NCBI GenBank assembly: GCA_030646255.1
Contig: JAUSNF010000021.1
Location: forward strand, 9,340-73,339
Direction: 5' to 3'
DNA from: Candidatus Burarchaeum sp.
Lineage (GTDB): Archaea > Micrarchaeota > Micrarchaeia > Burarchaeales > Burarchaeaceae
Length of the DNA stretch: 64,000 nucleotides
The notes under the pieces: generated by a model
The model's database searches: none
What the model was told of the DNA's origin: nothing
The model's input: only the letters and a program-made list of their open reading frames with translations
Made by a program: the position numbers and the translations under genes
Shown here: positions 1-64,000 of the stretch, one piece after another
Layout of the letters: every line of letters starts with the position of its first letter
Position numbering within the stretch: the stretch's first letter is position 1

Positions 1-112
1 TCTGCAAAGCAGGATACTCGTAGGTGTAGAATATGCGGTCCAACCTGGCGCCTTCCACGAAGCACCAGACTTCAACCCTCTTCCCTGTAGCTTCTTTCAG
101 GCGCACCGCCAT
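1..112 (-). CDS. Partial CDS (N-terminal 37 aa: MAVRLKEATGKRVEVWCFVEGARLDRIFYTYEYPALQ...), continues beyond window start; hypothetical
   Basis: Manual reverse-complement translation from ATG (complement of 110-112) is open to position 1 with protein-like composition; not in the ORF track because it is truncated. Confidence 0.3.
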   Translation of the reverse strand, partial: MAVRLKEATGKRVEVWCFVEGARLDRIFYTYEYPALQ

Positions 113-252
113 GTCAGCATAGCGCACTGAACAACTTCGGGTGCGCGGAAGCTGCCGGCTTGAGCCGGTAGAGGAGCGCACCCAGCAGCTTCCCGATTTC
201 TGGCCGGGCCAGAAATGGGCCCATTGCTCGAAGCGTCGAGCAATCGGGCCGC

Positions 253-684
253 CTAAAGTCCATACACGCCGGAAGCTGAGGGCTTTAGCCCGCAGTTGTT
301 CACGGAGTACGCGCCCCAGATGGCATCTGCCTGCGCAAAGGTTACCGGGTAGGGGCCAGCATACGAAACACCGTAAATCACTGCCTTGCCGTCCTTCGGC
401 GAGGCCCTTTCGTACCAGTGCTCCCGCGCGTTCATCTCAAAGTAGGCGGGATATTGGAGCGAAGACTGGGTGCCTTCATCCCATATGGCCTTCTGCACCG
501 AGCCATTGCCCGCATAGGCATTGATGGCGTCCAGCAGCCTCACAAGGCTTCCATGGTTGCCAGTGCCCGACCAGAAGCCCATGTGCACGGGTTTATAAGG
601 ATTGCTTTCCCTACTCATATCAGTGGGTAAGTCCTGGGGTGCTGGTGCACCTTGAGGTGCACATTCGTCAACTCCAGGGTCCAC
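253..684 (-). CDS. Hypothetical GC-rich ORF; HWYER and GNHG motifs are faintly metallophosphoesterase-like and it may be a 3' remnant
   Basis: 143-aa ORF with a GTG start, in the same frame as and separated only by the TAG stop from the upstream DUF3800 gene; sharp GC rise relative to 691-1320. Confidence 0.25.
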   Translation of the reverse strand: MDPGVDECAPQGAPAPQDLPTDMSRESNPYKPVHMGFWSGTGNHGSLVRLLDAINAYAGNGSVQKAIWDEGTQSSLQYPAYFEMNAREHWYERASPKDGKAVIYGVSYAGPYPVTFAQADAIWGAYSVNNCGLKPSASGVYGL

Positions 685-690
685 TAAACG

Positions 691-1320
691 CTACTTTTCC
701 CAAAGCGGTATGACGCTAGTTTTGCCCTCTATTATTTTGAAGTAGGAATCATCCCCAATGCTGAACTTCCTGTTCACTGCCCAGGCTACGAAATCAACGG
801 CCTGCAGCGCCCTATCTTCATATCCATGCAGGCCTTTTATCTGAAGCCCCTTTTGCGGGAAGGCCTCCTTGAATTTGCCGCATACGTATTCCTCAAACTC
901 CCTGCTCAGCAGCCTGTTGGTTTCCCGCTTTTCATAAACGATCGAAACCTCAGCGCACTCTTCTATCTCCATGGTCTGCAGCAGTATTCCTGCAATGTAG
1001 CTGTAAAGCCTGACTTTTTTATCGTATAACTCTGGGCGTATTTTCTGTTTGTCCACCACTATTGTGGCCAGCCTGCAGTCCATCTCGTTTATGGCCTTAA
1101 GGACATAGCGCCTTATTTCCTCATCTGAATTGTTCGCCTTTATCTGCGGAAGGCTGGAAAGCCTCTTGTTCAGCCGCCGCTCCCGTATTCTTTTCATCTT
1201 GTTCTGTATTGGTTTCGGGTCTCCTGTAATTAGTGCGGATATGTTGAAGTATTTGCTTCCGTGCGTTCCCAGGTCTCCACTTTCATCGACAAAAAGGTAT
1301 AGGCATATTGCATTCTCCAT
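691..1320 (-). CDS. DUF3800-family protein (defence/abortive-infection-associated)
   Basis: N-terminal LYLFVDESGDLG motif typical of DUF3800, ~210 aa, AT-richer than flanks. Confidence 0.6.
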   Translation of the reverse strand: MENAICLYLFVDESGDLGTHGSKYFNISALITGDPKPIQNKMKRIRERRLNKRLSSLPQIKANNSDEEIRRYVLKAINEMDCRLATIVVDKQKIRPELYDKKVRLYSYIAGILLQTMEIEECAEVSIVYEKRETNRLLSREFEEYVCGKFKEAFPQKGLQIKGLHGYEDRALQAVDFVAWAVNRKFSIGDDSYFKIIEGKTSVIPLWEK

Positions 1321-1363
1321 AGTAGCGCCATAAATGAACCTTTTGCCGAAGCTTATAAACCAC

Positions 1364-1401
1364 CCGAGACCGGGGAGCGGGTGACTTCCTTACTTCTCCC
1401 C
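1364..1401. repeat. Direct repeat copy A (core GGGGAGCGGGTGACTTCC)
   Basis: 16-bp identical core plus similar flanks with copy at 2841-2879. Confidence 0.5.
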
Positions 1402-1465
1402 TATGGGATCTTCGCCGCCCGAGTTGATGTAAAGGTTTTTATACCTGCCAAAGGAAAGGAAAAGC

Positions 1466-1693
1466 ATGAAGAACCTCGGGCTTACAGCCGTAATCTGGAA
1501 GGAAGGAAAGCACTACGTTTCGCTCTGCCCGCAGCTCGATGTTTCGAGCTTCGGCTCCACAAAGGCCGAAGCCATCGAGAACCTCAAGGAAGCGGCATCC
1601 CTTTATCTTGAGTCGGCAAAGCAGGTGAAGCTTCCCCTGCCTGCCAGCGTAGTTTACAAGAAATTCGTGCTGCCTCTTAAACTGGCTCAATAG
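1466..1693 (+). CDS. hicB: HicB-like (UPF0150) antitoxin, short form
   Basis: 75 aa; motif ...KEGKHYVSLCPQLD...GSTKAEAIENLKEAASLYLE matches the HicB N-domain; 10 bp upstream of hicA. Confidence 0.6.
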   Translation: MKNLGLTAVIWKEGKHYVSLCPQLDVSSFGSTKAEAIENLKEAASLYLESAKQVKLPLPASVVYKKFVLPLKLAQ

Positions 1694-1702
1694 GGCGGTC
1701 CC

Positions 1703-1936
1703 ATGGCCGGGCTGCGGAACATAACTTCGAAGCAGATGGTCGAGTTCCTGAAATCAAAGGGATTCTCGGAACTGCGCCAGAAGGGAAGCCATCTCTCGAT
1801 GTTTTCCCCTTCAACCAAGCACCTCACCGTAGTTCCCATGCACGGGACAAAAGAAATACCAATAGGCACAATTCTTTCAATTCTCCGCTCAGCGGGCTTG
1901 TCGCGAAAAGAGCTCGAGGAATTTTTAGGAAGATGA
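1703..1936 (+). CDS. hicA: HicA mRNA-interferase toxin
   Basis: 77 aa; KGSHLSMFSP...VPMHGTKEIPIGTILSILRSAGL matches the YcfA/HicA signature. Confidence 0.7.
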   Translation: MAGLRNITSKQMVEFLKSKGFSELRQKGSHLSMFSPSTKHLTVVPMHGTKEIPIGTILSILRSAGLSRKELEEFLGR

Positions 1937-2062
1937 TGCTAAGCGGCTCACCGCCCGATAGTTTCAAGCCGCGTTACCTTTCCTGCCCTTGCCTCTGCCT
2001 TAAGCTTGCGCAGTTCCGCCATCTCTGCCTTGCTGAGGGTTATCTCATGCACGAGCTCGCCC

Positions 2063-2134
2063 CTAATACTTCTGCCTATACGCCTTCTTTTTCTCAACGC
2101 GCTGGTACTTGGTCTGGAACTTCTTCTTGCTCAT
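2063..2134 (-). CDS. Micro-ORF copy 1, 23 aa basic peptide MSKKKFQTKYQRVEKKKAYRQKY
   Basis: Paralogue at 5792-5863; differences between copies are mostly synonymous or conservative; G-rich RBS-like GGGGGG about 8 nt upstream and an AT-rich box further upstream. Confidence 0.4.
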   Translation of the reverse strand: MSKKKFQTKYQRVEKKKAYRQKY

Positions 2135-2180
2135 GCGAATCCCCCCATGCCTATTCTCTGCCGCATCTTCTATTATATCA

Positions 2181-2444
2181 CTATATGCCCGTCCACTCCT
2201 CATAATCTTTATGCGTGCCTATGAAAACAAGTGTTCTTACTGCGGCATCCTTGTCCTCGTGATAGCAGAGTCGGTACTGACCGATTTCGCAAACGCAGAT
2301 TGGAAGCCCCTGCTTCAGGTGCCTTGCAGAAATGCCGCCCGCAAGCTGCTCTATCTTCTTCATCACCCTCACTTTCATTCCCTTGTCTAGCTTCGAGAAA
2401 CAAGCGTCCCAGGCAGGATGGAACCATATCTCCCAGGCGCTCAT
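2181..2444 (-). CDS. RelE/ParE-superfamily toxin
   Basis: 87 aa; ...GQYRLCYHEDKDAAVRTLVFIGTHKDYEEW pattern; 4-nt overlap with the upstream antitoxin. Confidence 0.65.
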   Translation of the reverse strand: MSAWEIWFHPAWDACFSKLDKGMKVRVMKKIEQLAGGISARHLKQGLPICVCEIGQYRLCYHEDKDAAVRTLVFIGTHKDYEEWTGI

Positions 2445-2713
2445 TCAAAGGCCTCCGGGTATTTGCGCCTGACATCTGCCATTGTGAGTGCCTTCTTCTT
2501 TCCGCTCCTGAGCTCCTGCATCATGGCCTGCGCCTTTGCTGCAGCCAGCTCATCCATCACTTCCTCCCTGCTCTTTATCATGTGGTATTCCTTGCCTAGC
2601 GCGAGTATGCCCGCCCTTACTGCCTCATTCTTGGTCTTGAAAAAGCCGGCTTCCACTAGGTGCTTGAGCGTTTCTTCTACGGGACCTTCCAGCCTTACTA
2701 GTAATTCCGACAT
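2441..2713 (-). CDS. ParD/CopG-type ribbon-helix-helix antitoxin
   Basis: 90 aa; N-terminal LVRLEGPVEETLKHLVEAGFFKTKNEAVRAGILAL RHH-like; directly precedes the toxin. Confidence 0.55.
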   Translation of the reverse strand: MSELLVRLEGPVEETLKHLVEAGFFKTKNEAVRAGILALGKEYHMIKSREEVMDELAAAKAQAMMQELRSGKKKALTMADVRRKYPEAFE

Positions 2714-2840
2714 TTTACCACCTGTCTTAGTTATATATCAGATTGATATATAAACATATCACTTTGATATACCTGTTCAAGCTATGCATCATTCCTGCTT
2801 CCGCTCTCCTTCAAAGAATATTGGGCATTTAAAGCCTCGG

Positions 2841-2879
2841 AGAGTGGGGAGCGGGTGACTTGCCCTACCTTTTCTTTCC
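2841..2879. repeat. Direct repeat copy B (core GGGGAGCGGGTGACTTGCC), overlaps the Fic stop codon
   Basis: Matches 1364-1401. Confidence 0.5.
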
Positions 2880-3809
2880 AAGCATCCTCTTCAGTGCCTT
2901 ATACTCCTTCAGCAGCAGATTCAGCGTGGGCCTGAGGTCGTGCCCGTGCTCGTACTTCTGCAACGCCGCATAATACTCGCTCCTGTGCTTCATCTCAATG
3001 TTCACCGGCGGCAGGCCGTTCTTCAGCAGCATGTTGTTCAGCAAAAGCCTACCTACCCGGCCGTTACCGTCCTGGAACGGGTGAATGTTCTCGAACTGAT
3101 TGTGAATGACTGCAGCCAGCACGAGCGGAGGGTACCTGCGCCTGTTCTTGGAATACCAGCGCACCAGCTCGAACAGCAGGCTCCTGACCTGCGAGGAAGG
3201 CGCTCCCTGATGCACAATCCTGCGCGCGCCGTCCACCACCGCCACTTCAACGCCCGGCGGCCTGAGCTTGCCTGCAAAGGGCTTCGAGTTTCCGAAAACA
3301 AGCCTATGAAGCTCGAGGATGAGCGGCAGGGAGATATGCTCCTTGGTCTTCCTGATGAACGCAATCGCATTGGCGACCCCATAGGTTTCCGATATCTCCT
3401 CCTTCGGCTTGTCCGGCCAGTTGTCTTTTTCCAATATTTCTTCAACTTCCTTGTAGCTGACAGTGGAACCTTCGATGGCGTTGGTGTCATAGGCGAAGGA
3501 TTCGACGAATTTCTGCCAGTCTTCTTCTGACAGGTGCGCTATTCTGATTTCCCCCATCGCCTCGAGCGTGCGAAGCTCCTTCAGCTCTTGCGGTGAGAGA
3601 GCGGCTTCAAGCGGGTCCCGCATGCCTGCCTGCGCGCTGATTTTGGCCGTTAGCTTTGCTTCGGCCATGCGCTTAGCTTCCGCAAGCTCGTCGGGGCTGA
3701 GGTTCTCGCCGAGATAGATGCGGAGCTTCCTCACCTTGCCGCCCTTCCGGTACGAGTGTGCGAGATAGTATTTTTTCCCTCCCCTCAGTTTCCTAATTTC
3801 GACGTGCAT
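2865..3809 (-). CDS. fic: Fic/Doc-family protein (AMPylase-type)
   Basis: HPFQDGNGRVGR Fic motif, 314 aa. Confidence 0.85.
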   Translation of the reverse strand: MHVEIRKLRGGKKYYLAHSYRKGGKVRKLRIYLGENLSPDELAEAKRMAEAKLTAKISAQAGMRDPLEAALSPQELKELRTLEAMGEIRIAHLSEEDWQKFVESFAYDTNAIEGSTVSYKEVEEILEKDNWPDKPKEEISETYGVANAIAFIRKTKEHISLPLILELHRLVFGNSKPFAGKLRPPGVEVAVVDGARRIVHQGAPSSQVRSLLFELVRWYSKNRRRYPPLVLAAVIHNQFENIHPFQDGNGRVGRLLLNNMLLKNGLPPVNIEMKHRSEYYAALQKYEHGHDLRPTLNLLLKEYKALKRMLGKKR

Positions 3810-3816
3810 GATGCTA

Positions 3817-3932
3817 TTAGGTGACTACATTTTATAAACATTTGCATTTAGGTGACCACACTCACGTCGTAAGCGGGCCGGCTTTAGGTGACTACACATA
3901 CGTCGTAAGCAAGCGCGTTTGGGTGACTACAC
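3817..3932. repeat. Four iteron-like direct repeats T(T/A)(A/G)GGTGAC(T/C)ACA, spaced 32-36 bp, plus 2x CGTCGTAAGC
   Basis: Read directly at about 3817, 3848, 3884 and 3919; lies between the divergent fic start and the helicase gene. Confidence 0.7.
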
Positions 3933-4179
3933 ACGCACATTTTGACGCCTAAATGCGTGCCTAAAAAAACGGCGTGGATTTTACCACACATTTTTCCATT
4001 TCAATGTAAGCCAATACATCGCTCATTTCTTCCCCGCCGCGTCCCCTACGCCTTCCTCCCGCTGTCGTAACTCCACCGCCTTTTTAACAATTGACTTTCC
4101 ATACGCATCTGCGATCAGCAGGTGGGATATTGGTCGAGCGGTATGAAGAACCTAGCGTGATTTAGGGGATGGCTTCGTT

Positions 4180-5682
4180 ATGGGTAGTGCAGCAGCGTAT
4201 TCAACCAATTCATACTCTAGCGCGCCCAAATCCCTTTTGGAACGGCTCGAACCGCTAAACAAAAGAATTAGCGAGCGCATAGAAAGAGAGAGGCAAGAAG
4301 ATGTGCGCACACCCTTGGCCATGGGGCACTCCAGACGTGTTCACAAGACTAGAATAGTTAGGGACGTAATCGGGACAATGACGCAGTTTCCCCTGCGCCT
4401 CGGTTGGGCATTAACGATACACAAAAGCCAGGGCCTTACTTTGCGGCATGTGTGCCTGGATTTTGGCCATAAAGCTCCCTGGGCCCATGGGCAAACTTAT
4501 GTCGCACTGAGCAGATGCACTGGTTTAGACGGACTTTTTCTGAAGGCGCCCATCAGCGATTCCAATGTAATTGTTGATGATCGGATCCTTGATTTTCTCA
4601 ATGATGCCGGTTTGGGCGATTCTCCTGAACTGGACGGCAATTCAACCAGTTTTTATGCACCCCGTGCTTCTGAAACTAGCACGGGCAGCAAGGAAGAACT
4701 GCTTGAACTGCTGGAAACATCAAAAGACTCATTTTTCATAACGGGCCCTGCCGGAAGCGGCAAATCAACCCTAATCAGGGAATTCGTCAATAATACTGAG
4801 AAAAATTCAGTAATCGTGACGTTTACTGGAATAGCTGCCATCAATGTCGGAGGCCAGACTATCAATTCTTTCTTCAGAATCCCGCCTTTCAATTCCAAAA
4901 CTAGGGAGGCAAAGCCCCTTTCGAAAGAAGAGTGCGAGCTGTACCGGAGCATCGACATCATCCTGATAGATGAAATTTCAATGGTCCGCGCGGATTTATT
5001 TGATGAGATGGATGAACGGATGCGCGAGGCCAAACAAAATGACAGCCCATTTGGCGGAGTCCGCATGCTTCTTTTCGGTGACTATTACCAGCTGCCGCCA
5101 ATAGACGATGTTGGTGAAACCATTGCAAAAGGATACGGAACTGAGTATGCCTTCAGCTCCAATGCCTATCGTTCCATGAACATAAAAAATATAAAACTCC
5201 TGAAAATCCACCGCCAAAAAGAGGATTCCATTTTCTTGACGTGCCTTAATGCCATACGCACCGGAACCCGCAGAGAGCAGTTGAGCTCTGCGCTGGCTCA
5301 CATTAATGCCCGTTTCGGAGTAACACCGCAAGAAACTGCGGCCCGGTCGCTGGTAACTTTAACTACGACTAGGCAGCATGCAAAACAGATCAATGAAACA
5401 ATGCTGGGACAATTATCCGGTGAAGAATACCACTATTCTGCCACAGTAACTGGAAAGTTTCCGATTAAGGAAAATAGGATTCCTGCCGAGCTGGATTTAG
5501 TTCTAAAAGCGGGTGCGCGGGTAATTTTTACACAAAATGACCCGAATCATCAATGGGTGAATGGCAGCAGGGGAATAGTGACTAAGCTTACTGAAGATTC
5601 AATGAATATAAAATTAGACGACGGAACACTGGTTTCACCCAATCGTTTTCAATTTGAGATGTTCGAGCATAAGCTCGGTTAA
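4180..5682 (+). CDS. PIF1-like SF1B helicase, circularly permuted ORF
   Basis: Walker A GPAGSGKST, motif Ia GGQTINSFF, motif II ILIDEISMV and motif III LLFGDYYQLPPI at aa ~190-310, but the normally C-terminal motifs QFPLRLGWALTIHKSQG and GQTYVALSR sit at aa ~68-110; lower GC. Confidence 0.7.
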   Translation: MGSAAAYSTNSYSSAPKSLLERLEPLNKRISERIERERQEDVRTPLAMGHSRRVHKTRIVRDVIGTMTQFPLRLGWALTIHKSQGLTLRHVCLDFGHKAPWAHGQTYVALSRCTGLDGLFLKAPISDSNVIVDDRILDFLNDAGLGDSPELDGNSTSFYAPRASETSTGSKEELLELLETSKDSFFITGPAGSGKSTLIREFVNNTEKNSVIVTFTGIAAINVGGQTINSFFRIPPFNSKTREAKPLSKEECELYRSIDIILIDEISMVRADLFDEMDERMREAKQNDSPFGGVRMLLFGDYYQLPPIDDVGETIAKGYGTEYAFSSNAYRSMNIKNIKLLKIHRQKEDSIFLTCLNAIRTGTRREQLSSALAHINARFGVTPQETAARSLVTLTTTRQHAKQINETMLGQLSGEEYHYSATVTGKFPIKENRIPAELDLVLKAGARVIFTQNDPNHQWVNGSRGIVTKLTEDSMNIKLDDGTLVSPNRFQFEMFEHKLG

Positions 5683-5791
5683 ACTCGTCAGAGGCTGAAG
5701 CACCCTTAAAGCTACTTTCTAGCCGTACTGCTCCTTAATTCCTCCCAGTTGCATTCGCAGTTCCCACCAGCCAGCAGTCTGCCTTCCAATC

Positions 5792-5863
5792 CTAATACTT
5801 CTGCCTATATGCCTTCTTTTTTTCCAGGCGCTGGTATTTTGCCTGGAACTTCTTCTTGCTCAT
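5792..5863 (-). CDS. Micro-ORF copy 2, MSKKKFQAKYQRLEKKKAYRQKY
   Basis: Paralogue of 2063-2134; RBS-like AGGGG upstream; immediately downstream of mscL on the same strand. Confidence 0.4.
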   Translation of the reverse strand: MSKKKFQAKYQRLEKKKAYRQKY

Positions 5864-5992
5864 GCGTATCAACCCCTATCTTCTACGTCTTCTCTACTTT
5901 TTATCAACAATCCTTATCAAAAACGGTATCAGGATGTACAGCGTCGTGCTCCATGTGCTGCCCGCCATTGCAACCAAAATTGCACCTCTCCA

Positions 5993-6319
5993 TCACTTCT
6001 TTTTCTTCCCTGTCGCTTCCTCCTTCATAATCAACTTCACTATGGTGAAGACTACGAGCGCGATTATCATAAAGTCTATCAGCGCGCCCACGAAGTCGCC
6101 TATCATGAACTTTGCAGAACCTATCTGCAGGGTGGCCGTGCGCCAGTCTCCGCCAGGTATGAGCACGCCGATTATGGGCATTATAATGTCAGTCACAAGG
6201 GCAGTAACCATTTTGGTCGAGGCCGCGCCTATGACAAATGCAACTGCCAGTCCTATTACCTGATATTTCTTCAGGAACTCCGCAAATTCGGACAAAACGC
6301 TCATGCGACCACCATGCAT
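5993..6319 (-). CDS. mscL: Large-conductance mechanosensitive channel MscL
   Basis: ...FAEFLKKYQVIGLAVAFVIGAASTKMVTALVTDIIMPIIG... MscL signature, 108 aa. Confidence 0.8.
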   Translation of the reverse strand: MHGGRMSVLSEFAEFLKKYQVIGLAVAFVIGAASTKMVTALVTDIIMPIIGVLIPGGDWRTATLQIGSAKFMIGDFVGALIDFMIIALVVFTIVKLIMKEEATGKKKK

Positions 6320-6379
6320 GAGCTCGGAAAGCGGGTTTATAATTATTTATACTTTACTTGAAATGCATAGTCAGAAGAG

Positions 6380-7222
6380 GTGGTTGTCTTGAAGGGAATT
6401 TACTTATTCGCGTTGTTGGCCGTTTTCAGTCTTCTTATGGCAGGCTGCATTAACCTGCCGGGCCAGCAGGCTCAGCCAGCGCCTGAAAAGAATGCGCAGA
6501 CTGGCACCAACTTCGAGATCGAGCTCTACAAGGCGCAGGTGGACAAGGCAGCCCTGCAGGAGAAGTATGATGCTGCAACGGCAGACCTAAGGCAGTGCCT
6601 GGCAGACACGGCCGCATGCGAGGGCAAGCCCGCCGAGAAGTGCCCTGCACCTGAGAACTGCGATGCCATAAAGGCGGAAAGGGATTCTGCGCTTTCAAGG
6701 CTCTCAACCTGCATAGACGAGAAGGCCGCCATAGCCGGCTCGACGGGAACGTGCAATTCAGCTCTTTCAACGTGCCTTTCCGACAAGTCAGGTTTGACAA
6801 CCTCGCTTGCAACATGCACTGCGGACAAGAGCGCCCTGCAGCTTAGTCTAACTGCGGCGCAGAATGCAGTGCCGAACACTACGGTATGGCACTATGCACC
6901 CGGCAATTTAGGCGCTGAGGGCGGCACCGGCTACAGGACAACAGACTACAAGGTGCCCAGCAGCCTGAAGAAGGCGCTCATAGGGCTGGATTATTCAGGA
7001 GGCAGTGACGCGTTCTTCGGGCCAGGCGTAGTGTCCGGCCTAGTGAGGTGGTACACCATGACCTCGGTGGACGGCGTGCGCTTCAGCTCGGACATAGATG
7101 ACACTGTCGTTATCGACCTGTCCGTTGGCAATCCTCTGAAGGTGAAGACAGTCGAGTTCGCGGCAGGCACTTCAAAGGAGGGCTTTGCACTAAAACGCGT
7201 GATTGCAATTTACATCCAATGA
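6380..7222 (+). CDS. Putative secreted lipoprotein, Cys-rich with a coiled-coil
   Basis: Signal peptide followed by the LLMAGC lipobox-like motif; no recognisable domain. Confidence 0.4.
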   Translation: MVVLKGIYLFALLAVFSLLMAGCINLPGQQAQPAPEKNAQTGTNFEIELYKAQVDKAALQEKYDAATADLRQCLADTAACEGKPAEKCPAPENCDAIKAERDSALSRLSTCIDEKAAIAGSTGTCNSALSTCLSDKSGLTTSLATCTADKSALQLSLTAAQNAVPNTTVWHYAPGNLGAEGGTGYRTTDYKVPSSLKKALIGLDYSGGSDAFFGPGVVSGLVRWYTMTSVDGVRFSSDIDDTVVIDLSVGNPLKVKTVEFAAGTSKEGFALKRVIAIYIQ

Positions 7223-7327
7223 GCGCTTCCAGTCATTTGCGCGCAAGCTTCAGGCCTATGAATGCAAGAAGCGCCAGCACGATTAGCGCGCCCACTCACG
7301 TGCAGCTTGCAGTGCCTGCAGAAAATC

Positions 7328-8044
7328 CTATGCGCGCATTTCCCTGTGGCGCACAAACGCCGCACCGGCAATGAAAAGCAGCCCGAATGCCGGCAGGCAG
7401 CATACCGAGCCCCCGCCCTGGTCCTGCTCAATCTTCTGGAAAGCCTGCTTTAGCTCGTCCTTATTCTCCGCAGTATAATACTTGCCTCCGCCCGCAGCTG
7501 CAATCTGCTGGTGCTGCGCCTTGGCAGCCGGGTCATCGGCGAGCGAGTAGCTGATGACGTTTATCACTGCTATTCCCTCATCCGTAGTCTTCTGGGCCTC
7601 GAGCACCGGGTCCCCGCCGCAGTTCTCCTCGCCGTCAGTAAGCAGTATTATGGTACCCTTCCCGCCCATCTCGCTCTTCACGTACTCCCTTCCCTCTGCA
7701 ATCGCCTCTGCTATGGGCGTCCAGTCTCCGGTGCCTATGCCGTTTATAGAGCTTCTCAGCTCCTGCTTGTTCGAAGTGAGCTCCCTTATCACGCGTATGT
7801 CGCCTGTCTGCGGGTTCCCTCCGTCATCGCACGTGTGGAATTTCATGACGGCGAACTGGTCTCCCTGCGATGCATCTATGAAATCTATGGCCGCGGCCTT
7901 GGCCGCCTCCAGCTTCGTCTCCCCGCTGTCCAGGTAGTCGTCCATGCTGGTGCTGGCATCCATTATGACAAGGAAGGAGCCTGCCGATACTGTGGCTGCG
8001 AGAAGCAGCAAGAATAGTCCTGTTTTTGCAATATATCTTTTCAT
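7328..8044 (-). CDS. Secreted von Willebrand factor A domain protein with a C-terminal membrane anchor
   Basis: Signal peptide, MIDAS DASTSMDD, C-terminal LPAFGLLFIAGAAFVRHR PGF-CTERM-like tail. Confidence 0.7.
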   Translation of the reverse strand: MKRYIAKTGLFLLLLAATVSAGSFLVIMDASTSMDDYLDSGETKLEAAKAAAIDFIDASQGDQFAVMKFHTCDDGGNPQTGDIRVIRELTSNKQELRSSINGIGTGDWTPIAEAIAEGREYVKSEMGGKGTIILLTDGEENCGGDPVLEAQKTTDEGIAVINVISYSLADDPAAKAQHQQIAAAGGGKYYTAENKDELKQAFQKIEQDQGGGSVCCLPAFGLLFIAGAAFVRHREMRA

Positions 8045-8180
8045 ACAGTTGTAATTCTTGCTTCCTTTAAAAACCTAACTGCCACCGCCAACAATCGCGT
8101 GCAATTCTCGTGCCTGCCCGGGCAGTGATGCAAAACTATAAATAAGACTGCTTCCAACCCCTTTCCAGAGGTGTTTACCT

Positions 8181-8729
8181 ATGCCGCCAGTGAAGAAAAA
8201 ACCGATTCATTTCAAGCATCATGAAATTTACACAGGCCCGCGCTCCGGCACGGACATAGATTACTCTCACTACTATTCTAGCGCAGGCACGAATGTGCAC
8301 TTCCTTGTGGCTGTGTTCATAGGCGCGCTGGTCTATTCCGTAATTTCATTCATCGTGCACATGGCGGGCGCAATTGCCGACATGGGCTATTACTTCATGC
8401 CAGACTATTTCAGCGTGTGGAGCAAGCTCATGATGCCTGTTGCAGGCCCGCCGCCAATTGAGTTCACCTATGCCTCACTGCTCTTCGGCTTCATAGCCGG
8501 CTTGCTCTTCACCTACTGCTTCTATCTAGTAAGGAACTCAATGCCGGGCAAGGGCATTGCAAAGGGGCTGAACTACGGAATGTTCGTAATGCTCCTGGCA
8601 GGCCTGCCCTTCTACATGACAATGACTCTGCTCATCAACCTGCCGCAGGGCCTGATGCTCTCGTGGCTCGTGCAGACATTCATAATCTACGAGCTGTCGG
8701 GCATTGCAGTTGCAAAGCTGGTGCGCTGA
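8181..8729 (+). CDS. Hypothetical multi-pass membrane protein
   Basis: Four or five hydrophobic segments. Confidence 0.35.
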   Translation: MPPVKKKPIHFKHHEIYTGPRSGTDIDYSHYYSSAGTNVHFLVAVFIGALVYSVISFIVHMAGAIADMGYYFMPDYFSVWSKLMMPVAGPPPIEFTYASLLFGFIAGLLFTYCFYLVRNSMPGKGIAKGLNYGMFVMLLAGLPFYMTMTLLINLPQGLMLSWLVQTFIIYELSGIAVAKLVR

Positions 8730-9032
8730 GCTGGCGTACAGATGTGAACGCATGGACAAGCGCCTGATGGCAAAGCTCAAGTTTGCACTTCTTGTGCTAG
8801 CCGAGCTAGCGGGCCTTGTCTTTATCTTCCTCAGCAGGGAAAAAGTCAACCTCATGTTCATGTCGGACTATGGGTCTATTTTTGCAATGATCGTTTTTGC
8901 TACGTTCTGCACATCTTTTGAGCTGAGGCTCCTGGAAGAGATGAAGCAGGCCTAGCACCAGCGCTTTTTCAGGCGGCAGGCTCGGCATTAGATATAAATA
9001 CCCCCTCAGGCCAAAACTGGGCAGGCGATCGG

Positions 9033-12000
9033 TTGGTTTTCATAAAGGAATTGTCACTGCGGAACTTCAAATCATTCAAGAGCGTCGACATTAAGCTCAG
9101 CCCCGGCCTTATCTGCCTGGCAGGCCCGAATGGCTCTGGGAAGTCGAACGTTACTGACGCCGTGCGCTTTGCGCTGGGCGAGATGAGCCTGAAGCAGCTC
9201 AGGCCTGAGGGCAAGAAGGCGAGCGGCCTGATTAGGCGGGGCTCGAGCCATGCTGTCGTAGGCGTGGTTTTCGGCGGGGAAGCGGGACTGGAAATAAAGC
9301 GGGCCATACGTGAAGATGGCAAGATGGCCTACAGGCTTGATGGCAAGCGGGCTACGAGAACATCAGTAGTTGAGAGCCTGCGCAAGGTGGGCGCAGAGGT
9401 GGGCGAACACAACGTCATCGCGCAGGGCGAGGTTGACCGAGTAGTGAAGATGAATGCGAAAGAAAGGCGCGAAATTATCGACCGCGCTTCGGGAGTTTAC
9501 GAGTTTGAGGAGAAGAAAAAGGAGGCGCTTTCAGAACTCAACAAAGTAGAGAGCCGCATAAGCGAGGCCAACATTGCGATAGGTGAGCGCGAGGGCGTGC
9601 TCTCGGAGCTCGAGAAGCAGAAGGACGAGGCCCTGCGTTATGCGGAGCTGAGCAAGGAGCTCAAGCGCGCCAAAGGTACGCTCATACATGCGGAAATGAT
9701 TAGGCTTGAAAAAGAGTTTGAGGGCAGTGCCAAGAAGGCTGCAGATTTGCAGGCCAAGTTTGATGCATTGCAGCATGAGCTCGAGGGGCTTGAGGCTAAA
9801 TTGGAAGGGCTTGAGAGCGAGCGCTCCAAAATAGCGAGCATCATAAATGAGCAGGCAGGCAAGGAAGGCCTGCGCGAGGAGCTTGAAAGGCTGCGCACTG
9901 AGATTGAGAGCAACTCGCGGCTGAGGGTTGAGAAGGAAAGGCAGGTCGGCGAGCTGCGCAAGTCCATAGCTGCGCAGGATGTCGAGCTCAAATCATTCGA
10001 GACAAAAATGGTCAATGCTCTCAAGGAAGCAGGAGAGTCAGAGAAGCAGGCCAAGGCTTTGGCAGGCGAGATAGCTGCGGGTGAGAAGGAAAGGTCCCAC
10101 GTTTTGTCAGGCGCTGGAGGCAAGCGCGCAGCAGAGCTGCGCAAGCGCCACTCAGAGCTGCTCAGGCAGATGGAGGAGAAGAAGGGCGCCGCGCTCGAGT
10201 CTGAGTCTGCTGCTGTACGCGATTCTGAAATTGCAAAGCTCAAGGAAGAGGAGCTCGCGCTAATAGCCGGCGAGCTGGGCGAGGGAAATGGGCGGGCGGC
10301 TGAGCTTGAGTCGCAGCTCGGGGAGCTGAACGGAAAGCTTGCAATATTTGCAAAAGAGGAGGATGACATTTTCGAGCGCGAGAAGGAAATCAACAAGCGG
10401 CTGCCGGACTATGACCGCAGGATACTTGAGATTGGGAACAAACTGCCTGAAATGAGAATGGTGAGCGGCAAAAGGCCTGCAGTGGATGCAGTGATAAGCG
10501 CTTCAAAGGCAGGCCAGCTCGAGGGCATTGTAGGTACTGTTTCAGACTCCTGCACATTCGAAGAGAAATACGCGCTTGCGATTGAGGCGAGCGCAGGCCC
10601 AAGACTTCACTATATACTAACTGAAGATGCCGATGCAGCAATGGATGCTATTGAGCACCTGAAGAAGACTAAAGCGGGCAGGTGCTCGTTCATACCTCTC
10701 GACCGCAAGATTTCAAACCTGCCGCCCGAGGCCATGCAGTTCGAGAAGTCGCAGGGCGTGCTAGGTTTTCTCATCAACCTGGTTCAGTTCGACAAGAGGC
10801 ACCTGAACGCGCTCCACTATGTCTTCGGCGACACGTTGCTGGTAAAGGACTCGGAAACTGCAAAGCGGCTTACGGGCAAGGTGCGCACGGTCACGATGGA
10901 CGGCGAGCTCTTCGAAAGGTCAGGAATAATCACGGGCGGCCCCTTCGGTTCAGGCTCCTCGCTCAAGAGCAGGATCGAGCTCGAAAGGCTTGAAAAGCAG
11001 ATGGATGAGGTGCAGACGGCGAAGAAGGCCGCGCTCGCGGAGCTCTATTCCTCGCGTGATTCGCTGGGCCAGCGGAGAAGGGAAAAGTCAGGGCTTGAGG
11101 TCAAGGCGCGCGGGCTTGAGATTGAGCTCGAGGGCATGCGCGTGCAGGGCGAGAGGAAGAAGGGACTGGTGCAGAAGCGCTCACAGTTTGAAAATGACTT
11201 GCAGAATTTGAAGTCCGCCATCACAGAAAACCAGAAGACTGCGGGCGAGTTCCGGGAAGCGCTTTCGCGCATAGAGTCCGAGCTTGCATCAATCTCAAAA
11301 ATGCTTGATAGCCAGGAAGTGCCTGAGGAAAAGGCAGAGGAGCTCGCACTAATAGAGGGCAAGATAACTGAGCTGGGCGACAAGAGGCGCGGGCTCGACA
11401 ATCTGGCTTCATCCAAGAAGGCCGAAGTGAAGATGCTCGAGGAGAATATGGCGAAGGGCGAGGGTGAGCTCGAGGTTGCGAGAGCCTCGCTCAAGGAACT
11501 GCTTGGTGCAATCGAGCAGATGCGGAAGATTGTTGAGGCTGATGGCGGGCTTCTGAAGGAAAAGGAAGAAAAGATGAAGGAGGCGAGCTCCAAGATGGCC
11601 TCGCTCTACGAGCAGCAGACGAAGATGGGCGCCGAGGTTGAGAAATATTCTAAGGAAAAGGGCAAGGCGCAGTTCAACTTCACGCGGGTATCAAACGAGC
11701 TGGTCGAGATGAAGTCTACCAGGCAGATGCATGAGATGCGGCTGGGCGATTTGAAGGCCGAGTGGGCGGAGTACAAGGAAATCGAGACCATGCAGCTCTC
11801 GAAAGATGAGCTTGAGGACAGGATGAAACAGGTTGAAGGCGAGCTCAACGCCATGGGCATGGTCAACATGCTGGCGCCCGAGCAGTACGAGCAGAAGAGC
11901 GCTGAGCTGAAGGAGAAGAAGGAGATTATCGGGAAGCTTAGCGAGGAGAAGAAGGCCGTGCTGAGCATGATTGAGGAGATTGACAGCAGGAAAGCAGAAA

Positions 12001-12473
12001 TATTCCTGCAGACATTCAGGGCTGTGGATGAGAACTTCCGCAAGATATTTAATTACGCTTTGCCCGGCGAGGGCATGCTGCTGCTGGACAATCCTGACGA
12101 CATTTTCGACAGCGGGCTGCAGATAAAGGTAAGGGTGGACGGCAAGGACCACTACATAGAGGCCAAGTCTGGCGGTGAGCGATCACTTCTCGCACTCCTC
12201 TTTGTATTCGCCCTTCATTCTACAAGGCCCTCTTCATTCTACGTGCTGGACGAGGCGGATGCCGCGCTAGACAAGGAGAACAGCAAGAAGCTCGCGGACA
12301 TGCTCAAGCAGCTCTCGAAGAAGGCGCAGTTCATAGTAGTCACGCACAATGATACCGTGCTTTCTGCGGCAGACATCGCGCTCGGCGTGACAAGGCAGGA
12401 CGGGGTTTCAAAAATAGTCGGAATAGAGTTCAAGAAAATGGCGACAGCCTCGGCTTCAGCCCCGGCGGGCTGA
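9033..12473 (+). CDS. smc: SMC chromosome segregation ATPase
   Basis: Walker A GPNGSGKSN, long coiled coils, hinge, signature SGGERSL, Walker B LDEADAALD. Confidence 0.9.
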   Translation: MVFIKELSLRNFKSFKSVDIKLSPGLICLAGPNGSGKSNVTDAVRFALGEMSLKQLRPEGKKASGLIRRGSSHAVVGVVFGGEAGLEIKRAIREDGKMAYRLDGKRATRTSVVESLRKVGAEVGEHNVIAQGEVDRVVKMNAKERREIIDRASGVYEFEEKKKEALSELNKVESRISEANIAIGEREGVLSELEKQKDEALRYAELSKELKRAKGTLIHAEMIRLEKEFEGSAKKAADLQAKFDALQHELEGLEAKLEGLESERSKIASIINEQAGKEGLREELERLRTEIESNSRLRVEKERQVGELRKSIAAQDVELKSFETKMVNALKEAGESEKQAKALAGEIAAGEKERSHVLSGAGGKRAAELRKRHSELLRQMEEKKGAALESESAAVRDSEIAKLKEEELALIAGELGEGNGRAAELESQLGELNGKLAIFAKEEDDIFEREKEINKRLPDYDRRILEIGNKLPEMRMVSGKRPAVDAVISASKAGQLEGIVGTVSDSCTFEEKYALAIEASAGPRLHYILTEDADAAMDAIEHLKKTKAGRCSFIPLDRKISNLPPEAMQFEKSQGVLGFLINLVQFDKRHLNALHYVFGDTLLVKDSETAKRLTGKVRTVTMDGELFERSGIITGGPFGSGSSLKSRIELERLEKQMDEVQTAKKAALAELYSSRDSLGQRRREKSGLEVKARGLEIELEGMRVQGERKKGLVQKRSQFENDLQNLKSAITENQKTAGEFREALSRIESELASISKMLDSQEVPEEKAEELALIEGKITELGDKRRGLDNLASSKKAEVKMLEENMAKGEGELEVARASLKELLGAIEQMRKIVEADGGLLKEKEEKMKEASSKMASLYEQQTKMGAEVEKYSKEKGKAQFNFTRVSNELVEMKSTRQMHEMRLGDLKAEWAEYKEIETMQLSKDELEDRMKQVEGELNAMGMVNMLAPEQYEQKSAELKEKKEIIGKLSEEKKAVLSMIEEIDSRKAEIFLQTFRAVDENFRKIFNYALPGEGMLLLDNPDDIFDSGLQIKVRVDGKDHYIEAKSGGERSLLALLFVFALHSTRPSSFYVLDEADAALDKENSKKLADMLKQLSKKAQFIVVTHNDTVLSAADIALGVTRQDGVSKIVGIEFKKMATASASAPAG

Positions 12474-12475
12474 CG

Positions 12476-13516
12476 ATGATATATATGTACAAGAAAAGAC
12501 TGCAGAACTTTTTCACCAATTCAAAAGCAGACGCGCTCATCCTGCACAACGGCGATTCCGAGGGCTATTTTGACATCAACTACCGCTACTTCATGGGCCT
12601 TGAGTTCGACAACTCCATCCTGCTTGCGCGCCGCACTGGAAGCGCGATGCTGCTCTGCACCTCGCTGAACTATGATTATGCGCGCGAGAAGGCGCGCGTG
12701 CCAGTGGAAAAGATTGAGCGCAAGCTGCTGCCGCAGCAGCTCAAGAAATTCATGGCCAGCTGCAAGAGCATAGGCATAAACAAGCGCTCGCTGCGCCTCT
12801 CAACTTTTGAGGTTTTGAGAAAGGCAGGCAAGGGCAAAAAGTTTATGGATGTGAGCGAGGAGCTGGGCATGAATAGGGCTATGAAGGATGGCGAGGAGCT
12901 CGCGATAATGAAAAAGTGCATTACAAAAACGCGCGGCATTCTCGAATCCGTTGAAGTGCGCGCAGGCATGAAGGAAGAGGACATCCTGAAGAATTTGCGG
13001 GTGCAGGCGCTCGAGGCAGGCGCCGACATTTCCTTCCCGCCCATTGTGCTGAGCGGCCCGAAGGCCAGCATACCCCACGGCGTGACCGGTGGAAGAAGAA
13101 TAGGGGCCAATGAAGCTGTGCTTATAGACTTCGGACTGAAAATGAACGGCTACTGCTCAGACCTGACCAGGTGCTATTTCACGGGCGCGTGCAAGCAGGA
13201 GCGCTCTATTTATGAGAAACTACAGAATGTGCAGGAATCGCTGGCAGACTATGGCCACGCAGGCACGCGCATCTCTGAGTTTGTGAAAAAGTCCGACGCG
13301 CTCATTAGGCAGGCCGGCCTGCCCAAGCTGCCCCACTCAATCGGCCATGGTTTGGGCCTGTATGTGCATGAAGCTCCCTCGCTGTGCGCAGACTCCAAGA
13401 AGAAATTTGAGGCAGGCATGACATTGGCCATAGAGCCCAGCTACTACGGCAAGAAATTCGGCTTGCGCTACGAGAATGATTTTGTGGTAGGCGGAAAGAA
13501 ACTGCGGATGCTCTAG
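12476..13516 (+). CDS. M24-family Xaa-Pro peptidase
   Basis: PHSIGHGLGLYVHEAPS metal-binding motif. Confidence 0.8.
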   Translation: MIYMYKKRLQNFFTNSKADALILHNGDSEGYFDINYRYFMGLEFDNSILLARRTGSAMLLCTSLNYDYAREKARVPVEKIERKLLPQQLKKFMASCKSIGINKRSLRLSTFEVLRKAGKGKKFMDVSEELGMNRAMKDGEELAIMKKCITKTRGILESVEVRAGMKEEDILKNLRVQALEAGADISFPPIVLSGPKASIPHGVTGGRRIGANEAVLIDFGLKMNGYCSDLTRCYFTGACKQERSIYEKLQNVQESLADYGHAGTRISEFVKKSDALIRQAGLPKLPHSIGHGLGLYVHEAPSLCADSKKKFEAGMTLAIEPSYYGKKFGLRYENDFVVGGKKLRML

Positions 13517-13527
13517 CTGCAATCACT

Positions 13528-15714
13528 CTAGTCCAGGAAAGCTTCCGGCCTCGGAGGCTCCTTGGGCTCGCCCTTGCGCTCGCGCACCTGGTAGACAATC
13601 TTCTGCTGCAGCTCCTTGTTCAAAGGCTCGAAGCCTGCGTACTCAGTGTACCAGATTGCGCGGCCCTGCGTGGCGCCGCGGATGCTGTTCGAGAAGCCGA
13701 ACATTTCTGCAACAGGCACCTTGGCATTTACAGTCACAATCTCGCCTTCCTGCTCGATGTTCAGAACCTGCCCGCGCCTTCCCTGTATCTGGCTGATAAT
13801 CGCGCTCATGTAATCCTGCGGCGCCTGCACGAGCAGCTTCTGCTTGGGCTCGAGCAGCTGCACGCCTGCCAAAAGCATGGCAGCATAAATCGGGTTGCGC
13901 ACTGCCGGAATTACCTGCGCAGGCCCCCTGTGAACCGGGTCCTCGTGGATTTTCGCATCAACAACATAGACCATCATGCCCGTAACCTTCTCCTTTGCCA
14001 AGGGGCCTTTCATGCACGCTTCCTCAAATGCCTGTATGACGAGCTCCATAATCTCGTTTATGTACTGCACTCCCTTTGTCGCATCTATCAGTATGTTTGC
14101 GTTGAAAACGTCCGCAATGTTGCGCGCGTCCTCGCGCTCCATGCCAGCTGTGATGAACGGCTCCCAGAAGCCCTTGCCCTTCGGCTTCTTGTTCGGTATC
14201 GTCCCATCAGTAATTGCCTGCAGAAGCGTAGCGGGCATCGGCTCAACAGTCACCTTAATCTTGGTGTGCTTGTTGGGCGACTTGCCCTCAACAGGCCCTG
14301 CCGAGCCTATAATAGTCTCACGGTAAACGACAATCGGGGGCGAGGTCTCGATGGCCACGCCTTTCTCCTTCGTAATCTTGTACTCGATAATCTCAAGGTG
14401 CAGCTCGCCCATGCCAGAGAGCAGGTGCTCGCCGGTCTCCTGGTTGATTTCAACCCTGAGCGTCGGGTCTTCCTTCGCAAGCTGCCTCAGAATCTCAATG
14501 AGCTTCACAAGGTCCGAGGTATTCTTGGCCTCGATAGACTTGGTCACGACAGGCTCGGAATAATGCTTAATTTGCTCGAAAGGATCCATATCTCCCTCGC
14601 TTATGGTCTCGCCCACATACAAATCGTGCAGGCCTATAATCGCCACAATGTTGCCAGCAGGCACCTTTTCTACAAGCACGCGGTCAATGCCCATGTAAAC
14701 GCCAACCTGCTGCACCTTCTCGCTCACGTGCTTGGAGGCGAGCGTCAGCTCCGTTCCCTTTGTAACCGTGCCCGAGAATATGCGCGCAATGCCGACCTCG
14801 CCGGCATGCTCGTCAATAGTGACTCCGAAAATCACACCGCACACCTTGCCCTTTGCGTCAGCCGAGGTCATGCCCTTGCCGTACTCGCTCTGCAAATCTC
14901 CTTTCCAAAGAACTGGAATGCGGTACTTCTGCGCAGTCATCGGGTTGGGAAGGTGCGTAATCGCCATCTCGAGAATAACCTCGTCAATGGGCCCCTTTAC
15001 CATCAGCGTCTTGTGGTCCTGCTTCGAGCAGTAGTCGTAGATGGTCTTGAAGTTCAGCCCGCTGCGCTTCATGTGCGGCACGCTCACGGCCCACTTGTTG
15101 TATGCAGAGCCGAATGTCACATTGCCCTTCTCGGGCGAGATGAGCCACTCCTCCTTGTACTCGCCCGCATAATTCGTGATGAGCTTGTTCACGCCCGCAA
15201 TGATTTTCATGAGCTTTTCCTGCATTGCTTCGGGCGTGAGCTTAAGCTCGTTGATGAGCCTGTCAATCTTGTTGATGAAAAGAGTTGGCTTGGACTTTTC
15301 CTTGAGCGCCTGCCTCACCACCGTCTCGGTCTGCGGCATGATGCCCTCAACTGCGTCCACGACGAGAATTATGCCGTCGACAGCCCTCATCGCCCTCGTC
15401 ACGTGGCCTCCGAAGTCCACGTGCCCGGGCGTATCAATTAAATTAATCAAGTGCGGCTTGCCCTGGTAGTTGAAGCCCAGGGAAATGTTTGCCGCCTTAA
15501 TCGTGATGCCGCGCGCCTGCTCCTGCTCATCATAGTCAAGCACGCGCTGCTCGCCCGCAAGCTCCTTTGAGATGAGCCCTGCGCGGGCAACAAGAGAATC
15601 AGACATCGTGGTCTTGCCATGGTCGACGTGCGCCACAATCGCCATGTTGCGCACCTGCTCGAGGTTGCCCATGATGGACTGCACTTCATCGACAACATAT
15701 TCTTTTCGAACCAT
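13528..15714 (-). CDS. fusA: Elongation factor 2 (aEF-2)
   Basis: AHVDHGKTT G-domain, 728 aa, downstream of S7. Confidence 0.95.
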   Translation of the reverse strand: MVRKEYVVDEVQSIMGNLEQVRNMAIVAHVDHGKTTMSDSLVARAGLISKELAGEQRVLDYDEQEQARGITIKAANISLGFNYQGKPHLINLIDTPGHVDFGGHVTRAMRAVDGIILVVDAVEGIMPQTETVVRQALKEKSKPTLFINKIDRLINELKLTPEAMQEKLMKIIAGVNKLITNYAGEYKEEWLISPEKGNVTFGSAYNKWAVSVPHMKRSGLNFKTIYDYCSKQDHKTLMVKGPIDEVILEMAITHLPNPMTAQKYRIPVLWKGDLQSEYGKGMTSADAKGKVCGVIFGVTIDEHAGEVGIARIFSGTVTKGTELTLASKHVSEKVQQVGVYMGIDRVLVEKVPAGNIVAIIGLHDLYVGETISEGDMDPFEQIKHYSEPVVTKSIEAKNTSDLVKLIEILRQLAKEDPTLRVEINQETGEHLLSGMGELHLEIIEYKITKEKGVAIETSPPIVVYRETIIGSAGPVEGKSPNKHTKIKVTVEPMPATLLQAITDGTIPNKKPKGKGFWEPFITAGMEREDARNIADVFNANILIDATKGVQYINEIMELVIQAFEEACMKGPLAKEKVTGMMVYVVDAKIHEDPVHRGPAQVIPAVRNPIYAAMLLAGVQLLEPKQKLLVQAPQDYMSAIISQIQGRRGQVLNIEQEGEIVTVNAKVPVAEMFGFSNSIRGATQGRAIWYTEYAGFEPLNKELQQKIVYQVRERKGEPKEPPRPEAFLD

Positions 15715-15782
15715 TTCAAAACACCCGTATTGTAATGCCTATGCGATTGCATCCGTTCCCGCATCCTGCAATTCGCCTAACC

Positions 15783-16400
15783 CTACCTCGTGCTTCTGGC
15801 CATGCGCTCGGTCTCATCGCGCTTCTTTATGGCATAGCTGTTGAGGCTGTTCTGCGAAGCGAGTATCATTTCATCTGCGAGCGCCTGCGCCATCGTCTTT
15901 GGGTGGTTGAAAGAGCCCATGATTGCTGAGAGTGCAATGTTGCGCAGCGCCATGTCAAGCCTTCTCTGGGGCGAAACGTCGACTGCGACCTGGTATGAAA
16001 TGCCACCGTACTGCACGCGCGTAGTGTCCTCTCGCGGAGCCGTGTTCTTGAGCGCGCTCACGAGCACCTGCACCGGATTCTGGCTGGTCCTCTTGGCTAC
16101 GTCGGCAAAAGATTCCTCGACAATCTTCATGGCCTTGCTCTTCTTGCCCTGCAGCTTCCCGTGCGTGCGAATGACCTTGCCGCTCGTCTTCTCGCCCGTG
16201 CCTCCCCTCATAAGCTTGTTGACAAGCCGCTCGACAATGTTCACGCCGAGCTTGCCGAACTGCTTCTGCGCCTGCCTGCCGTGCGAGTGGGGCAGCGAGA
16301 TGGGTGAGAGGTTGATGTAAGGCCCGAGGCTCGGGTCGTCCACCTTCACTTCGCTCAAATCATATTTGTTGAAAAGCAACATGTCTGCCATTTTATTCAC
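15783..16400 (-). CDS. rps7: Ribosomal protein S7
   Basis: Sequence and its position in the S12-S7-EF2 cluster. Confidence 0.85.
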   Translation of the reverse strand: MNKMADMLLFNKYDLSEVKVDDPSLGPYINLSPISLPHSHGRQAQKQFGKLGVNIVERLVNKLMRGGTGEKTSGKVIRTHGKLQGKKSKAMKIVEESFADVAKRTSQNPVQVLVSALKNTAPREDTTRVQYGGISYQVAVDVSPQRRLDMALRNIALSAIMGSFNHPKTMAQALADEMILASQNSLNSYAIKKRDETERMARSTR

Positions 16401-16415
16401 CCTCTATTGTCCAAT

Positions 16416-16844
16416 CTATCTCTTCGGCTTCTCCTTCTTGCCCAGCCTGAGCTGGTCCAGATCAACGCCATTGACCGCAACTACCTTGTAGCGCACGCCG
16501 GGAATCGAGCCCATCTGCCCGCGCTGCGAGCCGCCCAGCCCCGCCACCAGCACCTCGTCGTGCTCATCAATGAAATTGATGGCCTTGTTGCGCGGTGCGA
16601 ATGCCGTGATTATCCTTCCGTTCTTCGAGAGCTGTACCTTCACGCACTTGATGAGGCCTGAGTGAGGCTGCTTCTGCTCCAAAGCCCTCTTCTCAAGAAC
16701 AATGCCGCGCGCCTGCGGTGCGCCTTCGAGCATGTCGTATTTTTCCTTGAGCCTGAGCTTGCGCCTCTTCCACGGCTTCTTCAGCCAGCGCTGTCGCTTC
16801 CTCTTCCTTTCCAGGTCCCTTGCTCCAAATTCACCACGGCCCAT
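16416..16844 (-). CDS. rps12: Ribosomal protein S12
   Basis: Sequence similarity; conserved cluster. Confidence 0.9.
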
Positions 16845-16876
16845 ATACGCACCTTTCCAAACAATATCACTGCTTC

Positions 16877-17305
16877 TCAGTCCTTCGTGACAAGACGAAG
16901 ATCAGCACCGAAGCGGCGTTGCAAAAGCGCCTTGTGCATCTTTATCCGCTCGCCGCCCTTCCCTATTGCCGCGCCCCTGTCGCGCGCATCGACTGTAACA
17001 ACAGCAGTCCGCGCATTATCTTTCTCTTGAATGTTTAAATTACTTATGGGAATGGGCTTGAGCAGGTTCACTACGAAATCCCGCAAATCCTCGGCATTCT
17101 CGACCACGTATATCGGCTTGCTTCCGAAGGCCTTGCGCGCGCGCTCAAGCGCGCTGCCGCCCTTGCCGATGGCCCTTCCCATCTCGCCCTCCTTTATCAC
17201 AAAGGCAATTCCATCATCGCCTATGAGGCAGTCCTTCACTATCGCACCCGTCATGCTCTCAAAGAGCGCGATGCACTTCATATCGTCATTGCTGAGCGTG
17301 ATCAT
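16877..17305 (-). CDS. nusA: Archaeal NusA homologue (2x KH)
   Basis: Two GxxG KH motifs (IGKGGS, IGKGGE), 142 aa, in the conserved position. Confidence 0.8.
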
Positions 17306-17317
17306 TATGAACAGCCT

Positions 17318-17713
17318 CTAATCCTGCACCTGCGTTTCTGCCTCTGGCTCCTGTGCAGACTCTGCGCCCGCCTTCTCAGCACTTGCAGTTACATTCTTTT
17401 CGGCGCCCGCCTCAGCCGCCGTTGCCCTTCCCATCTCAAGTATGTTGGAAGTGCCTGCATCAAGCACTGCGAGCACGCTCACCGGGAATGGTTTTCCGCA
17501 CACGGCGCCCAGCTCCATCGACGTGCCCTTGTATGCCTGGATCGGCACGCCCGCCTTGGCGCACTGCGCCTCAAGCGTCTTCCTTGAATCTGCGGGGCAG
17601 TTGGAAGAAACCAGCACCATCTTGGCCTTGCCCGCTGCCCTTGCGCAGCTGCGCGTGCCGAACTCGACCTTCCCGCTTTCAACAGCAGTTCTCAATACCT
17701 TGTCAATATCCAT
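17318..17713 (-). CDS. rpl30e: Ribosomal protein L30e with a ~35-aa Ala/Glu-rich C-terminal tail
   Basis: L30e core similarity; extension AAEAGAEKNVTASAEKAGAESAQEPEAETQVQD. Confidence 0.8.
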   Translation of the reverse strand: MDIDKVLRTAVESGKVEFGTRSCARAAGKAKMVLVSSNCPADSRKTLEAQCAKAGVPIQAYKGTSMELGAVCGKPFPVSVLAVLDAGTSNILEMGRATAAEAGAEKNVTASAEKAGAESAQEPEAETQVQD

Positions 17714-17750
17714 TTACATCCTCTCCAAATAGTAATTCACAATCATGAAC

Positions 17751-18800
<1,050 letters not shown>

Positions 18801-18817
18801 TTAACCCCATGCTCCTC

Positions 18818-21358
18818 CTACTCGCGCTCCGTTTCCTCAGTTGCCTCGCCCTTGCCCGCCCGCTGCGGGTCCTTGCCGTCGCTTCCGTAAGTGTACTCAA
18901 CCACGATGTTCTTGGAATCGCGCACGCTCAGGTCCCTCTTCACCACCAAGTCCTGCAGCGCGTTGATGAGCCTTCTCTGCATGTAGCCCGACCGCGCCGT
19001 CCTGATGGCCGTGTTCACGAGGGACTCGCGGCCTCCCATCGAGTGGAAGAAGAATTCCTCTGGCGTGAGGCCCCGCACGAATGAAGATGCGACAAACCCG
19101 CGAGCATCCGCGCCCCTGTCGGTCTTCCTGAAGTGTATGAGCGCCCTGCCGCGGTAGCCGCGCGACAGTCGCTTCTCGCGCACTGCCTGCTGGCCTACTG
19201 TGGCGGCCATCTGGATTGCATTAAGTATGCTTCCACGCGCGCCGATGCGGGCCATCAGTATTGACGTGTTCTCAATGCCCATCGAATTCTCGACAATCTT
19301 GCCGCATTCATTCCTGACCCTGCTCAGACGCGCCATTACCTTCTCTTCAAGCGTTTCCTGCAGCGTGCGGCCGGGCATGCGCTCGAGCAGGCCCTTCTTG
19401 TACTGGCTGACGAGCCGCATCACGTCCTTGCGCGCATTGTCATTGGCCTCATCGACCTCGACGGCAGCCTCCTTTGAAAGCGTGTAGTTCGAAAGGTCTG
19501 CTGAAAATCCGTGCTTTGTAATGACATAGAGCGCCATTCTTGTCGCATCATCTATGAACTTGCGCGCAACGGGCGCGCCGTAATTCCGCACGAGCACCTC
19601 GATAATCTCATTCTCGAAAGCCTTGCTCTCAATCGTGCCGTGGGTGAGCAGGCCGTCCTTCACTACGATATAGCCGTCATACGGGCACTTCTCCTTGCCG
19701 CACTGGCCCTCGCACCTGCAGAGCTTCGAGCGCACGCGCATGTTGAAGTCCTTGGGCAGGAGCTGCGAGAACAGCAGCTTGCCCGAGTATTTCCCGCCGT
19801 GCACATCCGATGCAGGCAGTTCGTAAATGCCCGCAAGCGCGAGAATCTGGCACGCTTTCTCGTACGAGAAAACAGAATCCTTCTTTGTAAGATAGTAAAT
19901 GCCGGACACGTGGTCCTCCTGCGGCTTGATGATCGCATGGCCGTGGCGGGGCGAAATAATCTGGTTCTCGACCTTCATGAGCATCTCAGCCTCCACGCGC
20001 GCCTCCTCTGTCTGCGGCACGTGCAGGTTCATTTCATCGCCGTCAAAGTCCGCATTGTATGGCGGGCAGACCGGCAGGTTAATCCTAAAAGTCCTTCCAT
20101 CGAGAACCTTGACATTGTGGCACATCATTGACATCCTGTGCAGCGAAGGCTGCCTGTTGAACAGCACCGTGTCGCCGTTCATGAGCTGCCTCTCGACTAT
20201 GAAGCCCGCGGCCAGCGTGGTCTGTATTTCCTCCTTGGTCTTGTCCGTGACCTTGCGCCTCTTTCCATCTGGCCTTATAACGTAAACCGCATGCGGGTAG
20301 TCAATCGCGTCTATGAGCTTCTTGCACTCCTCAATATTCCACTCGGTCACGCGCACTGGCACGGTCAGCTCCTCGGCCATCATGCGCGGCACGCCCACGT
20401 CGTTAATCGATATGTTCGGGTCTGGCGAAATCACCGTGCGGGCCGAGAAGTTCACGCGCTTTCCTGAGAGGTTGTACCTGAACCTTCCTTCCTTGCCCTT
20501 CAGCCTCTGCGACAAAGTCTTCAGGGGCCTGCCCGACCTGTGCCTTGCAGGCGGGATGTTCGTTGTTTCATTGTTGAAGTACGTAGTAACGTGGTACTGC
20601 AGAAGCTCCCACAAGTCCTCAATGATTAGCTGGGGCGCGCCCGCATTGATGTTGGCCTCAAGCCGCTGGTTAATCCTCATGGTGTCTACAAGCTTGTGCG
20701 TCAGGTCATCCTCGCTCCTCTCACCGGTCTCGAGCGTGATTGAAGGCCTTACAGTTACGGGCGGCACAAGCAGTGCAGTCAGAATCATCCATTCGGGCCT
20801 TGCATAGTCAGGGTCGTAGCCCATGAGCCTCAGTTCCTCATCAGGTATCTTCGAGAGCCTGTCCCTTATTTCAGTGGGCAGAAGCGTCTTCTCTCCCTCG
20901 TAGAATGTGGTTGGCTTCTCGAACTTCAGCTCTGCCTGCTTGGCCTCGCAGTGCGGGCACGAGCCGCCCTTCTTTCCTTTTGCCAAGGCCCCGAGTGTCA
21001 TGTGCTTCTTCTTGGTGAGCATCTTGCCGCACTTTACGCACGTGCTCCTGAGCAGCATGTAAATTATGCGCGAGAACTCCGGGTGCACGACCGGCCGAAC
21101 CAGTTCGATGTGCGTGAAGTGGCCCGAGCATGTCCTCGTTCTTCCGCCACACGTCTTGCATTTAAGGCCGGGGTCAATGACGCCCATGCGCTGGTCGACA
21201 AGCCCGCCGTCAATCGGGTACCCGTCCTCGTTGTAGGTGTCGGGAACCGTAATCTTCGCAGCCGAAATCTTCCTGACCATCTCTGGCGAGAACAGGGAGA
21301 ACTTTATCCTGTCAACCATTTTTTCGACGAATTCACTCATGCGAGCACCCAATAACAT
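18818..21358 (-). CDS. rpoA1: RNA polymerase subunit A'
   Basis: 846 aa; zinc-finger N-terminus, NADFDGDEMN active site. Confidence 0.95.
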   Translation of the reverse strand: MLLGARMSEFVEKMVDRIKFSLFSPEMVRKISAAKITVPDTYNEDGYPIDGGLVDQRMGVIDPGLKCKTCGGRTRTCSGHFTHIELVRPVVHPEFSRIIYMLLRSTCVKCGKMLTKKKHMTLGALAKGKKGGSCPHCEAKQAELKFEKPTTFYEGEKTLLPTEIRDRLSKIPDEELRLMGYDPDYARPEWMILTALLVPPVTVRPSITLETGERSEDDLTHKLVDTMRINQRLEANINAGAPQLIIEDLWELLQYHVTTYFNNETTNIPPARHRSGRPLKTLSQRLKGKEGRFRYNLSGKRVNFSARTVISPDPNISINDVGVPRMMAEELTVPVRVTEWNIEECKKLIDAIDYPHAVYVIRPDGKRRKVTDKTKEEIQTTLAAGFIVERQLMNGDTVLFNRQPSLHRMSMMCHNVKVLDGRTFRINLPVCPPYNADFDGDEMNLHVPQTEEARVEAEMLMKVENQIISPRHGHAIIKPQEDHVSGIYYLTKKDSVFSYEKACQILALAGIYELPASDVHGGKYSGKLLFSQLLPKDFNMRVRSKLCRCEGQCGKEKCPYDGYIVVKDGLLTHGTIESKAFENEIIEVLVRNYGAPVARKFIDDATRMALYVITKHGFSADLSNYTLSKEAAVEVDEANDNARKDVMRLVSQYKKGLLERMPGRTLQETLEEKVMARLSRVRNECGKIVENSMGIENTSILMARIGARGSILNAIQMAATVGQQAVREKRLSRGYRGRALIHFRKTDRGADARGFVASSFVRGLTPEEFFFHSMGGRESLVNTAIRTARSGYMQRRLINALQDLVVKRDLSVRDSKNIVVEYTYGSDGKDPQRAGKGEATEETERE

Positions 21359-21386
21359 TCAACTAAGTCTGTCCCCTTCTATACCC

Positions 21387-23273
21387 TCATGCCTTATCCT
21401 TCAGCTTCAGCCTCGGCAGGATGCCAATGGCCTTAATCTCATCGAGCAGCAGCTTGAATGCATAACTCATCTCGACCTTGTACAGTTCAACGGAATCGCA
21501 GAGCGGGCAGTAGTCGCGCCTCTTTATGAAATCGTGCACGGCAATCATGCCGCACTTGTTGCACACGAGCTCGACAGTCTTGTCGCTCTCCTCCAGCATC
21601 CTCTCGCGCACGAGCATGGATGCGCCATAGCCTATGAGGCAGTCGCGTTCCATCTCTCCGAACCGAAGCCCTCCTTCACGGGCCTTGCCTTCAGTCGGCT
21701 GGTGCGTGAGCAGCTGCACAGGCCCGCGCGAGCGCACGTGCATCTTGTTCGACACAAGGTGGTGCAGGCGCTGGTAGTATATTACGCCGACGAACACCTC
21801 GCTCTCAATGCGCTCGCCGCTCAAACCATCGTAAAGGATTTCCTTGCCATAGCTTTCAAAGCCCTGTTCCTTGAGCGTCTGCTTGAATTCTTCCGCATCC
21901 TGGCCCGAGAATGCAGTTCCATTGACGCGCTCGCCCGTGAAGCACGCGGCCTTGCCTCCCAGCATCTCTATCAGGTGGCCTGCAGTCATGCGCGATGGAA
22001 TGGCGTGCGGGTTGATAATCAAATCAGGCACAATGCCGCTCTCGGTGAATGGCATGTCCTCCTGCGGCACGAGAAGGCCGATGACACCCTTCTGGCCGTG
22101 CCTGCTCGCGAACTTGTCGCCGTTCTCCGGCACCTTTATGCTCCTGACGCGCACCTTCACGAACTTGTTGCCCGACGGGCTCTCGGTAAGCATGACCGAA
22201 TCGACAACGCCCTCATCGCCGCTCTTGATGACCAGCGAGTTCTCCCTCTTCTTCTCTTCAGTCAAACCAAAAGCGCTGACTTCCTCCAAAAATCTCGGCG
22301 GCGAGGTCTTGCCCACGAGCACATCCTTGGACTGCACCTCGCTCTCAGGCACCACTATGCCGTCATCGCCCAGATAGCGGTACATGTACTCTTCGCGGTA
22401 GCCGCTCACCGTCGGGTTCGGACTCTCGAACTTGTCCTTCTGCCCGCCAGGGTAGCGCCTTTCCTCGCTCTCATGCACCTTGAAGAAGACAGACCTGCCG
22501 AGGCCGCGGTCGACTGCGTTCTTGTTCATCACTACCGCATCGCCCATATTGTATCCATAGTAGCTCGTAATCGCGACAACGAAGTTCTGGCCCGCGGGCC
22601 TGCGGTGGAAGTTCATGTGCCTGTATGGCTCGCTCTGCACCAGCGGCTCCTGCGGGTAGTATAATATGTGCGCGCGCGAGTCCATGCGCAGGTTGTAGTT
22701 GCTCGCGTAGAAGCCGAGAGACTGCTTGCTCATTGCGCAGGCCATTGTAATTCTCGGCGAGGAGTTGTGCTCCGGGTAGGTGAGCTGCGAGACTGTTACG
22801 CCGCAGATTGAAACCGGGTCGATTTCCATGTGCGTGCTCTTCTCGGTTATGTGCTTCTCGTCCGCAGCCACAAATGCGATATCGTTCTCTTCCTCGGCGT
22901 CCAAATACTCAATGACGCCCATCTTGATGAGTTCGTTCCACTTGAGCTCGCCGCTCTCAACTTTCTTTACCATTTCAGGAGTGTAAAGCGACTTGCCATT
23001 CTCGACAACTATGTACGGCCTGCGCGCCCGGCCGCTGTCGGTGCTGACTTGCAGTTCTCCGGTCGCGCGGTTGAGCGCAAAATTCACCTCAGGGCTTATC
23101 TCGCCCGCGCGCCTCTTTGCGCGCAGTTCGGCCACGAGCGAATCTCCGTCATCGTGGAATCCGATGAGCCTGCCGTTTATGTAGATGGCGGTCTTGGAAG
23201 GCCTCTCGCCATCCTCTATCTTGCCCGCTACCATTTTCTTGAACATTCTGCTCTTTTTTTTCGCCGGCACCAT
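21387..23273 (-). CDS. rpoB1: RNA polymerase subunit B' (C-terminal half of split RpoB)
   Basis: GDKFASRHGQKGV motif and a C-terminal Zn motif. Confidence 0.95.
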   Translation of the reverse strand: MVPAKKKSRMFKKMVAGKIEDGERPSKTAIYINGRLIGFHDDGDSLVAELRAKRRAGEISPEVNFALNRATGELQVSTDSGRARRPYIVVENGKSLYTPEMVKKVESGELKWNELIKMGVIEYLDAEEENDIAFVAADEKHITEKSTHMEIDPVSICGVTVSQLTYPEHNSSPRITMACAMSKQSLGFYASNYNLRMDSRAHILYYPQEPLVQSEPYRHMNFHRRPAGQNFVVAITSYYGYNMGDAVVMNKNAVDRGLGRSVFFKVHESEERRYPGGQKDKFESPNPTVSGYREEYMYRYLGDDGIVVPESEVQSKDVLVGKTSPPRFLEEVSAFGLTEEKKRENSLVIKSGDEGVVDSVMLTESPSGNKFVKVRVRSIKVPENGDKFASRHGQKGVIGLLVPQEDMPFTESGIVPDLIINPHAIPSRMTAGHLIEMLGGKAACFTGERVNGTAFSGQDAEEFKQTLKEQGFESYGKEILYDGLSGERIESEVFVGVIYYQRLHHLVSNKMHVRSRGPVQLLTHQPTEGKAREGGLRFGEMERDCLIGYGASMLVRERMLEESDKTVELVCNKCGMIAVHDFIKRRDYCPLCDSVELYKVEMSYAFKLLLDEIKAIGILPRLKLKDKA

Positions 23274-23321
23274 GATATCACATCAACAAAATCATTTGCA
23301 TTCGTCTGCTTCTTTCATTGC

Positions 23322-24896
23322 CTATTTCTTTCCGCCCTTCTCCGCTTTCTCCGGCTTCTCGCTCTTCCCAACTTCCGCAACAGTCATCTCTTCAACCGCC
23401 ATCGGTTCAGCGGCGTGCGAAACATCTTCGATCGCAACTCCGCTGGCCCTCAGCAGTTCCTCAACAGGCTTCTCGCTCTCGCCCGTCGTAATCTCACACA
23501 GCAGTGCCATGTTCTTTACCAGCGCGCAGCTCGGGCCTTCGGGCGACTCGTTCGGGCAGAGCTTGCCCCAGTGCGAGCCGTGCAAGTCGCGGGCCTTGAA
23601 GTGCGGGTGCTTGCGCGAAAGCGGCGAGATGATGCGCCTCAAGTGCGAGACGCTTGAAAGATGGTTCGTGCGGTCGAGCAGCTGCGATACGCCTGTCTGG
23701 CCAGCAATCCAGTTGCCCGTAGCCATTGAGTACCTCATCCTTTCACTCAATGCGTCGGGCCTGACTATTGTCTGAACGACAAGCCTTCTTCCGCGCGCGA
23801 ATGCGCGCTCAACCTGATAAGCAACATCCTTTACGAGGAACTGGAACGCATACCTGAAAAGCTCCTCCATCAAATTGCCTGCGAGCTTAATTCTCTTGTT
23901 CCCATAGAAGTCCTTGTCATCCTCGGGCACCATCTTGTAGGCAACCTTCATTCCCTTCTCAGCCATCTTGCACAAGTAGTATGCCTTAGCGAGCCTGTCG
24001 CCGGGCTCAACGCCCAAGTGCGGCAGCAGGTAAGTGTCAAGCAGGACATCCACGCGCTTTGCGCGGTACTCGCGGGCCTGGCCCGGCGCCACTTTCTTGC
24101 CGATGGCTTCCATTGCCTCCTCGCGGTTCTTGGTCTCATCCACCTCGAGGTTCAATAGGATATCATTCATTATTTCGCTCTTGTCAGAATCCTTGAAAGC
24201 GGCAATTATGTCCTCGTTCTTCTCAAGCCCGAGCGCGCGCAGCGCTGTCGTGAGCCGCATATCCTTGGGTGCGGCCGGGAAGCTCACGTTCACAACGCCC
24301 TCATGGTTTCTTTCCGCAACGCAGCGGGCGCGGAAGCCGAAGCGCATCGAGAAGACCTTCGAGGTCGTGAGCGTGCCGTCCTTCTCGCGCGAAACCATGA
24401 TGCGGTTGGGCGCAAGATCCTCAATCGAAACGAGCACGCGCTCGCTCCCATTAATGATGAAGTAGCCGCCCGGATCCTCGGGATCCTCGCCCTTCTCTAT
24501 GAGCTGCTCGCGGTTCAGGCCCTCAAGGTGGCACAGCTTGGACTTAATCATCACGGGCAGCTCGCCAATGAATACTTCTGGGAAGCCGCGCCTCTCAACG
24601 CCATTCACAATCGGTATAATCTCGAGGAAAATAGGCGTGGCATAATTCAAATCGCGCATGCGCGCCTCCATCGGCGTGATGGGTCGGCGCGAGCCGTCGG
24701 CCTCCATCATCATCGGTTTTTCCTCAATCCTCACCTTTCCGAGCTTGAGCTTGTAGTTCTCAATATTCGGCTCAATCACGCCAACGCGGTCAATGACCTG
24801 CTGGATGCCGAAGGCCACGAACTTGTTGTAGCTCTCAAGGTGCTGGCGCACAAGGGAATTCTGGTGGAAATACGCATCAAGGAGTTCAACAGTCAT
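23322..24896 (-). CDS. rpoB2: RNA polymerase subunit B'' (N-terminal half of split RpoB)
   Basis: 524 aa with N-terminal RpoB homology. Confidence 0.9.
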   Translation of the reverse strand: MTVELLDAYFHQNSLVRQHLESYNKFVAFGIQQVIDRVGVIEPNIENYKLKLGKVRIEEKPMMMEADGSRRPITPMEARMRDLNYATPIFLEIIPIVNGVERRGFPEVFIGELPVMIKSKLCHLEGLNREQLIEKGEDPEDPGGYFIINGSERVLVSIEDLAPNRIMVSREKDGTLTTSKVFSMRFGFRARCVAERNHEGVVNVSFPAAPKDMRLTTALRALGLEKNEDIIAAFKDSDKSEIMNDILLNLEVDETKNREEAMEAIGKKVAPGQAREYRAKRVDVLLDTYLLPHLGVEPGDRLAKAYYLCKMAEKGMKVAYKMVPEDDKDFYGNKRIKLAGNLMEELFRYAFQFLVKDVAYQVERAFARGRRLVVQTIVRPDALSERMRYSMATGNWIAGQTGVSQLLDRTNHLSSVSHLRRIISPLSRKHPHFKARDLHGSHWGKLCPNESPEGPSCALVKNMALLCEITTGESEKPVEELLRASGVAIEDVSHAAEPMAVEEMTVAEVGKSEKPEKAEKGGKK

Positions 24897-24997
24897 TCAA
24901 TCATCTACCATTATTCCGAAACTTCTGTTCTTCAGCCCGCAGTCCTTTGCAACTTCCTTGCCCGTCTGCCTTCCGTCCGGCCCTCGCCCTACTTTTT

Positions 24998-25231
24998 TTA
25001 TTCTATTACTAGCCTGTAATACCTGATCTCGATTTTCTTGTCAACATCGCCCTTGCGTATAATCCTGACAACATCGCCCGGCTCAGCCATGCCTTTTATA
25101 ATCACGTCATTGGCCGAAATTTTCGGCAACTGCTCGGGCTTCAGTCCGCTTTCAGAGAAGAACTTCTCCCTCTCGCCCCCGGATAGTATTTCGTGTACAG
25201 GAATTAGGATATGCTCTGGGGACTCGGCCAA
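24998..25231 (-). CDS. rpoH: RNA polymerase subunit H
   Basis: 77 aa Rpb5-like; HILIPVHEIL... Confidence 0.85.
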   Translation of the reverse strand: MAESPEHILIPVHEILSGGEREKFFSESGLKPEQLPKISANDVIIKGMAEPGDVVRIIRKGDVDKKIEIRYYRLVIE

Positions 25232-25390
25232 ATAACCACCTTACTTTAGAAGTGCAATGTGGCTCTTACATAAGTCGGCAAGTTTTATAAAGCTTAAGCC
25301 GCCTTTTTGCAACAACTTTACCGTAGTTCCTGCGCAAACTATATGTACAGTGTCTGCTTCTAGCCTATTTTCTTCCTTAACCTCTATTCC

Positions 25391-26134
25391 TTAAAGTTGT
25401 TCACCATATTTATCATAATATCTCTTTATAGCCACGTCCATATTCTCCTCTAATTTGAGCTCTGAAATACGCCTTTTCCCTTCCTTATGATACTCCATGA
25501 TCTCCTTCCATTCATCATCCGTAACTTTATCCGTATTCTCCTCCTTGGGGGTCTCTCCCTTTCCTCCTCCTAAAACCGTTGCGATCCCGCTTATGAGCGG
25601 CTCATTTCCGCTTTCCTCTGTTTTAAACCTGTCCCCAATTGGGTGCTCTTTGTCGTATCTTTTTGTAATTGTCTCCATTGTTTTATCGATAAATCCGAAG
25701 AACTCATTTGTTTTTTTATCCTTAAGCTCCCTTTCCTTCTGCTGCAAATTAAGTGCCTCAAGCTTCAGATTGACACCGTCCAGCTTATGTTGAAGCCAAA
25801 TCAGTTCAGCTATCCAATATTTTTTTGGATTATCCTTTGCATAGATTTTCTTGTTTAGCCGTTCTATTTTATCACTCAACTTCTTGCGCTGCCTCTCCCA
25901 AAGTGCGCAGTTGTAGTCCTCGTTCGGTATCTCCTTCTTGACTAGCGCAGGTCCAAGGTCGTGCAATAGCCTGAAATTGAACGCAATCTGGCTCGGCGAG
26001 AACTTAGTCAACAGCGGGTTCCGAGCCACAGTCCTTGCATCTTTTTGCATGGCATTTCTTGCTCTTTGAAAGCTTAAAAACTTTATAATCATGCTCGCCT
26101 GCAAGCGCGCCTTACTTCTTCTGGTCTTCCTCAA
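25391..26134 (-). CDS. Hypothetical protein encoded in an AT-rich insertion
   Basis: GC markedly below the flanking DNA; charged/coiled-coil composition; no recognisable motif. Confidence 0.4.
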   Translation of the reverse strand: MRKTRRSKARLQASMIIKFLSFQRARNAMQKDARTVARNPLLTKFSPSQIAFNFRLLHDLGPALVKKEIPNEDYNCALWERQRKKLSDKIERLNKKIYAKDNPKKYWIAELIWLQHKLDGVNLKLEALNLQQKERELKDKKTNEFFGFIDKTMETITKRYDKEHPIGDRFKTEESGNEPLISGIATVLGGGKGETPKEENTDKVTDDEWKEIMEYHKEGKRRISELKLEENMDVAIKRYYDKYGEQL

Positions 26135-27587
26135 CGATATTCTTTATCATCTTCTGCAGCTTCAGGCGCTTGGCATCATAGGCCTTCTCTTTCAGGTCCG
26201 CATCCTCAACGTTCTCCTTTATCTCAGCAATCTTTCCGCTTTGGGAGGTCACTTCTGCGGAAACCTCGAGCGCAGTCACTGTCTTAGAAAGCAGTCGCAA
26301 CTGCCTCACAAGCCTGTCCCTTTCAACCTCCAGCTCATCTATCGCACTCACAATGTCCGTCACCTGCTGCCTCTTGCCTATCGCACTCTCATACTTCTCC
26401 ACGCCCTTGGTTGCAATGCTCAGCTGGTCCTCTATCTCCTTCTTGCTCTTGTTCAGCGCATTAGTCATCTCATCTGCCAAATCCCTTATCTGCGTGGCCT
26501 CCTGCCTGAAGTTCAGGTCTGCCTTGGCCAGCTGTGAATCATAATCTGTGACACTCCCGATGAGCTTCTTCTGCGCCCGCAGGAGCTCCTCGTACTTGCT
26601 CTCATGCGTCTCGAGCGCCTTTGTTATGGAGTCGCTGCGGTTCGCGAGCAGCCGGCTCTGCTCCCCTATTTCGCTCTCCAGCCTTTCAATATTCTCCTTC
26701 TCCTTCCTGAGCTTTACAAGATTCTCAGCAACCTCGCCGCTCACGAGCGCATCCTTCATCGTGCCCAGCTTCCGGTCCAGGTCAATAACCCTAAACTGCA
26801 TCTTCTCTACGAGCGCCTCAGCCGCGGCCTTCTCGCCCGCCATCTCCTTGGCAGTCTCCTCCAGCCTGTTCATGGCATCGATGGACTCAGTGAGCGCGCC
26901 CTTCTTGTCCGTGCTCTTCTTGAGCTCCTTCTGCAGAGAGGCCTTCATCTCGGTTATGGCTGCAAGCGTCTCATCCAGCTTCTTCCTCGCCTCGACAATC
27001 TCGCCCGCGCGCGCCTTGAGCTCAGGCGACCTTTCAATCTCCTTCACGCGCTTGTTCATCTCCTCGAGCATCTCGCGCTTCAGCTTGATGTCCCGCTCAA
27101 CAGAATTAACGCTCTCGCGCAAATCGGAAATCCGCGCCATCTTCTCGTTGAAAATCTTCTCCTTGTCCTTGTCCACCGCGTGCAGCGCGTCGAGCCTTGA
27201 CCTCAGCTTCTCGGGCAGCTGCGCATCCAGCACGCCCGCGAGCTCGTTCAGCTCCTTGCGCACCATCTGGAGCTCGCCCTCCTTTGCCTTGGCGCGCTCT
27301 ATCAGCCCGCGTATGTCCCTCGTGAGCGACTCCTTCTGCTCGCCTATCTTCGAAATGCTATCCTTCATCTCCTCCTCGGTCGGGCCCCTCCACACCAGGT
27401 AGACGCGCGTGAGCCTGTATTCTAGCTTCAGCACTTTTTCTTCTTCAAGCAGCTTGGCCCACTCTTCTGCAACCTGCGGGGTCACGCCCAAATTAGCGGC
27501 AGCCTCGCTCAGCTCGAGCCTGCCCCTGTCATGCACTATTCTTATGAGTCCGTCTATGCCAGTTGTAATCGAGCCTTCCTGCACCAT
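26112..27587 (-). CDS. Hypothetical N-terminal wHTH plus ~400-aa coiled-coil protein
   Basis: N-terminal ...LSEAAANLGVTPQVAEEWAKLLEEEKVL... HTH-like, then heptad-rich sequence. Confidence 0.45.
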   Translation of the reverse strand: MVQEGSITTGIDGLIRIVHDRGRLELSEAAANLGVTPQVAEEWAKLLEEEKVLKLEYRLTRVYLVWRGPTEEEMKDSISKIGEQKESLTRDIRGLIERAKAKEGELQMVRKELNELAGVLDAQLPEKLRSRLDALHAVDKDKEKIFNEKMARISDLRESVNSVERDIKLKREMLEEMNKRVKEIERSPELKARAGEIVEARKKLDETLAAITEMKASLQKELKKSTDKKGALTESIDAMNRLEETAKEMAGEKAAAEALVEKMQFRVIDLDRKLGTMKDALVSGEVAENLVKLRKEKENIERLESEIGEQSRLLANRSDSITKALETHESKYEELLRAQKKLIGSVTDYDSQLAKADLNFRQEATQIRDLADEMTNALNKSKKEIEDQLSIATKGVEKYESAIGKRQQVTDIVSAIDELEVERDRLVRQLRLLSKTVTALEVSAEVTSQSGKIAEIKENVEDADLKEKAYDAKRLKLQKMIKNIVEEDQKK

Positions 27588-27827
27588 TCCAAGACCGCAA
27601 GGGCATCGCTCGCCCCCTATATTAAGCTTACTTTCTCGCCCCCGTGCCTTCGCAGGCGTTACCGCGTTCAGTGAAAACGGGTTTTGAAAATTTGCAGCTC
27701 AAGCCCCAGATACTGAAAGTGGTCCGAACTTTCTTTTCTCTCATCCTGTGCAACAATCTTACCCTTGTTTTCTAGCAAAGTATTAGCAGGCACAAGTGGG
27801 GAAAGACTTTTAAACCTCCCTCCCAAA

Positions 27828-27837
27828 CTTTTTAAAG
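27828..27837 (+). promoter_or_regulatory. TATA-like box (CTTTTTAAAG) about 60 nt upstream of the tfb ATG
   Basis: AT-rich octamer in otherwise GC-rich DNA, preceded by a purine-rich BRE-like stretch. Confidence 0.3.
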
Positions 27838-27896
27838 CTACTATAATCCCGCCGACGTGCCGGCATTATGCTTAATCAGAATCGGAGGCTGCTAAC

Positions 27897-28796
27897 ATGA
27901 CTGAAACCTGTCCCGAATGCAAGAGCAAGAACCTCGTCAAGGACCACGAGAAGGGAGAGATCATCTGCAAGGACTGCGGCCTCATAGTGAGCGAGGAGCT
28001 CGATGCCGGGCCCGAGTGGCGCGCCTTCGACTCCGAGCAGCGCGACAAGCGCGCCCGCGCAGGCGCACCAGTCAAATTCATGAGGCCCAACAAGGGCCTT
28101 GTAACCGAGATTGACCAGTACAACCGCGACATACGCGGGGTGAAGATTTCCTCGCACAAGCAGGCGCAGATGTACCGCATGCGCAAGTGGCACAGGCGCG
28201 CATCAGTGGCCAGCTCAATGGAGCGCAACCTCTCAATAGCGCTGAGCGAGCTCGACCGCATTGCCAGCTATCTAGGCCTTCCTGAGAACATGCGCGAGTC
28301 TGCCGCACTGCTCTACCGGCGATGCGTTGAGCGCGGCCTCATAAGGGGCAGGCTCATCGAGGCTGTGGTGGCTGGCGTAATCTATGCAACTTGCAGGGAA
28401 TACGGCGTGCCGCGCACGCTCGACGAGCTCTCGGCCCAGTCCAACATCGAGAAGAAGGAGATTGGCAGGGCATACAGGCTCATAGCGCGCGAGATGAACC
28501 TCAAGCTGCCACTCACAGACCCCTCGCAGTACGTTCCGCGCCTCTGCTCGTCGCTCAGGCTCAGCGGCAGGACGCAGGAGCGCGCAATTGAGATGACGCA
28601 CAAGGCGCTCAGCGGCTCGCTCATAAGCGGCAGAGGGCCGAGCGGAGTTGCAGCTGCGGCAGTCTACATCGCAGCCTCGCTCGAGGGCGAGAGGCGCACG
28701 CAGAAGGAAGTCTCCGATGTCGCGGGCGTCACGGAAGTGACAATCCGCAATAGATACCGTGAGTTGAAGAAGGCGCTAAACATCAAGGGTGGATAG
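27897..28796 (+). CDS. tfb: Transcription initiation factor TFB
   Basis: N-terminal Zn ribbon CPECKS...CKDCG; cyclin repeats. Confidence 0.95.
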   Translation: MTETCPECKSKNLVKDHEKGEIICKDCGLIVSEELDAGPEWRAFDSEQRDKRARAGAPVKFMRPNKGLVTEIDQYNRDIRGVKISSHKQAQMYRMRKWHRRASVASSMERNLSIALSELDRIASYLGLPENMRESAALLYRRCVERGLIRGRLIEAVVAGVIYATCREYGVPRTLDELSAQSNIEKKEIGRAYRLIAREMNLKLPLTDPSQYVPRLCSSLRLSGRTQERAIEMTHKALSGSLISGRGPSGVAAAAVYIAASLEGERRTQKEVSDVAGVTEVTIRNRYRELKKALNIKGG

Positions 28797-28866
28797 CCGG
28801 CTGCCTTTCGTGCGAAGTTAAAAATATTAGCTAGTGTAAATGAGGAAGGTATCGGGAACTGCACGT

Positions 28867-29043
28867 TCTCGATAACGGGCCGGTAGCTTAGCCTGGTTGG
28901 AGCGCTCGGCTGATAGAGCCAATGGTTTTCCGAGGGAAGGTATCGGAAACCGTAGGTTTCTGATACCGAGAGGTCCTGCGTTCAAGAGCCCTTTTCCGCC
29001 TGAGGGCGCAAAAGCGCTCGCGGAAAATCGCTGAACAAATCGC
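28867..29043 (+). tRNA. tRNA-Ile(GAU) with two introns (28906-28954 at canonical 37/38; ~28976-29028 within the T-loop)
   Basis: Perfect 7-bp acceptor GGGCCGG/CCGGCCC+A; D-arm GCTT/GAGC; spliced anticodon arm CTCGG-CTGATAA-CCGAG plus variable AGGTC; T-stem CTGCG/CGCAG with loop TTCAAAT after removing 53 nt; both introns begin GAGCC; oligo-T follows. Confidence 0.55.
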
Positions 29044-29079
29044 AGCCGGCCCATTCTTTTTCTTTCTTCTAAAATCAGT

Positions 29080-29460
29080 TCACGCCGCATGCACGACAAT
29101 CCCGCCGCGCGGCTGCCTAAGTGCGAACTCAGTGAGCTTCGGAGGCGCAGACTGCGAATAGCTAATATTGCCTTCATTCATCACACTAGAAACAGTTTCC
29201 TGTGTTGAAACAGCAACAGCTGGCTTCTGAACTGGGGCAGCCTCCATCCTCGCAGGCCTCTGCTTGAGCAGCTCAGTCATCCGCATCTCAAGGCCTGCCT
29301 TCTGCTCGGGGCTCATGTTCTTCTGCAGGTTGCCCGCAAGCAGCTGGCGCGCAATATTCTTTATCCTGTACTCAAGGCTCTCTGCCTCGGGCGCCATCTC
29401 CCTAAACTCCTGCTGCGGCCTTCCCTTCTCCTTCATTGTTTCAGCGCCCATATGAACCAT
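29080..29460 (-). CDS. Hypothetical protein
   Basis: ORF only. Confidence 0.3.
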   Translation of the reverse strand: MVHMGAETMKEKGRPQQEFREMAPEAESLEYRIKNIARQLLAGNLQKNMSPEQKAGLEMRMTELLKQRPARMEAAPVQKPAVAVSTQETVSSVMNEGNISYSQSAPPKLTEFALRQPRGGIVVHAA

Positions 29461-29498
29461 AAACTACACTCGCCCGGGCAATATAAACCTTTATATTC

Positions 29499-29996
29499 TT
29501 GGGCAATGCATCTCAGACCATGCTCGACATAAGGAACACGGTGCTGACGTACGCGGAAGCGCGCAGGACGGCAAAGGGCGCGATAAGCGGCATCAACGTG
29601 AACATCTCGCTCGACGACGTGCTCGTGCGCGGCCAGGAGATAGAGATAAACTTCAAGTACACGGTCGAGTACGCGGAAAAGGTTGGCACACTTACAATGT
29701 ACGGCCTCATGACTGCATCGGGCTCGCTCGAGGAATGCCAGGCGCTTTCTAGGCAGTGGTCTGCAACCCGCAAGCTGCCCAAGGAGTTTGCCGAGGATGT
29801 CCTCAACACCATAAATTACGCGTGCGGCACGAACGGCACTTTGGTCGTGCGCGCAGTCAACCTCTCGCCGCCCATGGTGCCCCCGCGAATTACGGTTGCA
29901 GACGCCGGCGCATCCTCCACTGATGAGGGCGCGGCAGAGAAAAAAGAAAGCACGCCTGCAACTGAGCCTGCAAATGCACAACCAGGAGAAGAATAA
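29499..29996 (+). CDS. Hypothetical protein
   Basis: ORF only. Confidence 0.3.
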   Translation: MGNASQTMLDIRNTVLTYAEARRTAKGAISGINVNISLDDVLVRGQEIEINFKYTVEYAEKVGTLTMYGLMTASGSLEECQALSRQWSATRKLPKEFAEDVLNTINYACGTNGTLVVRAVNLSPPMVPPRITVADAGASSTDEGAAEKKESTPATEPANAQPGEE

Positions 29997-30273
29997 GCAC
30001 TTCCTATTCCTTTACATCAGCCGCCTTTCTCTCAAGCTCCTTTGATGAGCGCAGCACATCAGACATCTCTTCCATTAACTCTTGCTTGTCCCGCTTGCGC
30101 TTCTCAAGCGCATAATTGGTAAGGGGCAGCATTCCGAGCGCGCGCCTGAAGATGCCCTTCACAAACCTGAAAGGCGCGGCGATTATTGAATACCCGAAGG
30201 GCTCGCGTTGTTCCATCTTCTCACAGCACTGCTTCCGCATTAACCTTTTAAAATGGGACAGGAATAGTGCCCC

Positions 30274-31122
30274 ATGGTGCTCGAGCACATAATCTCAACC
30301 CAAAGGCTAGAGCGGAGCCCTTACCTCATCCTTTTCATCTCCTTCATCTTTGTCTCCTTCGCAGTATTCCTCACGCACTACTTCTATCCGAACGACCACG
30401 GCATGGTCGTAATTTTGCTCACGATCCTTCCCGCAATCCCATTCTTCCTTAACTTCATACGCACTGAGGAGCAAAGGCACGAGGTTGAAAGCGGGATGCG
30501 GCATAATATTTTCCACATATACAAGCCCCTCATCTCGCTCTACATATTCTTCTTCATCGGCACTGCGCTCAGCTTCGCGTTCTGGGCATCCATACTTCCC
30601 ATCGGGGTTTCAGATTCCATGTTCAGCGAATTGAAAGCAGAGTTATCCCTGGTGCAAGGCGCAGTAACACCTCCTGCGCTGACTTATGCCGGCTCGCCCT
30701 TTGAATTCATACTAACCCGCAACCTGCTGGTGTTCGCCCTCATGATCCTCTTCTCATTCATCTACAGCATCGGCTCAATATTCCTTCTAACTTGGAACGC
30801 CGCGCTGCTCGGCATGTTCATGGAGCAGTCAGTGCGCACCCAGATGCTCCTCATCTCGCAACAGTTCGGCCTCTTCGCCTATCCTGTTGCATTTGTCATG
30901 GGCTCAGTAGCGGGCCTCCTCAGCGTTCTGCCCCACGGCATCTTCGAGCTGAGCGCCTTCTTCATCGCCAGCCTCGCGGGCGGCATCCTGTCGGTCGCGC
31001 TCGAGCGCGGCACCTACAGGCGGCAATGCTTCTGGTGCATCATCCAGGACGCCTCGAAGCTCTTTATTCTGGCGCTGGTGCTGCTCGTGATCGGGGCAGC
31101 GATCGAAGGGCTTTACGCGTGA
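30274..31122 (+). CDS. Multi-pass membrane protein (DUF95/SpoIIM-like)
   Basis: Six or seven TM helices; composition and architecture. Confidence 0.4.
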   Translation: MVLEHIISTQRLERSPYLILFISFIFVSFAVFLTHYFYPNDHGMVVILLTILPAIPFFLNFIRTEEQRHEVESGMRHNIFHIYKPLISLYIFFFIGTALSFAFWASILPIGVSDSMFSELKAELSLVQGAVTPPALTYAGSPFEFILTRNLLVFALMILFSFIYSIGSIFLLTWNAALLGMFMEQSVRTQMLLISQQFGLFAYPVAFVMGSVAGLLSVLPHGIFELSAFFIASLAGGILSVALERGTYRRQCFWCIIQDASKLFILALVLLVIGAAIEGLYA

Positions 31123-31138
31123 AATAAAAAATTAGAAA

Positions 31139-31210
31139 CGCCCCGAGTCGGGTTCGAACCGACGGCCTACTGGTTAACAGCCAGTCGCTCTACCACTGAG
31201 CTATCGGGGC
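31139..31210 (-). tRNA. tRNA-Asn(GUU)
   Basis: Reverse complement folds canonically: GCCCCGA/UCGGGGC acceptor, anticodon loop CUGUUAA, T-loop UUCGAAC; oligo-T downstream. Confidence 0.85.
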
Positions 31211-31368
31211 AAATGGACCAAGGTCCCTTTGCTCAACCTCCTTTTATTTAGCTACGGTTTCTTGCTAGTTTCCCTTTTATTTAGCAAGGTTCCTTGCAGA
31301 CCTCCTTCACCCAACCTCCCTTCGCAGGAAAGGTTCACCCTTCTTTTCCGTCATGCCAAATATATAAA

Positions 31369-31746
31369 TCAAATCCTCGGCCTGCGCAGGTGGTAGTACA
31401 CCGTGCGCAGGGGCAGATGGAGCTTATGCGCAATCTCCGCGGCCGCAAAGCCCTGCCCGTGCAGCTCCTCAATCATCTTCAACTTCTCGCGCGCATGCAC
31501 GTGCGGCCTGCCCCTCTTCACCCTTTCAACCGCAATCTCAACGCCCATCTGCTCGAGCGCGGCAACTGCGCTCCTGGGCAGGCTCCCATATATTGCGGGC
31601 GAGCACATTATGCGCGAAACAGGCGCTTTTTGCATAATCTGCGCTAGAAGAACCGTGCTCACCTTTCTTTTCAGAAGCAGCTCAGGGTCGTGCGCCCTTT
31701 CCACTGCTTCGAGCACCTGCCTGTTGCTTCCCCTTATCTCGAGCAC
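31369..31746 (-). CDS. Putative HTH DNA-binding protein
   Basis: C-terminal AAEIAHKLHLPLRTVYYHL helix-turn-helix; overlaps the upstream ORF by 65 nt so the true start may be internal. Confidence 0.4.
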   Translation of the reverse strand: MLEIRGSNRQVLEAVERAHDPELLLKRKVSTVLLAQIMQKAPVSRIMCSPAIYGSLPRSAVAALEQMGVEIAVERVKRGRPHVHAREKLKMIEELHGQGFAAAEIAHKLHLPLRTVYYHLRRPRI

Positions 31747-33232
31747 CTTTCACCAGCTCCATGAACTTCTTCGCCCTTTCTCCGCCCGACAGCAGCGCCT
31801 CCACCTTTCCGCGCGCCTCGTACAGCTCGTCCTCTCCAACGCGGAAGAACTCCGCGCACCATTTCTCCTTTTTCTCGCTCCTCATCAAGAAGAGCGCAGC
31901 TCCGAACAAATCTCCCTTTATGCCAGCAGAAAGCGGCTCGCTGTCAATCTTCTCGAGCAGCAGCGCGCCCGCATCCGTCACACCCAACGCCCTGCTCACA
32001 GGCCCGAACATGCGCACCTGCTTCAGGCTCAAGGATGCGGACAAAGTTGGAAATATCGGCGCGCTCTCGCGCTTGCGCACAGGCGTGCTCATGTAGTACC
32101 TGAAGAGGTCGAGCGCAAGCGCCTCGGAAGCCGTGCGCGCGGCACTTGCCTTCAGCCACTTCCGCCTCTCCTCCACAGCATCAGCCAAGCCCTCGCCGAG
32201 CACATACCCTTCCTTGCCCTTGGCAGCCAGCCCTTTCTCAGCCAGCTGCTCCATTATCCTGAAATACTTGTCATCGTCATCCTCGAGCGCATTCAAATCC
32301 GCCATTCCATTCTTGGAAAGCACTTCGACATAGCCGGACAGCTTGCTATTCTTCCGGAGCTCAGCATCGAACTCCTGCGCAGCTTTTGCAGATGCAAGCG
32401 CGGAATAGGCGCTCGCCACGCAGGCGCGCACGCCTTTGCTCCGAACTAGCGAATCCTGGGCAGTCCGCACCTCAGTGGAAACCACGCGCGCCGCCGCACC
32501 ATAGGCGCGCCTCACGCGCTCCTCAATCTTCTGGTCGCTCAGCAGCCTTATCTTCTCCTGCACCTTCTTGCCGCCCACATCGCGCTCAATGGTCACGAGC
32601 ACGCTCCTCTCAAGCTCGCTTCCAGCAGCCGCAAGAGTTTCCAAAAGAACCGAGTATGCATGCACAGCATGCTCGCCGTGCTTAACAAGCTGCGCTATGT
32701 AATTGCCGCCGAGCGGCAGCGTCTTCAGCGCCTCGCTCCCGCCCCGCTCAAGCAGCCTGGCCGCAATCTTGTTCGCAGCAATCGCCACCATGAGCCTGTT
32801 CAGCGTGAACTTCTTGGCGTTCGCCAAATCTTTCATCTTGCGCAGCTGCTTCTTCAAATCAGAAAGCTCCGCTTCCTCCAGCTCCTCGGACTTCTTGGCA
32901 TCGCCCGCGCCGGTGAACGGAGTGCTGAACCCGCCCGCGCGCATCTCCTCCTTGAACCTCTCAAGCTCGTCAATGGTCTGAAGCGCCTCATCCACGCGCG
33001 CGGGCTCGGCTATCGCATCCATGAACTTGTTGGCCTGCGCAATCAGGCTGGCCGATGAGCTCGTTTCAAGCATTTTCCCACAACGGTAAAATTGTTGTAA
33101 AAGTAAGTTATATAATGGTTTTATAAAGGGGGGACGGCATAATGACCTACTATTCCTAAAGGTGCGCGCAATGCTGTTTAGACAAGTGCCAATCATTCCT
33201 CCTGAGCACCGCCCGCTCGCAAGGGCGGTCAA
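31682..33232 (-). CDS. Hypothetical alpha-helical protein
   Basis: Long ORF; probable start at the internal MLETSSS... Confidence 0.4.
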   Translation of the reverse strand: MTALASGRCSGGMIGTCLNSIARTFRNSRSLCRPPFIKPLYNLLLQQFYRCGKMLETSSSASLIAQANKFMDAIAEPARVDEALQTIDELERFKEEMRAGGFSTPFTGAGDAKKSEELEEAELSDLKKQLRKMKDLANAKKFTLNRLMVAIAANKIAARLLERGGSEALKTLPLGGNYIAQLVKHGEHAVHAYSVLLETLAAAGSELERSVLVTIERDVGGKKVQEKIRLLSDQKIEERVRRAYGAAARVVSTEVRTAQDSLVRSKGVRACVASAYSALASAKAAQEFDAELRKNSKLSGYVEVLSKNGMADLNALEDDDDKYFRIMEQLAEKGLAAKGKEGYVLGEGLADAVEERRKWLKASAARTASEALALDLFRYYMSTPVRKRESAPIFPTLSASLSLKQVRMFGPVSRALGVTDAGALLLEKIDSEPLSAGIKGDLFGAALFLMRSEKKEKWCAEFFRVGEDELYEARGKVEALLSGGERAKKFMELVKGARDKGKQQAGARSSGKGARP

Positions 33233-34199
33233 TGTGGTTAGCCGGCGCTGGGCGATAGGTCAACCATTTGACGACGCATTTGACACTTTCAGCAGCCTCA
33301 GCCGCGGCCAAGCGCCCAAGACGCCTCCCAGCAATTTTTTCAGCAAGCTTCTCGAAAACGAGCTGGTGCAGCAGGCGGTCGACGTAATTGCGTTTGACCT
33401 GGCGTTACAAAAGGTTTCCAACTTGCTGCAAAGCAAGCCTAAGGACGAACTGGCGCATTTCACTTCGCTATCATCCGAAGTTACGGAAGCCCTTGAATTC
33501 GCGGAAAATCTTTCCTCGGATTTTCTTAAACACTCGTCACATCAAAAAATCGCATATGTCGATCTTCTGCTTCTGCGTAGCCATGAGCTGCGTGATTGCG
33601 GCAACGCGCCCGAGGCGCTCCTCTACCTGGACGAAGCCATCTCCTTCGACCCCTCCCGTGACGATATACGCACACACAGGTTAGCGTTTCTGTATGAATC
33701 GTTAAACGCCTCAAGCGATTTGAAGTCTCCCGATGCCATTGAACTAGCAAATAAAGTGCTTGCAGACGCCACATACTTAATCGATAATGGGTTTGACACT
33801 GGAGGAATCAGGACAATGCGCGGATGCGCTTGTTTCTCGTTAAATGATATGCAATCTGCAGAATTGGATTTCCGCGAAGCCCTCAGAATCTTTTTGAACG
33901 TCCCAGTCAACACCGCTAATGATGTGATGATGGCGATGCTTGATTATTCCTACCTGGGCATCTTGAAATTCCAAACTGGAACTTTGGCAGAGCTCCCAAA
34001 AAGCAAACTGGTTCATTTCGAGAATGCATTTGACTTTTTTATGTGCGCCAAAATGGCAATCGAAAAGTCCCCAGTCCCGCTAATGGGTTTACCCAATAAA
34101 TTTCTTGGCTCGCTGGAGAATGGTTTGGCGGCGGCTAGCAGGGAAAAGCAGCTTGTCCTGGACGCATTGGCAAAATCAAACCAAACAGATCTTTCATAG
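33162..34199 (+). CDS. Hypothetical helical-repeat protein, AT-richer
   Basis: ORF only. Confidence 0.35.
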   Translation: MRAMLFRQVPIIPPEHRPLARAVNVVSRRWAIGQPFDDAFDTFSSLSRGQAPKTPPSNFFSKLLENELVQQAVDVIAFDLALQKVSNLLQSKPKDELAHFTSLSSEVTEALEFAENLSSDFLKHSSHQKIAYVDLLLLRSHELRDCGNAPEALLYLDEAISFDPSRDDIRTHRLAFLYESLNASSDLKSPDAIELANKVLADATYLIDNGFDTGGIRTMRGCACFSLNDMQSAELDFREALRIFLNVPVNTANDVMMAMLDYSYLGILKFQTGTLAELPKSKLVHFENAFDFFMCAKMAIEKSPVPLMGLPNKFLGSLENGLAAASREKQLVLDALAKSNQTDLS

Positions 34200-34204
34200 C
34201 CCGC

Positions 34205-35335
34205 CTACGGCAGGAACTTCTTCGCCTTAATCTTCTCCCGTAAATATTCACCAACGAATGAAAGGCGGGGACCCTGCAGCGCATCCTGCTCAAGCTTCTT
34301 CTTGGTCTTCAGCACGGTCTTCAGCTCATTCACCCATTCCTTGTGCCGCGCAATCCACGGGTAATCCATCATTTCCTGCGCCCTCTTCAGGTCAACCTCT
34401 TTTGCGTTAATCGTCAGCTTTCCAAGGAAGTCATAATCCACAATGTCCTGCATCGTCACGCCCACAAACCGCGCACTCGGCGTTGCGATGTCGTCCGCCA
34501 GATATGCCAGATTCATGCTGCCCGTCTTGATGGCCCAGTAAATGTACCAGCCCCACGCATCGCAGTCCGTGAAAACATAGACCGGCAGCTTCTTCTGCGA
34601 CAGTTTCTTGATTAGGCGCCTGCATCCGCGCGAGGCCTGCCCCTTGGGCGTAATCAGAATGCACCCCTCCTTCTTCCAGAACTTGTCCTCATTCAGCCTC
34701 TGCCACAGCGCGTCCTTTTCCACTACAAGCACATAATTCGCATCCACCTTCTCAAACTCCATTCCATTGTCCACATCGCTCGGAATGGCCCAGCCGCTCC
34801 TGCCCTGCTTTGCGCAGTCAATTTTCGTTTCATCCCCTCCAAACCTGTCCACCACCGTCATCTCACCCGCCACCACTCCCTTCCTGTCTGTATTCAGGTT
34901 CAAATCCTCTCTCTTGAGTGTGAGCGCCACTTCCAAATCTTCTATGAGCGGGTTCGACTCGCTCTGCTCCGTGAAAAGCTCCTCCTCCACGTCATCCCCG
35001 AGCGAGTACTTGAGCTGGTAGAACAAACCTCTGATTGAAGTGTGCGACTTCTCCTCCAAAAACTTCTTGCACTTTGAAGCAACCGCAACAGTCTGCATGA
35101 ACTTGCGCGCCTGCCCCACATTCACAAAAGTCCTCGTCTCCTTCTTCTCGCCCAGCCGCAGATAGCCGAAGCTCTCGTCATAGTTGATGTTGCCCCTGCT
35201 CCTCACCGCAGTTTCGAACTCGGGCGAGCTGCCCCTCATCACTTCTGCAATCATATTCTTGCCAAGCGTCTCGAGCTTCTCAAGCGCCGCCTCGCTGTCT
35301 TTTTTTGCCATAACAACCACCACAAACGACCGCAA
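34205..35335 (-). CDS. top6A: DNA topoisomerase VI subunit A (Spo11-like)
   Basis: RGLFYQ and VVEKDA toprim motifs. Confidence 0.9.
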   Translation of the reverse strand: MRSFVVVVMAKKDSEAALEKLETLGKNMIAEVMRGSSPEFETAVRSRGNINYDESFGYLRLGEKKETRTFVNVGQARKFMQTVAVASKCKKFLEEKSHTSIRGLFYQLKYSLGDDVEEELFTEQSESNPLIEDLEVALTLKREDLNLNTDRKGVVAGEMTVVDRFGGDETKIDCAKQGRSGWAIPSDVDNGMEFEKVDANYVLVVEKDALWQRLNEDKFWKKEGCILITPKGQASRGCRRLIKKLSQKKLPVYVFTDCDAWGWYIYWAIKTGSMNLAYLADDIATPSARFVGVTMQDIVDYDFLGKLTINAKEVDLKRAQEMMDYPWIARHKEWVNELKTVLKTKKKLEQDALQGPRLSFVGEYLREKIKAKKFLP

Positions 35336-35430
35336 TCATTTACTTCTTGCCATTCTTCTTCATCTCGCCCGCCATCACCTTTTACTTCTTGCCATTCCCC
35401 GCAGCCCTCGCCGCCCTTTCCGCCAATCGC

Positions 35431-37083
35431 CTACTCCTCGCCATTCCCATTCTCCCCATTTGCCGCATGCTCCACAGCAGCCGCCTCGCCCGCAATCTCC
35501 TCTAAGCTGGCCTCCTCAATGTGCTTCTGGTATTTTCCTTCGACAAGCGCAACCAGCTTCTTCTGAATCTGCTCGGCACTGCCCTTGCCCGACAGGTCAG
35601 CCAGGTCGCGCGCCAGCTGCTCCACATATCTCATAATAGCCTTCTTCTTGGCCTCGCGCTCGCCAACGCGCGCCTTGCCCCTCAGATGCAGCTGCACGTC
35701 GCGGCAGCACTCCATGACAGAGCGCTTAATCTCATCAAGAATTTCCTCCTCATCCGAAATGGCCTGCTTGCCCGCGCCCGTGTAGGGCACGTGCACTGAC
35801 ACGAAGTTCACGAATATAGTAATCGGCATGACGTCAAAGTCCCTCATGTCATACCTGTTCCAGTCAATCGAGTTGCACGCCTCGCTGATGGCGCACCCGC
35901 CTGCGTCAAACAAAAGCGGCGCCCTGTTCGCATACCTTATGATGCTCCCGCCCACCGCGCCCTCAGCAGTTCTCCTTCCTGCATTCCCTCCATAGGCAAC
36001 TGCGGCCTCGACCATGAACGGCACGCCGCCCCTGAAAACTTTGGGCTTGCGGTCGCCCACAACCATGAACTCGGGATTCAAAATATTCACGAGCGCCTTC
36101 TCAATCTGCTCCTTGCCAATTGGCCTGAGCGCGTCTGTCGAAGGCGCAATCCACTTCATCTGCTGGAATGCCTTTGTCATCTCCTCGGCCTCGGGCCACG
36201 TGAGCGCAGCCGGCTTCTTGTCAATGTCAAAATTCGGCATGACTGTGCGCAGCTCGTCAATCTTGGCCGCGCTCACGCGCGCGAAGTTGTTTGTAAGGAA
36301 GCTCGTGAGCTTGCGGTCCTCGGAGTGGTGGGCCATGTCTATGAGCTCGTGCGTGGTTATGCCGAGCGGATGCGGCAGGACCTCCTGCCCCTTCTGCGGC
36401 ACGACCGAGCTCGCGCGCGGGAAGATTGCGCTGTCGCCATCCGGGCCGCTGAATGAAATTTGCGCGTGCGGGTTCGCGAGCGCAGTGCGCTTTATGTACT
36501 CGAACACGCCGTACTCGCCCTTGTCGTACTTCACCTCGCCGAACTCGCCCTCCACGATAAGGCCCTTGAAATCGCCATCCACCGTCTTCTCGTTTGCAGG
36601 CAGCGGCCTGTTGGTCTTCAAATCAACCGCAAGGTCGCACTCGTAAACCTTTCCCGTGCCTGTGCCAGTCCGTATGTGCACCGGCTTGCCTGTAGTAATC
36701 TGTGCGAACATCGTGCAGCCAGATGCTCCAATTCCCTGCTGCCCTCGCTGCTGCATATACCTGTGGAATTTAGTTCCAGCCAGCATCATGCCCAGGGCCT
36801 TGCCCACAAGCTTTGGCGGAATGCCCGGCCCATTATCTTCAACCCTCACAATACAGTGGTCGCCATTGTTTGCAGACTCAATCTTGACTGAAATGTCCGG
36901 TAGGATGCCGCCCTCCTCGCACGCATCGAGCGAGTTCGTCACGTACTCATGCACGATGGTGGTGAGGCTCCTGGTCTTGCCCGCAAAGCCGAGCATCTGC
37001 CTGTTCTTGCGGAAGAACTCGGCAACCGAATGCTCGCGGAATTCCTTGAATATGGTATCTGCACTAGCCATGAAACACACCAT
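35431..37083 (-). CDS. top6B: DNA topoisomerase VI subunit B (GHKL ATPase)
   Basis: Bergerat fold: NSLDACEE and DNGPGIP. Confidence 0.9.
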   Translation of the reverse strand: MVCFMASADTIFKEFREHSVAEFFRKNRQMLGFAGKTRSLTTIVHEYVTNSLDACEEGGILPDISVKIESANNGDHCIVRVEDNGPGIPPKLVGKALGMMLAGTKFHRYMQQRGQQGIGASGCTMFAQITTGKPVHIRTGTGTGKVYECDLAVDLKTNRPLPANEKTVDGDFKGLIVEGEFGEVKYDKGEYGVFEYIKRTALANPHAQISFSGPDGDSAIFPRASSVVPQKGQEVLPHPLGITTHELIDMAHHSEDRKLTSFLTNNFARVSAAKIDELRTVMPNFDIDKKPAALTWPEAEEMTKAFQQMKWIAPSTDALRPIGKEQIEKALVNILNPEFMVVGDRKPKVFRGGVPFMVEAAVAYGGNAGRRTAEGAVGGSIIRYANRAPLLFDAGGCAISEACNSIDWNRYDMRDFDVMPITIFVNFVSVHVPYTGAGKQAISDEEEILDEIKRSVMECCRDVQLHLRGKARVGEREAKKKAIMRYVEQLARDLADLSGKGSAEQIQKKLVALVEGKYQKHIEEASLEEIAGEAAAVEHAANGENGNGEE

Positions 37084-37088
37084 TTTTC

Positions 37089-37490
37089 CTATCTCATCAA
37101 CCTTTCCTTCACGAATGAAACCAGCCGCTTGGCATCCTGCATGGCGCTCTCGGCTTCCGGGGCTTTCGCCATTCTCTCGCCATAGGCTACGTTATTCTTC
37201 AATCCGAGCAGCCGACTCAAATGCCTGGTCGCACTTTTTACTTGCGGGTCGTTTGGTGCGCAACTTATAAATAAGTTTACCGCTTCCTCATGCCGCTGGC
37301 TTCCACTTCTTTCTCCCTTGTTATACACGCAGAAGGCATCTGCGGCGGAAATCGAGGCGTGGACTGCCATAAGCATGCACACGTCCCATTCGCCCCTTTT
37401 TCCGGCCTCTTCCATCGCGTTGAGCATCTGCTCCGCCTTAGCCAGGTAATTGCCATACAGCTCCCTTTGCACCTTCACAGTTTCGCTCAT
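37089..37490 (-). CDS. HEPN-domain protein (toxin of a HEPN/MNT module)
   Basis: 133 aa all-alpha; 4-nt overlap with the upstream NTase gene. Confidence 0.6.
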   Translation of the reverse strand: MSETVKVQRELYGNYLAKAEQMLNAMEEAGKRGEWDVCMLMAVHASISAADAFCVYNKGERSGSQRHEEAVNLFISCAPNDPQVKSATRHLSRLLGLKNNVAYGERMAKAPEAESAMQDAKRLVSFVKERLMR

Positions 37491-38095
37491 GGCATCACGT
37501 AAATTCCATTTCTGGCCTTTTCTATTATCTCTGCAAATTCCGTCTCCCTTTGTACGCGACTAGCCACAACTATCGGCTGAAGCGTGTTTCCATATCGGAT
37601 CAAAGTTTCTGTAGACAGCGTCACCATTTCTTCCATTATATCGCTTCCTATCCGTACAGTTGATTTTTTGTTATACGTTTCTTTTTTCAAAACAATCAGC
37701 AGGTCTATATCGCTTCCTTCCTCTTCCCTTCTCTCTCCAACAGAACCATAAATCACCGCGAACTCTATGCTTTCCTTCCATTTTTCCAGTTTTCCGGCTA
37801 TCATTTTTTTCAAATCGGCATATGGGTTTGCGAGCGCCGCCAACCCGGCCAGTTTCTCACGCGCGAAGCTTTTCTCCTTCACAAACCATATTTTCGAGCC
37901 GCCCACCCTGGATGCGGAGACCAAGCCCGCCGACTCGAAGTCTTTCATGATTTTGTTTACCGCCACGTGCGACATGCCGAGCAGCCTGGCGATTTCCCTC
38001 TCGCTTGCCGCGGGTCCTCCCGTAAGCAGGTACCTCAGGACTTTCGGCTTTCCCCTGTCTCCCAGCAGCATTACCGCTACGTTGCGAAACTTCAT
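37487..38095 (-). CDS. wHTH-fused minimal nucleotidyltransferase (MNT antitoxin-type)
   Basis: N-terminal HTH (REIARLLGMSHVAVNKIM) plus NTase GS-x9-SDIDLLIV motif. Confidence 0.65.
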   Translation of the reverse strand: MKFRNVAVMLLGDRGKPKVLRYLLTGGPAASEREIARLLGMSHVAVNKIMKDFESAGLVSASRVGGSKIWFVKEKSFAREKLAGLAALANPYADLKKMIAGKLEKWKESIEFAVIYGSVGERREEEGSDIDLLIVLKKETYNKKSTVRIGSDIMEEMVTLSTETLIRYGNTLQPIVVASRVQRETEFAEIIEKARNGIYVMP

Positions 38096-38143
38096 GATTA
38101 GCTTAACACATGTTAATTTAAAAAGTTAACGGTTGTTAACCAT

Positions 38144-38737
38144 TCATCCAATTACCGAGATGCCCTTCTCAACCGCGCCCCTGTACTTCGAGCCCAGCTC
38201 CTCCTCGCTCGCTATGTGCGCCGCCAAACCATTCCCAAACAGCGCGCGGCACTCCTTATCAAGCTCAAGCAGGCTCCTGTCGAGCGAGCTCCTGAAATAG
38301 CCCTCATATCTAGTATGCGGCCTGAGCACGAGCAGCACCTCGATAGCACTGTCCCTTTCCTCCCTTCCTTCAGCAACAGGCCCGAAAAGCACAACCTTCT
38401 GCAGCTCCCGGTAGCCGCCTAGCCTGCCAGCCAGGAGCTCCACCAGCTTTTCAAGCGGCTCTTTTACCAATATAGGCACCAGCGCCTTGTACAGATAGCT
38501 CTCCTTGTTCACGCGCCAGAGCAGTGCATTGCCAACGTGCACGGGCGTGACGAGGTTCAACTCGTGGAACTCGTGCATAGCCTTGCTCACGGCCGTATGG
38601 GAAAGGCCCATCATCTCGGCCACCTCGCGCTCGCTGGCCGACATCTCCTCGTTGAGCAGGCGCAGGAGCAGCTTTACCTTGACCTTGGAGCCCAGCGCCC
38701 TCTCGTAGAACCTGTGGAACCGCATATTTTCGCCCAT
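38144..38737 (-). CDS. Paralogous wHTH-NTase-like protein with a degenerate NTase motif
   Basis: HTH (REVAEMMGLSHTAVSKAM) plus LFGPVAEGREERDSAIEVLLVL. Confidence 0.5.
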   Translation of the reverse strand: MGENMRFHRFYERALGSKVKVKLLLRLLNEEMSASEREVAEMMGLSHTAVSKAMHEFHELNLVTPVHVGNALLWRVNKESYLYKALVPILVKEPLEKLVELLAGRLGGYRELQKVVLFGPVAEGREERDSAIEVLLVLRPHTRYEGYFRSSLDRSLLELDKECRALFGNGLAAHIASEEELGSKYRGAVEKGISVIG

Positions 38738-38885
38738 TTAAGCCATTTTCAGCACTTTCTGTTTACATATGTAAATTTAAAAAGCTTCCGTTTGGCAACT
38801 TTAATTATACTTCTCTTTCAAATAGCTTTAAATAGGCGGAGACCCACATTATCCTACTATTTCCGGTTATGCTAGGTGCTGGATT

Positions 38886-39461
38886 TTGGTGTTGACTATG
38901 GACGTTAGGGTATTCTCCAACGAAGGCGACGAGCTGCGCTCGCTGATGCTGGAGCTGCACAATATGCTCACTGTGATCGAGGGTAAGCCTGAAACGACTG
39001 GGCCGGAGTTCATACTTTACTTCGGGCTGAACAGCAGAATAAGCGCGCTCATGAATGCGCCGGGCTTCGATGCCGAGGGAAGGGACGGCACGGGAACAAC
39101 CCATCTCATGGCGGCTGCGGGCCTCGGCCTCGATGGAGTGGTCAAGGACCTTCTGAACAAGGACGTCATCCCAACCGCATTGGATAATGCTGGGCGGGAT
39201 GCCCTAAAACATGCATCCTCAGCAGCCCCCTGCGAAGCCTCGTCTGAAGGCGAGATGTCTCCCTTTTCCAGCAGATCCCGAAGATACTTCTACACGATGA
39301 GTATCTTGCAGATTGCCATGGAACATGCAGGACAGGTTGATACGGACAAGTTCACAATATTTGTGAGAAGCAGAGACGCCAGTTCCCTTCCCGCACCCAT
39401 GAATTCCGGGAAGTCGGACAAGCAACCGGTCAAGCCAGCAATCAGGCCGCCAATCGCTTAG
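38886..39461 (+). CDS. Ankyrin-repeat-containing protein
   Basis: GTTHLMAAAGLGLDGVVKDLLNKDV...GRDALKHA ankyrin-like repeats. Confidence 0.4.
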   Translation: MVLTMDVRVFSNEGDELRSLMLELHNMLTVIEGKPETTGPEFILYFGLNSRISALMNAPGFDAEGRDGTGTTHLMAAAGLGLDGVVKDLLNKDVIPTALDNAGRDALKHASSAAPCEASSEGEMSPFSSRSRRYFYTMSILQIAMEHAGQVDTDKFTIFVRSRDASSLPAPMNSGKSDKQPVKPAIRPPIA

Positions 39462-39530
39462 CCTGCGGCCTAGCGAATACTTAAAAACCAGGGAGCGCAT
39501 ATAATCTAACTATTCCTGGGGTCGCCAAAC

Positions 39531-40685
39531 ATGCAAAAAATCCAATCTCTGCACAGTAGGATGTGCACTCGGCGTTTTGAAAATAAACTGCAGCTCCTGC
39601 GCGAGCGCTGGGTCGAAGGCCGGCCTGCTGATGAAGCGGCAGATCGCTTCGTAGGCCTCAGCCTCGGAACCCGCCGCGACTTCTTCTACAGGCTCTTGCC
39701 AAGCAAGCAAAAGCTGTATGCAGTGGATTTGCTGGCCCTTGAGCTGGTTGCCACGCGGGCACGTAGGACGCAGGAGGAAGCGCATATCGCGCAGGCAATG
39801 GCATGCGCGGGAAAATTCGGCATCCCACAGCTCGAATCGCTGGTTGAAACCGGGATTACGAAAAAAATATCTAATACGGCGTTCAGACAGGAGTCTGACA
39901 ATCCCTCTACAGGACTCTTCCCATTCACTCTGCGCGGGACATTCTGGCGCGCACCCGGGCTCATGCAGATATTCACAGCGGCATACCTGCGGCTCGGGGA
40001 GCTGTTCAGCCGCAGCAGCCCGGAGTACGCAGAAAAATATTATGCTGGCGCAATTGTGCTCGACTCGAAGAACGCCAAGGCATATGTTGCGCGGGGCAAT
40101 ATCTGGCTGCGGCAGGCCAGGACATCCGCCAACTCCAAGGAATCTGCCGGCGGCACTGAAAACGTCGTCAAGTTCCTTACGAATGCCCTTGCGGATTTCG
40201 ACAAGGCACTTGGGCTAGACCCGGGCCATGCAGAAGCCCATTATGGAAAAGGCATGGCGCTGGCTGAGTGGGGCCTCTTGGAAGACGCCATAAGCCAATA
40301 CTCTGCAGCAATACTTCACAACCCGATGCATGCGCAGGCATACACGGAAATGGCCCTTGCAAACCTGACGCTTGGGTTGGAGGCTTGCAGGAGGGAAGGC
40401 ACACCTCCAAACGCCCCTTCAGTTTTTTTGCACCCCGATGAGTTATTGGCGCTTCCAGAAGAAGAATTCAACAAGCTGGGCGCAATAGATCCAATAATGG
40501 ATGCGTTCGATAACTGCGACAAGGCAATCAAATTGGACCCGAAACTGGCAAGAGCCCTGTATATCCGCTCCATACTCAACAACCTCCTGGGCAATTCCGA
40601 TTCTGCAGATGAGGACTTCCGCACTGCGTGCAGCCTGGATCCCGAAATGCCGCCTGACGTCGAACGAATTTCATACCCGGGCTGA
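39531..40685 (+). CDS. TPR-repeat protein
   Basis: Multiple 34-aa AxxY/A..G..L repeats. Confidence 0.6.
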   Translation: MQKIQSLHSRMCTRRFENKLQLLRERWVEGRPADEAADRFVGLSLGTRRDFFYRLLPSKQKLYAVDLLALELVATRARRTQEEAHIAQAMACAGKFGIPQLESLVETGITKKISNTAFRQESDNPSTGLFPFTLRGTFWRAPGLMQIFTAAYLRLGELFSRSSPEYAEKYYAGAIVLDSKNAKAYVARGNIWLRQARTSANSKESAGGTENVVKFLTNALADFDKALGLDPGHAEAHYGKGMALAEWGLLEDAISQYSAAILHNPMHAQAYTEMALANLTLGLEACRREGTPPNAPSVFLHPDELLALPEEEFNKLGAIDPIMDAFDNCDKAIKLDPKLARALYIRSILNNLLGNSDSADEDFRTACSLDPEMPPDVERISYPG

Positions 40686-40694
40686 GGCCATTTT

Positions 40695-41522
40695 ATGCAC
40701 AAAACAACCCAAGGTTTTCAAAAAACTCCCCGCATTCCCTCTCCCGCCACGGCACCTCTGGCAGAACCTCTCCAAATCCAACCTACAAGCCAGGAGCTCA
40801 TGTACGGTTGGTTTGCGAAAAAGGGATGGCTCACGAAGCGCGGCAAGCCAAGGGCCCAATGGGCTCAAAATCCCGATGCCAAGGCAGAATCAGTAAGGCA
40901 GTTGGTGGTTGCCCTGAAGAAAGATCCTCGCGACCTCGAATTCAATGACTTCCACTTCAACTACCTCTCCGGCCTTATATCCAACTACTACAACGGCAGC
41001 GTATATGCCGCAGTCTCAGACGCATTCCCCGAGCTCAATATCCTTCCATGGGAACTTATGCAAACGCCCCGCGGTTTCTACGAATCCAAGGAAAACCGCA
41101 TCGCAGCCGTCAAATGGCTAGTTGAAAAACTTGGCAAAGATCCGCGCGACATCACAGTCGAAGACTTCCACTCCAACCGCCTCGGTGGCCTTCTGCTGCG
41201 CAACTACAACGACAGCCCCTATGCCGCAGTCTCAGAAGCATTCCCGGAGCTGAACATACATCCATGGGAAATGTTATCGACGCCCCGCGGTTTCAATGAA
41301 TCCAAGGAAAACCGCATCGCAGCCGTCAAATGGCTAGTTGAAAAACTTGGCAAAGACCCAAGAGACATCACAGTCGAAGATTTCCGCTCCAACCGCCTCG
41401 GAGGCCTCCTCAATGCTTACTATCGCGACAGCCCCTACCTTGCCCTTCTCGAGGCTGGCCTGGTCACGCAAGCAGACGAAGCATATATGAAAAGCCGAGG
41501 CCTAAAACGCGCGACAGCCTAG
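40695..41522 (+). CDS. Protein with a 3x tandem ~72-aa repeat, unknown function
   Basis: Repeats ...PRGFxESKENRIAAVKWLVEKLGKDPRDITVEDFxSNRLGGLL...; a 59-nt perfect DNA repeat at 41082-41140 and 41298-41356. Confidence 0.5.
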   Translation: MHKTTQGFQKTPRIPSPATAPLAEPLQIQPTSQELMYGWFAKKGWLTKRGKPRAQWAQNPDAKAESVRQLVVALKKDPRDLEFNDFHFNYLSGLISNYYNGSVYAAVSDAFPELNILPWELMQTPRGFYESKENRIAAVKWLVEKLGKDPRDITVEDFHSNRLGGLLLRNYNDSPYAAVSEAFPELNIHPWEMLSTPRGFNESKENRIAAVKWLVEKLGKDPRDITVEDFRSNRLGGLLNAYYRDSPYLALLEAGLVTQADEAYMKSRGLKRATA

Positions 41523-42076
41523 GCGCCTTCCTTCCTCTCCGGGTGCTCCACCCAGAGTTTGCGCCTCTCGTCGTTCAGCCTTCTCCTTCCGCGCTCCAAG
41601 AATTTGTAAACAGTCGAGTGCATCGCGCCCTCTATGAGCATGCCAATGGCCTGCTCTGCAAGCGCAACCTCGTCAACCAGGCCGATTATGGCGACCGTGT
41701 GCCCATATACGCATACATCGGCATCGCTGCACTGCTCGATAATCAGCCTAGTCCTGCCCTGCTCGCCAATCACGCGGCCCTTCACGCGCGCAAGTTCATT
41801 GTCCGAGTCGAACAGGATGCGCAGGTCCATGATTTTCAGATAGTAGTCCTCATCAGTGAGCTTTAGCGCCCTCTCAGGTGCGAAGCCTCTTCCAATAGCA
41901 AGCACCACATCTTTTGCGCGCCACTCATCGAGCGGGTCCTTGGCCTTTACCTCGACCTCGCCCTCCTCGCTTACCTTGAGCTTGCACCTGCACAGCTTCT
42001 CTAGCTTGCGCTTGTCCTTTCCCTTCTCGCCCACGAGCACTCCGACCCGCTCCTCAGGTATGTTGACAAGCTGCAT
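41519..42076 (-). CDS. KH-domain RNA-binding protein (Dim2/Pno1-like)
   Basis: Two KH GxxG motifs (VGEKGK, IGEQGR). Confidence 0.65.
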   Translation of the reverse strand: MQLVNIPEERVGVLVGEKGKDKRKLEKLCRCKLKVSEEGEVEVKAKDPLDEWRAKDVVLAIGRGFAPERALKLTDEDYYLKIMDLRILFDSDNELARVKGRVIGEQGRTRLIIEQCSDADVCVYGHTVAIIGLVDEVALAEQAIGMLIEGAMHSTVYKFLERGRRRLNDERRKLWVEHPERKEGA

Positions 42077-42130
42077 GCCGTCTACTAAGCAAGGCTAATC
42101 TTATTACATTTATCCCAACCAACTTTCATT

Positions 42131-42760
42131 ATGCCTTCCAACTCCGACCTCATCGCGCACCTCCTCGAGTCCGGTTATGCAGATGCGCGGGTGGCAGATG
42201 CAATGCGTAAAATCGACCGCATCAACTTCATTCCAGCCGAGCTCGCCCCCCACGTCTATCACGACACACCGCTGCCAATCGGCCATGGCCAAACTATCAG
42301 CGCGCCCGGCATTGTCGCATTGATGAGCAAGCTTCTCGACGTGCGCGAGGGCATGACTGTTTTAGAAGTTGGCTCAGGCAGCGGCTACCAGGCAGCTATT
42401 TTAGCCGAACTCGTAGGCAAGCGCGGCCGCATAATTACACTCGAGCGCATTGAGTGGCTTGTTTCATTTGCAAAAGAAAACTGCAATCGCGCGGGCTACA
42501 AGAATATTGAGTTTATTCATGGCGACGGAAGCAAAGGCCACTCTGCAAAAGCGCCCTACGCGCGCATAATCGTAACAGCCGCCGCGCGCTCAGTTCCAAA
42601 AGCCCTCACAGACCAGCTGGCAGAAGGCGGCAAGCTCGTTATACCTGTGGGCCAGCCTTATAGACAGGACTTGCTCGTGATAGACAAGCTCGCGGGCGGC
42701 GAGCTGCGCACCGAGCCCAGCATACCGGTTATTTTTGTGCCGCTGATAGAAGGTTATTAA
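42131..42760 (+). CDS. pcm: Protein-L-isoaspartate O-methyltransferase
   Basis: GQTISAPGIVALM and VLEVGSGSGY SAM motif. Confidence 0.9.
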   Translation: MPSNSDLIAHLLESGYADARVADAMRKIDRINFIPAELAPHVYHDTPLPIGHGQTISAPGIVALMSKLLDVREGMTVLEVGSGSGYQAAILAELVGKRGRIITLERIEWLVSFAKENCNRAGYKNIEFIHGDGSKGHSAKAPYARIIVTAAARSVPKALTDQLAEGGKLVIPVGQPYRQDLLVIDKLAGGELRTEPSIPVIFVPLIEGY

Positions 42761-42811
42761 ATATTCGCGGGCACAATTCCTTTGCTCCGTTGATACAAAA
42801 TTGAGGGGCAG

Positions 42812-43309
42812 GTGTTTTTCATGGGTATGTATAAGTACATCAAGCAGACGCTACAAAAGGAATACGCGACTCGTTCTCCTGAATACAGGGCAAGGCTCAC
42901 TTCCTGGGGCAAGCAGCCCACTACTATCAGGGTTGAGAAGCCCACGAACCTTGCGAGAGCACGCGAGCTCGGCTACAAGGCCAGGCAGGGCGTTGTAATT
43001 GTGCGCGTGCGCGTAAGGCGCGGCAGGAGGAAGCGCGAGAAGGCCGACCTCGGCAGGAAGCCGGGAAAGGCCGGCAGGTTCTTCTCGCCGGGCAAGTCGC
43101 TCCAGCGCATTGCGGAGGAGCGCGCCAACATCCACTACCCGAACTGCGAGGTGCTGAACAGCTACTGGGTCGGCGCGACCGGGCAGGACAAGTACTTCGA
43201 GGTCATACTCTACGACAGGGCGCACCCTGCGAACAAGGACATGCCGAAGCAGGTGGGCAGGGTCTTCAGGGGCCTCACGCACTCGGGCAAGAAGGGCAGG
43301 TCGCTCTGA
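42812..43309 (+). CDS. rpl15e: Ribosomal protein L15e
   Basis: MYKYIKQT...; very basic; the start is probably the internal MGMYKYI. Confidence 0.9.
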   Translation: MFFMGMYKYIKQTLQKEYATRSPEYRARLTSWGKQPTTIRVEKPTNLARARELGYKARQGVVIVRVRVRRGRRKREKADLGRKPGKAGRFFSPGKSLQRIAEERANIHYPNCEVLNSYWVGATGQDKYFEVILYDRAHPANKDMPKQVGRVFRGLTHSGKKGRSL

Positions 43310-43540
43310 AATAGGTGAGCCTGTGAACGTAACTCTGGGCACGCCCTTCAAGGCGCTTCTCCATAAGGCAGTAGAGGTTGAACTGCAGAAAATGGAAGGA
43401 CGGCGCTGGCTGCCAATGAAAGAAGTAATGAAGAAGGCAGGGCTCTGAAACGCGATGTTTTTCCTTTATTCTTTTAGGAATATTTCTGTCAAAAAATATT
43501 ATAAAGCCCGGGCGCAGCGATAGAATGCAAACCAAGAGGT

Positions 43541-44257
43541 GTGCATATGTGCGGTCAGGTAAGCGTTTCAACAAATCAAAGAACAGAGGCCGTTTCTCTA
43601 CAGCACGGAGTTAAACTTATTCAGGCCTTTTCAACCCGCCTGCTCCAGAAGAATGCGCCCACAGAGCGCGTCAGGCTTCCGGGGGACGTGCTTGCAGGAG
43701 GCAAACCTGCGATTGAACAGTATATAAAGGAAAATTATGGCACGGGGAAGCTGGAGAGCCGGAATCTAAGGGCGCAAAGTTATGTAGAAAAGAATTATGA
43801 CATACTGCTCCTGGAGGGCTTCAAGACCGCGGCGCCACAAGCGGTGTTGGACAAATGGGCCCCTATTGTATTGGAAGACCTCAGATCACAAGGCCTTCTG
43901 CGCCCCGCTCCTTTAGAGCTTGTTGAGGTCAAGGGGCTGAATGGCATCAACTTAGATTCTACAGACCTTTCGGGCTTCAAATTTACCCGGGTCGCGGCTC
44001 CGAACGCAACATTCTGGCGCACCCGCGCAATATCAGAGACAACCATCGATGGGGGCGTTTTCAACGGAATCGAGGTATCATTCGCAGACTGGGTGGGCGT
44101 GAAGTTTATCAATGACGTGAATGTGCGGGACTCCTATTTCCGCGAAGTATTTATCACAAAAGAAGGCACCAGCGGCGGCGATTTCGGGTGTGCAACCGGT
44201 GTGAGCGACGGCGGCATGAGGTTCGTGAAGCCGCAGCCGGAGACGATACGGCAATAA
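43541..44257 (+). CDS. Hypothetical protein with C-terminal pentapeptide-like repeats
   Basis: A(D/N)LSGxKF-like repeats. Confidence 0.4.
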   Translation: MHMCGQVSVSTNQRTEAVSLQHGVKLIQAFSTRLLQKNAPTERVRLPGDVLAGGKPAIEQYIKENYGTGKLESRNLRAQSYVEKNYDILLLEGFKTAAPQAVLDKWAPIVLEDLRSQGLLRPAPLELVEVKGLNGINLDSTDLSGFKFTRVAAPNATFWRTRAISETTIDGGVFNGIEVSFADWVGVKFINDVNVRDSYFREVFITKEGTSGGDFGCATGVSDGGMRFVKPQPETIRQ

Positions 44258-44371
44258 CTGCAACGAAACCTCGCTCTCCCGGCCGCACTTCTGGCAGGCG
44301 CACATAAGAAAAGCTTAAATCTGCCCTAGTGCACAACGCCCTACTAATTTGAACGATGCGGGCGGCTGGAC

Positions 44372-44890
44372 ATGGCGCAGAAACAAGAACCACCTAAAGG
44401 CAAGAAAGAAAAGAAAAAGCCTTCCAGGTCCGGCGTGCTGTCCGCACACCCTATCGCGCGTTCTCCTTATCAGAGGCTTTCAAATATGAAACCTGCCCCA
44501 GACGTAAATCCGCCCTCGAAAAACGGCAGATCAAAATATTTCCGGCCGCAGAAATGCATCGATGCCATCAGGAGTTCGACCACTCCCGCCACAACGCAGA
44601 TGAACCTGGGCGTGCTGGCCTTGTTCATAAAGAATTATGCGGGCGACCTGCCCCTTGACCTGAGCGGCCTAGACCTCTCGGGACTCTACCTTCCGCACGC
44701 CAACTTAACCGGCGCGAACCTCGCACGCACAAAATTCATAGGCGCCACCCTCGATGGAGCCGATTTCACAGGCGCCACCCTCACGGACGCCATATTCAAA
44801 AACGCCTACCTCAAAGACGCCATCTTCCCGCGCGAGCACGCGGATCTGCTGTCAGATGACCAAAAGAGGCAGATTAAAGAGTGGGCCTGA
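44372..44890 (+). CDS. Pentapeptide-repeat protein
   Basis: LDLSGLDLSGLYLPHANLTGANLARTKFIGATLDGADFTGATLTDAIF. Confidence 0.7.
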   Translation: MAQKQEPPKGKKEKKKPSRSGVLSAHPIARSPYQRLSNMKPAPDVNPPSKNGRSKYFRPQKCIDAIRSSTTPATTQMNLGVLALFIKNYAGDLPLDLSGLDLSGLYLPHANLTGANLARTKFIGATLDGADFTGATLTDAIFKNAYLKDAIFPREHADLLSDDQKRQIKEWA

Positions 44891-44925
44891 GCAACCTATT
44901 TTAACCGTGCCTTCGCAATAGCCTC

Positions 44926-45474
44926 ATGGCCTATTACGACATGCACGTGAGGTTCAAGCCTTCTGCGTCAGACCTGCGCGAGCTGGGCTTTGCCTCTGCA
45001 TGCACCGGAGGCGAGCAGGTTCAGGAATGCGTAATACACAATGAAAACGAGCTTTCGCAGGCTCCTGCGAAGGGCAAGATATCAATTCTCGCATGCGAGA
45101 ATCCCGAGCTCCTGCGCAAGGGCGTGAAGCGCTTCGACCTTTTCTTCGTATCGTCATTCTACCCGGACACAGCGCTCATGCGCGAGGTTGCGCGCGAGGA
45201 GAAGGCTTTCGAAATACCGGTTAACGGGCTGCTGCGCTCAGGAGGCTACGCAAGGGCCAACCTGCTTGCAAGGATGCGCTTCTTCGTGCGGCTGTGCATA
45301 AAGTACAAGGCGGATTTTGTGCTGACCAGCAGGGCGAGCGACAGGCTTGAAATGAAGAGTGTGGATGAGCTGATTGCGATTGCAGGCATGCTCGGGCTTG
45401 AGCCACAGCAAGCAAAGCATTCTCTTTCAGATGTGGCTGGGCGCATAATCAGCGAAGCAGCCTCACGCCACTAA
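44926..45474 (+). CDS. rnp3: RNase P protein component Rpp30-like
   Basis: N-terminal YDMHV; size and position next to pop5/psmA. Confidence 0.5.
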   Translation: MAYYDMHVRFKPSASDLRELGFASACTGGEQVQECVIHNENELSQAPAKGKISILACENPELLRKGVKRFDLFFVSSFYPDTALMREVAREEKAFEIPVNGLLRSGGYARANLLARMRFFVRLCIKYKADFVLTSRASDRLEMKSVDELIAIAGMLGLEPQQAKHSLSDVAGRIISEAASRH

Positions 45475-45832
45475 TGCCATGGAAATGGGAATCGTAAGTA
45501 ACAAGCAAAGCCGATTTCTGCTGGGCAGCGGTAAGTATTATTGCGTCTGCAAGGGACAATCTATGCTTTATCGCATTATTTGCTGCCTCCTCACACAAGA
45601 AAGAATCAACATCAACAATCTCGCTATTGCTCTTGACAAACCAAAGCTTGGACTCTCTTTCTGAACGCGGTATTCCGACGCCCAGCATCTTTTTCTTGAT
45701 TTCGAAAAGGGACAAAGCGCATGTGAATTTGCGCATCTCGTCATTTTCCGCATAACCTGCCGCTTGTTCTTCTCCACTAACAAGATATGTAATCCAAACC
45801 GAAGAGTCAAGTAAAACCCTAGTATCTGTCAT
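45449..45832 (-). CDS. vapC: PIN-domain VapC toxin
   Basis: N-terminal LLDSSVW with conserved acidic residues; 14-nt overlap with the upstream small gene. Confidence 0.7.
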   Translation of the reverse strand: MTDTRVLLDSSVWITYLVSGEEQAAGYAENDEMRKFTCALSLFEIKKKMLGVGIPRSERESKLWFVKSNSEIVDVDSFLCEEAANNAIKHRLSLADAIILTAAQQKSALLVTYDSHFHGISGVRLLR

Positions 45833-46034
45833 GCTCGTCCCTCAGTCCTTTCAATGCTTCTTCTCTCGATTTGAAATACTTCTGAAGAGACCCACGCATA
45901 GATTTGGGCGCGGCCTTTTTTCTCACAAGATGGGAAATAATGTCGTCGTAAGAACTCGCCTTTTCTTTCTTCCTGAGCTCCTTTAGCATAGCTATCGTCT
46001 GCACCCGAAGTTGTACTGTTGAGAATTCTCCCAT
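45819..46034 (-). CDS. vapB: VapB-like antitoxin
   Basis: 71 aa, overlaps vapC. Confidence 0.45.
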   Translation of the reverse strand: MGEFSTVQLRVQTIAMLKELRKKEKASSYDDIISHLVRKKAAPKSMRGSLQKYFKSREEALKGLRDEHDRY

Positions 46035-46105
46035 GCGCTCACCTGCTTATATTCTATAAGTTATAGCCTATAGATTTTTAAACCTTTCCTTCGTATCCTA
46101 TATCT

Positions 46106-46435
46106 ATGACGTTGAAGCCAAGCATGCGCGAGAAGTGGCGCTACGTTTCATTCAGGCTTGAGGTAGAGGGCGAGCTGAGTGCAAGCGAGGCAAAGGACGG
46201 CATTGAGAAGGGCGTCATACGCTTCCTCGGCGAGCTGGGCGCCTCGATAGCGAAGCCCAAGGTGCTCGAGTACGGTGCGCAGGAGCGCGAGGGCATCGTA
46301 AGGTGCGAGACTGCGGGCGTGGGCGGGGTGCGCGCTGCCCTTGCGCTAATCAATAATTTAGGCGGCAAGAGGTGCGCAGTGCGCACGCTCAAGACGAGCG
46401 GCACTATTGCAGGGCTTGGCGTGAAGCACCGCTAA
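46106..46435 (+). CDS. rnp2: RNase P protein component Pop5
   Basis: LKPSMREKWRYVSF matches the Pop5 N-terminus. Confidence 0.7.
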   Translation: MTLKPSMREKWRYVSFRLEVEGELSASEAKDGIEKGVIRFLGELGASIAKPKVLEYGAQEREGIVRCETAGVGGVRAALALINNLGGKRCAVRTLKTSGTIAGLGVKHR

Positions 46436-46486
46436 ACCCTTTTAAATATATAGCGTTCCAACTACTTCATAGTTCTGTTCACAGAG

Positions 46487-47203
46487 GTGAAATCAATGTA
46501 TCCAGCTGTAAATCCACAGGCTTACGACAGGGCCATAACCGTATTCAGCCCTGACGGCAGGCTGTTCCAGGTAGAATATGCGAAGGAAGCCGTGAGGCGC
46601 GGAGCGACTGCAGTGGGCGTAGTGGGCGCAGATGCAGTAGTGCTCGTGGCCTTCAAGAACCTCACCTCAAACTTGCTCGTGAACGAGTCCATGAAGAAGG
46701 TGTACAAGATTGACGACCACCTTGCGGCAACTGCCAGCGGGCTGGTCGCGGATGCGCGCAGGCTCGTGGACATCGCGCGCCTCGAGGCGCAGAAGCACAA
46801 GCTGCAGTACAACGAGCCCATATCGGTCGAGCAGCTCAGCAGGCACCTGTGCGACCTTATGCAGATTTACACGCAGTACGGGGGCATCAGGCCCTTCGGA
46901 GTTTCCCTGCTCATGGGCGGAGTGGACGGCGAACCGAGGCTCTACGAAGTGGAGCCCAGCGGCGCGCTCACTGGCTACAAGGCCTATGCAATCGGCTCGG
47001 GCAAGAAGGACGCCGAGGCATTCTTCGAGAAGGAGTACAAGGACGGCATGAAGATGGAAGAGTGCATAGAGCTCGCGCTCAAGGCTCTCAAGAAGAGCGA
47101 GAACGTGAAGTTCAAGCCCGAGAACATCGACATAGCGGTTGCCACAAAGGCCACGAAGACATTCAAGGTGCTTGAGCCGGCCGAATCCGTAAAGTACCTC
47201 TGA
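46487..47203 (+). CDS. psmA: Proteasome alpha subunit
   Basis: YDRAITVFSPDGRLFQVEYA. Confidence 0.95.
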   Translation: MKSMYPAVNPQAYDRAITVFSPDGRLFQVEYAKEAVRRGATAVGVVGADAVVLVAFKNLTSNLLVNESMKKVYKIDDHLAATASGLVADARRLVDIARLEAQKHKLQYNEPISVEQLSRHLCDLMQIYTQYGGIRPFGVSLLMGGVDGEPRLYEVEPSGALTGYKAYAIGSGKKDAEAFFEKEYKDGMKMEECIELALKALKKSENVKFKPENIDIAVATKATKTFKVLEPAESVKYL

Positions 47204-47230
47204 TGATTGCTGCCCTGAGAGGGCAATTTT

Positions 47231-47926
47231 ATGACATCGCTCGAGAAGTCGGTAATAGCGCATCTTGACATGCAGGGCGAGCACTTCGAACTGCTGGTGG
47301 ATGCCGACCTTGCCTACATGTACAAGACGGGCAAGAAGACTGACTTGGCAAATGTTCTGGTGGTGGAGGAAGTATTCAAGGACGCGAAGAAGAGCGAGAG
47401 GCACAAGAGCGAACTGCTGCAGAAGATGTTCAAGACTACGGACATAAACGAGATTGCGAAGCAGATAATACAACGGGGTGAACTGCAGCTGACGACAGAC
47501 CAGCGCAGGAAAATGCTGGAGGACAAGAGGAAGCAGATAGTGGCGATAATCGCGCGCGAGTGCATTGACCCGCGCACGGGCGCGCCGCACCCTCCTGCAA
47601 GAATCGAGAAGGCGATGGAGGAGGCGCGCGTGCACATAGACGCCACCAAGAGCGCCGAGGCGCAGCTCGAGGAAGTCATGAGCTCCCTGCGGCCGCTGCT
47701 GCCCCTCAAGTTCGAGAAGCTGCGCATTGCGGTCAGAATTCCCGCGGAGTTTGCGTCCAAGGCATTCGGCTCGCTCAAGGAGTTCAACATGCAGCAGGAT
47801 GAATGGCAGAAGGACGGCTCGCTCATCGCGGTTGTCGAGATTCCCGCCGGAACGCAGGGAGACTTCTACGACCGCGTGAACAAGCTGACCGCGGGCAAGG
47901 TCGAGACAAAGGTCCTGAAAAAGTAG
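47231..47926 (+). CDS. SBDS-family ribosome maturation protein
   Basis: SBDS-like N-terminal domain; conserved superoperon position. Confidence 0.8.
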
Positions 47927-47987
47927 GCGGAAACGGGATGCGGGCGGAAAACGGAAATTCGTGATTTGCGATAACAGGTGATTTTGG

Positions 47988-48587
47988 ATGGCAGGAAAAT
48001 TGGTGGTTCCAGGCGAGATAATCGCCGAAGGCTCGAAAGGCGGCGTGAATGCCTACAGCGAAGATGGCAAGATACGCTCTGAAGTAATCGGCATCGTGGA
48101 CGAGCAGAAGGGCCGTGTCATACCCTTGAACGGCCAATACATACCAACGGCGGGCGATTGGGTAATCGGCGTGGTGCAGGACGTGAAGTACGCGGGCTGC
48201 GGCGTTGAGATAAAGTCCGCCTACCGCGCATTCATACTCAACAAGATGACGCGCATTGAGTTCAAGATGGGCGATGTGGTGGGCGCGACTATTGAGCGCG
48301 TTGACGAGGCGCGCAACATTGACCTGGCCGAGCCCCGCAGGCTAGTGGGCGGCGAGATTCTTGTGATTAGCGCCGTGAAAGTGCCGCGCGTGATTGGCAG
48401 GGCAAACTCGATGATAAACATGCTCATAACGGAGACGGGCAGCGAGATTCTCGTTGGCAGGAATGGAAGGATATGGATAAAGGGCGGCAAGAGCGCGCTC
48501 GCGGTGCGCGCAATTCTGACAATCGAGCGCGAGGCGCACACGCAAGGGCTAACGGACCGCATAACTGAATTGCTGAAGACCGGGTGA
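47988..48587 (+). CDS. rrp4: Exosome subunit Rrp4 (S1+KH), compact
   Basis: KH GxxG IGRANSMINML; position. Confidence 0.75.
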   Translation: MAGKLVVPGEIIAEGSKGGVNAYSEDGKIRSEVIGIVDEQKGRVIPLNGQYIPTAGDWVIGVVQDVKYAGCGVEIKSAYRAFILNKMTRIEFKMGDVVGATIERVDEARNIDLAEPRRLVGGEILVISAVKVPRVIGRANSMINMLITETGSEILVGRNGRIWIKGGKSALAVRAILTIEREAHTQGLTDRITELLKTG

Positions 48588-48632
48588 AGAAAAGATAGCT
48601 ACAATTGCGTTGCAAAAAACAAAGGTGATTGA

Positions 48633-49400
48633 ATGGTTGGTGGAGCTACCACAAAGGAGCTCATTGTGAATGGAAAACGGCTGGACGGCCGCGCGCTGGA
48701 CGAGCTGAGGCCCATAAAGATAGAGGCCTCGGTGCTCAACAAGGCGGACGGTTCAGCCTACGTAGAGTGGGGAAAGAACAAGGTGATTGCAGGCGTATTC
48801 GGGCCGCGCGAGTGCTTCCCGAGGCGGGATGTCAATCCATACCGCGCAACGCTCAGGTGCAGGTACCGCATGTCGCCCTTTGCGACAAGCGACCATGGCA
48901 GGAGCGGGCCGAACAGGCGCTCGACCGAACTTTCCAAGGTGATAAGGGAAGCCTTCGAGGGCGTTGTTCTGCGCGAGCAGTTCCCGAAGACTGCCATAGA
49001 CGTCACGGTCGAAGTTCTGCAGGCTGACGGCGGCACAAGGTGCGCCTCGCTGGTTGCAGTCTCAACCGCGCTCGCTGATGCGGGCATACCTATGAAGGAT
49101 TTGGTGAGTGCAGTCGCAGTGGGCAAGATAAATGGCAAGCTCGCACTCGACCTCACGGGCGTTGAGGACAACTTCGGAGACAGTGATATACCCGTGGCAA
49201 TAACAGGCCGCAACAAGGAAATAGTGCTGTTCCAGATGGACGGCGTGCTCCTGCCCGAGCAGATTTCGCAGGCGCTTAAGATGGCGTCTGCGGCAAACGA
49301 GCACATACACGCACTGCAGGTGGACGCGCTCAAGCTCGTCTACGAATCTAAGCAGGCGCAGGGCGGTGCCCGCACGGGCGCAGCTTCGGAGGAGGACTGA
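48633..49400 (+). CDS. rrp41: Exosome subunit Rrp41 (RNase PH)
   Basis: RNase PH fold motifs. Confidence 0.9.
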   Translation: MVGGATTKELIVNGKRLDGRALDELRPIKIEASVLNKADGSAYVEWGKNKVIAGVFGPRECFPRRDVNPYRATLRCRYRMSPFATSDHGRSGPNRRSTELSKVIREAFEGVVLREQFPKTAIDVTVEVLQADGGTRCASLVAVSTALADAGIPMKDLVSAVAVGKINGKLALDLTGVEDNFGDSDIPVAITGRNKEIVLFQMDGVLLPEQISQALKMASAANEHIHALQVDALKLVYESKQAQGGARTGAASEED

Positions 49401-49404
49401 TTAT

Positions 49405-50202
49405 ATGACAATAAACATACTTGACGAGATAAAGCGCGACTATGTGCGCGACCTTGCGATGCACGGCGGCAGGACCGACGGCAGGGCAATGGATGCGTTC
49501 AGGCCCATAAGCGTCGAGCCAGGCGTGATAACCTCAGCCGAGGGCTCTGCGCGCGTGAAGCTCGGGAAGAGCCAGGTGATAGCCGGCATCAAGCTGGGCG
49601 TCGGCTCGCCATTCCCGGACAGGCCCAAAGAGGGCGTTCTCTCAACTAATGCCGAATTCCTGCCCCTGGCCTCGCCTTCCTTTGAGTCAGGCCCGCCCAG
49701 CGAGCTGTCCATAGAGCTCGCGCGCGTGGTGGACCGCGGCATAAGGAGCGCGAATGCAGTTGACATTGCATCCCTCCTCATCGACGAGGACACTGAGGGC
49801 AAGTCCAAGGTCTGGGCAGTCTACATCGACCTCTACGTGCTTGACCACGACGGCAACCTGCAGGATGCGGCCGGCCTTGCGGCCATGTCTGCAATACTGA
49901 ACGTGCAGATGCCCAAGTACGAGGACGGCAAGCTGACGCTCGAGGAAAAGACCGGCCCGCTGCCCTCGCAGGCAACCGCAGTCTCATGCACCTTCGGCAA
50001 GATAGGAAACGCGATTCTGGTGGACCCCTCCTATGAAGAGGAGGTGAGCCTTGACGCACGCATAACAATGGCCACCATACCGGGCCACATATGCGCGTGC
50101 CAGAAGACGGGCATGGGCTCTTTCAAGCTGGAGGAAATCGACAGCTGCATGCAGATAGCCCTGAAGAAGGGCGATGAGCTGAGGGCGCTGTTAAAGCAGT
50201 AG
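49405..50202 (+). CDS. rrp42: Exosome subunit Rrp42
   Basis: RNase PH-like; the track start at 49366 overlaps rrp41, the internal ATG at 49405 is preferred. Confidence 0.85.
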   Translation: MTINILDEIKRDYVRDLAMHGGRTDGRAMDAFRPISVEPGVITSAEGSARVKLGKSQVIAGIKLGVGSPFPDRPKEGVLSTNAEFLPLASPSFESGPPSELSIELARVVDRGIRSANAVDIASLLIDEDTEGKSKVWAVYIDLYVLDHDGNLQDAAGLAAMSAILNVQMPKYEDGKLTLEEKTGPLPSQATAVSCTFGKIGNAILVDPSYEEEVSLDARITMATIPGHICACQKTGMGSFKLEEIDSCMQIALKKGDELRALLKQ

Positions 50203-50240
50203 CTGAATGGCTCAGACTCGCAATAAAAACGAATAAAAAT

Positions 50241-50570
50241 GTGCGCAGGCACAAGAGTGCCACAAAATCTGCACAAAACGGAGCGATTGATATGGTAAAA
50301 GCATCGGTAAGGGGCGGCGCAGAGATGCGCAAGCTCGCTGCCAACATTGACAAGCAGAAGCGCGCCAGCTACCCGTGCCCATCATGCGGCAAGGCGGCTG
50401 TCAGGCGCATATCTAATGCAGTTTGGAAATGCAGGTCCTGCAGCGCGACTTTTGCAGGCGGAGCCTACAACCTCTCAACGCCCATGGGCGGAGTTGGCAA
50501 CAAGGCTCTGGACGTAATTTCTGCCCAGCAGAAGAGCAGTAACTTGAAGTCAGGTGGAAAAAGCGGCTAG
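50241..50570 (+). CDS. rpl37ae: Ribosomal protein L37ae
   Basis: C4 zinc ribbon CPSCG...CRSC; the true start is probably the internal MVKAS. Confidence 0.85.
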   Translation: MRRHKSATKSAQNGAIDMVKASVRGGAEMRKLAANIDKQKRASYPCPSCGKAAVRRISNAVWKCRSCSATFAGGAYNLSTPMGGVGNKALDVISAQQKSSNLKSGGKSG

Positions 50571-50584
50571 GTGGAGGCGAAACT

Positions 50585-50716
50585 ATGTATACTTGCTGGA
50601 AATGCAAAGAGTCCATAAAGGAACTCGACCAAGCCTTCATCCGATGCCCTAAGTGCGGCTCGCGCGTGCTCTTCAAGGAGCGCCAGCCCGTTACGCGGGA
50701 CATCAAGACTGATTAA
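50585..50716 (+). CDS. rpoP: RNA polymerase subunit P (Rpb12)
   Basis: 43 aa MYTCWKCKES...CPKCGSRVLFKERQ; shorter than the track cutoff, found manually. Confidence 0.75.
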   Translation: MYTCWKCKESIKELDQAFIRCPKCGSRVLFKERQPVTRDIKTD

Positions 50717-50725
50717 GGTTAAGGT

Positions 50726-50977
50726 ATGGCCACAAAAGCCGACTGCACACTTACAGTCCATTTTGAGAGCGCAAAGGAGGCGCAGCAGGCGGGCCTCATA
50801 CTCAAGCGCGAGACAACATTCAGGAAGCGCGGGAGCGCAGAGGTAAGGATAAAAAACCGTTCTATTACAATAGTCATCCAGGCCGATGACATAGTGGCGA
50901 TGAGGGCAACGCTCAACACATACCTGCGGCATCTACAGGTCGTGGGCGCGGTGTCCGATGTCGCCGGAAACGGGTGA
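50726..50977 (+). CDS. pcc1: KEOPS subunit Pcc1-like
   Basis: ...IQADDIVAMRATLNTYLRHL matches the Pcc1 ATDxxALRAxxNSYLRW pattern; position. Confidence 0.55.
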   Translation: MATKADCTLTVHFESAKEAQQAGLILKRETTFRKRGSAEVRIKNRSITIVIQADDIVAMRATLNTYLRHLQVVGAVSDVAGNG

Positions 50978-51327
50978 TATTCATGGCGCAGACGGGAATT
51001 GAAGGAATGGAAAAAGAGCTTGCCGAGTACCAGTCGCTCCAGACCCAGCTCCAGTACATGCTTTTCCAGAAGCAGCAGTACAAGATGCAGCTCGACGACG
51101 CCGACATGGCGCTGGGCGAGCTCGCGAAGGCCGAGGGCGATGTTTACAAGAACGCCGGCCTGCTAATGATTAAATCGAACAAGGATGACGCACTGAAGGA
51201 CCTCAAGGAGAAGAAGGAATTCATAAGCGTGCGCATGAGTTCGCTTGCCAAGCAGGAAGAGGGCCTGCGCGAGCAGCTCGAGGGGCTCAAGGCAAAGCTT
51301 GAGGCTGCAATAAAGCGGAAAATCTGA
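50974..51327 (+). CDS. pfdB: Prefoldin beta subunit
   Basis: Coiled-coil / beta-hairpin / coiled-coil; sequence. Confidence 0.85.
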   Translation: MIFMAQTGIEGMEKELAEYQSLQTQLQYMLFQKQQYKMQLDDADMALGELAKAEGDVYKNAGLLMIKSNKDDALKDLKEKKEFISVRMSSLAKQEEGLREQLEGLKAKLEAAIKRKI

Positions 51328-51341
51328 GTGAGGGCGCGCTT

Positions 51342-52328
51342 ATGGCCGGCGACCTCCGATTCCTTGACTCTTTAAAAGGAAAGCGCGTAGTGCTGACCTT
51401 CCACTCGCTCGGCGACGTTGATGGCGTGGCCGCGGCCTTTGCGCTCAAAAACTACTTGGGCGAGCGCGCGCTCGTCGTGCCCGCTGACCGCGTAACTTCG
51501 CTCTCCGGAAAACTTCTTGCGCATGTCGGCTTCTCGCTCGACGAACTCCCACAGTCAGCCGCCTCGGCTTCCGCCGCTTCTCCCTCGGCTCGCGCTCCTT
51601 ATGATGCACTCGTCGTGCTCGACTGCAACTCGCGCATGCTCATGGGCCGTTTCTCTAATGAAAAACCCTATGCTGTAATAGACCATCACTCACTGCACAC
51701 CGACCCGCTCGGCTCTCGCAATGAGTTCATCAACCCCTCCTATTCCTCTGCATCTGAAATAGTCTACGAATTCTTACGCGAGCGCCAAGGGCAGAAGCCG
51801 CTTGACAGCCGCATCGCGCTTTTGCTGGCAGCCGGCATTGCAACAGACTCCGCGGGCTTCAGGAGCTCGCGCGAGAAGACTTTCACTTACATGGGCGAGC
51901 TTTTGGCGCAGGCACACACTGAATACGGCGACCTGCTCGAGCTTCTCGAAGTGCCACTCAACATCTCAGAGCGCGTGGAGCTGCTTCGAGCCTGCCAGCA
52001 AGCCAAAGTGGAACGAAAGGGCAACTTCCTTCTTGCAACCTCGCTCGTGAAATCCTATGAAGCTGCGGCAGCCGATGCGCTCATTGCGCTCGGTGCCGAC
52101 GTCGCATTCGTGGGCTACGCAGGCGATGATGCGCGCATCTCCGGCCGCACCACGCTGCACCTCGCGCACACCATCCAACTTACCGAAATAATGGCGCGCG
52201 CAGGCAAGCTTTTGGGCGGGAGCGGCGGAGGCCACCCTGCAGCAGCAGGCGCCACAGGGCCGAAGAAGTCAAAGCTCAAGCAGGCGCTCGCCCTCTGCTC
52301 AAAGCTCGCGCTTGAGAGATTGGGCTGA
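51342..52328 (+). CDS. DHH/DHHA1 phosphoesterase (NrnA/RecJ-like)
   Basis: VIDHHSL and GGGHPAAAG. Confidence 0.75.
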   Translation: MAGDLRFLDSLKGKRVVLTFHSLGDVDGVAAAFALKNYLGERALVVPADRVTSLSGKLLAHVGFSLDELPQSAASASAASPSARAPYDALVVLDCNSRMLMGRFSNEKPYAVIDHHSLHTDPLGSRNEFINPSYSSASEIVYEFLRERQGQKPLDSRIALLLAAGIATDSAGFRSSREKTFTYMGELLAQAHTEYGDLLELLEVPLNISERVELLRACQQAKVERKGNFLLATSLVKSYEAAAADALIALGADVAFVGYAGDDARISGRTTLHLAHTIQLTEIMARAGKLLGGSGGGHPAAAGATGPKKSKLKQALALCSKLALERLG

Positions 52329-52393
52329 AACAGTAGCCAAACTCGCCGAAGACATTCAAAAACATATAAATAGGGTAAAGCTCAAATGCAACC

Positions 52394-52780
52394 ATGGCCA
52401 GCGAGTGGTTTTACGGTTTGCTTGTCTTGCTATTGGGTGTTGGACTCATGTACGGCGTCTACCATGCGCTCACCTCTGCTGACACAATACGGCAGGCTTC
52501 CAACTCGCTTCCCTCTTCGCAGTACTCTTCTTCCCCTTCACAAACAGCATCTTCCCAGCCCGTGTGCACCGAAGGCTCCAAAGAATCTTGCATTTTAGCC
52601 AACGGCTGCGATGGCAAGAAAGTCTGTTTCCAGGGCGAATGGACCAGCTGCATTGCGCCCAGGCAGGCCTGCACACCAGGCTCAAAACTAGGGTGCGCAT
52701 TTACAGATGAAAACGGCTGCGGCGTGGGTGAAAAAACCTGCAACGAATGCGGCACAGGCTGGAGTGGCTGTTCTCCATGA
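52394..52780 (+). CDS. Small N-terminally anchored Cys-rich protein, first gene of the pilin-like operon
   Basis: One TM helix, Ser-rich linker, 12 Cys in ~65 aa; stop overlaps the next start (ATGA). Confidence 0.5.
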   Translation: MASEWFYGLLVLLLGVGLMYGVYHALTSADTIRQASNSLPSSQYSSSPSQTASSQPVCTEGSKESCILANGCDGKKVCFQGEWTSCIAPRQACTPGSKLGCAFTDENGCGVGEKTCNECGTGWSGCSP

Positions 52781-53556
52781 GCTCGAAAAAAGGTTTCGTA
52801 TTCACCGTAGATGCCTTCGTAGCCCTCACGCTAGTCGTGCTCGTAATCTTCGTAATAGTCTACCAGCTCAACATACCATCAGCCTTCTTCCCTCAGCAGT
52901 CCCAGACCTACAACTACGCGCGCGACGTCGTGAGCACGCTGAGCACGCTGACAATAAAGAACCTTAAAGATAATAACGATAAGCTCGGCGATCCTCTATA
53001 TGATATGCTGTTGGATTCGGGCTATGCATACGTTCTCGACATCAATGGCGATCCAATACCCTACCTTCCAATCACAACTGAAGACGATCACACCGTTCTT
53101 GAACAGATAGCAAAGGAAGCCCGAATTACTGACAGGAAAGAGGTAGCTAGGCTTATTGCAGTGAATCTCCTTGCTTCCGATGCTGACAACGATTCGACGA
53201 CCTCTGGCAAGCCGATGATTCCTGAGCAGTTCGGAGTTAAGATTAGCATCGAAGGTTATCCGGACGCGGACGTGATAGTACGCGACAAGCCGTTCACAAA
53301 AATCCAGTCTTCCGCTAGCTATGTGTTGATGGGCTACACTGCAAGCCGAGACCCCCGCGTCCCGCGCTATGATTATCCTTCCTATGTTCCGGAAAACAGA
53401 AAATACTGCTCAGACGGAACTTCAGACGGCGCACCTGGAGATATTGACAGCAACCAACCTGCGCTTCCCTGTGCTGTCTTTTTCCAAGACACCAATTATG
53501 AACCAGGGGCAATAACCGAGACGCCACTCATTGTGCGCGTCAGCGTATGGACGTGA
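52777..53556 (+). CDS. Class III signal peptide (type IV pilin-like) protein
   Basis: MSSKKG|FVFTVDAFVALTLVVLVIFVIV: KG cleavage motif plus long hydrophobic helix. Confidence 0.6.
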   Translation: MSSKKGFVFTVDAFVALTLVVLVIFVIVYQLNIPSAFFPQQSQTYNYARDVVSTLSTLTIKNLKDNNDKLGDPLYDMLLDSGYAYVLDINGDPIPYLPITTEDDHTVLEQIAKEARITDRKEVARLIAVNLLASDADNDSTTSGKPMIPEQFGVKISIEGYPDADVIVRDKPFTKIQSSASYVLMGYTASRDPRVPRYDYPSYVPENRKYCSDGTSDGAPGDIDSNQPALPCAVFFQDTNYEPGAITETPLIVRVSVWT

Positions 53557-55430
53557 ACTTCATGATTTTCCACAAATCCCACAAAGCATTCTTCTTCACA
53601 GGCGCAGTGGCCATTCTGCTCGTGCTGCTCATAGCCTCAACCATGACCTGGGTCGCAGTCTCGAACGCGCGCTCCGAGCGCGCGCCGCTCATTACGCAGG
53701 GCCAGCAGGTTCAGAACATGGTGCAGAGCGTCATGGGCTACCAGCGCGCGCTGCAGGTTTCATCGGAAACGGCGTTTTATCAGACCAACCTGCACATGCG
53801 CGCGCAAATTACAGTTCCGAATCCATCAGGCGGCATGACTGCATTAGATGCAAAAAACGAAAGGTATACGTGCATCTATCCTGACATTAGCCCTACTCCT
53901 GATCCGCTATGCGACATAGCCCATTCCAATGATCCGATTTACACGGGAGTAAGAAATAATGTAATCAAGTACTTCTTCTGCGACACATTGGCAACCTATG
54001 CGCAGGGCTGGAGATCCGGGATAAGGAAGCTCGGCAATGAGATGGGGCTTGACGTGTTTATCACTGAAGACCCGGATGCGGAAGAGGTCTGCAAGCTCTC
54101 AATGTCTAATTACAGGACTGTGAAAGTGGAATACAAAGGAACCTACGAAATAAGAGACAAGGCAACCGGCCAGCTGCTTGCCAGCGGCAAGCTGCCCGGC
54201 GAGGCCTACGTGGACATAAACGGCTACGAGGACCCTGCCATATGGGACCGGGCCCGCAAGGATCCGGCTGCGTTCACCGGCGGTCCTATAAGGAACATAT
54301 ACTTCAGCGGCGAGGTCGGGACCAAGCCTACTGTCGGGACCTCGCCTGACGTCCTCAAGCCCGATCCAAAGGTGATTGGCATGCGCGGCAAGGGCTGGTT
54401 CTACGGCAAGACCATCTCTGATACGTTCGACTCAGTCTCCAATCCCGAATGCGTGGACGCTTCAGATCCCAACCCGACGAACCTCAAGAAATGCATAGTC
54501 GTCATATTTGCAGTTTCCTTCTCGGATCCCAATGTCGTCTCGGACCTTAATGCAAACTACGGCGGTGTAATCCTGCTGAACGTGCCGGAGGAAGTTGTAA
54601 GCGACGTTGACTGCGACGGCAACTTAATACCTGATTACGAACTTCATGAGGAAACGGAATACTGCCTTGACTGCCTAACGTACTTGAAGAAGATTGGTAC
54701 TGACGAAATTACAACAAACCCTCTGGACTGCCCCTTCGGGGTGCCCCAACCTCCGCTACCAAACATCCTGGGCCCGAACGGCCTTAACCAGGTTTCGATC
54801 CCGTTCATAGCAGCAGATTACACAGATCCATCCATCAAGGCTTTCGTGGACGATCCAGCAAACCGTTGGAAGCACTACTTCATAGGTTCTAAGAACTGGA
54901 GCAACACAATAGGCATCTCTGAAGTTCACAATATTTGGGACATCGAGAAGCTCAGGGCAACTGCGGTGTGCGGATTCTATATGAATATGAGCGGCTATGT
55001 GGACGTGAACAACCAGCCCATCCCAGATGCGCCGGACTTCCTACAGCGCATGACCATAAGCGGCGACAGCCAGACTTCGCCCAACGGAATCGAAAGCTTC
55101 CTGGTTGGCGTGGGCGTGAATGACATATGGAATGAGGGCGTTCTAATAACCGGCGTCTCGGGAATCTATTCCAACGCGGACCACGCATATCTAGAGCAAC
55201 TCGGTCCTCCGAAAGCCTCACCCGATACCTTCAGGATGAAGGGCATGCCCGGATGCCGCGAGCTGGATCAGTGCTCTTACCTTACGCCAGCGGGCCAGAG
55301 CTCGCCCGTAGGCCACTTTGCAATTGATTACACAGACCACTTGCTCTATGATCCTTTCAACATCTTGCAATGCAATCCCGATTCTGCGACTTCAGGCTAT
55401 CATGCCTCCTGCGACGACACTGCAAACTAG
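53547..55430 (+). CDS. Large (627 aa) pilin-like protein, candidate adhesin/tip subunit
   Basis: N-terminal ...HKSHKA|FFFTGAVAILLVLLIAS; 10-nt overlap with the upstream gene; many Cys and Asn. Confidence 0.5.
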   Translation: MDVNFMIFHKSHKAFFFTGAVAILLVLLIASTMTWVAVSNARSERAPLITQGQQVQNMVQSVMGYQRALQVSSETAFYQTNLHMRAQITVPNPSGGMTALDAKNERYTCIYPDISPTPDPLCDIAHSNDPIYTGVRNNVIKYFFCDTLATYAQGWRSGIRKLGNEMGLDVFITEDPDAEEVCKLSMSNYRTVKVEYKGTYEIRDKATGQLLASGKLPGEAYVDINGYEDPAIWDRARKDPAAFTGGPIRNIYFSGEVGTKPTVGTSPDVLKPDPKVIGMRGKGWFYGKTISDTFDSVSNPECVDASDPNPTNLKKCIVVIFAVSFSDPNVVSDLNANYGGVILLNVPEEVVSDVDCDGNLIPDYELHEETEYCLDCLTYLKKIGTDEITTNPLDCPFGVPQPPLPNILGPNGLNQVSIPFIAADYTDPSIKAFVDDPANRWKHYFIGSKNWSNTIGISEVHNIWDIEKLRATAVCGFYMNMSGYVDVNNQPIPDAPDFLQRMTISGDSQTSPNGIESFLVGVGVNDIWNEGVLITGVSGIYSNADHAYLEQLGPPKASPDTFRMKGMPGCRELDQCSYLTPAGQSSPVGHFAIDYTDHLLYDPFNILQCNPDSATSGYHASCDDTAN

Positions 55431-55438
55431 CTGATATT

Positions 55439-55900
55439 ATGGACTCCCACCGCGCCCAGGCAAGCACCGAGCTCTTCGTGCTCGTAGCCTTCTTCCTAGT
55501 CTTTCTCATACCCATAGTCTTCCTGATGATGAACCTGTCGGGCGAGAAGGCGAACGAGGCGTCGCTGGCGCAGGCGCAGCAGCTGGGCAGGAGAATGACG
55601 GACCTTGCAGACCAGGTTTACATACAGGGCGGCGCGGCGCAAAAGGTGGAAGCGCTCTTCTTCCCGGCAAACATCATCAACCTGAATGTGGGCGGGGACG
55701 CGCCCGATAAGCACGAAATCGTGATAACGGTTTCAACCTACAACGGGGAGACTGACTTGGTGTTCATGACTACTGCACCGCTTTCAACGACTACGGACTG
55801 GACCGGCCAGCCCGACCTTTACCTGGGCGCCGGCATGAAAAAAGTAAGGGTTTACAATGAACCTGCCGATAATTCGGTGGCGATTGACTATGAGCCCTAG
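55439..55900 (+). CDS. Pilin-like protein
   Basis: MDSHRA|QASTELFVLVAFFLVFLIPIVFLMM with Q+1/E+5; the ATG at 55439 is preferred over the track start. Confidence 0.65.
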   Translation: MDSHRAQASTELFVLVAFFLVFLIPIVFLMMNLSGEKANEASLAQAQQLGRRMTDLADQVYIQGGAAQKVEALFFPANIINLNVGGDAPDKHEIVITVSTYNGETDLVFMTTAPLSTTTDWTGQPDLYLGAGMKKVRVYNEPADNSVAIDYEP

Positions 55901-56375
55901 GCTGAAGGCGCAGATGGCGCTTGAATTCCTTTTGCTAGTGTCCTTCTTCCTCCTAGTGCTCGTGATAGCCATGGGCTATTTCGCGAGCCTGCAGCAGACC
56001 GAGATGACTAACCGCGAGTATCTGCTCGGCAGGGAAGTTGCAGCCCGCATTGCGGACGAGGTTCACCTGGCGCTGGTGAGCGGGCCGGGCTATGAAAAGA
56101 CCATTAACCTGCCTCCGACAGTGGCAGGCTCGCCCTACGAGCTGCGCATAACGAACTCCGACCAGTTCGCAACAGCCTACGTGGAAATCAGCTGGACGCG
56201 GGGCGGCACAGACCTGGAATACGCCTTCCCGCTTGCGAGCAGGAGCGTTTACGGCGAGCTGAACGGACTGGGGGTATTTCCACCATTTGCTTTAGATGTT
56301 ACAATACCTTTAACTATAAAGAATGCTGATCTTACAGACAACCGAGTTGGTATAATTGTTTTCCACCAAGACTAA
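55890..56375 (+). CDS. Pilin-like protein
   Basis: MSPRLKA|QMALEFLLLVSFFLLVLVIAM with Q+1/E+5; start at the internal ATG 55890, overlapping the upstream gene by 11 nt. Confidence 0.65.
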   Translation: MSPRLKAQMALEFLLLVSFFLLVLVIAMGYFASLQQTEMTNREYLLGREVAARIADEVHLALVSGPGYEKTINLPPTVAGSPYELRITNSDQFATAYVEISWTRGGTDLEYAFPLASRSVYGELNGLGVFPPFALDVTIPLTIKNADLTDNRVGIIVFHQD

Positions 56376-57087
56376 AACCTCCAAAGGCCAGTTCTTCTCG
56401 CTAGACGTGATAGCGGGCTCGCTGATCTTCATGGTGGCCTTCTTCATCCTTGCCTTCTACTGGCTCAATGCGCAGGCAGGCATGGGCGATAAGACGGATG
56501 ATCTGCAAAGGGAATCCGAGCGCATTGCGGACCAGCTCATGGTGCCCAGCCAGTTTGAAAACATTGAATTTACCGATATGCAAACCGCACTCGGTCCCAT
56601 GTGCCCTAACTATCCCGATATAACGGATACATCGATAAAGCAGCCAGACGACCTCCTCCCTGTCAATTATGTCAGCATAATCAATTCCAAGTCAAGGGTA
56701 CTGCTCACGGCAATGGCATATCTCAACTACACGAGTGCCCTAACTGCGGGAGCAGGAAGCATCAGATTCTACGACTCAATAAAAGAAAAGCTGGGAATTC
56801 CCCGGTATGAGTATTATATTACGCTTGAAGATAGCAATGGGGACGTGCGTACGGATTGCGCAGATTTTGGATTCACGACTACGACCTGTTCTCCTAGCGG
56901 TCCGCCGCCAATGTTGAACTGCGTGGGAGGCGCGCCTCCGCCACCAAATGCCCGCGAAATTGCAAATGCAGAGCGCATAGCGCTGTTTAACCGATACCGG
57001 GGCGAATTTGATCCTGATGTTGCTGGCCAGCTGTACTTTGGAGCACCAGAACTGGTCAAGGTACGCGTTCAGGTGTGGCGTCCATAG
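56356..57087 (+). CDS. Pilin-like protein (TTG start)
   Basis: ...TSKG|QFFSLDVIAGSLIFMVAFFILAFYW; overlaps the upstream gene. Confidence 0.5.
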   Translation: MFSTKTKTSKGQFFSLDVIAGSLIFMVAFFILAFYWLNAQAGMGDKTDDLQRESERIADQLMVPSQFENIEFTDMQTALGPMCPNYPDITDTSIKQPDDLLPVNYVSIINSKSRVLLTAMAYLNYTSALTAGAGSIRFYDSIKEKLGIPRYEYYITLEDSNGDVRTDCADFGFTTTTCSPSGPPPMLNCVGGAPPPPNAREIANAERIALFNRYRGEFDPDVAGQLYFGAPELVKVRVQVWRP

Positions 57088-57120
57088 GCTCATATTAGGA
57101 AATATACGAGGTGTTTTGAA

Positions 57121-58224
57121 ATGATAATCGGAGTACCAAAAGAAATAAAGGACAACGAGAACCGCGTGGCGCTCACGCCCTCGGGCGCGTCCGAGCTCAA
57201 GCGCAGCGGGCACACCGTTCTCGTGCAGAAGGATGCCGGCGCAGGCAGCGGGTTTGCAGATGCGCATTACCTGAAGGCGGGTGCGCAGATTATCGACTCG
57301 CCCGCGGAAATTTTCGAGAAGGCCGAGATGATACTGAAGGTCAAGGAACCCCAGCCGCCCGAGCTCAAAATGCTCCGCGAGGGGCAAATACTTTTCACCT
57401 ACTTGCACCTGGCAGCAGAAAAGGCTGTTACAGATGCACTGCTTGAGCGGAAAGTCACGGGCATAGCCTACGAAACAGTGTCGGAGAACGGCTTCCTGCC
57501 CCTCTTGGCGCCCATGAGCGAGGTAGCGGGCCGCATGTCCTGCCTGGTTGCAGGCTATTACCTGCAAAAGCCGCATGGCGGAAAGGGCGTGCTAATGTCG
57601 GGCGTGCCGGGCACAAAGCCTGCAAAGGTGCTCATAGTGGGCGGTGGCTTTGTGGGCATGAATGCCGCAACTGTAGCCTATGGCATGGGCGCGGACGTTA
57701 CAATACTTGAGAAGGGCATACCAAGAATACGTGTGCTCAAGGACCTTCTTCCAAAGGCCACAATATTAGTGTCAAACCATGCAGTGCTCGAGGACGAAAT
57801 TAAGACCGCAGACGCGGTAATAGGCGCAGTGCTCGTGCCCGGCGCAAAGGCGCCCAAGCTCATAACAAAGGAAATGGTGGCGAGCATGCAGCCAGGTTCA
57901 GTCATAGTGGATGTTGCGATAGACCAGGGCGGATGCACAGAGACATCACGGCCAACTACTCACTCAAAGCCGGTTTACACCGAGAACGGCGTAATACACT
58001 ACTGCGTGACCAACATGCCCGGCGCATACCCGCGCACCTCGACGATAGCATTAACAAACGCAACCCTGCCCTATGCGCTCCTTCTCGCAAAAAGTGGCAC
58101 AGCCGCAATTAAGACAAACGTGCCGCTCAAGCTCGGCCTGAACACGTACAAGGGCAAGCTCACGTGCGAAGGCGTTGCGGAAGCATTTGGCATGGAGTAC
58201 GTGAACCCGGACAAATTACTTTGA
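57121..58224 (+). CDS. ald: Alanine dehydrogenase
   Basis: AlaDH/PNT N- and C-domains; NAD motif VLIVGGGFVG. Confidence 0.9.
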   Translation: MIIGVPKEIKDNENRVALTPSGASELKRSGHTVLVQKDAGAGSGFADAHYLKAGAQIIDSPAEIFEKAEMILKVKEPQPPELKMLREGQILFTYLHLAAEKAVTDALLERKVTGIAYETVSENGFLPLLAPMSEVAGRMSCLVAGYYLQKPHGGKGVLMSGVPGTKPAKVLIVGGGFVGMNAATVAYGMGADVTILEKGIPRIRVLKDLLPKATILVSNHAVLEDEIKTADAVIGAVLVPGAKAPKLITKEMVASMQPGSVIVDVAIDQGGCTETSRPTTHSKPVYTENGVIHYCVTNMPGAYPRTSTIALTNATLPYALLLAKSGTAAIKTNVPLKLGLNTYKGKLTCEGVAEAFGMEYVNPDKLL

Positions 58225-58872
58225 AACAGAAACCTCAACCTTCTTCACGCCCTTCAAGGCCTTCACATGCTCCTCCACTTCCTCCTTTATGTTCTCGGTG
58301 AACATCTCATCAGTGTTGCCAAGTGAAATCTCCACTTTGACTGCGCCCGCCTTCCCATCCACCTCAACATTCTTCACCATCTTCAGCCGCACTATGTTTA
58401 TGCCAATGTCAGGGTTAATCACACCCATCAGCTCATTCATCACATTCTCAGAAGTCAGCTCAGTCTCGCCTTCAGCACCAGCTTTAGCCAGCCCATGCTT
58501 CTGCTCGTAATCCCTTATGGCAGCCATCAACGTCTTGGCAGCCAGCACGGAGCAGTGCATCTTGACTGAAGGAAGGCCTCCCAGCTCGTCGGCAGCAGCA
58601 TTCCACTCGATCTTCTTGGCCTCCTCCAACTTCTTGCCCTTGGCCATTTCTGTAATTATGGACGCAGTCGCAATGTTAGAAGCGCACCCGTATGACTTGA
58701 ACTTTATGTCCTCAATCACGTGCGTCTTGGGATTGACCTTCAAATAGACGCTCACCATGTCGCCGCACGCAGGGCTGCCTTCAGTAGCCTCGGCATCAGC
58801 CCCTTCAATCTCGCCCATGTTCTTCGGGTGCAGGAAATACTCGAGCACCTTTTTCGTATATTTCAAAGCCAT
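58216..58872 (-). CDS. IscU/NifU-like scaffold fused to a DUF59 (MIP18/SufT-like) domain
   Basis: CGD...GCASN...HCS scaffold cysteines, then C-terminal INPDIGINIVRL. Confidence 0.7.
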   Translation of the reverse strand: MALKYTKKVLEYFLHPKNMGEIEGADAEATEGSPACGDMVSVYLKVNPKTHVIEDIKFKSYGCASNIATASIITEMAKGKKLEEAKKIEWNAAADELGGLPSVKMHCSVLAAKTLMAAIRDYEQKHGLAKAGAEGETELTSENVMNELMGVINPDIGINIVRLKMVKNVEVDGKAGAVKVEISLGNTDEMFTENIKEEVEEHVKALKGVKKVEVSVSK

Positions 58873-58888
58873 TTTTTCGCCTCTTTTC

Positions 58889-60106
58889 CTATTCCCCTAG
58901 CACTTCCTTTCTTTCCTCATAATAACTCTTCGACTTGCCGGGCCTGAACGCGCTCATCTTGCGCAGCTCCTCAACTTCCTTTCTGACCGCGGCCACCACA
59001 TACCTTGCCTCTTTCTCATTGTTGAACTTTGACAGCGAGAACCTGATGGAGCCATGCGCCTGCTCATGCTCCAGCCCGATTGCCTTGAGCACATGGCTCG
59101 GCTGCAGGGATTTGGAAGAACAGGCCGAGCCTGTTGATACGCAGATGCCCTTCACGCTCAGCCGCATCAGCAGCGCCTCGCCCTCTATGAAGTCGAATGT
59201 AATGTTCGCATTGTTGCACAGCCTCCTGCCCAAATTCTTCCCTACAGGCCCGTTCATTCTTGTGTTCGGTATTTTCAAGAGCTCCGCAACCAACGCATCC
59301 CGCAGGCGCGCCATGCGCGGCACTTCCTTCTTCATATCCCGCACTCCAATTTCAGCCGCCTTTGCAAAGCCCACAATGCCTGGCACATTCTCAGTGCCCG
59401 CCCTCAAATTCCCCTCCTGCGGCCCACCGTAAATCTGCTTGCCCAGCCGGATGCCCCGCCTTACGAAGAGCGCGCCAACGCCCTTGGGGCCATGAATCTT
59501 GTGCGCATTCAGCGTGAGCAGGTCAACATTCTGCCGCTTAACGTCAATCGGCACTTTCGTAAAGCTCTGGCATGCATCTGTGTGGAAGAGCACTCCCTTA
59601 GCCCTGCAAACCTTGCCAATTGCCCCAATATCCTGAATAGTGCCAATCTCGTGATTGGCATGAATCACGCTCACGAGCACAGTCTTGTCATCAATTGCCC
59701 TTGCCACCTGCTCAGCACTTACAAAGCCTTCCGAATCAACATCTAGGAATACAACTTCAAAGCCCTTCTCAGCCATGCGCTTGAACACATTGCCCACAGA
59801 CGCGTGCTCAATCTTCGTCGTAATTATTCTCTTGCCCTTCGCGCCCTCGCCAAGCGCCTCGCATGCACCCACAATCGCAAGATTATTGGCTTCAGTAGCG
59901 CATCCAGTGAAAATAATCTCCTCAGGCTCGGCATTAATGCACTTCGCAACCGTGCGCCTGCTGGCATCCAGAATCTCCTCTGCCTCAAGGCCCATATAGT
60001 GCAGGCTCGACGCATTGCCATACTTTTCAGTCATGTAGGGCAGCATAGCCTTGGCTACCTCTGGCAGAACCCTTGTCGTGGCCCCGTTGTCCATGTAAAC
60101 TTTCAT
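58889..60106 (-). CDS. iscS: Cysteine desulfurase IscS/NifS
   Basis: SVIHANHEIGT, PLP Lys in TLNAHKIHGPKGVG, SGSACSS active site. Confidence 0.9.
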   Translation of the reverse strand: MKVYMDNGATTRVLPEVAKAMLPYMTEKYGNASSLHYMGLEAEEILDASRRTVAKCINAEPEEIIFTGCATEANNLAIVGACEALGEGAKGKRIITTKIEHASVGNVFKRMAEKGFEVVFLDVDSEGFVSAEQVARAIDDKTVLVSVIHANHEIGTIQDIGAIGKVCRAKGVLFHTDACQSFTKVPIDVKRQNVDLLTLNAHKIHGPKGVGALFVRRGIRLGKQIYGGPQEGNLRAGTENVPGIVGFAKAAEIGVRDMKKEVPRMARLRDALVAELLKIPNTRMNGPVGKNLGRRLCNNANITFDFIEGEALLMRLSVKGICVSTGSACSSKSLQPSHVLKAIGLEHEQAHGSIRFSLSKFNNEKEARYVVAAVRKEVEELRKMSAFRPGKSKSYYEERKEVLGE

Positions 60107-60130
60107 TCCATCGCCCTCTGCATCAGCAGT

Positions 60131-60379
60131 TCAGCAAACCTCGACCAGGAACCCTTTCCTGCCTACGGGCATTAGCTTGGTCTTGTCCCCTTTCTTTATG
60201 CCCATGTGCCGCGCCAAATCCTCGGGTATGGTTATGATGAGCGACCTGCCCGCATAGCTGACCTTCCTCTCGAAAATCAGGTTCTTCTTCCGTATGTTCT
60301 CGAGCGAGAGGTTGCAATAGCCGCACATGCCCGCCTTTCCCGGTTCGTCATTCTTCGCTTTAGCACCCATATCAATCAC
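60131..60379 (-). CDS. AbrB/SpoVT (MazE-like) swapped-hairpin domain protein
   Basis: ...LIITIPEDLARHMGIKKGDKTKLMPVGRKGFLVEV. Confidence 0.4.
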   Translation of the reverse strand: MIDMGAKAKNDEPGKAGMCGYCNLSLENIRKKNLIFERKVSYAGRSLIITIPEDLARHMGIKKGDKTKLMPVGRKGFLVEVC

Positions 60380-60612
60380 TAATCTAATTAGTGAAAGATA
60401 AGAATTAAAAAGCTTTCTGCGTCCTGCCAGACAGATGCTAGAACGCCCTAGGCCTGTATCCGGATTTGGTCTAGCTACCGCATCAGAAACTAATTAAAAG
60501 ACATACTTCGTAGGATATTGGTTCTGCAAGACAATCAATTTGACTGGGTGAACATATCAAAGCACAATCGGCAATCGAGTACCTGACAATTTATGGCTGG
60601 GCATTCTTATTA

Positions 60613-62997
60613 TTGGTCGTTATGCTCGCAGTATTGTTACAGTTGGGCGTTTTCAAAACAGCAAACTATGTCCAAACTGGAAACGAAGTCGTGGGGTTCA
60701 ACAGCTTCAACATCAACCGAGTTCTTGTGCGCTCATCAGGCGAATTCGAGGTCAGCCTCTCCAACCTGCTCGATGACAAGGTTACTATAACGGAAATCAC
60801 CGTGGACGGCTTGCCCCTAACAAACGTTTTGCCAGCGCTGCCCTTCAACCTTTCAGCGGGCTCGAACGTTACGATAACAGCAGACTCGCCAGTCACAGGC
60901 ACCGCAGGCGCGATTTACAATTCCAAGATAAGCATAAAATTCGACGTTGAGCGCGGCACCTCAGACCACTATGACGCGGGCTTCCTCAAGGGCGAGTTCC
61001 AGCCCGGCGGAATGGGAAAAAAGCAGTGTTCGAACGGGCTCGATGACGACAGCGATACGCTCACCGACTTCCCCGCAGACCCAGGCTGCTCCAATGGGAA
61101 TGATGGAAACGAGCGCAACCCGCTAATAGCGTGCGATGATGAGAAGGACAACGACAATGACGGGCTCAAGGACTATCCTGCAGACCCCGGCTGCTCGAGC
61201 CCCATAGACGGTGATGAGACTGATTCAGTGCTGGAAACAGCGTGCGAGGACGGCGTCAACAACGACAATGACGGCCTCATCGATTATCCTGCAGACCCCG
61301 GCTGCACGGGCGCCTCTGACACGAGCGAGCTCGGCATGGTGGAGTGCGACAATAATGTTGACGATGACACTGACGGCTACACCGACTATCCTGCAGACAC
61401 CGGATGCTCAAGCGCCTCTGACACAAGCGAGCTTGGCACGGTGGAGTGCAACGACGGCAACGACAATGATGCGGACGGCCTCATTGATTATCCTGCGGAC
61501 AGCGACTGCTCGAGCCCCGCCGATGACAGCGAAGCCTCGTCAGCATCCTGCGCTGACACCGACGGCGGCATCAACTACACTACGCTGGGCTCGGTGAGCG
61601 GCTACTACAACGGCATGCCTTACAGCTACACTGACTACTGTGCCGGCTCATACATTGCTGAACACTACTGCGACGGCACGGTGAACAAGACCTCGTGGTA
61701 TACTTGCAATAGCATGGGCACCGGCTACACATGTTCAAACGGCGTCTGCGTGCCTCCTGCGCCTCCGGCGAACTGCACGGACAGCGACGGTGCACTGCCC
61801 ATGGAGCCGTTTTACCCGATAGCATCACAAATAGGCACCGCGGGAACGTGCACTGATGCGAACGGAATTTTCACTGACATCAGCGTCAACTCAACAATCC
61901 TGAACGAGTTCTACTGCGGCCCGACGCAGAACCCGATTTCGTGCCTGAATACCACATGGTACAACTGCCTCTCGCACAACTACACCGGCTCTTCGGGCGG
62001 CAAGTGCATCTGGGAGAACGTGTCAAACAACAACAGCTGCAGTGATTCGGATGGCGGCTTGATATACAATGTCACCGGTGCAACTAGCGGCTACTACAAC
62101 AACACAGCTTACAATTACACCGACAGCTGTTACAATGCGACATGGGTGAATGAGCAGTTCTGCTCTGGGAGCCCATGGCAAGCTATCTGGTCGAACTCGA
62201 CTGTTTACGCATGCAGTAACATGGGCGCGAACTACACATGCTCTGCTGGGAAGTGCGTGTACAGCGCACCTCCGCCGCCCAACATGACAAACTGTACGGA
62301 TACAGACGCTTATCTGCAAGAGGCGCTGAAGTACCCGCTCCAGTCGCAGATAGGCGTGCAGGCGCAGTGCACTGACTACCGTGGCATATATTACGACACG
62401 AGCCAGGATTCCAATTGGACGAGCGAATACCATTGCTACCAATACAACAGCAGCGAAAACAGGTGCGGCTTGACCGTATACAACTGCCTGTCATGGAACT
62501 ACACTGGCTCATCGGGCGGCAAGTGCGTCTCGTCAAACAACAGCTGCAGCGACACTGATGGAGGGCAGATATACAATGTGACTGGAACTGTTAATGGAAC
62601 TTACAATGGCGCAAATTACAGCTACACCGATACCTGTTCATCCGGCACACTCCTGCAGGAAAATTACTGCTCGGGTACCACGAACCACTCGGAGATGTTC
62701 ACCTGCACCAATATGGGCGCGGGCTACACATGCTCGGGCGGCAAGTGCATTCCGCCCGCAGCAAACTGCACTGACACGGACAGCTACCTCCAAGTTGCCA
62801 GGAATTATCCGCTTTCCTCGCAGATAGGCGTGTATGCCAACTGCACGGACAGCGGCGGCGGAACCTATGATGACGCGACTATAAATGCGACAGCGTCTAG
62901 GGAGTTCTACTGCGTTTCCTTGACTTGTTACTACGCGGAATACAACTGCCTGTCATGGAACTACACCGGCTCATCGGGCGGCAAGTGCTACAAGTAG
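60613..62997 (+). CDS. Large secreted Cys-rich modular repeat glycoprotein; real start is probably near 60556
   Basis: 5x C-x-DNDxDGLxDYPADPGC Ca-binding-like repeats, then alternating ~95-aa modules A/B x3; more than 40 N-x-S/T sequons; an in-frame upstream KAQSAIEYL class III signal motif. Confidence 0.6.
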   Translation: MVVMLAVLLQLGVFKTANYVQTGNEVVGFNSFNINRVLVRSSGEFEVSLSNLLDDKVTITEITVDGLPLTNVLPALPFNLSAGSNVTITADSPVTGTAGAIYNSKISIKFDVERGTSDHYDAGFLKGEFQPGGMGKKQCSNGLDDDSDTLTDFPADPGCSNGNDGNERNPLIACDDEKDNDNDGLKDYPADPGCSSPIDGDETDSVLETACEDGVNNDNDGLIDYPADPGCTGASDTSELGMVECDNNVDDDTDGYTDYPADTGCSSASDTSELGTVECNDGNDNDADGLIDYPADSDCSSPADDSEASSASCADTDGGINYTTLGSVSGYYNGMPYSYTDYCAGSYIAEHYCDGTVNKTSWYTCNSMGTGYTCSNGVCVPPAPPANCTDSDGALPMEPFYPIASQIGTAGTCTDANGIFTDISVNSTILNEFYCGPTQNPISCLNTTWYNCLSHNYTGSSGGKCIWENVSNNNSCSDSDGGLIYNVTGATSGYYNNTAYNYTDSCYNATWVNEQFCSGSPWQAIWSNSTVYACSNMGANYTCSAGKCVYSAPPPPNMTNCTDTDAYLQEALKYPLQSQIGVQAQCTDYRGIYYDTSQDSNWTSEYHCYQYNSSENRCGLTVYNCLSWNYTGSSGGKCVSSNNSCSDTDGGQIYNVTGTVNGTYNGANYSYTDTCSSGTLLQENYCSGTTNHSEMFTCTNMGAGYTCSGGKCIPPAANCTDTDSYLQVARNYPLSSQIGVYANCTDSGGGTYDDATINATASREFYCVSLTCYYAEYNCLSWNYTGSSGGKCYK

Positions 62998-63072
62998 GCT
63001 GACTAACTGATTCTGCTTATCTAAACGCCCGGGCCGCACGGCTAGGGTCTGTCTAGATGCAGCGGCACGGGT

Positions 63073-63618
63073 TTACTCCCTGAACCGCTTCCTGTCTGCC
63101 CTTATCTGCGATCTGAGCGCGAAAGAGCCCCGGGGCGTCCGCCTAATTTTCGCATCCCCAATACTGCCAACCTTGTGGAACACAATTTTCCTTCCATAAA
63201 AAGAAAGCAGGCGGCCTATCTTTCCTGAGCGGAAGGTTCCCTTCCCGAGATTCCTCGCAATCCTCCCCCCAATATCCCGCTTCAGGCTGACTTTCTCGTT
63301 GACAATATGGATTTCCCCTGACGGCCTCCAGCTGATCCCAACAGCCTCTTCTGCCGTGGCGCAGCTGTAGTAGAACTTCCCGCTCGACAGGAATAAGGCT
63401 ATGGCAAGCGTCAGCACGCGGATGGGATCATCCATGAACCAGCCAGCCCGCTCCTCCTCGGAAGGGACGTAATATATGCCCTTGAAGGGCGTGGGGAATA
63501 TTTTGAGGGCCGCGCTCAGATTCGCAATCTCCGCAGGCGCAAGTCCCTCCTTCACAAGCTGCGCATGGCTAACTACTTGCCTTGGAAGCATCTTCAACCA
63601 CCTTCGCGAAAAATTCAT
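63073..63618 (-). CDS. AbiEi-like antitoxin/transcriptional regulator
   Basis: N-terminal LPRQVVSHAQLVKEGL...FKGIYYVP resembles AbiEi_4 wHTH. Confidence 0.5.
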   Translation of the reverse strand: MNFSRRWLKMLPRQVVSHAQLVKEGLAPAEIANLSAALKIFPTPFKGIYYVPSEEERAGWFMDDPIRVLTLAIALFLSSGKFYYSCATAEEAVGISWRPSGEIHIVNEKVSLKRDIGGRIARNLGKGTFRSGKIGRLLSFYGRKIVFHKVGSIGDAKIRRTPRGSFALRSQIRADRKRFRE

Positions 63619-64000
63619 AGTCCTCTTCCTTCCAAACAGTCTTCCTCATTTCTTCCATTGTCTCGGGCAGCCCGTATTTCCGGATCAGGCGCCCTAGGCC
63701 GGACAAATCCCCCTTCCTCTTCATTATGAACACGCAGTCGAAAAGGTCCCTCGCCTCCTTCCTGTCCGCATACGCCTCGATTTTCATCCTCAATAGCTCG
63801 TCGAGTGCGGCCACCTTCAGCATTGAGTTTCCCAGCGCATGCTCATCATACCCGCCCACCTTGCGCTTCGGCTTGAATATCTCCACTTTTATCGACGCGT
63901 CCTCGAACTGGATTGCAAACTGGTTCTTGTACGCAGTTCTCTGCGTCCTGTAGCCTTTCTTGCTCAGGCAGCCCTTCAGCGCCTCCTTCGCCCTTGCCTC
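63569..64000 (-). CDS. AbiEii-like nucleotidyltransferase, 5' end beyond the window
   Basis: Open frame runs to the window edge; C-terminal ...MKIEAYADRKEARDLFD; 50-nt overlap with the downstream gene. Confidence 0.5.
   Translation of the reverse strand, partial: EARAKEALKGCLSKKGYRTQRTAYKNQFAIQFEDASIKVEIFKPKRKVGGYDEHALGNSMLKVAALDELLRMKIEAYADRKEARDLFDCVFIMKRKGDLSGLGRLIRKYGLPETMEEMRKTVWKEEDYEFFAKVVEDASKASS

Follow-up and report, generated by a model that had tools for sequence, protein, structure and literature searches.

The left end of the DNA analysed here, a 64,000-nucleotide chromosomal stretch of Candidatus Burarchaeum sp. (GCA_030646255.1 JAUSNF010000021.1:9340-73339; hereafter the window), raises the question of how several mobile-element or defence-type genes came to lie within about 5 kb of one another: as an integrated plasmid-like element, or as a recombination hotspot built from nested insertions, the two readings left by a preliminary description. 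We find a patchwork of toxin-antitoxin (TA), Fic, DUF3800 and helicase genes that is an ordinary accessory hotspot, although two of its parts are unusual. Positions 690-5990 probably constitute a hypervariable chromosomal locus adjoining mscL in Burarchaeum, a tiny archaeon (DPANN, Micrarchaeota), where blocks are gained, lost and exchanged via short repeats without a single integrated replicon.

All ORFs of at least 40 aa in positions 1-9000 were listed, and candidates were searched for profile matches in Pfam, NCBIfam, PADLOC and PHROGs. The window contains ~690 bases to the left of the DUF3800 gene and is ~10.7 kb shorter than its contig; an integrase or the boundary of a larger element may lie further left. 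The locus could be compared in two relatives: L001 (Ca. B. australiense) and L004, a closer metagenome contig that starts inside hicA. Profile scans and a repeat search recovered in place all the genes and repeats first reported, and the inventory is as follows:

691-1320, minus strand: DUF3800 gene, 209 aa (Pfam PF12686, 1.3e-9; PADLOC DUF3800_VII, 1.3e-4)
1466-1693, plus strand: HicB-like antitoxin, 75 aa; weak match (PHROG 497 HicB-like, 9.6e-5; Pfam HicB_lk_antitox, 0.077, below cut-off)
1703-1936, plus strand: HicA toxin, 77 aa (Pfam PF07927, 1.7e-16; PHROG toxin, 1.6e-17)
1948-2052, minus strand: 34-aa ORF in a 119-nt segment (1941-2059), with no family match in profile scans
2063-2134, minus strand: micro-ORF 1, MSKKKFQTKYQRVEKKKAYRQKY, 23 aa, pI 10.4, within repeat D1a (2062-2146)
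2181-2444, minus strand: RelE/ParE-like toxin, 87 aa (PHROG 1213 RelE-like, 1.5e-5, full length; Pfam ParE, 0.024, below cut-off)
2441-2713, minus strand: ParD/RelB-like antitoxin, 90 aa (TIGR02606, 0.0034, weak)
2865-3809, minus strand: Fic gene, class II (FICD-like), 314 aa (Pfam, 1.2e-18; PADLOC SoFic, 1.8e-32)
3817-3931, minus strand: four Fic boxes (repeat search)
3931-5893, no strand: low-GC (0.472) segment of 1,963 nt with the helicase and micro-ORF 2 (composition and alignment to L004)
4321-5682, plus strand: PIF1-like SF1B helicase ORF, circularly permuted (Pfam, 1.3e-26; frame open from 4180)
5792-5863, minus strand: micro-ORF 2, MSKKKFQAKYQRLEKKKAYRQKY, within repeat D1b (5791-5875)
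5894-5983, minus strand: 3' remnant of a DUF1211/TMEM175-like gene, 90 nt (alignment to L004)
5993-6319, minus strand: mscL, the conserved right-hand anchor (Pfam MscL, 8e-24; orthologs in L001 and L004)

Comparison with the two relatives gives the most direct view of the locus. In L001, whose SMC protein is 80% identical in amino acids to that of the window, mscL is present and none of the island genes lies beside it; L004, with 91-94% nucleotide identity, carries HicA (93% in nucleotides), the micro-ORF, RelE, ParD, D4, DUF1211 and mscL, so that its island genes beside mscL are HicA, the micro-ORF, RelE and ParD only. Close relatives have either none of this gene set or a different one at the orthologous locus, as in a variable island. 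Between the window and L004 there are three indels with clean junctions: 119 nt (1941-2059) present in the window and not in L004; 3,033 nt present in the window, which comprise the Fic block (2861-3930) and the low-GC segment (3931-5893) and hence Fic, boxes, helicase and micro-ORF 2; and 527 nt missing from the window, which correspond to most of a DUF1211 gene whose intact copy occupies 982-1608 of L004 and which in the window was deleted between direct repeats TTGCARCCAAAWTTGC. Identity at third codon positions is 0.87-0.98 in the TA genes and 0.64 in the adjacent mscL, and because of this difference the TA block appears to have been exchanged recently, and horizontally, between the window and L004 lineages. 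The empty L001 locus, the partial set in L004, the three clean indels and block-to-block differences in composition bear out the hotspot of nested insertions that had been offered as one of the two readings.

Composition was judged against 1-kb windows outside the region (mean GC 0.547, sd 0.029). The windowed profile reproduces the GC drop that had been noticed in the DUF3800 gene (0.470, z about -2; GC3 0.586) and in the helicase, with GC 0.45-0.47 from there through mscL (4250-6500; z -2.6 to -3.3); low GC is not confined to the island and extends through mscL to about 6400. Elsewhere in the window, at 24.9-26.1 kb, GC is still lower (0.43). The Fic gene has normal GC (0.56) and a GC3 of 0.743 that resembles native genes, the DUF3800 and TA genes are moderately atypical (GC3 0.58-0.66), and the helicase, at 0.476 (z about -3) against 0.69-0.78 in core genes, is the sole strongly foreign gene of the region by composition. 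Because GC3 differs among PIF1, Fic, DUF3800/TA and core genes, the region has several origins. The abrupt left edge proposed at 691-693 holds as a GC step at the DUF3800 stop, from 0.581 (1-690) to 0.470 (691-1320), and does not hold as an island boundary: since ORF 253-582 in the left flank is an orphan (6 matches among 5.8 billion proteins) and not one of the "housekeeping" genes said to surround the region, 691 marks a step in composition and not a demonstrated edge.

Two interleaved direct-repeat pairs had been described, and both are confirmed, as D4 (1351-1387 and 2825-2861, exact core 16 nt) and D1 (2062-2146 and 5791-5875, 88% identity over 85 nt), the latter corresponding to the micro-ORF; neither pair brackets a unit. 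D1, D4 and the four boxes are each unique within the 64 kb, with none expected from shuffling. On the minus strand, D4a consists of a stop codon, the core AAGTCACCCGCTCCCC and a TATA-like TTTATAA, which, as read from the sequence, precedes the DUF3800 start by about 33-40 nt. In D4b the core GCAAGTCACCCGCTCCCC, 6 nt past the Fic stop, is the degenerate downstream Fic box, and the 3,033-nt indel has its left breakpoint in this copy. Micro-ORF 1 differs from its L004 ortholog by three synonymous changes and no others, and micro-ORF 2 differs from copy 1 by 2/0/5 changes at codon positions 1/2/3, so that the duplicated 23-aa micro-ORF is, by its substitutions, coding-like in its evolution; it has no match in IMG/VR viral contigs.

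The Fic translation contains an inhibitory motif, TNAIEG, and an active-site motif, HPFQDGNGRVGR, which conform to (S/T)xxxE(G/N) and HxFx(D/E)GNGRxxR, respectively, occupy columns invariant in 58 homologs, and point to a class II, FICD-like protein. FICD is its best PDB sequence match (1.9e-26) and the top Foldseek match of its AF2 model (pLDDT 79); it scores 1.8e-32 with the PADLOC SoFic profile and 48 with that of NCBIfam, far under the cut-off of 550. More than 100 protein clusters of Micrarchaeota share 63-70% identity with Fic, which looks native and widely conserved in the lineage rather than imported as cargo.

The repeats that had been called iterons belong to this gene. They are four direct boxes TTAGGTGACTACA at 3817-3829, 3848-3860, 3884-3896 and 3919-3931, with the consensus (T)GTAGTCACC(T/C)A in the Fic sense and a spacing of 31/36/35 nt that is not in helical phase, and the Fic TATA box TTTATAAA (3831-3838) sits between boxes 1 and 2. 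The same box-TATA-box layout recurs at five of the five other Micrarchaeota Fic loci compared (L005, L007, L009, L012 and L013), with two direct boxes 31-32 nt apart where the window has four, and an inverted and a direct box also at the Fic stop; the box was found nowhere else in these 7-11 kb loci, and Fic has neither a helicase nor a Rep gene as its neighbour in any of the five. An iteron replication origin was rejected, the repeats being conserved Fic promoter boxes that occur also in genomes without a helicase or Rep gene beside Fic. Most likely, the boxes act as operators for a putative DNA-binding protein, which would occlude the TATA box and the transcription start, and for which Fic's own N-terminal beta-sheet domain is a candidate.

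The helicase frame is open from 4180, with an ATG at 4321, and runs for at least 453 codons without a stop, which would suit a functional gene and not just a remnant. Its domains (Pfam PIF1, 1.3e-26; Pif1_2B; UvrD_C_2) were aligned to P0003, P0005 and PDB Pif1 proteins, and it has the full Pif1/SF1B set of motifs I-VI (Walker A GPAGSGKST, DEISM, GDYYQLPP, HRQ, TIHKSQG and YVALSR) together with the 2B/SH3 insertion. Canonical Pif1 proteins run from 1A through the first half of 2A and then 2B to the second half of 2A, which contains motifs V and VI; this ORF does not. Here the C-terminal piece, with both of those motifs (4345-4605; residues 64-139 of a 500-aa ORF), precedes, across a linker of about 28 residues (4606-4680), an N-terminal piece that extends from Walker A through the 2B/SH3 domain (4681-5673; residues 168-481). 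When the two pieces are projected onto 84 homologs, 0-10 residues separate the end of one from the start of the other. Apart from the sequence itself, none of the best 150 matches from 1.84 billion representatives crosses the junction in a single stretch, no permuted SF1B topology was found in the searchable literature, and no close relative was found in IMG/VR viral contigs. The ORF would represent a new helicase topology or, more likely, a rearranged and recent remnant. It seems doubtful that 4321-5682 encodes a working natural circular permutant of an SF1B helicase, in which the second half of the RecA-like 2A domain has moved to the N-terminus; if it did, the topology would lack precedent among those best 150 of 1.84 billion representatives and in the searchable literature.

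With these results the competing accounts can be weighed. An integrated plasmid-like element, in which iterons and the PIF1 helicase act as replication module and the other genes (TA, Fic, DUF3800) as addiction and defence cargo, would make sense of four intergenic direct repeats adjoining a helicase gene, of TA genes, which are typical plasmid cargo, of the low GC in part of the region and of the existence of D1 and D4, but we regard it as very unlikely. Its supposed replication repeats are conserved Fic promoter boxes, out of helical phase, overlapping the Fic TATA box and start and kept with Fic where no helicase adjoins, and so the island is most probably not an integrated plasmid. Rep, primase, integrase and partition genes and tRNA are all absent from the region (no Rep, integrase or transposase among ORFs of at least 40 aa in 1-9000 by Pfam, NCBIfam, PADLOC and PHROGs), the repeat search in the window yielded no att pair bracketing it, the sole tRNA of the window is at 31138, D1 and D4 enclose no unit, and the helicase, besides being permuted, differs in composition from the remainder. 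The plasmid and virus search that had been suggested spoke against the idea as well, with blastn returning a mere 57-nt Fic match among 72,556 plasmids and nothing among 50,697 phages.

A mobile cassette, either 2861-5893 (3,033 nt) or the Fic block alone, with the GTAGTCACC boxes serving as recombination or target sites and an insertion inside a box between GTAG and TCAC, has more to commend it: it would account for a single clean indel whose breakpoint falls within a perfect L004 box, for boxes of the same orientation on both sides of Fic in five genomes with unrelated neighbourhoods, and for the short repeats that bracket the blocks, namely the 8-nt GGGTGACT around 2861-3930 and CTAC (3927-3930 and 5894-5897) around 3931-5893. 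We nevertheless think it unlikely, as the block and its surroundings encode no recombinase, the right junction has no recreated box half and so does not reflect a simple site-by-site exchange, Fic and the helicase differ in origin by composition, and operators are a simpler account of boxes around a TATA box; moreover, the box match at the L004 breakpoint may be coincidental because its GTAG doubles as the last lysine codon and stop of DUF1211. An assembly artefact, in which metagenomic reads of co-occurring strains were joined into a chimera with a permuted helicase and this order of blocks, is very improbable. The source is indeed a metagenome-assembled genome, and the breaks in independent Logan contigs (2185, about 1530 and about 128) are a hint of strain heterogeneity, but a contig from a second assembler is 100% identical over 2185-13809, which takes in the Fic gene with its boxes, the permuted helicase in full, micro-ORF 2 and mscL, no repeat at the helicase junctions is of a length that would lead a k-mer assembler astray, and L004 independently supports the order of the TA genes, micro-ORF and D4.

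For the hypervariable chromosomal locus that we favour, we propose five blocks, each small, self-contained and working independently of the others: the DUF3800 gene alone; the hicBA toxin-antitoxin pair; the parD-relE pair, followed by the 23-aa basic micro-ORF; a presumably self-inhibited FICD-like Fic AMP-transferase, whose promoter is bracketed by GTAGTCACC boxes; and the 1.96-kb segment of foreign composition with the circularly permuted PIF1 helicase ORF and the second micro-ORF copy. Whatever the order of events, the blocks would have turned over by recombination at short repeats, and the junctions show merely 2-8 nt of repeat.

How, then, do these parts compare with known systems? Like HicAB and RelBE/ParDE type II TA systems, the two pairs consist of two small adjacent genes each, with HicA strong and the RelE-like and HicB-like proteins detectable. 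HicA and the adjacent HicB-like gene would qualify as HicAB, although the antitoxin match is weak, as is that of ParD, and hicB lies upstream of hicA (its stop is 9 nt away). The parD-relE operon, as read from the sequence, is antitoxin-first with a 4-nt overlap at the toxin start; the toxin had no match in a PDB search, and, unlike in RelBE/ParDE, the operon is trailed by the conserved basic micro-ORF, which is foreign to known systems. The origins of iteron-type plasmids contain direct repeats bound by Rep. The window resembles them in that a 13-nt motif occurs four times in direct orientation, intergenic and adjoining a DNA-metabolism gene, and departs from them in lacking a Rep gene, in irregular spacing, in repeats that straddle the Fic TATA box and start, and in boxes conserved with Fic, 3'-end copies included, in genomes without a helicase beside it.

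The helicase shares all motifs and the 2B/SH3 domain with Bacteroides Pif1 (PDB 5FTB, 5FHD) and 8BNS, at 41-46% identity, whereas it starts with the segment that ends a normal Pif1, linked to the normal N-terminus, and PDB and database relatives all match it in two separate stretches. FICD/HYPE (PDB 4U04, 6I7G, 5JJ6) and SoFic (3EQX, 3ZCN) have, like the window Fic, HPFxDGNGRxxR and an N-terminal inhibitory TxxxEG; in the model, a ~60-residue N-terminal three-stranded beta meander and a long helix occupy the place of FICD's TPR domain or SoFic's C-terminal winged helix. The window Fic further differs from both in its tie to the conserved GTAGTCACC box set, and its defence role is putative. As a whole, the locus is akin to bacterial and archaeal chromosomal defence or TA islands, in which stand-alone HicAB, RelE/ParD, Fic/SoFic-type and DUF3800 genes cluster, differ between close relatives and are partly atypical in composition; a survey found SoFic and other single-gene systems enriched in DPANN archaea (PMC12988326). 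It differs from such islands in lacking, within the available sequence, an integrase, a tRNA and flanking att repeats, in its very small size (about 5 kb), in its mosaic of 0.1-2 kb blocks and in a Fic gene that appears native to the lineage.

The region is followed on its right by mscL and then, in order, by the genes for SMC, an Xaa-Pro peptidase, EF-2, ribosomal protein S7 and RNA polymerase A subunits, and because these genes adjoin it downstream, the window is chromosomal DNA. Profile searches recovered all seven mobile-element or defence-type genes at the positions given in the preliminary description: DUF3800, HicA, Fic and PIF1 pass Pfam thresholds, the HicB-like (PHROGs, 9.6e-5) and RelE-like (PHROGs, 1.5e-5) proteins fall below the Pfam cut-off, and the ParD-like antitoxin is a weak match (TIGR02606, 0.0034) whose gene overlaps that of the toxin by 4 nt, the classic layout. 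The repeats reported with these genes are equally real.

Repeats of the left-end region, each unique in 64 kb
2062-2146 and 5791-5875: D1, the repeat pair holding the two micro-ORF copies, 88% identity
1351-1387 and 2825-2861: D4 (copies D4a and D4b), with a 16-nt exact core
3817-3931: four TTAGGTGACTACA boxes, upstream of Fic

An Rfam scan of 1-7000 with E up to 1 gave zero matches, ruling out D1, D4 and the boxes as known RNA families, and no tRNA or att site was found near the region. Measured against 1-kb windows outside the region (mean GC 0.547, sd 0.029), the drop in GC claimed for DUF3800 and the helicase is visible (z about -2 for DUF3800; -2.6 to -3.3 from the helicase to mscL), and Fic is normal. 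GC3 tells the parts of the region apart more sharply than windowed GC, with core genes at 0.69-0.78, Fic at 0.743, the toxin-antitoxin (TA) genes, DUF3800 and mscL at 0.58-0.66 and PIF1 at 0.476. The abrupt left edge proposed at the DUF3800 stop codon stands as a GC step (0.581 to 0.470) but not as a demonstrated island boundary, because the gene to its left (253-582, minus strand; GC-rich, 109 aa from an internal ATG) is an orphan with six relatives in 5.8 billion proteins; it has no family match, and its single longer homolog sits in an unrelated gene context. Extension of the left flank by exact-protein look-ups recovered only short Logan contigs, covering window 128-1530 and 2185-13809. 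These independent contigs, from SRR13727526, end at window ~128, ~1530 and 2185, the last just inside the 3' end of relE (stop codon), which hints that strain variants differing in the left part of the locus coexist. Elsewhere, the window's lowest-GC stretch (24900-26100, 0.43 in 1-kb windows) lies between an RNA polymerase B gene (23322-24896) and a 247-aa ORF (25391-26134) without a Pfam match, and a 794-aa ORF (60613-62997), also without one, falls within the strongest tetranucleotide outlier.

Two relatives allow the locus to be compared. L001, Ca. B. australiense LFW-281_7, was found by one genome-collection scan with the SMC N-terminus; its core genes are 78-83% identical to the window at the nucleotide level, its mscL has secreted and surface-protein genes as neighbours and zero island genes, and the mscL-SMC stretch is mostly non-syntenic with that of the window. 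L004, a 2,658-bp contig and the only one recovered when metagenomes were scanned for a degenerate micro-ORF pattern, carries part of the set in the order HicA, micro-ORF, RelE, ParD, D4, an intact DUF1211/TMEM175-like gene and mscL.

Alignment of L004 with the window (blastn)
L004 1-188: window 1753-1940, 93% identity
L004 191-983: window 2060-2860, 91% identity
L004 982-1071: window 5894-5983, 94% identity
L004 1599-1941: window 5968-6313, 82% identity

Three differences separate the two: the window has an additional 119 nt at 1941-2059 and an additional 3,033 nt at 2861-5893, comprising Fic, the boxes, the helicase and micro-ORF 2, and it has lost 527 nt of DUF1211 by deletion between direct repeats TTGCARCCAAAWTTGC, so that a 90-nt remnant of this gene stays. 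Third-codon-position identity between window and L004 is 0.87-0.98 in HicA, the micro-ORF, RelE and ParD and 0.64 in the adjacent mscL, and this disparity indicates that the TA block has been exchanged between the two lineages, far more recently than they diverged. The exchange directly shows the locus to be an accessory region whose genes can be swapped. Right of mscL, the genes at 6380-8100, for a secreted protein of 280 aa and a vWA protein, are likewise not shared with L001 or L004, so the variable zone reaches ~8.1 kb, with mscL a conserved islet within it. The RelE-like toxin (2181-2444, against L004:312-575) shows 6 amino-acid changes and 1 synonymous change, the reverse of ParD (1 amino-acid, 9 synonymous) and HicA (1 and 10), and may be under relaxed or diversifying selection. 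D4 was also considered as a conserved hairpin and rejected on reading its sequence, as D4b does not preserve the stem seen in the other two, D4a and L004.

Both copies of the micro-ORF encode a 23-aa peptide of pI 10.4, MSKKKFQ(T/A)KYQR(V/L)EKKKAYRQKY, and the D1 repeat extends over the micro-ORF and a short leader, with nothing beyond. The paralogs differ at 2, 0 and 5 sites in codon positions 1, 2 and 3, and the L004 copy departs from copy 1 at three sites, all of them synonymous, which is the pattern that would be expected of a translated gene. No match was found in Pfam, NCBIfam or Rfam, nor any outside this lineage in a metagenome scan and viral contigs. The duplicated basic micro-ORF, which escapes standard gene callers, shows constraint of the coding type.

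The four boxes described as an iteron cluster are arranged around Fic. Read in the Fic direction, the upstream sequence ends ...TGTGGTCACCTAAATGCAAATGTTTATAAAATGTAGTCACCTAATAGCATC-ATG, with one box separating the TATA box (3831-3838) from the start codon, another immediately on the far side of the TATA box and a further two higher up; downstream, 6 nt past the Fic stop, a further box forms the core of D4b (GCAAGTCACCC). The window Fic belongs to a family of proteins of ~313 aa that are 63-70% identical over their full length, form more than 100 clusters and are found on chromosomal contigs of Micrarchaeota as long as 1.7 Mb. We surveyed five independent members from separate genomes, whose gene neighbourhoods are unrelated and of which none (0/5) has a helicase beside Fic.

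Fic boxes in five Micrarchaeota Fic loci
L005: 4950-4990 and 5935-5965
L007: 4982-4990 and 5938-5967, one of four boxes degenerate
L009: 4950-4990 and 5957-5965, one of four boxes degenerate
L012: 2950-2989 and 3941-3970
L013: 2950-2990 and 3942-3972

An exact GTAGTCACC box lies at about -19 of Fic in 5/5 loci and a second, 31-32 nt upstream at about -51, in 4/5 (degenerate in L007), with the TATA box between the two in all five. At the Fic stop, an exact inverted box (AGGTGACTAC) is present in 4/5 loci and degenerate in L009 (AGGTGACCAC), and a direct box follows 21-23 nt beyond it in 5/5; inverted and direct box typically make up a ~10-bp palindrome at the stop codon, and the 9-mer is found nowhere else in the five 7-11 kb loci. 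Conservation of the same boxes with Fic in five of five loci without an adjacent helicase does not bear out their reading as replication repeats. The cluster is therefore a cis-element conserved together with Fic, placed where it points to transcriptional control of that gene. In L005, a second, divergent Fic paralog (3668-4591, minus strand) stands back to back with the first and has its own, different upstream repeat, TGTAGCCAT, in three copies (4595-4671), as though each Fic paralog came with a box sequence of its own.

The window Fic is a class II, self-inhibited type carrying TNAIEG and HPFQDGNGRVGR, and it is closest to FICD/HYPE both by sequence (1.9e-26) and by the fold of a predicted model. 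At its N-terminus it has an additional domain, a three-stranded beta meander that leads into a long helix; Foldseek, run with the model, gave FICD-type matches covering the Fic core only, with none for this N-terminal domain, a putative box-binding domain. A recent survey reports SoFic-type genes enriched in DPANN (PMC12988326), which fits the wide conservation of the Micrarchaeota family, and our literature search found no description of such boxes at Fic genes of Micrarchaeota. The conserved set, a box pair flanking the TATA box plus the palindrome at the stop, marks a widespread FICD-like gene of Micrarchaeota and offers a directly testable handle on its control in organisms not culturable alone. 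A paired-box pattern also matched 43 viral contigs, a number near the chance prediction; as none (0) encodes Fic, we rejected them as relatives of the Fic boxes in favour of unrelated tandem repeats. Nine IMG/VR contigs (L014, L016, L020, L027, L035, L036, L044, L049, L054) hold dense TGTAGTCACCC arrays, some with an inverted copy, without Fic; these look like unrelated, iteron-like arrays sharing the 9-mer by coincidence.

The helicase gene is permuted relative to an ordinary bacterial Pif1. Residues 168-481 of its 500-residue frame align with Pif1 residues 9-316 (Walker A to 2B/SH3) and residues 64-139 with Pif1 residues 347-421 (motifs V and VI). An ordinary homolog, P0005, maps in two exactly complementary pieces, residues 26-342 at window 4693-5673 and residues 347-432 at 4345-4605, and projection in 84 homologs leaves 0-10 residues between where one piece ends and the other starts, with zero overlap. 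The pieces are fused in frame via ~28 residues, and the ATG (4321) and stop (5680) lie just beyond the homologous parts. Every Pif1 structure in the PDB aligns as two stretches, and so do 149 of the best 150 matches to a junction-spanning query, drawn from 1.84 billion representative proteins; a single stretch occurs only in the query's own entry, so that among these best 150 the arrangement appears unique. The searchable literature yielded no Pif1 protein described as circularly permuted. The permutation is probably not an assembly artefact, since another assembler produced a contig identical over 2185-13809.

With its GC3, the PIF1 gene is compositionally foreign; its best relatives are ~45% identical, and the few with a source name are mostly candidate-phyla-radiation bacteria. 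No close relative was found in viral contigs. For the permutation, a gene-sized fragment could have circularised, been captured and re-opened, or the gene could have been duplicated in tandem and then trimmed from either end. Both origins fit the data, and tblastn over 3700-6000 with E up to 50 gave only noise, with no traces of a second helicase copy or of a tandem-duplication intermediate. AF2 given a normal-order homolog alignment, an order unlike the ORF's own, placed the C-terminal piece (residues 1-86) at pLDDT <50, a level that carries no information on its docking into domain 2A. The gene is more likely a recent non-functional remnant, and we think it improbable that it encodes a functional permutant; it is either a snapshot of the rearrangement of foreign DNA on capture or a new helicase topology.

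These results bear unequally on the two halves of the preliminary interpretation. An integrated plasmid with an iteron-helicase replicon is not supported, as the boxes are read as a Fic cis-element and the helicase is permuted; searches of plasmid and phage DNA found no useful match. A recombination hotspot gains support from the island-free L001 locus, the three differences from L004 and the TA-block exchange. The 3,033-nt difference may itself have been assembled in two steps, since it divides into a Fic block of native composition (2861-3930, GC 0.55), bracketed by the 8-nt repeat GGGTGACT, and a foreign block (3931-5893, GC 0.472), bracketed by CTAC, and separate steps would account for more than a single event. 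A perfect box abutting the DUF1211 stop of L004 could then be the residue of a box-to-box deletion of Fic. The same box would suit mobility of the Fic block mediated by the boxes themselves, but a recombinase is absent and the right junction has no recreated box half; we therefore keep box-mediated mobility as a rival explanation only, and an unlikely one.

The genus Burarchaeum belongs to Burarchaeales, a DPANN/Micrarchaeota order, described from a 1.2-Mb MAG of 57.6% GC (PMC8561730). Even DPANN genomes of 1 Mb keep small hotspots in which TA and defence-type genes change fast, and the island is an ordinary example of this known pattern; within it, the Fic box system and the permuted helicase are worth following.

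Follow-up and report, generated by a model that had tools for sequence, protein, structure and literature searches.

We analysed a 64,000-nt window of the genome of Candidatus Burarchaeum sp., an uncultured DPANN member represented by a MAG. A repeat search of this window identified a direct repeat of 85 nt (2062-2146 and 5791-5875), whose copies are 88% identical and lie 3,729 nt apart. Each copy carries a micro-ORF of 23 codons plus a TAG stop on the minus strand, mu1 (2063..2134, peptide MSKKKFQTKYQRVEKKKAYRQKY) and mu2 (5792..5863, peptide MSKKKFQAKYQRLEKKKAYRQKY). The first-pass annotation had reported two copies of ~85 bp, and both translations proved to be exactly as given there. We found 7 nt differences between the two coding sequences, again in agreement with the earlier count: three codons change synonymously (AAG/AAA, GAG/GAA, GCG/GCA) and two conservatively (ACC/GCA, T8A; GTT/CTG, V13L). 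Three further differences in the 12 nt 5' of the ATG bring the total to 10 positions, and identical cores of 19 and 24 nt remain inside the repeat. Similarity stops 1 nt past the TAG, as had been stated for the stop-codon end, while the upstream limit was looser than described: when a 19-nt indel was allowed, a common motif, AGAAGATAG, appeared and the unit grew to about 25-45 nt upstream. The 60-nt flanks on either side of the repeat were 33% and 22% identical, which is the random level, and the absence of similarity beyond the ORF unit speaks against a plain segmental duplication. The chance expectation for the degenerate repeat pattern was 0 of 100 shuffles, and neither tblastn nor nhmmer detected a third copy within the window. 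In the public record mu2 is unannotated and mu1 is called as a 46-aa ORF.

Directly upstream of mu1 lies T1 (2181..2444, minus strand, 87 aa), a probable toxin of the RelE/ParE superfamily (Pfam ParE_toxin E=0.024, HigB_toxin E=0.15), which bears out the claim that copy 1 follows a relE-like toxin. T1 has a 4-nt overlap with A1 (2441..2713, minus strand, 90 aa), a probable ParD/RelB-like antitoxin (NCBIfam ParD E=0.0034, RelB-like E=0.012). The 46 nt from the T1 stop to the mu1 ATG (2135..2180, minus strand), which we call the type-1 leader, contain an AGAAGAT motif, a 19-nt insert, the G-run GGGGGG (GGAGG in L081) and the AT-rich stretch GATATAATAG. Immediately 3' of mu1 is the 3'-end remnant of an A2-type antitoxin (1945..2054, minus strand), beyond which HicB (1466-1693) and HicA (1703-1936) occupy 1466..1936 on the plus strand, convergent on mu1. 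The second copy is preceded by a type-2 leader, AGAAGATAGGGGTTGATACGC (5864..5893, minus strand). It had been placed after mscL (5993..6304, minus strand; 103 aa in the NCBI annotation); it actually comes after the 27 codons that remain of a TMEM175 gene (5894..5977, minus strand), a remnant that follows mscL and was left between mscL and mu2 by a 527-nt in-frame deletion.

The interval between the copies holds a D4 motif, AAGTCACCCGCTCCCC...TTTAAAT (2825..2861, minus strand; second copy at 1351-1387), a SoFic-like Fic-domain protein (2865..3809, minus strand; Pfam Fic 1.2e-18, PADLOC SoFic 1.8e-32), four iteron-like direct repeats of 18 nt with a TTTAGGTGACYACA core (3812..3931, spacing 31-36 nt, families D2 and D7), and a circularly permuted PIF1-family helicase ORF (4180..5682, plus strand) convergent on mu2. 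The copies thus bracket the Fic-iteron-helicase block, as originally described, together with A1/T1, which that description had omitted. The whole region is a toxin-antitoxin (TA)/defence island.

Homologue searches retrieved two more copies of mu, in the environmental assemblies L081 and L082, which come from other populations. Both encode the mu1 peptide, with three synonymous differences from mu1 in L081 and seven in L082. At sequence level, the peptide is thereby shown to be conserved in at least three environmental populations of one Candidatus Burarchaeum lineage. Searches of 185,579 species representatives, of 1.84 billion protein representatives and of the IMG/VR, plasmid and phage collections gave no homologue beyond this lineage; the distribution is very narrow, a single lineage. 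Likewise, relatives with a copy adjacent to mscL were confined to the same narrow lineage, and none of 80 mscL loci of other species had mu beside it. The peptide matched no known family in Pfam, NCBIfam or PADLOC, and gave no hit at E<=10 against Pfam, NCBIfam and PDB sequences.

We then compared the four independent sequences (mu1, mu2, L081 and L082), all from one narrow lineage, for signs of selection. The frame from ATG to TAG, 23 codons, is intact in all four. Variation affects 12 of the 69 coding positions; ten of the variable sites are synonymous at codon position 3, two fall at position 1 and none at position 2. At the amino-acid level nothing changes apart from the two conservative replacements in mu2, and among the open frames, only the minus-strand frame showed so few changes. 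With 10.4 synonymous and 58.6 non-synonymous sites, at least 10 synonymous changes out of 12 have a probability of 3e-7 under a site-count null and of 5e-4 under a transitions-only null. The mu sequences gave pS of 0.29-0.68 and pN of 0-0.034, and neighbouring genes pS of 0.20-0.33 with pN/pS of 0.03-0.16. The pS of mu (up to 0.68) is therefore at least that of neighbouring real genes, with pN at or near zero. The codon usage of the micro-ORF fits that of the genome. All four copies carry a G-run (GGAGG, GGGGG or GGGGT) 7-8 nt 5' of the ATG, which resembles a Shine-Dalgarno (SD) sequence; in this genome a 5-mer SD core lies ahead of 24% of confident genes, a 4-fold enrichment over the background of 6%. 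The earlier annotation had also given each copy its own AT-rich promoter-like box; the AT-rich stretch is there, though it is not conserved in the L082 copy.

Folding of both strands gave no structural signal (z between -1.2 and +0.6), and the sole Rfam match in the window was a tRNA, none falling on the micro-ORF; a structured non-coding RNA does not fit these results. Nor does the gene fit a leader peptide or regulatory upstream ORF: no downstream gene is conserved, and the sequence 3' of mu changes in every context (A2 remnant, convergent HicA, convergent helicase). From the synonymous-biased variation, the SD-like G-run and the lack of any RNA structure or family match, we therefore conclude that the repeat is almost certainly a genuine gene for a 23-residue micro-protein under purifying selection, as the first-pass annotation had proposed and as the L081 and L082 copies and the synonymous excess now support.

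We also considered whether the repeat might be non-coding DNA that is open by chance, such as an att or other recombination site or the result of plain segmental duplication, or else an assembly artefact. The direct repeats do flank a GC-poor block whose genes are of replication-like and addiction types, their 19- and 24-nt cores are identical, and contigs L082 and L087 end near a copy. However, a DNA site would keep all positions equally, and the pattern observed is strictly period-3 and synonymous-only (P about 3e-7). The flanks fall to random-level identity, the unit occurs in other contexts and other samples, the copies differ at 10 positions, and the context of copy 2 was recovered independently, with 100% identity, from a separate Logan assembly (contig L087). 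This explanation, already largely refuted, is highly improbable. In particular, and in line with the original note, the repeats do not fit the att sites or target-site duplications that mobile elements leave: they are coding, whole-gene units 12% diverged with codon periodicity and found in other contexts elsewhere, and the block has no integrase.

The start of the gene was examined with the same sequences. If the GenBank product of mu1 (MDO8339488.1, 46 aa) were correct, translation would begin at an upstream ATG that overlaps the end of T1; this ATG is in frame in both the window and L081 and was picked by gene callers. The 23-codon extension is missing at mu2, where an in-frame stop lies 7 codons upstream, and is replaced by unrelated sequence in L082. 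Between the window and L081 it shows three synonymous and two non-synonymous differences, against three and none in the core. No SD precedes the upstream ATG, whereas the G-run stands before the internal ATG in 4/4 copies. The longer product is thus very unlikely, and the start of the public 46-aa call at mu1 is probably wrong.

The peptide contains 8 K, 2 R, 1 E and 4 aromatic residues, so that 10 of its 23 residues are basic and not 9 as first counted, and it has a net charge of about +8.5 and a pI of 10.4. It is not amphipathic and has no hydrophobic stretch or transmembrane segment (GRAVY -2.1). Like type I toxin genes, mu encodes a small peptide where toxin-antitoxin genes abound. It differs in that the peptide is extremely hydrophilic and that no antisense RNA structure signal was found, and the peptide does not fit a hydrophobic, membrane-inserting toxin of this type. 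Among known proteins, Thermus Thx (bTHX, about 26 aa) and eL41 (25 aa) are very small polycationic peptides that bind the ribosome or nucleic acids. The micro-protein resembles them by composition, in length (23-27 aa), extreme Lys/Arg content and interspersed aromatics, and likewise has no hydrophobic core or amphipathic helix. It differs in that no sequence similarity was detected (neither PDB nor Pfam gave a match), in that its gene lies in a TA/defence island instead of among ribosomal genes, and in being duplicated and narrowly distributed, unlike a core ribosomal component. Judged from composition only, and with low confidence, the polycationic peptide may bind RNA, ribosomes or DNA.

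It is also conceivable that the act of translation or the mRNA itself matters and not the peptide, the ORF, with its many Lys and Gln codons, acting as a decoy for, or a sensor of, ribosome-dependent RelE-type mRNases, or else stabilising the operon transcript at its 3' end. AAR codons are frequent in the ORF, three CAG codons and the TAG stop do not vary, and it sits behind RelE/ParE-type toxins; RelE-family toxins favour such A-site codons. Yet CAG (85%), AAG (78%) and TAG (14/29 stops) are simply what this genome prefers, and Phe, Thr, Tyr, Arg, Val and Ala codons are also conserved in amino acid and variable synonymously. Together with the lack of a conserved downstream gene or RNA structure, this makes such a role very unlikely.

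Comparison of the contexts linked mu to two kinds of TA pair. The gene order is mscL-TMEM175-D4-A1-T1-mu in L081, which has the same A1/T1 pair and a type-1 leader identical at 43/46 positions, and TMEM175-D4-A2-T2-mu in L082. The type-2 leader of mu2 is homologous to the T2-mu junction of L082 (window 5894-5791 against L082 1392-1491, 85.6% identity), and the A2 remnant beside mu1 is 86% identical to L082 1010-1119. T1 and T2 have no detectable similarity. The junctions thus show mu1 to be of the T1-linked type and mu2 to carry the leader of the T2-linked type; mu2 now stands alone, to judge from its leader, after loss of A2/T2. The two copies are old paralogues on different cassettes and not a recent local duplication, and for this reason the word "duplicated" is misleading.

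Every mu copy lies 25-46 nt 3' of a co-oriented gene, which in three of the four contexts is a RelE/ParE-superfamily toxin, from two unrelated pairs (A1/T1 and A2/T2). We propose with moderate confidence that the micro-ORF would be expressed as the distal cistron of toxin-antitoxin operons. The micro-protein could be a dedicated third component that directly modulates toxin or antitoxin activity, for example as a neutralisation enhancer or anti-antitoxin. Tripartite type II systems include toxin-antitoxin-chaperone (TAC), PaaR-PaaA-ParE and PasABC; their known third components are regulators or chaperones of at least 70 aa and specific to their pair. A third small gene in the same orientation adjoining a RelE/ParE-family pair, within a TA/defence island, fits this scheme, and the fourth copy keeps a T2-type junction. 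A specific partner would be expected to co-vary, though, and we found an identical peptide behind the dissimilar T1 and T2 pairs; mu2 persists intact with no adjacent pair; in 1.3 Mb of DNA from related archaea, no mu-like ORF was found beside other TA loci; and no PADLOC, Pfam or NCBIfam model fits. We regard a dedicated third component as unlikely.

A somewhat stronger, still doubtful, alternative is that the micro-ORF is an unrelated resident chromosomal gene at the downstream edge of a hotspot for TA/defence cassettes (TMEM175...mu), its toxin adjacency having no functional meaning. TMEM175, the D4 motif and mu are common to L081 and L082 and the TA pairs between them are entirely different, the classic pattern of cassette replacement; the pS of mu between L081 and L082 (0.58, 6/10.3 sites) is statistically compatible with that of TMEM175 (0.33). 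Against this, one genome holds two copies with two leader types, and in L081 as in the window the T1-linked copy goes together with A1/T1. Outside the lineage, the nearest TMEM175 loci (L083 and L084, 75-78% identity) have no mu, and mu is therefore not an old fixed neighbour of TMEM175.

Compared with L081, the window contains one additional segment, 2861-5893, comprising mu2, the helicase, the iterons and Fic, and the D4 motif at 2825..2861 ends exactly at the left boundary of this block. The 3,729-nt period has a GC content of 0.500 against 0.547 +/- 0.015 for the core chromosome (minimum 0.514); in tetranucleotide usage the block does not stand out. Its junctions show microhomology only and no target-site duplication, and the genes between the copies are just A1/T1, Fic and the PIF1-like helicase, with no integrase or transposase. 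Some integrative elements recombine inside a short gene, classically at a tRNA-gene att site, and end up flanked by direct repeats of that gene. The window is alike in that a whole short gene, directly repeated, stands on both sides of a GC-poor block whose functions are replication-like and addiction-related, and differs in that the repeats are 12% diverged and protein-coding and no integrase is present; its junctions resemble homologous or illegitimate, not site-specific, recombination. We suggest with moderate confidence that a GC-poor unit of ~3.7 kb (PIF1-like helicase, iterons, SoFic-like Fic, A1/T1 and mu) was integrated or shuffled, and that recombination within the ~85-nt mu homology brought both copies together. 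The earlier idea that the copies acted as recombination substrates is consistent with the L081 comparison, which falls short of proof; informative synonymous sites revealed no crossover point inside mu. This model is not unique, as L081 could be ancestral and the 3-kb block inserted by another route. Given the circular permutation of its helicase, the block may be a "replicon" that no longer works, or may not have been one at any time.

The small proteome of Haloferax volcanii provides an example of sORF proteins overlooked in bacteria and archaea (PMC10117724). The micro-ORF shares with these its very short length, being missed or mis-started by automatic annotation, purifying selection, a ribosome-binding site and lineage restriction; it differs in lying at the extreme low end (23 aa), in belonging to a DPANN host with no experimental system, and in having two paralogues tied to mobile TA cassettes. 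Since one and the same peptide goes with toxin/antitoxin pairs that are unrelated, we suggest with low confidence that it targets a shared polyanionic host component (RNA/ribosome or DNA) more probably than the TA proteins; its action would resemble that of the very small basic peptides that bind ribosomes or nucleic acids. The explanation that we favour, with somewhat better than even confidence for the whole, is a real basic micro-protein gene that would be the distal cistron of TA operons and a place of recombination and whose product may have a polyanionic target. The mu gene would then also be a recombination handle in a cassette-rich TA/defence island.

The repeat is real: it forms one family of two 85-nt copies (2062-2146 and 5791-5875) that are 88% identical and lie 3,729 nt apart. 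In an in-register comparison similarity collapsed on both sides, the 60 nt beyond each end being 33% and 22% identical, which is the random level. On the minus strand both copies run from ATG to TAG over 23 codons (2063-2134 and 5792-5863, including the stop) and encode MSKKKFQTKYQRVEKKKAYRQKY (copy 1, mu1) and MSKKKFQAKYQRLEKKKAYRQKY (copy 2, mu2); no third copy of this micro-ORF (mu) was present in the 64-kb window. The seven coding differences listed in the first-pass annotation matched ours exactly. It had counted nine basic residues in the peptide, where there are ten, and had the similarity start a few nt upstream of the ATG and end exactly at the stop codon; it reaches 12 nt upstream of the ATG and 1 nt past the stop.

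Homologues of mu were found in two environmental assemblies, L081 and L082. Both encode a peptide identical to that of mu1, and the nucleotide differences from mu1 (three in L081, seven in L082) are all synonymous. Among the four mu sequences 12 of 69 coding positions vary: ten at codon position 3, all of them synonymous, two at position 1 and none at position 2. The two position-1 changes, T8A and V13L, are both in mu2. Even if one third of changes are expected to be synonymous, the probability of finding at least 10 of 12 is 5e-4, and with the actual site counts (10.4 synonymous versus 58.6 non-synonymous) it is 3e-7. Pairwise pS was 0.29-0.68 and pN 0-0.034. For calibration, neighbouring genes gave pS 0.20 and pN/pS 0.08 (A1, the antitoxin of the RelE/ParE-like pair A1/T1 upstream of mu1; window versus L081), 0.23 and 0.03 (HicA, window versus L081) and 0.33 and 0.16 (TMEM175, L081 versus L082), so constraint on mu is no weaker than on bona fide genes. 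Since its synonymous sites are near saturation, recent duplication and gene conversion are excluded as the source of the similarity between copies.

No second frame was both open and conserved across mu. Two plus-strand ORFs over the repeats (1933-2205 and 5749-6030) were rejected, as they show nine amino-acid differences in frame and occur in no protein collection. In RNA folding neither strand surpassed shuffled controls, and Rfam gave no match at the repeat. In every mu copy a G-run (GGAGG, GGGGGG or GGGGT) is located 7-8 nt before the ATG; a 5-mer Shine-Dalgarno-like (SD) core precedes 24% of confident genes in this genome against a 6% background. Codon usage of mu agrees with that of the genome. 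Judged from sequence, mu is very probably a genuine micro-protein gene, and the purifying selection proposed in the first-pass annotation is borne out by ten synonymous changes at 12 variable sites and the low pN.

In GenBank mu1 is part of a 46-aa hypothetical protein (MDO8339488.1, Q7T16_02415), whose called start, an ATG further upstream, overlaps the T1 end; mu2 is not annotated. The 23-codon N-terminal extension of this call is probably spurious, since it is missing at mu2, gives way to unrelated sequence in L082, shows three synonymous and two non-synonymous changes in the window-L081 comparison (three and none in the core), and has no SD before its ATG. The conserved start is the ATG of the 23-aa ORF.

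Further homologues were sought with back-translated degenerate DNA patterns, which allow conservative changes only and no indels, so that divergent relatives may escape. As a positive control, the full-length pattern recovered both window copies with 0 expected by chance. It had no match in 185,579 species-representative genomes and the degenerate pattern had one, L081, in the JGI metagenome collection, while N- and C-terminal patterns gave none in IMG/VR. With a tandem-peptide query two called ORFs containing the peptide were retrieved: P0002, which is the L081 copy, and P0001, which lies on the NCBI metagenome contig L082. These two were also the only returns of an index-free HMMER scan over 1.84 billion representative proteins. 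Two more contigs (L085, L086) were re-assemblies of the L081 population, leaving four independent mu sequences from three populations. The peptide had no match in Pfam, NCBIfam, PADLOC or PDB sequences, nor by tblastn in plasmid and phage collections, where the low-complexity filter may contribute. In 80 mscL loci (1.28 Mb) of Methanoregulaceae and DPANN relatives we found neither mu nor T1, A1, the different pair A2/T2 seen in L082, or a shared island motif, D4. Likewise, TMEM175 relatives of 75-78% identity (L083, from Ca. B. australiense, and L084) lacked mu and D4, and neither T1/A1 nor T2/A2 was found at the TMEM175 locus of Ca. B. australiense or at that of another relative; the plasmid and phage collections had none of mu, D4 and the two pairs. 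To the extent that these searches reach, mu is restricted to a single Burarchaeum lineage, with nucleotide identities of 86-94%. Our literature search found no account of mu or of a comparable toxin-antitoxin (TA)-attached polycationic micro-ORF; mu is a new family within a known kind, the overlooked small-ORF proteins.

With genes for aEF-2, RpoA', split RpoB'/B'', TopoVI-B and SMC, the window is chromosomal DNA of a DPANN archaeon of the class Micrarchaeia. Its first 9 kb form a TA/defence island beside core informational genes, containing DUF3800, HicB/HicA, A1/T1, a SoFic-like Fic protein, four iteron-like repeats, a PIF1-family helicase, a TMEM175 remnant and mscL. Window 2185-15682 recurs at 100% identity in a separate Logan assembly, L087, so the context of mu2 is no assembly artefact. 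In the window, the minus-strand order is mscL - TMEM175 remnant - mu2 - (convergent helicase) - iterons - Fic - D4 - A1 - T1 - mu1 - A2 remnant - (convergent HicA). The corresponding orders are mscL - TMEM175 - D4 - A1 - T1 - mu - (convergent HicA) in L081 and TMEM175 - D4 - A2 - T2 - mu in L082. Copy 1 thus follows a relE-like toxin, as had been noted from the sequence, in the order D4 - A1 - T1 - mu1; copy 2 had been placed directly after mscL but is instead preceded by the TMEM175 remnant. A2/T2 is a different pair from A1/T1: T2 matches ParE_toxin at 1.6e-7, and the BLASTP E value between T1 and T2 is 5.8.

A 46-nt leader is common to mu1 and the L081 copy (43/46 identical), and a shorter one, AGAAGATAG..GGGGTTGAT, to mu2 and the L082 copy; the same grouping is seen at synonymous sites 42 and 54. 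Gene orders, shared leaders and these two sites indicate that the window copies are two old paralogues, one of T1-linked and one of T2-linked type, and not a local duplication.

Several other features of the island were recorded. T1 (2181-2444, minus strand; L081 312-575) differs from its L081 counterpart by six non-synonymous changes and one synonymous change (pS 0.019, pN/pS 1.6), in contrast to the adjacent A1 with pS 0.20 and pN/pS 0.08; by this comparison T1 would be either under relaxed or diversifying selection or recently converted. D4 is a 37-nt motif, in minus orientation AAGTCACCCGCTCCCC...TTTATAA, ahead of DUF3800, A1 and A2 (window 1351-1387 and 2825-2861, L081 944-983, L082 725-758). 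Its end coincides with the boundary of the block missing in L081, and it resembles a promoter/operator module, or a cassette boundary, shared across the island. Upstream of A1 (2714-2790, minus strand) a perfect TTTATATA box lies between TATATCA...TGATATA palindromes that L081 conserves; box and palindromes are probably the autoregulatory operator of the A1/T1 operon, and a half-site resembling them, GTGATATAATAG, is found upstream of mu1. For the Fic protein (2865-3809, minus strand) the match is to SoFic, a single-gene defence family (PADLOC 1.8e-32), and for the DUF3800 protein (691-1320, minus strand) to a candidate defence family. The closest relatives of mscL (5993-6304, minus strand; 62-77% identity, loci L001-L080) come from DPANN (Micrarchaeota/Iainarchaeia) MAGs and from Methanoregulaceae, a split that might reflect horizontal transfer between DPANN archaea and methanogens, their possible hosts. 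Finally, two independent short-read contigs stop 0-40 nt from mu (the end of L082 at 1491 and the start of L087 at window 2185), which suggests that assemblies break at the repeat and that the L082 genome, too, may carry more than one mu copy.

Compared with L081, the window has an extra block at 2861-5893, comprising mu2 with its leader, the helicase, the iterons and Fic. An A2-type antitoxin 3'-end remnant (1945-2054, minus strand; about 110-119 nt, 86% to L082) lies directly downstream of mu1, showing that a second RelE/ParE cassette was once at that position. L081 and L082 have an intact TMEM175 (DUF1211) channel gene; in the window only a 27-codon ORF, LVAMAGSTWSTTLYILIPFLIRIVDKK (5894-5977, minus strand), is left of it after an in-frame loss of 527 nt between two imperfect 17-nt repeats, a loss that spared the original start region and last helix. 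Over the 3,729-nt period between mu1 and mu2 GC content is 0.500, lower than in any same-sized core-chromosome stretch (mean 0.547, sd 0.015, minimum 0.514), and tetranucleotide usage is unremarkable. The content of the period is replication-like (helicase, iterons), addiction (A1/T1) and defence-like (SoFic-like Fic). No integrase was found within it and no target-site duplication at the unit junctions, which show only microhomologies of 2-4 nt or 17 nt. In one reading, to which we give about one chance in four, an L081-like arrangement came first and the 3-kb block entered it by insertion. The simplest reading, to which we give about an even chance, is that a small circular element bearing A1-T1-mu recombined with a chromosomal mu. 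Such an event would leave the element between direct mu repeats, and L081 would be a decayed version retaining only D4-A1-T1-mu.

The helicase ORF (4180-5682, plus strand) is circularly permuted relative to solved PIF1 structures, with a single breakpoint: residues 173-497 align with residues 13-338 of 8bns_A and residues 58-141 with 346-428, so that the usual C-terminal motif region (TIHKSQG) is now at the N-terminus. Given this permutation, the unit, if a replicon at some time in the past, may have ceased to be one. No relatives of the helicase turned up in IMG/VR, nor DNA relatives of the bracketed block among plasmids.

The peptide has a mass of 3.0 kDa, a net charge of about +8.5, a pI of 10.4 and a GRAVY of -2.1, and its helical hydrophobic moment falls short of the shuffle mean; by these values it is neither a membrane peptide nor an amphipathic antimicrobial-type helix. 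A function of mu as a codon-rich toxin substrate is unsupported, and a special role for the invariant CAG and TAG codons was rejected, because CAG, AAG and TAG are the genome's preferred codons. Since the identical peptide occurs with two unrelated TA pairs and also survives alone, a shared polyanionic target (RNA/ribosome or DNA) seems more likely than specific toxin or antitoxin binding. An accessory role directed at the ribosome would be attractive, as RelE-type toxins act there. It is conceivable, as a distinctly speculative proposal, that mu serves two purposes, as a translated polycationic peptide on the ribosome or RNA that conditions the action of any co-resident RelE/ParE-type mRNA-interferase toxin and as a protein-coding docking sequence. 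In the latter role, small plasmids and TA cassettes would integrate and be exchanged at mu in DPANN genomes without a dedicated integrase.

To our knowledge the small proteome of DPANN archaea is essentially uncharted, and mu offers a clean, statistically solid example of a 23-codon gene missed or mis-started by standard pipelines. Its very narrow distribution so far limits its practical reach; a 3-kDa peptide is open to synthesis, so binding hypotheses are cheap to check though the organism cannot be grown. Noteworthy are its extreme shortness, strong constraint, DPANN host and possible double role as peptide gene and recombination handle. Its attachment to two unrelated RelE/ParE cassettes and its position flanking the 3.7-kb helicase/Fic/TA unit make mu a candidate for an accessory factor of archaeal TA/defence islands, or for a recombination handle in them.

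Follow-up and report, generated by a model that had tools for sequence, protein, structure and literature searches.

Fic AMPylases are widespread, and their control in archaea is essentially unstudied. In type II toxin-antitoxin systems such as Phd/Doc, the DNA-binding domain of the antitoxin represses the operon. The archaeal repressors MDR1, Phr, LrpA, and TrmB prevent the recruitment of RNA polymerase by occupying sites at the TATA box or immediately after it. A self-repressing Fic protein with a fused DNA-binding domain is already known from bacteria. In Yersinia pseudotuberculosis, the class II Fic toxin CccR carries an HTH domain at its C-terminus and represses transcription of its own gene through the operator AGATAATCAT-N26-ATGATAATCT (PMC9755527). 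Fic-HTH fusions were long ago proposed to regulate fic expression, and the control of Fic/Doc toxins by a DNA-binding element from the same genetic unit has been discussed (PMC2686095).

Here, we analyzed a 64-kb stretch of DNA (the window) on a chromosomal contig from a Micrarchaeota (DPANN) archaeon, Candidatus Burarchaeum. A plasmid or viral source was rejected, as a blastn search against plasmids gave only a 57-nt match to the Fic core and close orthologues were absent from viral contigs. The window carries a fic gene of 314 codons (2865–3809, minus strand; Pfam Fic, E = 1.2e-18), preceded by an array of short direct repeats; the encoded protein shares 100% identity with one annotated in Candidatus Burarchaeum sp. 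We interpret the repeats as a promoter-flanking operator of fic and the N-terminal domain of Fic itself as their most likely binder, which would result in autoregulation, and we assign this reading a probability of roughly 0.7 on the basis of the sequence comparisons described below. A self-repressing Fic is not new in itself; a box-TATA-box operator spanning archaeal phyla, an unannotated N-terminal domain co-varying with it, and the reuse of this domain on other enzymes appear new. Full-text searches of the literature yielded no description of this operator or of the N-terminal domain.

The array comprises four plus-strand copies of TT[AG]GGTGAC[CT]ACA at 3817–3829, 3848–3860, 3884–3896, and 3919–3931. 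The initial sequence-only reading had located all four and given their spacing as 32–36 bp; the start-to-start distances are 31, 36, and 35 bp. Four copies of the 10-mer GGTGACYACA are present in the window, always on one strand and within 3820–3931, against a mean of 0.09 copies in shuffled sequences, none of which (0/100) reached four copies. In the direction of fic, the box reads TGTAGTCACC, with the consensus TGTrGnCACC. The bare heptamer GGTGACY is not enriched across the window (8 observed vs. 8.35 expected), although seven of the eight sites fall within the first 5.1 kb. The heptamer count, which had been put forward as a check on the repeats, came out at background and would thus have led us to dismiss a real feature. 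Further good boxes were not found in the 64-kb window, leaving a wider regulon unsupported within it.

The proximal box 1 (3820–3829, minus strand, TGTAGTCACC in the fic direction) lies at -20 to -11 from the fic ATG, so that 10 nt separate the end of the box from the start codon. The TATA box of the fic promoter, TTTATAAA, is found at 3831–3838 on the minus strand (-29 to -22 from the ATG). Since the archaeal TATA box is usually centered about 26 bp upstream of the transcription start, the fic mRNA should be leaderless, which would place box 1 between the TATA box and the probable transcription start. Box 2, the distal one (3851–3860, minus strand, TGTGGTCACC; -51 to -42), precedes box 1 by 31 bp and lies immediately before the TATA/BRE region. 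As 31 bp correspond to about three helical turns, the distal and proximal boxes would face the same side of the DNA. This arrangement resembles the sites of MDR1, Phr, LrpA, and TrmB, with the fic proximal box between the TATA box and the start and a second site upstream of the BRE/TATA region. Unlike these dedicated HTH or RHH regulators, the candidate binder of the fic boxes is an enzyme with a new domain.

Two extra boxes, both TGTAGTCACC on the minus strand, follow further upstream: box 3 at 3887–3896 (-87 to -78) and box 4 at 3922–3931 (-122 to -113). A 28-nt unit is repeated in tandem (3847–3874 and 3883–3910) with 89% identity, and the tandem duplication of a 35–36-bp unit carried box 2 into box 3. 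The duplicated unit also holds CGTCGTAAGC, whose two copies at 3865–3874 and 3901–3910 (no strand assigned) belong to one repeat family and confirm the second repeat pair of the sequence-only reading. Since none of the other inspected loci showed CGTCGTAAGC, it probably arose as a side effect of the local tandem duplication. An imperfect inverted repeat, CACGCACATTT ... AAATGCGTGC (window 3925–3968), sits immediately upstream of box 4 and is followed by A7 (T7 on the minus strand); it could act as a terminator or insulator that shields the fic promoter from transcription arriving from the direction of the helicase gene.

The order of box, TATA box, box, and ATG is not a peculiarity of the window. 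We profiled one genome per species with the Fic alignment and obtained at least 22 orthologous loci at 46–61% identity; among the matches listed are Bathyarchaeia, Aenigmatarchaeota, Methanosarcinales, Thaumarchaeota/Nitrosopumilales, Woesearchaeota, Pacearchaeota, and Hadarchaeota. A TGTAGTCACC-type box with at most one mismatch is present at -150 to -1 of fic in 21 of the 22 orthologous loci listed and nearly absent from the remainder of these loci of about 8 kb. The repeats are thus kept in homologous loci, where their absence would have told against the sequence-only reading. Three fic loci from Micrarchaeota, a phylum absent from the matches listed, were added through an exact-protein look-up and show the same box pattern. 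Fic orthologues of at least eight archaeal lineages with differing neighbors thus have the box-TATA-box-ATG order, whereas the helicase gene, the RHH gene, and a Rep gene are all missing from the vicinity of these loci. The Fic protein is 55–70% identical across phyla. An alignment of 25 orthologous promoters gives the order distal box, 12–14 nt, TTTAAATA or TTTATAAA, TGTrGnCACC, 8–12 nt, and ATG. The TATA box of the window aligns with TTTAAATA/TTTATAAA in all 25 promoters, and eight bases of the proximal box (T, G, T, G, C, A, C, and C) are each conserved in at least 90% of them. The 31-bp spacing between distal and proximal boxes also recurs in the orthologues.

The number of boxes varies. 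Among 73 promoters of this box type, 37 have two direct boxes and 21 have an inverted box followed by two direct ones, while the window alone has four direct copies. A third direct copy like box 3 was found only in one other locus (L007, at -85), and the third copy is inverted, at about -75, in 21 others. The two distal copies in the window look like a recent local duplication because the four-copy arrangement is unique to it. In a locus labeled "bacterium" (L015), three tandem repeats of about 30 nt with CACGGTGACAC lie upstream of the fic promoter (about 3830–3950).

To the sequence-only reading, the 370-bp gap between the divergent fic (ATG at 3809) and helicase genes (longest ORF starting at 4180) had suggested an operator or an origin layout; its measure of the gap was correct. 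The repeats would then be iterons of a plasmid or chromosomal replication origin, served by the PIF1-like helicase or by a Rep-like initiator. They share with plasmid iterons their multiple direct copies on a single strand, a similar length, and a roughly regular spacing (31–36 bp), and they are situated in a divergent intergenic region beside a helicase gene. Neither a Rep nor an Orc1/Cdc6 gene is adjacent, however, or present within 4 kb, and the conserved link to a replicon or helicase is missing: when we sought the iteron-plus-helicase arrangement in relatives by tblastn, the PIF1-like helicase was absent from every other fic locus fetched to that point. The GC skew, which is often a poor indicator in archaea, is negative throughout 1–8000 without a sign change at the site. 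The repeats flank the TATA box at a fixed distance from the ATG in chromosomal contexts of many phyla, and the four-copy array that recalls iterons is the exception, two or three copies being the rule. We therefore consider an origin extremely improbable, and of the two layouts it is the operator that the fixed TATA/ATG register across phyla supports. For annotation, the lesson is that iteron-like direct repeats beside a helicase gene need not mean an origin.

The helicase gene itself (4180–5682, plus strand) encodes, within one ORF, a complete PIF1/RecD-like protein as a circular permutant with its C-terminal piece preceding the N-terminal one. Residues 58–147 match the last 90 or so residues of normal homologues of about 440 residues, and residues 170–498 match their residues 26–342. 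The permuted order is not shared by any of the best 120 homologues, and the nearest relatives (40–46% identity) include CPR and other bacteria, which also speaks against a conserved origin function. The rearranged gene, apparently of bacterial type, is unique to this genome and could be either a functional permutant or a relic of a tandem duplication. PADLOC assigned RecD-like models to this helicase and SoFic/PDC-S04 models to the Fic protein. Positions 1–5700 of the window constitute an island of toxin-antitoxin and defense type, with DUF3800, HicA and HicB-like, RelE-like/RHH, Fic, and helicase genes. An 85-nt direct repeat with 88% identity (2063–2134 and 5792–5863, both minus strand) brackets the fic-helicase block and encodes two copies of a very basic 23-residue peptide, MSKKKFQ[TA]KYQR[VL]EKKKAYRQKY. 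Two residues differ between the copies, both by conservative replacement (T/A and V/L), a pattern suggestive of a genuine small-protein gene.

Which protein recognizes the boxes? The sequence-only reading had named the RHH antitoxin, Fic, and a Rep-like function as candidates. A separate trans-acting regulator, either the RHH antitoxin (2441–2713) or an unlinked archaeal factor, would leave the N-terminal domain of Fic for target binding or oligomerization. Small RHH or HTH proteins are common operator binders, the RHH gene lies 150 bp past the fic stop codon, and the N-terminal domain of Fic has no recognized DNA-binding fold. Nevertheless, homologues of the RHH, RelE-like, HicA/B, and DUF3800 proteins were detected by tblastn in none of 52 other fic loci; the RHH/RelE-like pair downstream of fic is a separate module. 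The genes around fic are not conserved and differ in every inspected locus; it follows that the recognizer of the boxes travels with fic. One box persists over distant phyla, while each Fic subfamily and each non-Fic protein with the domain has its own box type (see below), so that an unlinked factor would need to co-vary and be co-transferred with every subfamily. We regard a separate regulator as unlikely. Fic is the best supported of the three candidates.

The link between boxes and fic is also evident from the opposite direction. We scanned metagenome contigs blindly for TGTAGTCACC-N19-23-TGTAGTCACC and obtained 87 matches, 57 of them with a TATA-like spacer. The ORF directly after 51 of these 57 encodes the Fic N-terminal domain. 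The window itself holds neither another good box nor a second protein with the N-terminal domain. The only constant partner of the boxes is therefore the gene downstream of them.

The Fic core is that of a class II AMPylase by its motifs, from which AMP transfer is predicted. The catalytic motif HPFQDGNGRVGR, conforming to the HxFx(D/E)GNGRxxR pattern, is invariant in 22 homologues. The inhibitory motif TNAIEG (T109-NAI-E113-G114), matching (S/T)xxxE(G/N), is invariant in the Fic alignment and lies in the same segment as in FICD; FICD/HYPE are the closest solved relatives. Upstream of the core, codons 1–62 (3624–3809, minus strand) encode a basic domain that we propose as the box-binding module. 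AlphaFold models of this domain show antiparallel strands at residues 2–8, 11–22, and 25–35, followed by a long helix at 39–61, with a mean pLDDT of 82 for the isolated domain and values below 50 for the linker segments 62–64 and 85–115. Residues 1–36 include 11 Lys/Arg vs. 2 Asp/Glu, and the domain consensus is MHxEIRKxxxxKKYYLAHSYRKGGKVRKxRVYLG plus the helix. The domain of about 60 residues has no match in Pfam, NCBIfam, or the PDB: Foldseek against the PDB gave no significant match (best E = 0.26), and a profile search against PDB sequences returned nothing. The three-stranded-sheet domains of integrase arm-type and AP2-like proteins show no significant fold or profile similarity to it, with an hhalign probability of 0.09 for the arm domain of lambda Int. 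We think it probable that this domain is what binds the boxes.

This association extends to divergent boxes. Fic relatives of 27–38% identity that possess the N-terminal domain keep the promoter layout and have other repeats at the same position, namely TGTAATGGTA, TGTGCCCATA, TGTAGGTA, TGTGGACAA, or TGTAGCCAT. The distant fic promoters read, for example, TTACCATTACA ... TATA ... TGTAATGGTAA, TATGGGCACA ... TGTGCCCATA, TACCTACA ... TGTAGGTA, and two direct copies of TGTGGACAA. The box copies agree inside each promoter and differ between Fic subfamilies, and the type of box co-varies with strand-2 residues of the N-terminal domain (YYL[AV]HSYR, [FY]YLQHSFR, YY[VI]TKNFR, and others). An exact repeat of at least 9 nt is found in 31 of 45 promoters of the domain-bearing set, compared with 4.5% of random windows from the same loci. 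One locus (L083, 1668–3939) harbors two divergent fic paralogues with a common intergenic region, in which the two TATA boxes are accompanied by different box types: TGTAGCCAT[AT] for the distant paralogue and TGTAGTCACC for the window-type fic.

We also searched a profile of the N-terminal domain alone against 1.84 billion representative proteins and retrieved only 195. Besides Fic proteins and fragments, these comprise one prolyl-tRNA synthetase (ProRS), three PEP-utilizer proteins, and one membrane protein. The genes of these non-Fic proteins, all from other archaea, have TGTA-type boxes around the TATA box of their promoters (L168, 440–600; L167, 1380–1520; L169, 1390–1515; L171, 1400–1515). 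Four TGTAGACGTA-type copies precede the ProRS gene, and TGTGCCCATA precedes one of the PEP-utilizer genes. The membrane protein has a window-type domain (YYLSHSYR) and, upstream of its TATA box, the box of the window in the form CGTAGTCACC-N11-TGTAGTCACC. The box is therefore tied to the N-terminal domain and not to the Fic domain. Part of the correlation between box and domain could reflect co-inheritance instead of recognition because the promoter adjoins the N-terminal codons.

Boxes are not confined to the promoter. Of 59 related genes, 42 have the inverted pair GGTGACTACA-N11-TGTAGTCACC at the fic stop codon, and the TGA of the first arm is often the stop codon itself. In L015, the whole inverted pair of the promoter, including the TATA-like spacer, recurs after the fic stop codon. 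The window retains just past its stop codon a degenerate box, gcAAGTCACC in the fic direction (2854–2863, minus strand; GGTGACT at 2854–2860), which lacks the ACA. This site is the decayed distal arm of the conserved inverted pair. Its three mismatches to the 10-nt box all hit the highly conserved TGT part, for which reason it is probably non-functional.

A second degenerate box, ggAAGTCACC (GGTGACTTCC at 1380–1389, plus strand), likewise without the ACA, has two differences from the 10-nt box. It runs 2 nt past the end of a 37-nt segment (1351–1387, minus strand) that duplicates the fic 3' flank (2825–2861) with 78% identity. The repeat pair that the sequence-only reading had placed near 1364–1401 and 2841–2879, with GGTGACT at its core, corresponds to this 37-nt repeat, inside which the 16-mer GGGGAGCGGGTGACTT is exact at 1372–1387 and 2846–2861. 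A TATA-like element is found in each copy, TTTATAAG in that at 1351–1387. We count the site at 1380 as a local copy of the fic 3' flank, not as an independent good box. The link drawn by the sequence-only reading between the promoter repeats and the site at 2854 is thus real, but the latter has lost the conserved TGT. The two 37-nt copies bracket 1.47 kb with the HicB-like/HicA and RelE-like/RHH genes, and this block looks like an insertion or duplication separating fic from the DUF3800 gene.

Inverted boxes in many loci, at about -75/-53 and at the stop codon, could pair in a transcript, as expected if the repeats acted as RNA, be it a 5' UTR element, a small RNA, or hairpins. The arms at the stop codon do not behave accordingly: none of 12 changes at the variable position is compensated, and only 13 of the 42 pairs are fully complementary. 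All copies in the window are direct, and from locus to locus, direct and inverted copies replace one another. Because the array encloses the TATA box, which is some 22 nt away from the ATG, most boxes are not transcribed with fic. The folding energies are ordinary (z = -0.77 and +0.18), and the sole Rfam match, at 19.8 bits vs. a gathering threshold of 50, is not credible. We consider a function as RNA highly improbable.

The presence of boxes at both ends of the gene, upstream and as the inverted stop-codon pair in 42 of 59 genes, would also suit recombination or transposition sites delimiting a mobile or exchangeable fic cassette, instead of or besides promoter control. The flanking genes differ while Fic is 55–70% identical across phyla. 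Moreover, in two loci with a Fic of another subfamily (L035 and L044), window-type boxes form an inverted pair immediately past the fic stop codon, as if the gene had been swapped; such pairs may be left over from cassette replacement. In L044, a further pair, TATGGGCAC...GTGCCCATA, is of the locus's own type and spans the stop codon, and L031, again of another subfamily, has two copies of TGTGGACAA there. Given these own-type and window-type pairs, the 3' pair may act as a cassette boundary or a looping element. As ends of a mobile cassette, however, the boxes lack an associated recombinase or transposase, and neither a close Fic orthologue on IMG/VR viral contigs nor a pair of empty and filled sites was found. 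Their strict register with the TATA box and the ATG is not required of a recombination site, and the non-Fic domain genes of L167 and L171, the two in which the 3' flank was read, have no 3' boxes. Recombination sites are therefore an unlikely explanation of the boxes, which might nevertheless play this part in addition to promoter control.

The preferred reading, autoregulation by Fic through its N-terminal domain, would operate as follows. Two 10-bp boxes, 31 bp or about three helical turns apart, would sandwich the TATA box on the same DNA face. As Fic accumulates, a dimer or oligomer would occupy the boxes through the N-terminal domains, perhaps cooperatively, and hinder TBP, TFB, and RNA polymerase, that is, the assembly of the pre-initiation complex. 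The outcome would be negative feedback on a potentially toxic AMPylase. Tolerance of direct or inverted boxes would fit a DNA-binding domain on a flexible tether, and the two further upstream copies in this genome would stem from the local 35–36-bp tandem duplication. Repression is the proposed sign of regulation; activation is equally conceivable for the distal box, which lies upstream of the BRE. Simple autorepression does not account for the second box pair at the fic stop codon.

The proposed circuit can be compared with CccR point by point. Both combine in one polypeptide a class II Fic core (S/TxxxEG/N) and a DNA-binding module, putative in the archaeal protein, and in both, 10-bp half-sites 20–26 bp apart straddle the core promoter of their own gene. 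The archaeal counterpart of the CccR operator is GGTGACCACA-N20-TGTGGGCACC around the TATA box in related loci. In contrast to the C-terminal HTH of CccR, the putative module of the archaeal Fic is N-terminal, consists of β-strands and a helix, and has no detectable similarity to HTH domains; the window Fic ends with the Fic core at residue 314. The archaeal promoter is built around a TATA box and is probably leaderless, with two to four boxes in direct or inverted orientation. A further box pair marks the stop codon of many archaeal orthologues, and binding is predicted here. By analogy, the archaeal Fic may work like CccR without being a member of the CccR family. The parallel with Phd/Doc is that a toxic enzyme of the Fic/Doc fold would be restrained by a DNA-binding element of the same unit acting on promoter-overlapping repeats. 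Unlike type II toxin-antitoxin systems, a separate antitoxin gene does not occur next to fic in any examined locus; the Fic polypeptide itself contains the inhibitory helix together with the putative DNA-binding domain.

We further propose, with even odds, that the 60-residue N-terminal module represents an undescribed archaeal family of DNA-binding domains reading 10-bp boxes that begin with TGTA or TGTG. Together with the box-TATA-box promoter, it would form a portable self-regulation cassette on unrelated ATP-using enzymes (Fic, ProRS, and PEP-utilizer) and a membrane protein, and the 3' pair would let the protein bracket the whole fic gene for looping, as a roadblock, or as a cassette boundary for exchange between phyla. 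If this is true, the module would provide a new DNA-binding fold and an archaeal regulator/operator pair with several natural specificity variants. It would also flag the aminoacyl-tRNA synthetase and PEP-utilizer enzymes of DPANN-type archaea as self-regulators at the DNA level, and it would explain how a potentially toxic enzyme moves between archaeal phyla with its own control circuit.

Follow-up and report, generated by a model that had tools for sequence, protein, structure and literature searches.

Helicase motifs I–VI are usually described in strict order. In the bacterial Pif1 proteins of known structure (BsPif1 from Bacteroides sp., 5FTB/5FHD; Sulfurihydrogenibium, 8BNS; Deferribacter, 8BNV; Thermus oshimai, 6S3E), these SF1B motifs are accompanied by a PFGG signature, a pin Phe, an SH3-like 2B domain with a long hairpin and a C-terminal helix. 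All of these elements were also recognized in a 500-codon open reading frame (ORF) of Candidatus Burarchaeum, a DPANN archaeon, but the chain here opens with the ~90 residues that canonically close it, and each terminus carries one strand of the loop3 hairpin. The archaeal protein further differs from bacterial Pif1 in a 54-aa orphan extension, a 25-aa linker and a His at the position equivalent to Tyr332.

Naturally rotated motif orders are known from another class of P-loop NTPases, the circularly permuted GTPases (YlqF/RbgA/YjeQ, cpGTPases), which are functional and serve as a precedent for nucleotide-binding motifs that can work in rotated order. They belong to the TRAFAC class and represent a single-domain permutation in an ancient family conserved across life, whereas the present case is a singleton in a two-RecA-domain motor. 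Tandem duplication, fusion and trimming is the explanation given for further natural permutants, among them permuted DNA methyltransferases, and tandem-fused intermediates have been documented for these families. The same origin is proposed below, and the old termini are likewise joined by a short linker, but the Pif1 family showed just a partial duplication of domain 1A (relative P0128), which is a precedent for intragenic duplication, and not tandem-fused intermediates. The literature searched contained no natural permutant of an SF1 core.

The closest functional data come from BsPif1, in which the β15–β16 hairpin (aa 322–350) is a protruding surface element, and the C-terminal helix lies against domain 1A, the domain that also holds the N-terminus (aa 1–71) (PMC4824106). 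This loop3 hairpin is functionally essential and its movement is needed for unwinding; the Y332F change nearly abolished unwinding, while I339C made it faster (PMC4824106). Open and closed states of 2B in Rep, UvrD and PcrA are cited in the same work (PMC4824106). The element whose movement gates unwinding, 2B/loop3, is affected in the BsPif1 mutants (PMC4824106) and in the archaeal protein alike, with the difference that the mutants carry point changes or crosslinks in a collinear chain, whereas the archaeal chain is broken at the hairpin tip.

The ORF lies at 4180–5682 on the plus strand of the window, the 64-kb stretch of DNA analyzed as a whole; it starts with ATG, encodes 500 aa followed by a stop codon and is uninterrupted. 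The sequence-only reading had described it as one frame with helicase motifs out of order, and phmmer and a homolog profile revealed a clean rotation. When the protein was compared with PDB sequences by phmmer, residues 173–497 matched positions 13–338 of the Pif1 chain 8bns_A, and residues 58–141 matched positions 346–428 (full-sequence E = 1e-83; i-E of 7e-61 and 2e-19 for the separate pieces). The same two-piece, reversed-order pattern was obtained with 8bnv, 5ftb, 5fhd and ToPif1. In a family profile built from 91 canonical homologs, HMM positions 348–434 mapped to residues 55–142 (122 bits, i-E 1e-39), as anticipated for the C-terminal part of a PIF1 model, and positions 19–340 mapped to residues 168–494 (363 bits, i-E 1e-112). 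The profile was covered with a 7-position gap at the cut and zero overlap, with nothing duplicated or lost, and self-comparison detected no internal repeat. Since both pieces independently match the Pif1 family, the rotated order is not due to chance. The chain order is 2A (second half), C-terminal helix, linker, 1A, 2A (first half) and 2B, instead of the canonical collinear order of 1A, 2A (first half), 2B, 2A (second half) and C-terminal helix.

Membership of the bacterial-type Pif1 family was also indicated by PF05970 (PIF1), which scored 94.1 bits over residues 180–350 against a Pfam cut-off of 25.9. The models Pif1_2B_dom (18.5 bits, cut-off 23.9) and SH3_13 (16.4 bits, cut-off 41) both remained below threshold; 2B was recognized by the homolog profile, which was matched at every position through 340 and again from 348 onward, with the hairpin strands at opposite ends of the chain. 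A RecD or RecD2 identity was not indicated by TIGR01447 (54 bits, cut-off 310) or TIGR01448 (51 bits, cut-off 500), and the matches of the helicase in a defence-system library were all generic RecD-like or partial ones. At the sequence level, these data confirm the ORF as a circularly permuted, bacterial-type Pif1-family SF1B helicase, and its homologous segments agree with the definition of a natural circular permutant, in which the complete set of segments is present in rotated order in one polypeptide, with none duplicated or missing.

Along the plus strand, the first 54 residues (4180–4341) form an extension without family homology in the profile or homolog searches, with a predicted helix at residues 17–41. 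They are followed by residues 55–74 (4342–4401), which comprise strand β16 of the loop3 hairpin of 2B leading into QFPL and correspond by phmmer and profile to BsPif1 ~335–354. The second half of the RecA-like domain 2A (residues 75–123; 4402–4548; domain limits from PMC4824106) contains motif V (TIHKSQG, 79–85) and, by phmmer and profile, motif VI (GQTYVALSR, 104–112) with the arginine finger R112. The helix of the C-terminal domain (residues 124–142; 4549–4605) was assigned from phmmer and the BsPif1 literature. The following 25 residues (143–167; 4606–4680), AGLGDSPELDGNSTSFYAPRASETS, are rich in Ser, Gly and Ala, had no profile match and link the old C-terminus to the old N-terminus.

Domain 1A/1B (residues 168–344; 4681–5211; phmmer, profile and a model with pLDDT ~90) carries motif I (GPAGSGKST, 189–197), motif Ia, the pin Phe232, motif II (DEISMV, 264–269), the Pif1 signature with PFGG at 290–293 and motif III (GDYYQLPP, 300–307). 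The first half of 2A (residues 345–411; 5212–5412; phmmer, profile and model) includes motif IV with Arg345 and motif A. Motifs B and C belong to the SH3-like 2B domain (residues 412–500; 5413–5679), which includes NGSRGIV (461–467) and RFQFEMF (489–495) and ends in the last part of β15, RFQFEMFEHKLG, with the stop codon directly after. The motifs quoted by the sequence-only reading, from QFPL…TIHKSQG (69–85) and GQTYVALSR to RFQFEMF, were all located where it had placed them. Its view of the N-terminal part as the canonical end of a helicase stood for residues 55–142 and is refined by the non-homologous extension of residues 1–54. This extension had no homolog in a large database and no similarity to the protein's own C-terminus. 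Their origin as a decayed 2B remnant or as the start of another gene was considered and rejected; the sole signal, between residues 21–38 and profile positions 217–233, was insignificant (E 0.02 in a one-sequence search, score of −0.5 bits).

All of the SF1 motifs I–VI were found together with the catalytic residues known from BsPif1 (K34, Q145, R188, R390 and the DE of motif II). The ORF keeps K195, T227, F232 (pin), Q304, R345, T79/H81/K82 and R112. No variation occurs at D264/E265 in the alignments, and K195, D264/E265, Q304, R345, T79–G85 and R112, none of which is missing here, do not vary among the homologs. Every ATPase and ssDNA-contact residue checked was retained, with the sole exception of BsPif1 H68, which is Asn229 here. 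Motif Ia is divergent (TFTG; APTG in the family). The Pif1 signature between motifs II and III occupies residues 272–295, DLFDEMDERMREAKQNDSPFGGVR, in which P290, F291, G292 and G293 are invariant or nearly so.

The cut falls between BsPif1 residues 329 and 337, at the tip of the long β15–β16 hairpin. The earlier proposal that the C-terminus would continue into the N-terminal part of the same protein was borne out, in that the end of β15 joins the start of β16 at residue 55; the break lies at the hairpin tip and not simply after 2B. Since both old termini are located on domain 1A in BsPif1 (PMC4824106), a 25-aa linker can plausibly join them. AlphaFold gave a pLDDT of 32 from the single sequence. 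With canonical homologs supplied, residues 168–494 were modeled confidently, including a pLDDT of 76–95 for residues 412–494 in 2B, whereas residues 41–159, which the alignment did not cover, remained below 50. The fold of the modeled residues 168–494 matched the crystal structure 5fhd_A (E 7e-25). The complete protein is proposed to adopt a Pif1-like fold, in which the hairpin strands would pair as the N- and C-terminal strands and 2A would be built from two distant segments.

The same arrangement was present in Logan contig SRR13727526_124660, which matched the window at 100% identity along 13,498 bp that contain all three of the novel junctions, although the gene comes from a metagenome-assembled genome (MAG) and the two assemblies may share the same reads and are not fully independent. 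The Logan de Bruijn contig was continuous through every junction of the ORF. No repeats of at least 13 nt were found at the junctions, and tblastn with seven canonical homologs (E ≤ 10) detected no second helicase copy or fragment in the flanks or the 64 kb. Taken together, the identical Logan assembly, the lack of flanking helicase fragments and the lack of long junction repeats make an assembly artefact unlikely, and they speak against the earlier suggestion that the assembler had collapsed a plasmid copy.

The permuted form was found in one organism only. The comparison covered 267 relatives, among them the 150 top-scoring sequences of the 1.84 billion representatives searched; of the 267, 265 were collinear, and the permuted form was represented by this ORF alone, in two start-codon versions. 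Neither the top matches from 5.8 billion clusters and from 1.84 billion representatives nor the JGI contigs contained another permuted sequence; the linker DNA had no exact match in JGI metagenome contigs, and a protein-guided scan of JGI contigs yielded a single relative, which was canonical. With one organism, the arrangement shows no evolutionary conservation and offers no dN/dS test. The closest relative among the matches listed was P0002, a canonical, collinear 451-aa Pif1 from JGI metagenome 3300081534, with the highest total score (350 bits) and 46–48% identity; its gene has a GC content of 0.57, compared with 0.47 for the permuted gene.

Our leaning is that the ORF is a genuine single-copy gene encoding a natural circular permutant of Pif1, which probably arose via tandem duplication, fusion and trimming. 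A P0002-like canonical gene would have been the ancestor, duplicated in tandem, fused in frame and then deprived of its redundant outer parts, and the permutation may have taken place before or after horizontal transfer into the low-GC accessory island. Of the three origins offered from the sequence alone, a genuine permuted protein formed by duplication and deletion gives the best fit, with the mechanism and the activity being inferred. When paired truncations of a tandem dimer were simulated at random, so exact a complement was obtained in 1.8% of trials, which points either to selection for a complete fold or to an origin through one cut.

Tentatively, and at slightly less than even odds, we propose that the protein is a functional, naturally permuted SF1 helicase in which 2A is contributed by both chain ends, loop3 is open and 2B gating is unlike that of the Pif1 proteins described. 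The putative activity would be that of an ATP-driven 5′→3′ ssDNA translocase/helicase. As the hairpin tip is open and 2B has a single tether to 2A where there were two, the gating by 2B on which unwinding depends in BsPif1 is probably altered. Should this functional reading be true, the ORF would encode the first SF1 helicase known to us, or described in the literature searched, whose core has been circularly permuted in nature. An active protein would mean that the Pif1 motor tolerates a chain break at the tip of the loop3 hairpin, and it would provide a natural experiment on how 2B tethering controls unwinding, comparable to the engineered 2B mutants.

The main competing explanation is that the DNA arrangement is real and the gene is a non-functional relic, produced by a recent duplication and deletions of an acquired Pif1 in a junk-rich accessory island, with the frame still open by chance; the protein would then be a mere curiosity of a fast-evolving DPANN accessory island. 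Such a relic agrees with the singleton status, with no permuted relatives conserved, and with the position of the gene in a low-GC toxin–antitoxin/Fic island that is missing from the sister species and is a fast-evolving accessory island. The cut passes through the hairpin that is essential in BsPif1, so it might cripple unwinding, and the BsPif1 Tyr332 equivalent is His497. In addition, of the 111 columns with a conservation of 90% or more, the ORF keeps 97 (87%), compared with a family mean of 97%.

The low retention is nevertheless shared with canonical P0002, the only canonical homolog whose retention is below that of the permuted ORF, and thus it predates the permutation. Of the 14 columns in which the ORF departs from the consensus, 6 are departures in P0002 as well, and in 4 of these the two proteins have the same residue; the shared columns are spread over both pieces, which indicates that both pieces come from one lineage. 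Rare derived residues common to the two proteins (W101, S193, R295 and A324) likewise occur in both pieces, and P0002 also lacks the loop3 Tyr at the BsPif1 332 position. The departures from the consensus are therefore largely shared and are not a sign of decay after permutation. A correlation of per-homolog identity between the pieces (rho −0.25) was discarded, as the statistic is biased by the choice of homologs on summed score, and a ranking of the nearest neighbors of the separate pieces gave no clear answer, since all homologs lie at about the same distance. The 500-codon frame is uninterrupted, the ATPase residues checked are all intact, as are the ssDNA contacts except H68, and the junction is in frame with a linker-like composition. 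There are no redundant fragments, and the two breakpoints are an exact match for one another at a turn on the protein surface. We consider a relic rather unlikely, and a decaying leftover of a tandem duplication, another of the origins first suggested, is not favored given the lack of redundant pieces, the intact key residues and the lineage-typical divergence.

A single cut would explain the breakpoints differently. A circular or concatemeric canonical copy (plasmid, virus or excised circle) could have been cut once inside the gene and inserted by illegitimate recombination, in which case breakpoints within ~7 residues of each other, with no overlap or loss, would be automatic, as opposed to ~2% for two truncations. 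The surroundings are plasmid-like, with iteron-like repeats (3816–3933), toxin–antitoxin pairs and 85-nt repeats around a 3.7-kb block. On the other hand, the junction from the old end to the old start is just 75 nt and in frame, so the source circle would measure ~1.4 kb with nothing beyond the gene, a kind of replicon that is not known to exist. Reasoning from the coordinates, circularization of the 3.7-kb block at its direct repeats restores no canonical gene, and a search of JGI contigs found no related circular element. This origin is judged improbable. Least credible of all is a misjoining of a true canonical gene, a tandem array or a small circle by short-read assembly, as the MAG source and possibly shared reads would allow and as the exactly coincident breakpoints, in the picture of an opened circle, would fit, since three chimeric joins, all preserving the frame, would be required in two pipelines that agree completely, and the Logan contig is unbroken where tandem or circular repeat boundaries would be expected to break it.

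The 85-nt direct repeats are located at 2062–2148 and 5791–5879 and encode a small peptide; a role as attachment sites of an integrated circle, which might explain the permutation, was considered for them and rejected on account of this coding content and of the outcome of circularization given above. A scan for bacterial-type promoters and terminators around the gene, by a model not applicable to archaea, gave sites no commoner than in shuffled sequence. The permuted gene calls for caution in annotation, in that collinear HMMs return merely "AAA family ATPase" with partial PIF1 coverage. The NCBI annotation of the gene (MDO8339492.1/WP_304766168.1) starts at a TTG at codon 20 and yields 481 aa, and an ATG at codon 48 was read from the sequence as a further alternative start.

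The sequence-only reading had described the ORF at window positions 4180 to 5682 on the plus strand as a circularly permuted PIF1-like helicase. The ORF listing gave an ATG start, 500 codons and exactly these coordinates, and every motif string quoted in that reading was found in its place. The PIF1 Pfam model matched residues 180-350 with 94 bits (cut-off 25.9), weak 2B/SH3 Pfam matches covered residues 437-477, and residues 75-121 matched the C-terminal ends of the Pfam models Herpes_Helicase and UvrD_C_2. All bacterial Pif1s among the PDB sequences aligned to the protein in two pieces with the order reversed; for example, residues 13-338 of the Sulfurihydrogenibium Pif1 chain 8bns_A aligned with residues 173-497, and 8bns_A residues 346-428 with residues 58-141 (full-sequence E 1e-83). 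A family profile was built from 91 canonical homologs, and its C-terminal positions 348-434 did map to N-terminal residues 55-142 (the front piece, with motifs V and VI and the C-terminal helix), while positions 19-340 mapped to residues 168-494 (the back piece, with motifs I-IV and domain 2B). The profile and the reversed PDB matches both bear out the claimed permutation. No profile segment was duplicated or lost, about seven positions at the cut (the point where the canonical chain order opens) lay outside the aligned segments, and self-comparison of the 500-aa protein yielded no internal repeat. A complete Pif1 motor is encoded in rotated order, and the permuted ORF is very probably genuine.

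To the extent covered by our searches, no second example was found. The best 120 matches from 5.8 billion protein clusters consisted of 119 canonical proteins and the gene itself. A phmmer search over 1.84 billion representatives returned 30,741 matches; among the best 150, which were examined for order, only the gene itself formed a single collinear stretch with the query. When 267 retrieved relatives were re-scanned with the canonical profile, 265 were collinear, and the other two were start-codon versions of the query ORF. The JGI metagenome contigs contained no copy of the DNA of the linker that joins the canonical termini, and the sole relative found there was in canonical order. Because the permuted form appeared nowhere else in the cluster, representative or JGI searches, the arrangement is a singleton; at above roughly 46% identity to the query, any permuted relative would have topped these searches. 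The searched literature yielded no description of circular permutation in Pif1, in SF1 or in any other helicase. A helicase core in rotated order is an unusual arrangement that lends itself to direct testing, but the example is a singleton from a MAG, and its function is putative.

The cut was located by PDB-sequence alignments to the Bacteroides sp. Pif1 (BsPif1), in which residue 494, the last aligned residue, corresponded to BsPif1 329 and residue 57 to BsPif1 337. The end of the ORF, ...RFQFEMFEHKLG followed by the stop codon, aligned with canonical ...eeWENIkYe, and the start of the homologous part, ...HKTRIVRDVIGTMTQFPL, aligned with canonical ETGEIVEEVIGKLKQYPL. Domain 2B of BsPif1 (aa 251-354) bears an unusually long beta15-beta16 hairpin, loop3 (aa 322-350), whose top (aa 331-341) rotates upon DNA binding, and the C-terminal helix (aa 402-431) packs on domain 1A (PMC4824106). 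The aligned positions therefore put the new termini at the tip of a hairpin that protrudes from the surface. The old termini, that is, the N- and C-ends of canonical Pif1, are both on domain 1A and are bridged by a Ser-, Gly- and Ala-rich linker of 25 residues, AGLGDSPELDGNSTSFYAPRASETS. An extended linker of this length reaches roughly 85-90 Angstrom, which would exceed the size of the helicase core, and it should be long enough to bridge them. Residues 1-54 had no match in the Pif1 family or in a large protein database, and AlphaFold predicted a helix at residues 17-41. The NCBI start is the TTG at codon 20 (window 4237), giving 481 aa, and an in-frame ATG at codon 48 (window 4321) would give a nearly extension-free protein that begins 7 residues ahead of the first homologous strand; the choice of start codon is ambiguous among ATG 4180, TTG 4237 and ATG 4321.

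AlphaFold gave a pLDDT of 32 from the single sequence. With the 91 canonical homologs, residues 168-494 were modelled at pLDDT of about 75-98 and matched BsPif1 5fhd_A (Foldseek E 7e-25); the front piece was outside the alignment coverage and was unmodelled. Residues 55-142 are predicted to dock on the first half of 2A, and residues 57-65 to pair with residues 490-497. The protein would fold as Pif1, would hydrolyze ATP at the 1A/2A cleft with motifs I-IV from the back part and V-VI from the front part, and would translocate 5'->3' on ssDNA. In BsPif1, unwinding is gated by loop3 closure and rotation onto domain 1B (PMC4824106). Unlike in BsPif1 loop3, the hairpin tip here consists of free chain ends, one with a 54-aa extension, and for this reason the open tip should alter loop3 gating of unwinding, making it either weaker or unregulated.

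The BsPif1 residues in contact with ATP or ssDNA were nearly all retained, including K195 (BsPif1 K34), T227 (T66), F232 (the F71 pin), Q304 (Q145), R345 (R188), T79, H81 and K82 (T359, H361 and K362) and R112 (R390), and D264/E265 of motif II occupied invariant columns in the alignments. Among the 111 columns with at least 90% conservation, 97 (87%) were retained compared to a family mean of 97%, which at first sight resembles relaxation. However, the only canonical homolog with lower retention was P0002, a 451-aa Pif1 from JGI metagenome 3300081534 that is also the closest relative found. Six of the 14 departing columns were common to both proteins, with an identical residue in four (W101 in the front piece; S193, R295 and A324 in the back piece). 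It follows that both pieces of the gene derive from one P0002-like lineage, that the gene is not a chimera, and that most of the divergence is older than the permutation. Of all substitutions, the most worrying was the one aligned with BsPif1 Tyr332, which is His497 here, as Y332F nearly abolishes unwinding in BsPif1 (PMC4824106); P0002 is also off consensus in this column (Gln). A functional permutant has about an even chance of being correct, and a non-functional relic is the less likely reading.

The most economical origin would be that a P0002-like gene was duplicated in tandem, the copies fused in frame and the redundant outer parts were lost. Partial intragenic tandem duplication does occur in the Pif1 family, as the canonical-order phmmer match P0128 (676 aa) carries an additional domain 1A before a complete helicase (profile 16-201, then 19-436). 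In a model in which a tandem dimer was truncated twice, independently and at random, 1.8% of trials left an exact complement (nothing lost and at most 7 residues overlapping), and tblastn (E <= 10) found no further Pif1-like fragment in the 64-kb window. The low frequency, the lack of leftover fragments and the surface-turn cut favour either a single-cut origin or selection that kept the fold complete. Insertion of a circular gene copy via a single cut would account for breakpoints that coincide, but such an event needs an implausible 1.4-kb circle. As for an assembly artefact, the Logan and MAG assemblies may share reads, but it is very unlikely. A 16,615-bp Logan contig (run SRR13727526) encodes the identical 500-aa product and is 100% identical to window 2185-15682 (13,498 bp), a stretch that takes in the start and the end of the ORF as well as its internal junction. 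No repeats of at least 13 nt occur at any junction in the region, and the tblastn search found no further Pif1-like fragment in the 64 kb. A tandem or circular copy that loops back on itself would probably have interrupted a de Bruijn contig at that point, and this contig is unbroken.

The gene, labelled 'AAA family ATPase' by NCBI in the Candidatus Burarchaeum sp. MAG, belongs to a host of the Micrarchaeia, in the DPANN group. At 0.469, its GC ranks in the bottom 2.6% of windows of equal size (64-kb mean 0.543), and the gene lies in a low-GC island at 691-5875 (0.50 vs 0.547 elsewhere). The island also holds a HicB-like gene with HicA on the plus strand (1466-1936) and, on the minus strand, DUF3800 (691-1320), a RelE-like gene and antitoxin (2181-2713) and a SoFic-like Fic protein (2865-3809; PADLOC E 1.8e-32). 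In the sister species LFW-281_7, SMC is 78% identical and the order of MscL, p182 and SMC is conserved, and the island genes and Pif1 are all absent from that genome. The nearest organism-named homologs are bacterial, such as Levybacteria, Pacebacteria and Muribaculaceae. Based on the low GC, the island setting, the absence from LFW-281_7 and the bacterial homologs, the helicase is an acquired accessory gene outside the core replication machinery, with defence, mobile-element maintenance and repair as candidate roles.

Several repeats were also observed. Four copies of GGTGACYACA (extended TTTAGGTGACYACAC) were located at 3816-3933 with spacings of 31, 36 and 35 nt, in the intergenic region from which the Fic gene (start 3809, minus) and the helicase (start 4180) diverge; these were the only copies in the 64 kb (0.09 expected), and they resemble operators or iterons. 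Two direct-repeat copies of 85-89 nt with 88% identity (2062-2148 and 5791-5879) flank a 3.7-kb block that contains the helicase, the Fic gene and the RelE-like gene with its antitoxin. Both copies encode a minus-strand basic peptide of 23 aa, MSKKKFQ(T/A)KYQR(V/L)EKKKAYRQKY; the repeat was absent from the sister genome L002 and may represent paralogous micro-ORFs or recombination scars. A 37-nt repeat with 78% identity (1351-1387 and 2825-2861), ending in GGGGAGCGGGTGACTT and carrying a TATA-like TTTATAA on the minus strand, lies upstream of the minus-strand gene starts at 1320 and 2713 and is a possible promoter or operator common to both. The sharpest GC dip of the window was at 25001-26000 (0.433 vs about 0.55), overlapping a 247-aa ORF at 25391-26134 on the minus strand.
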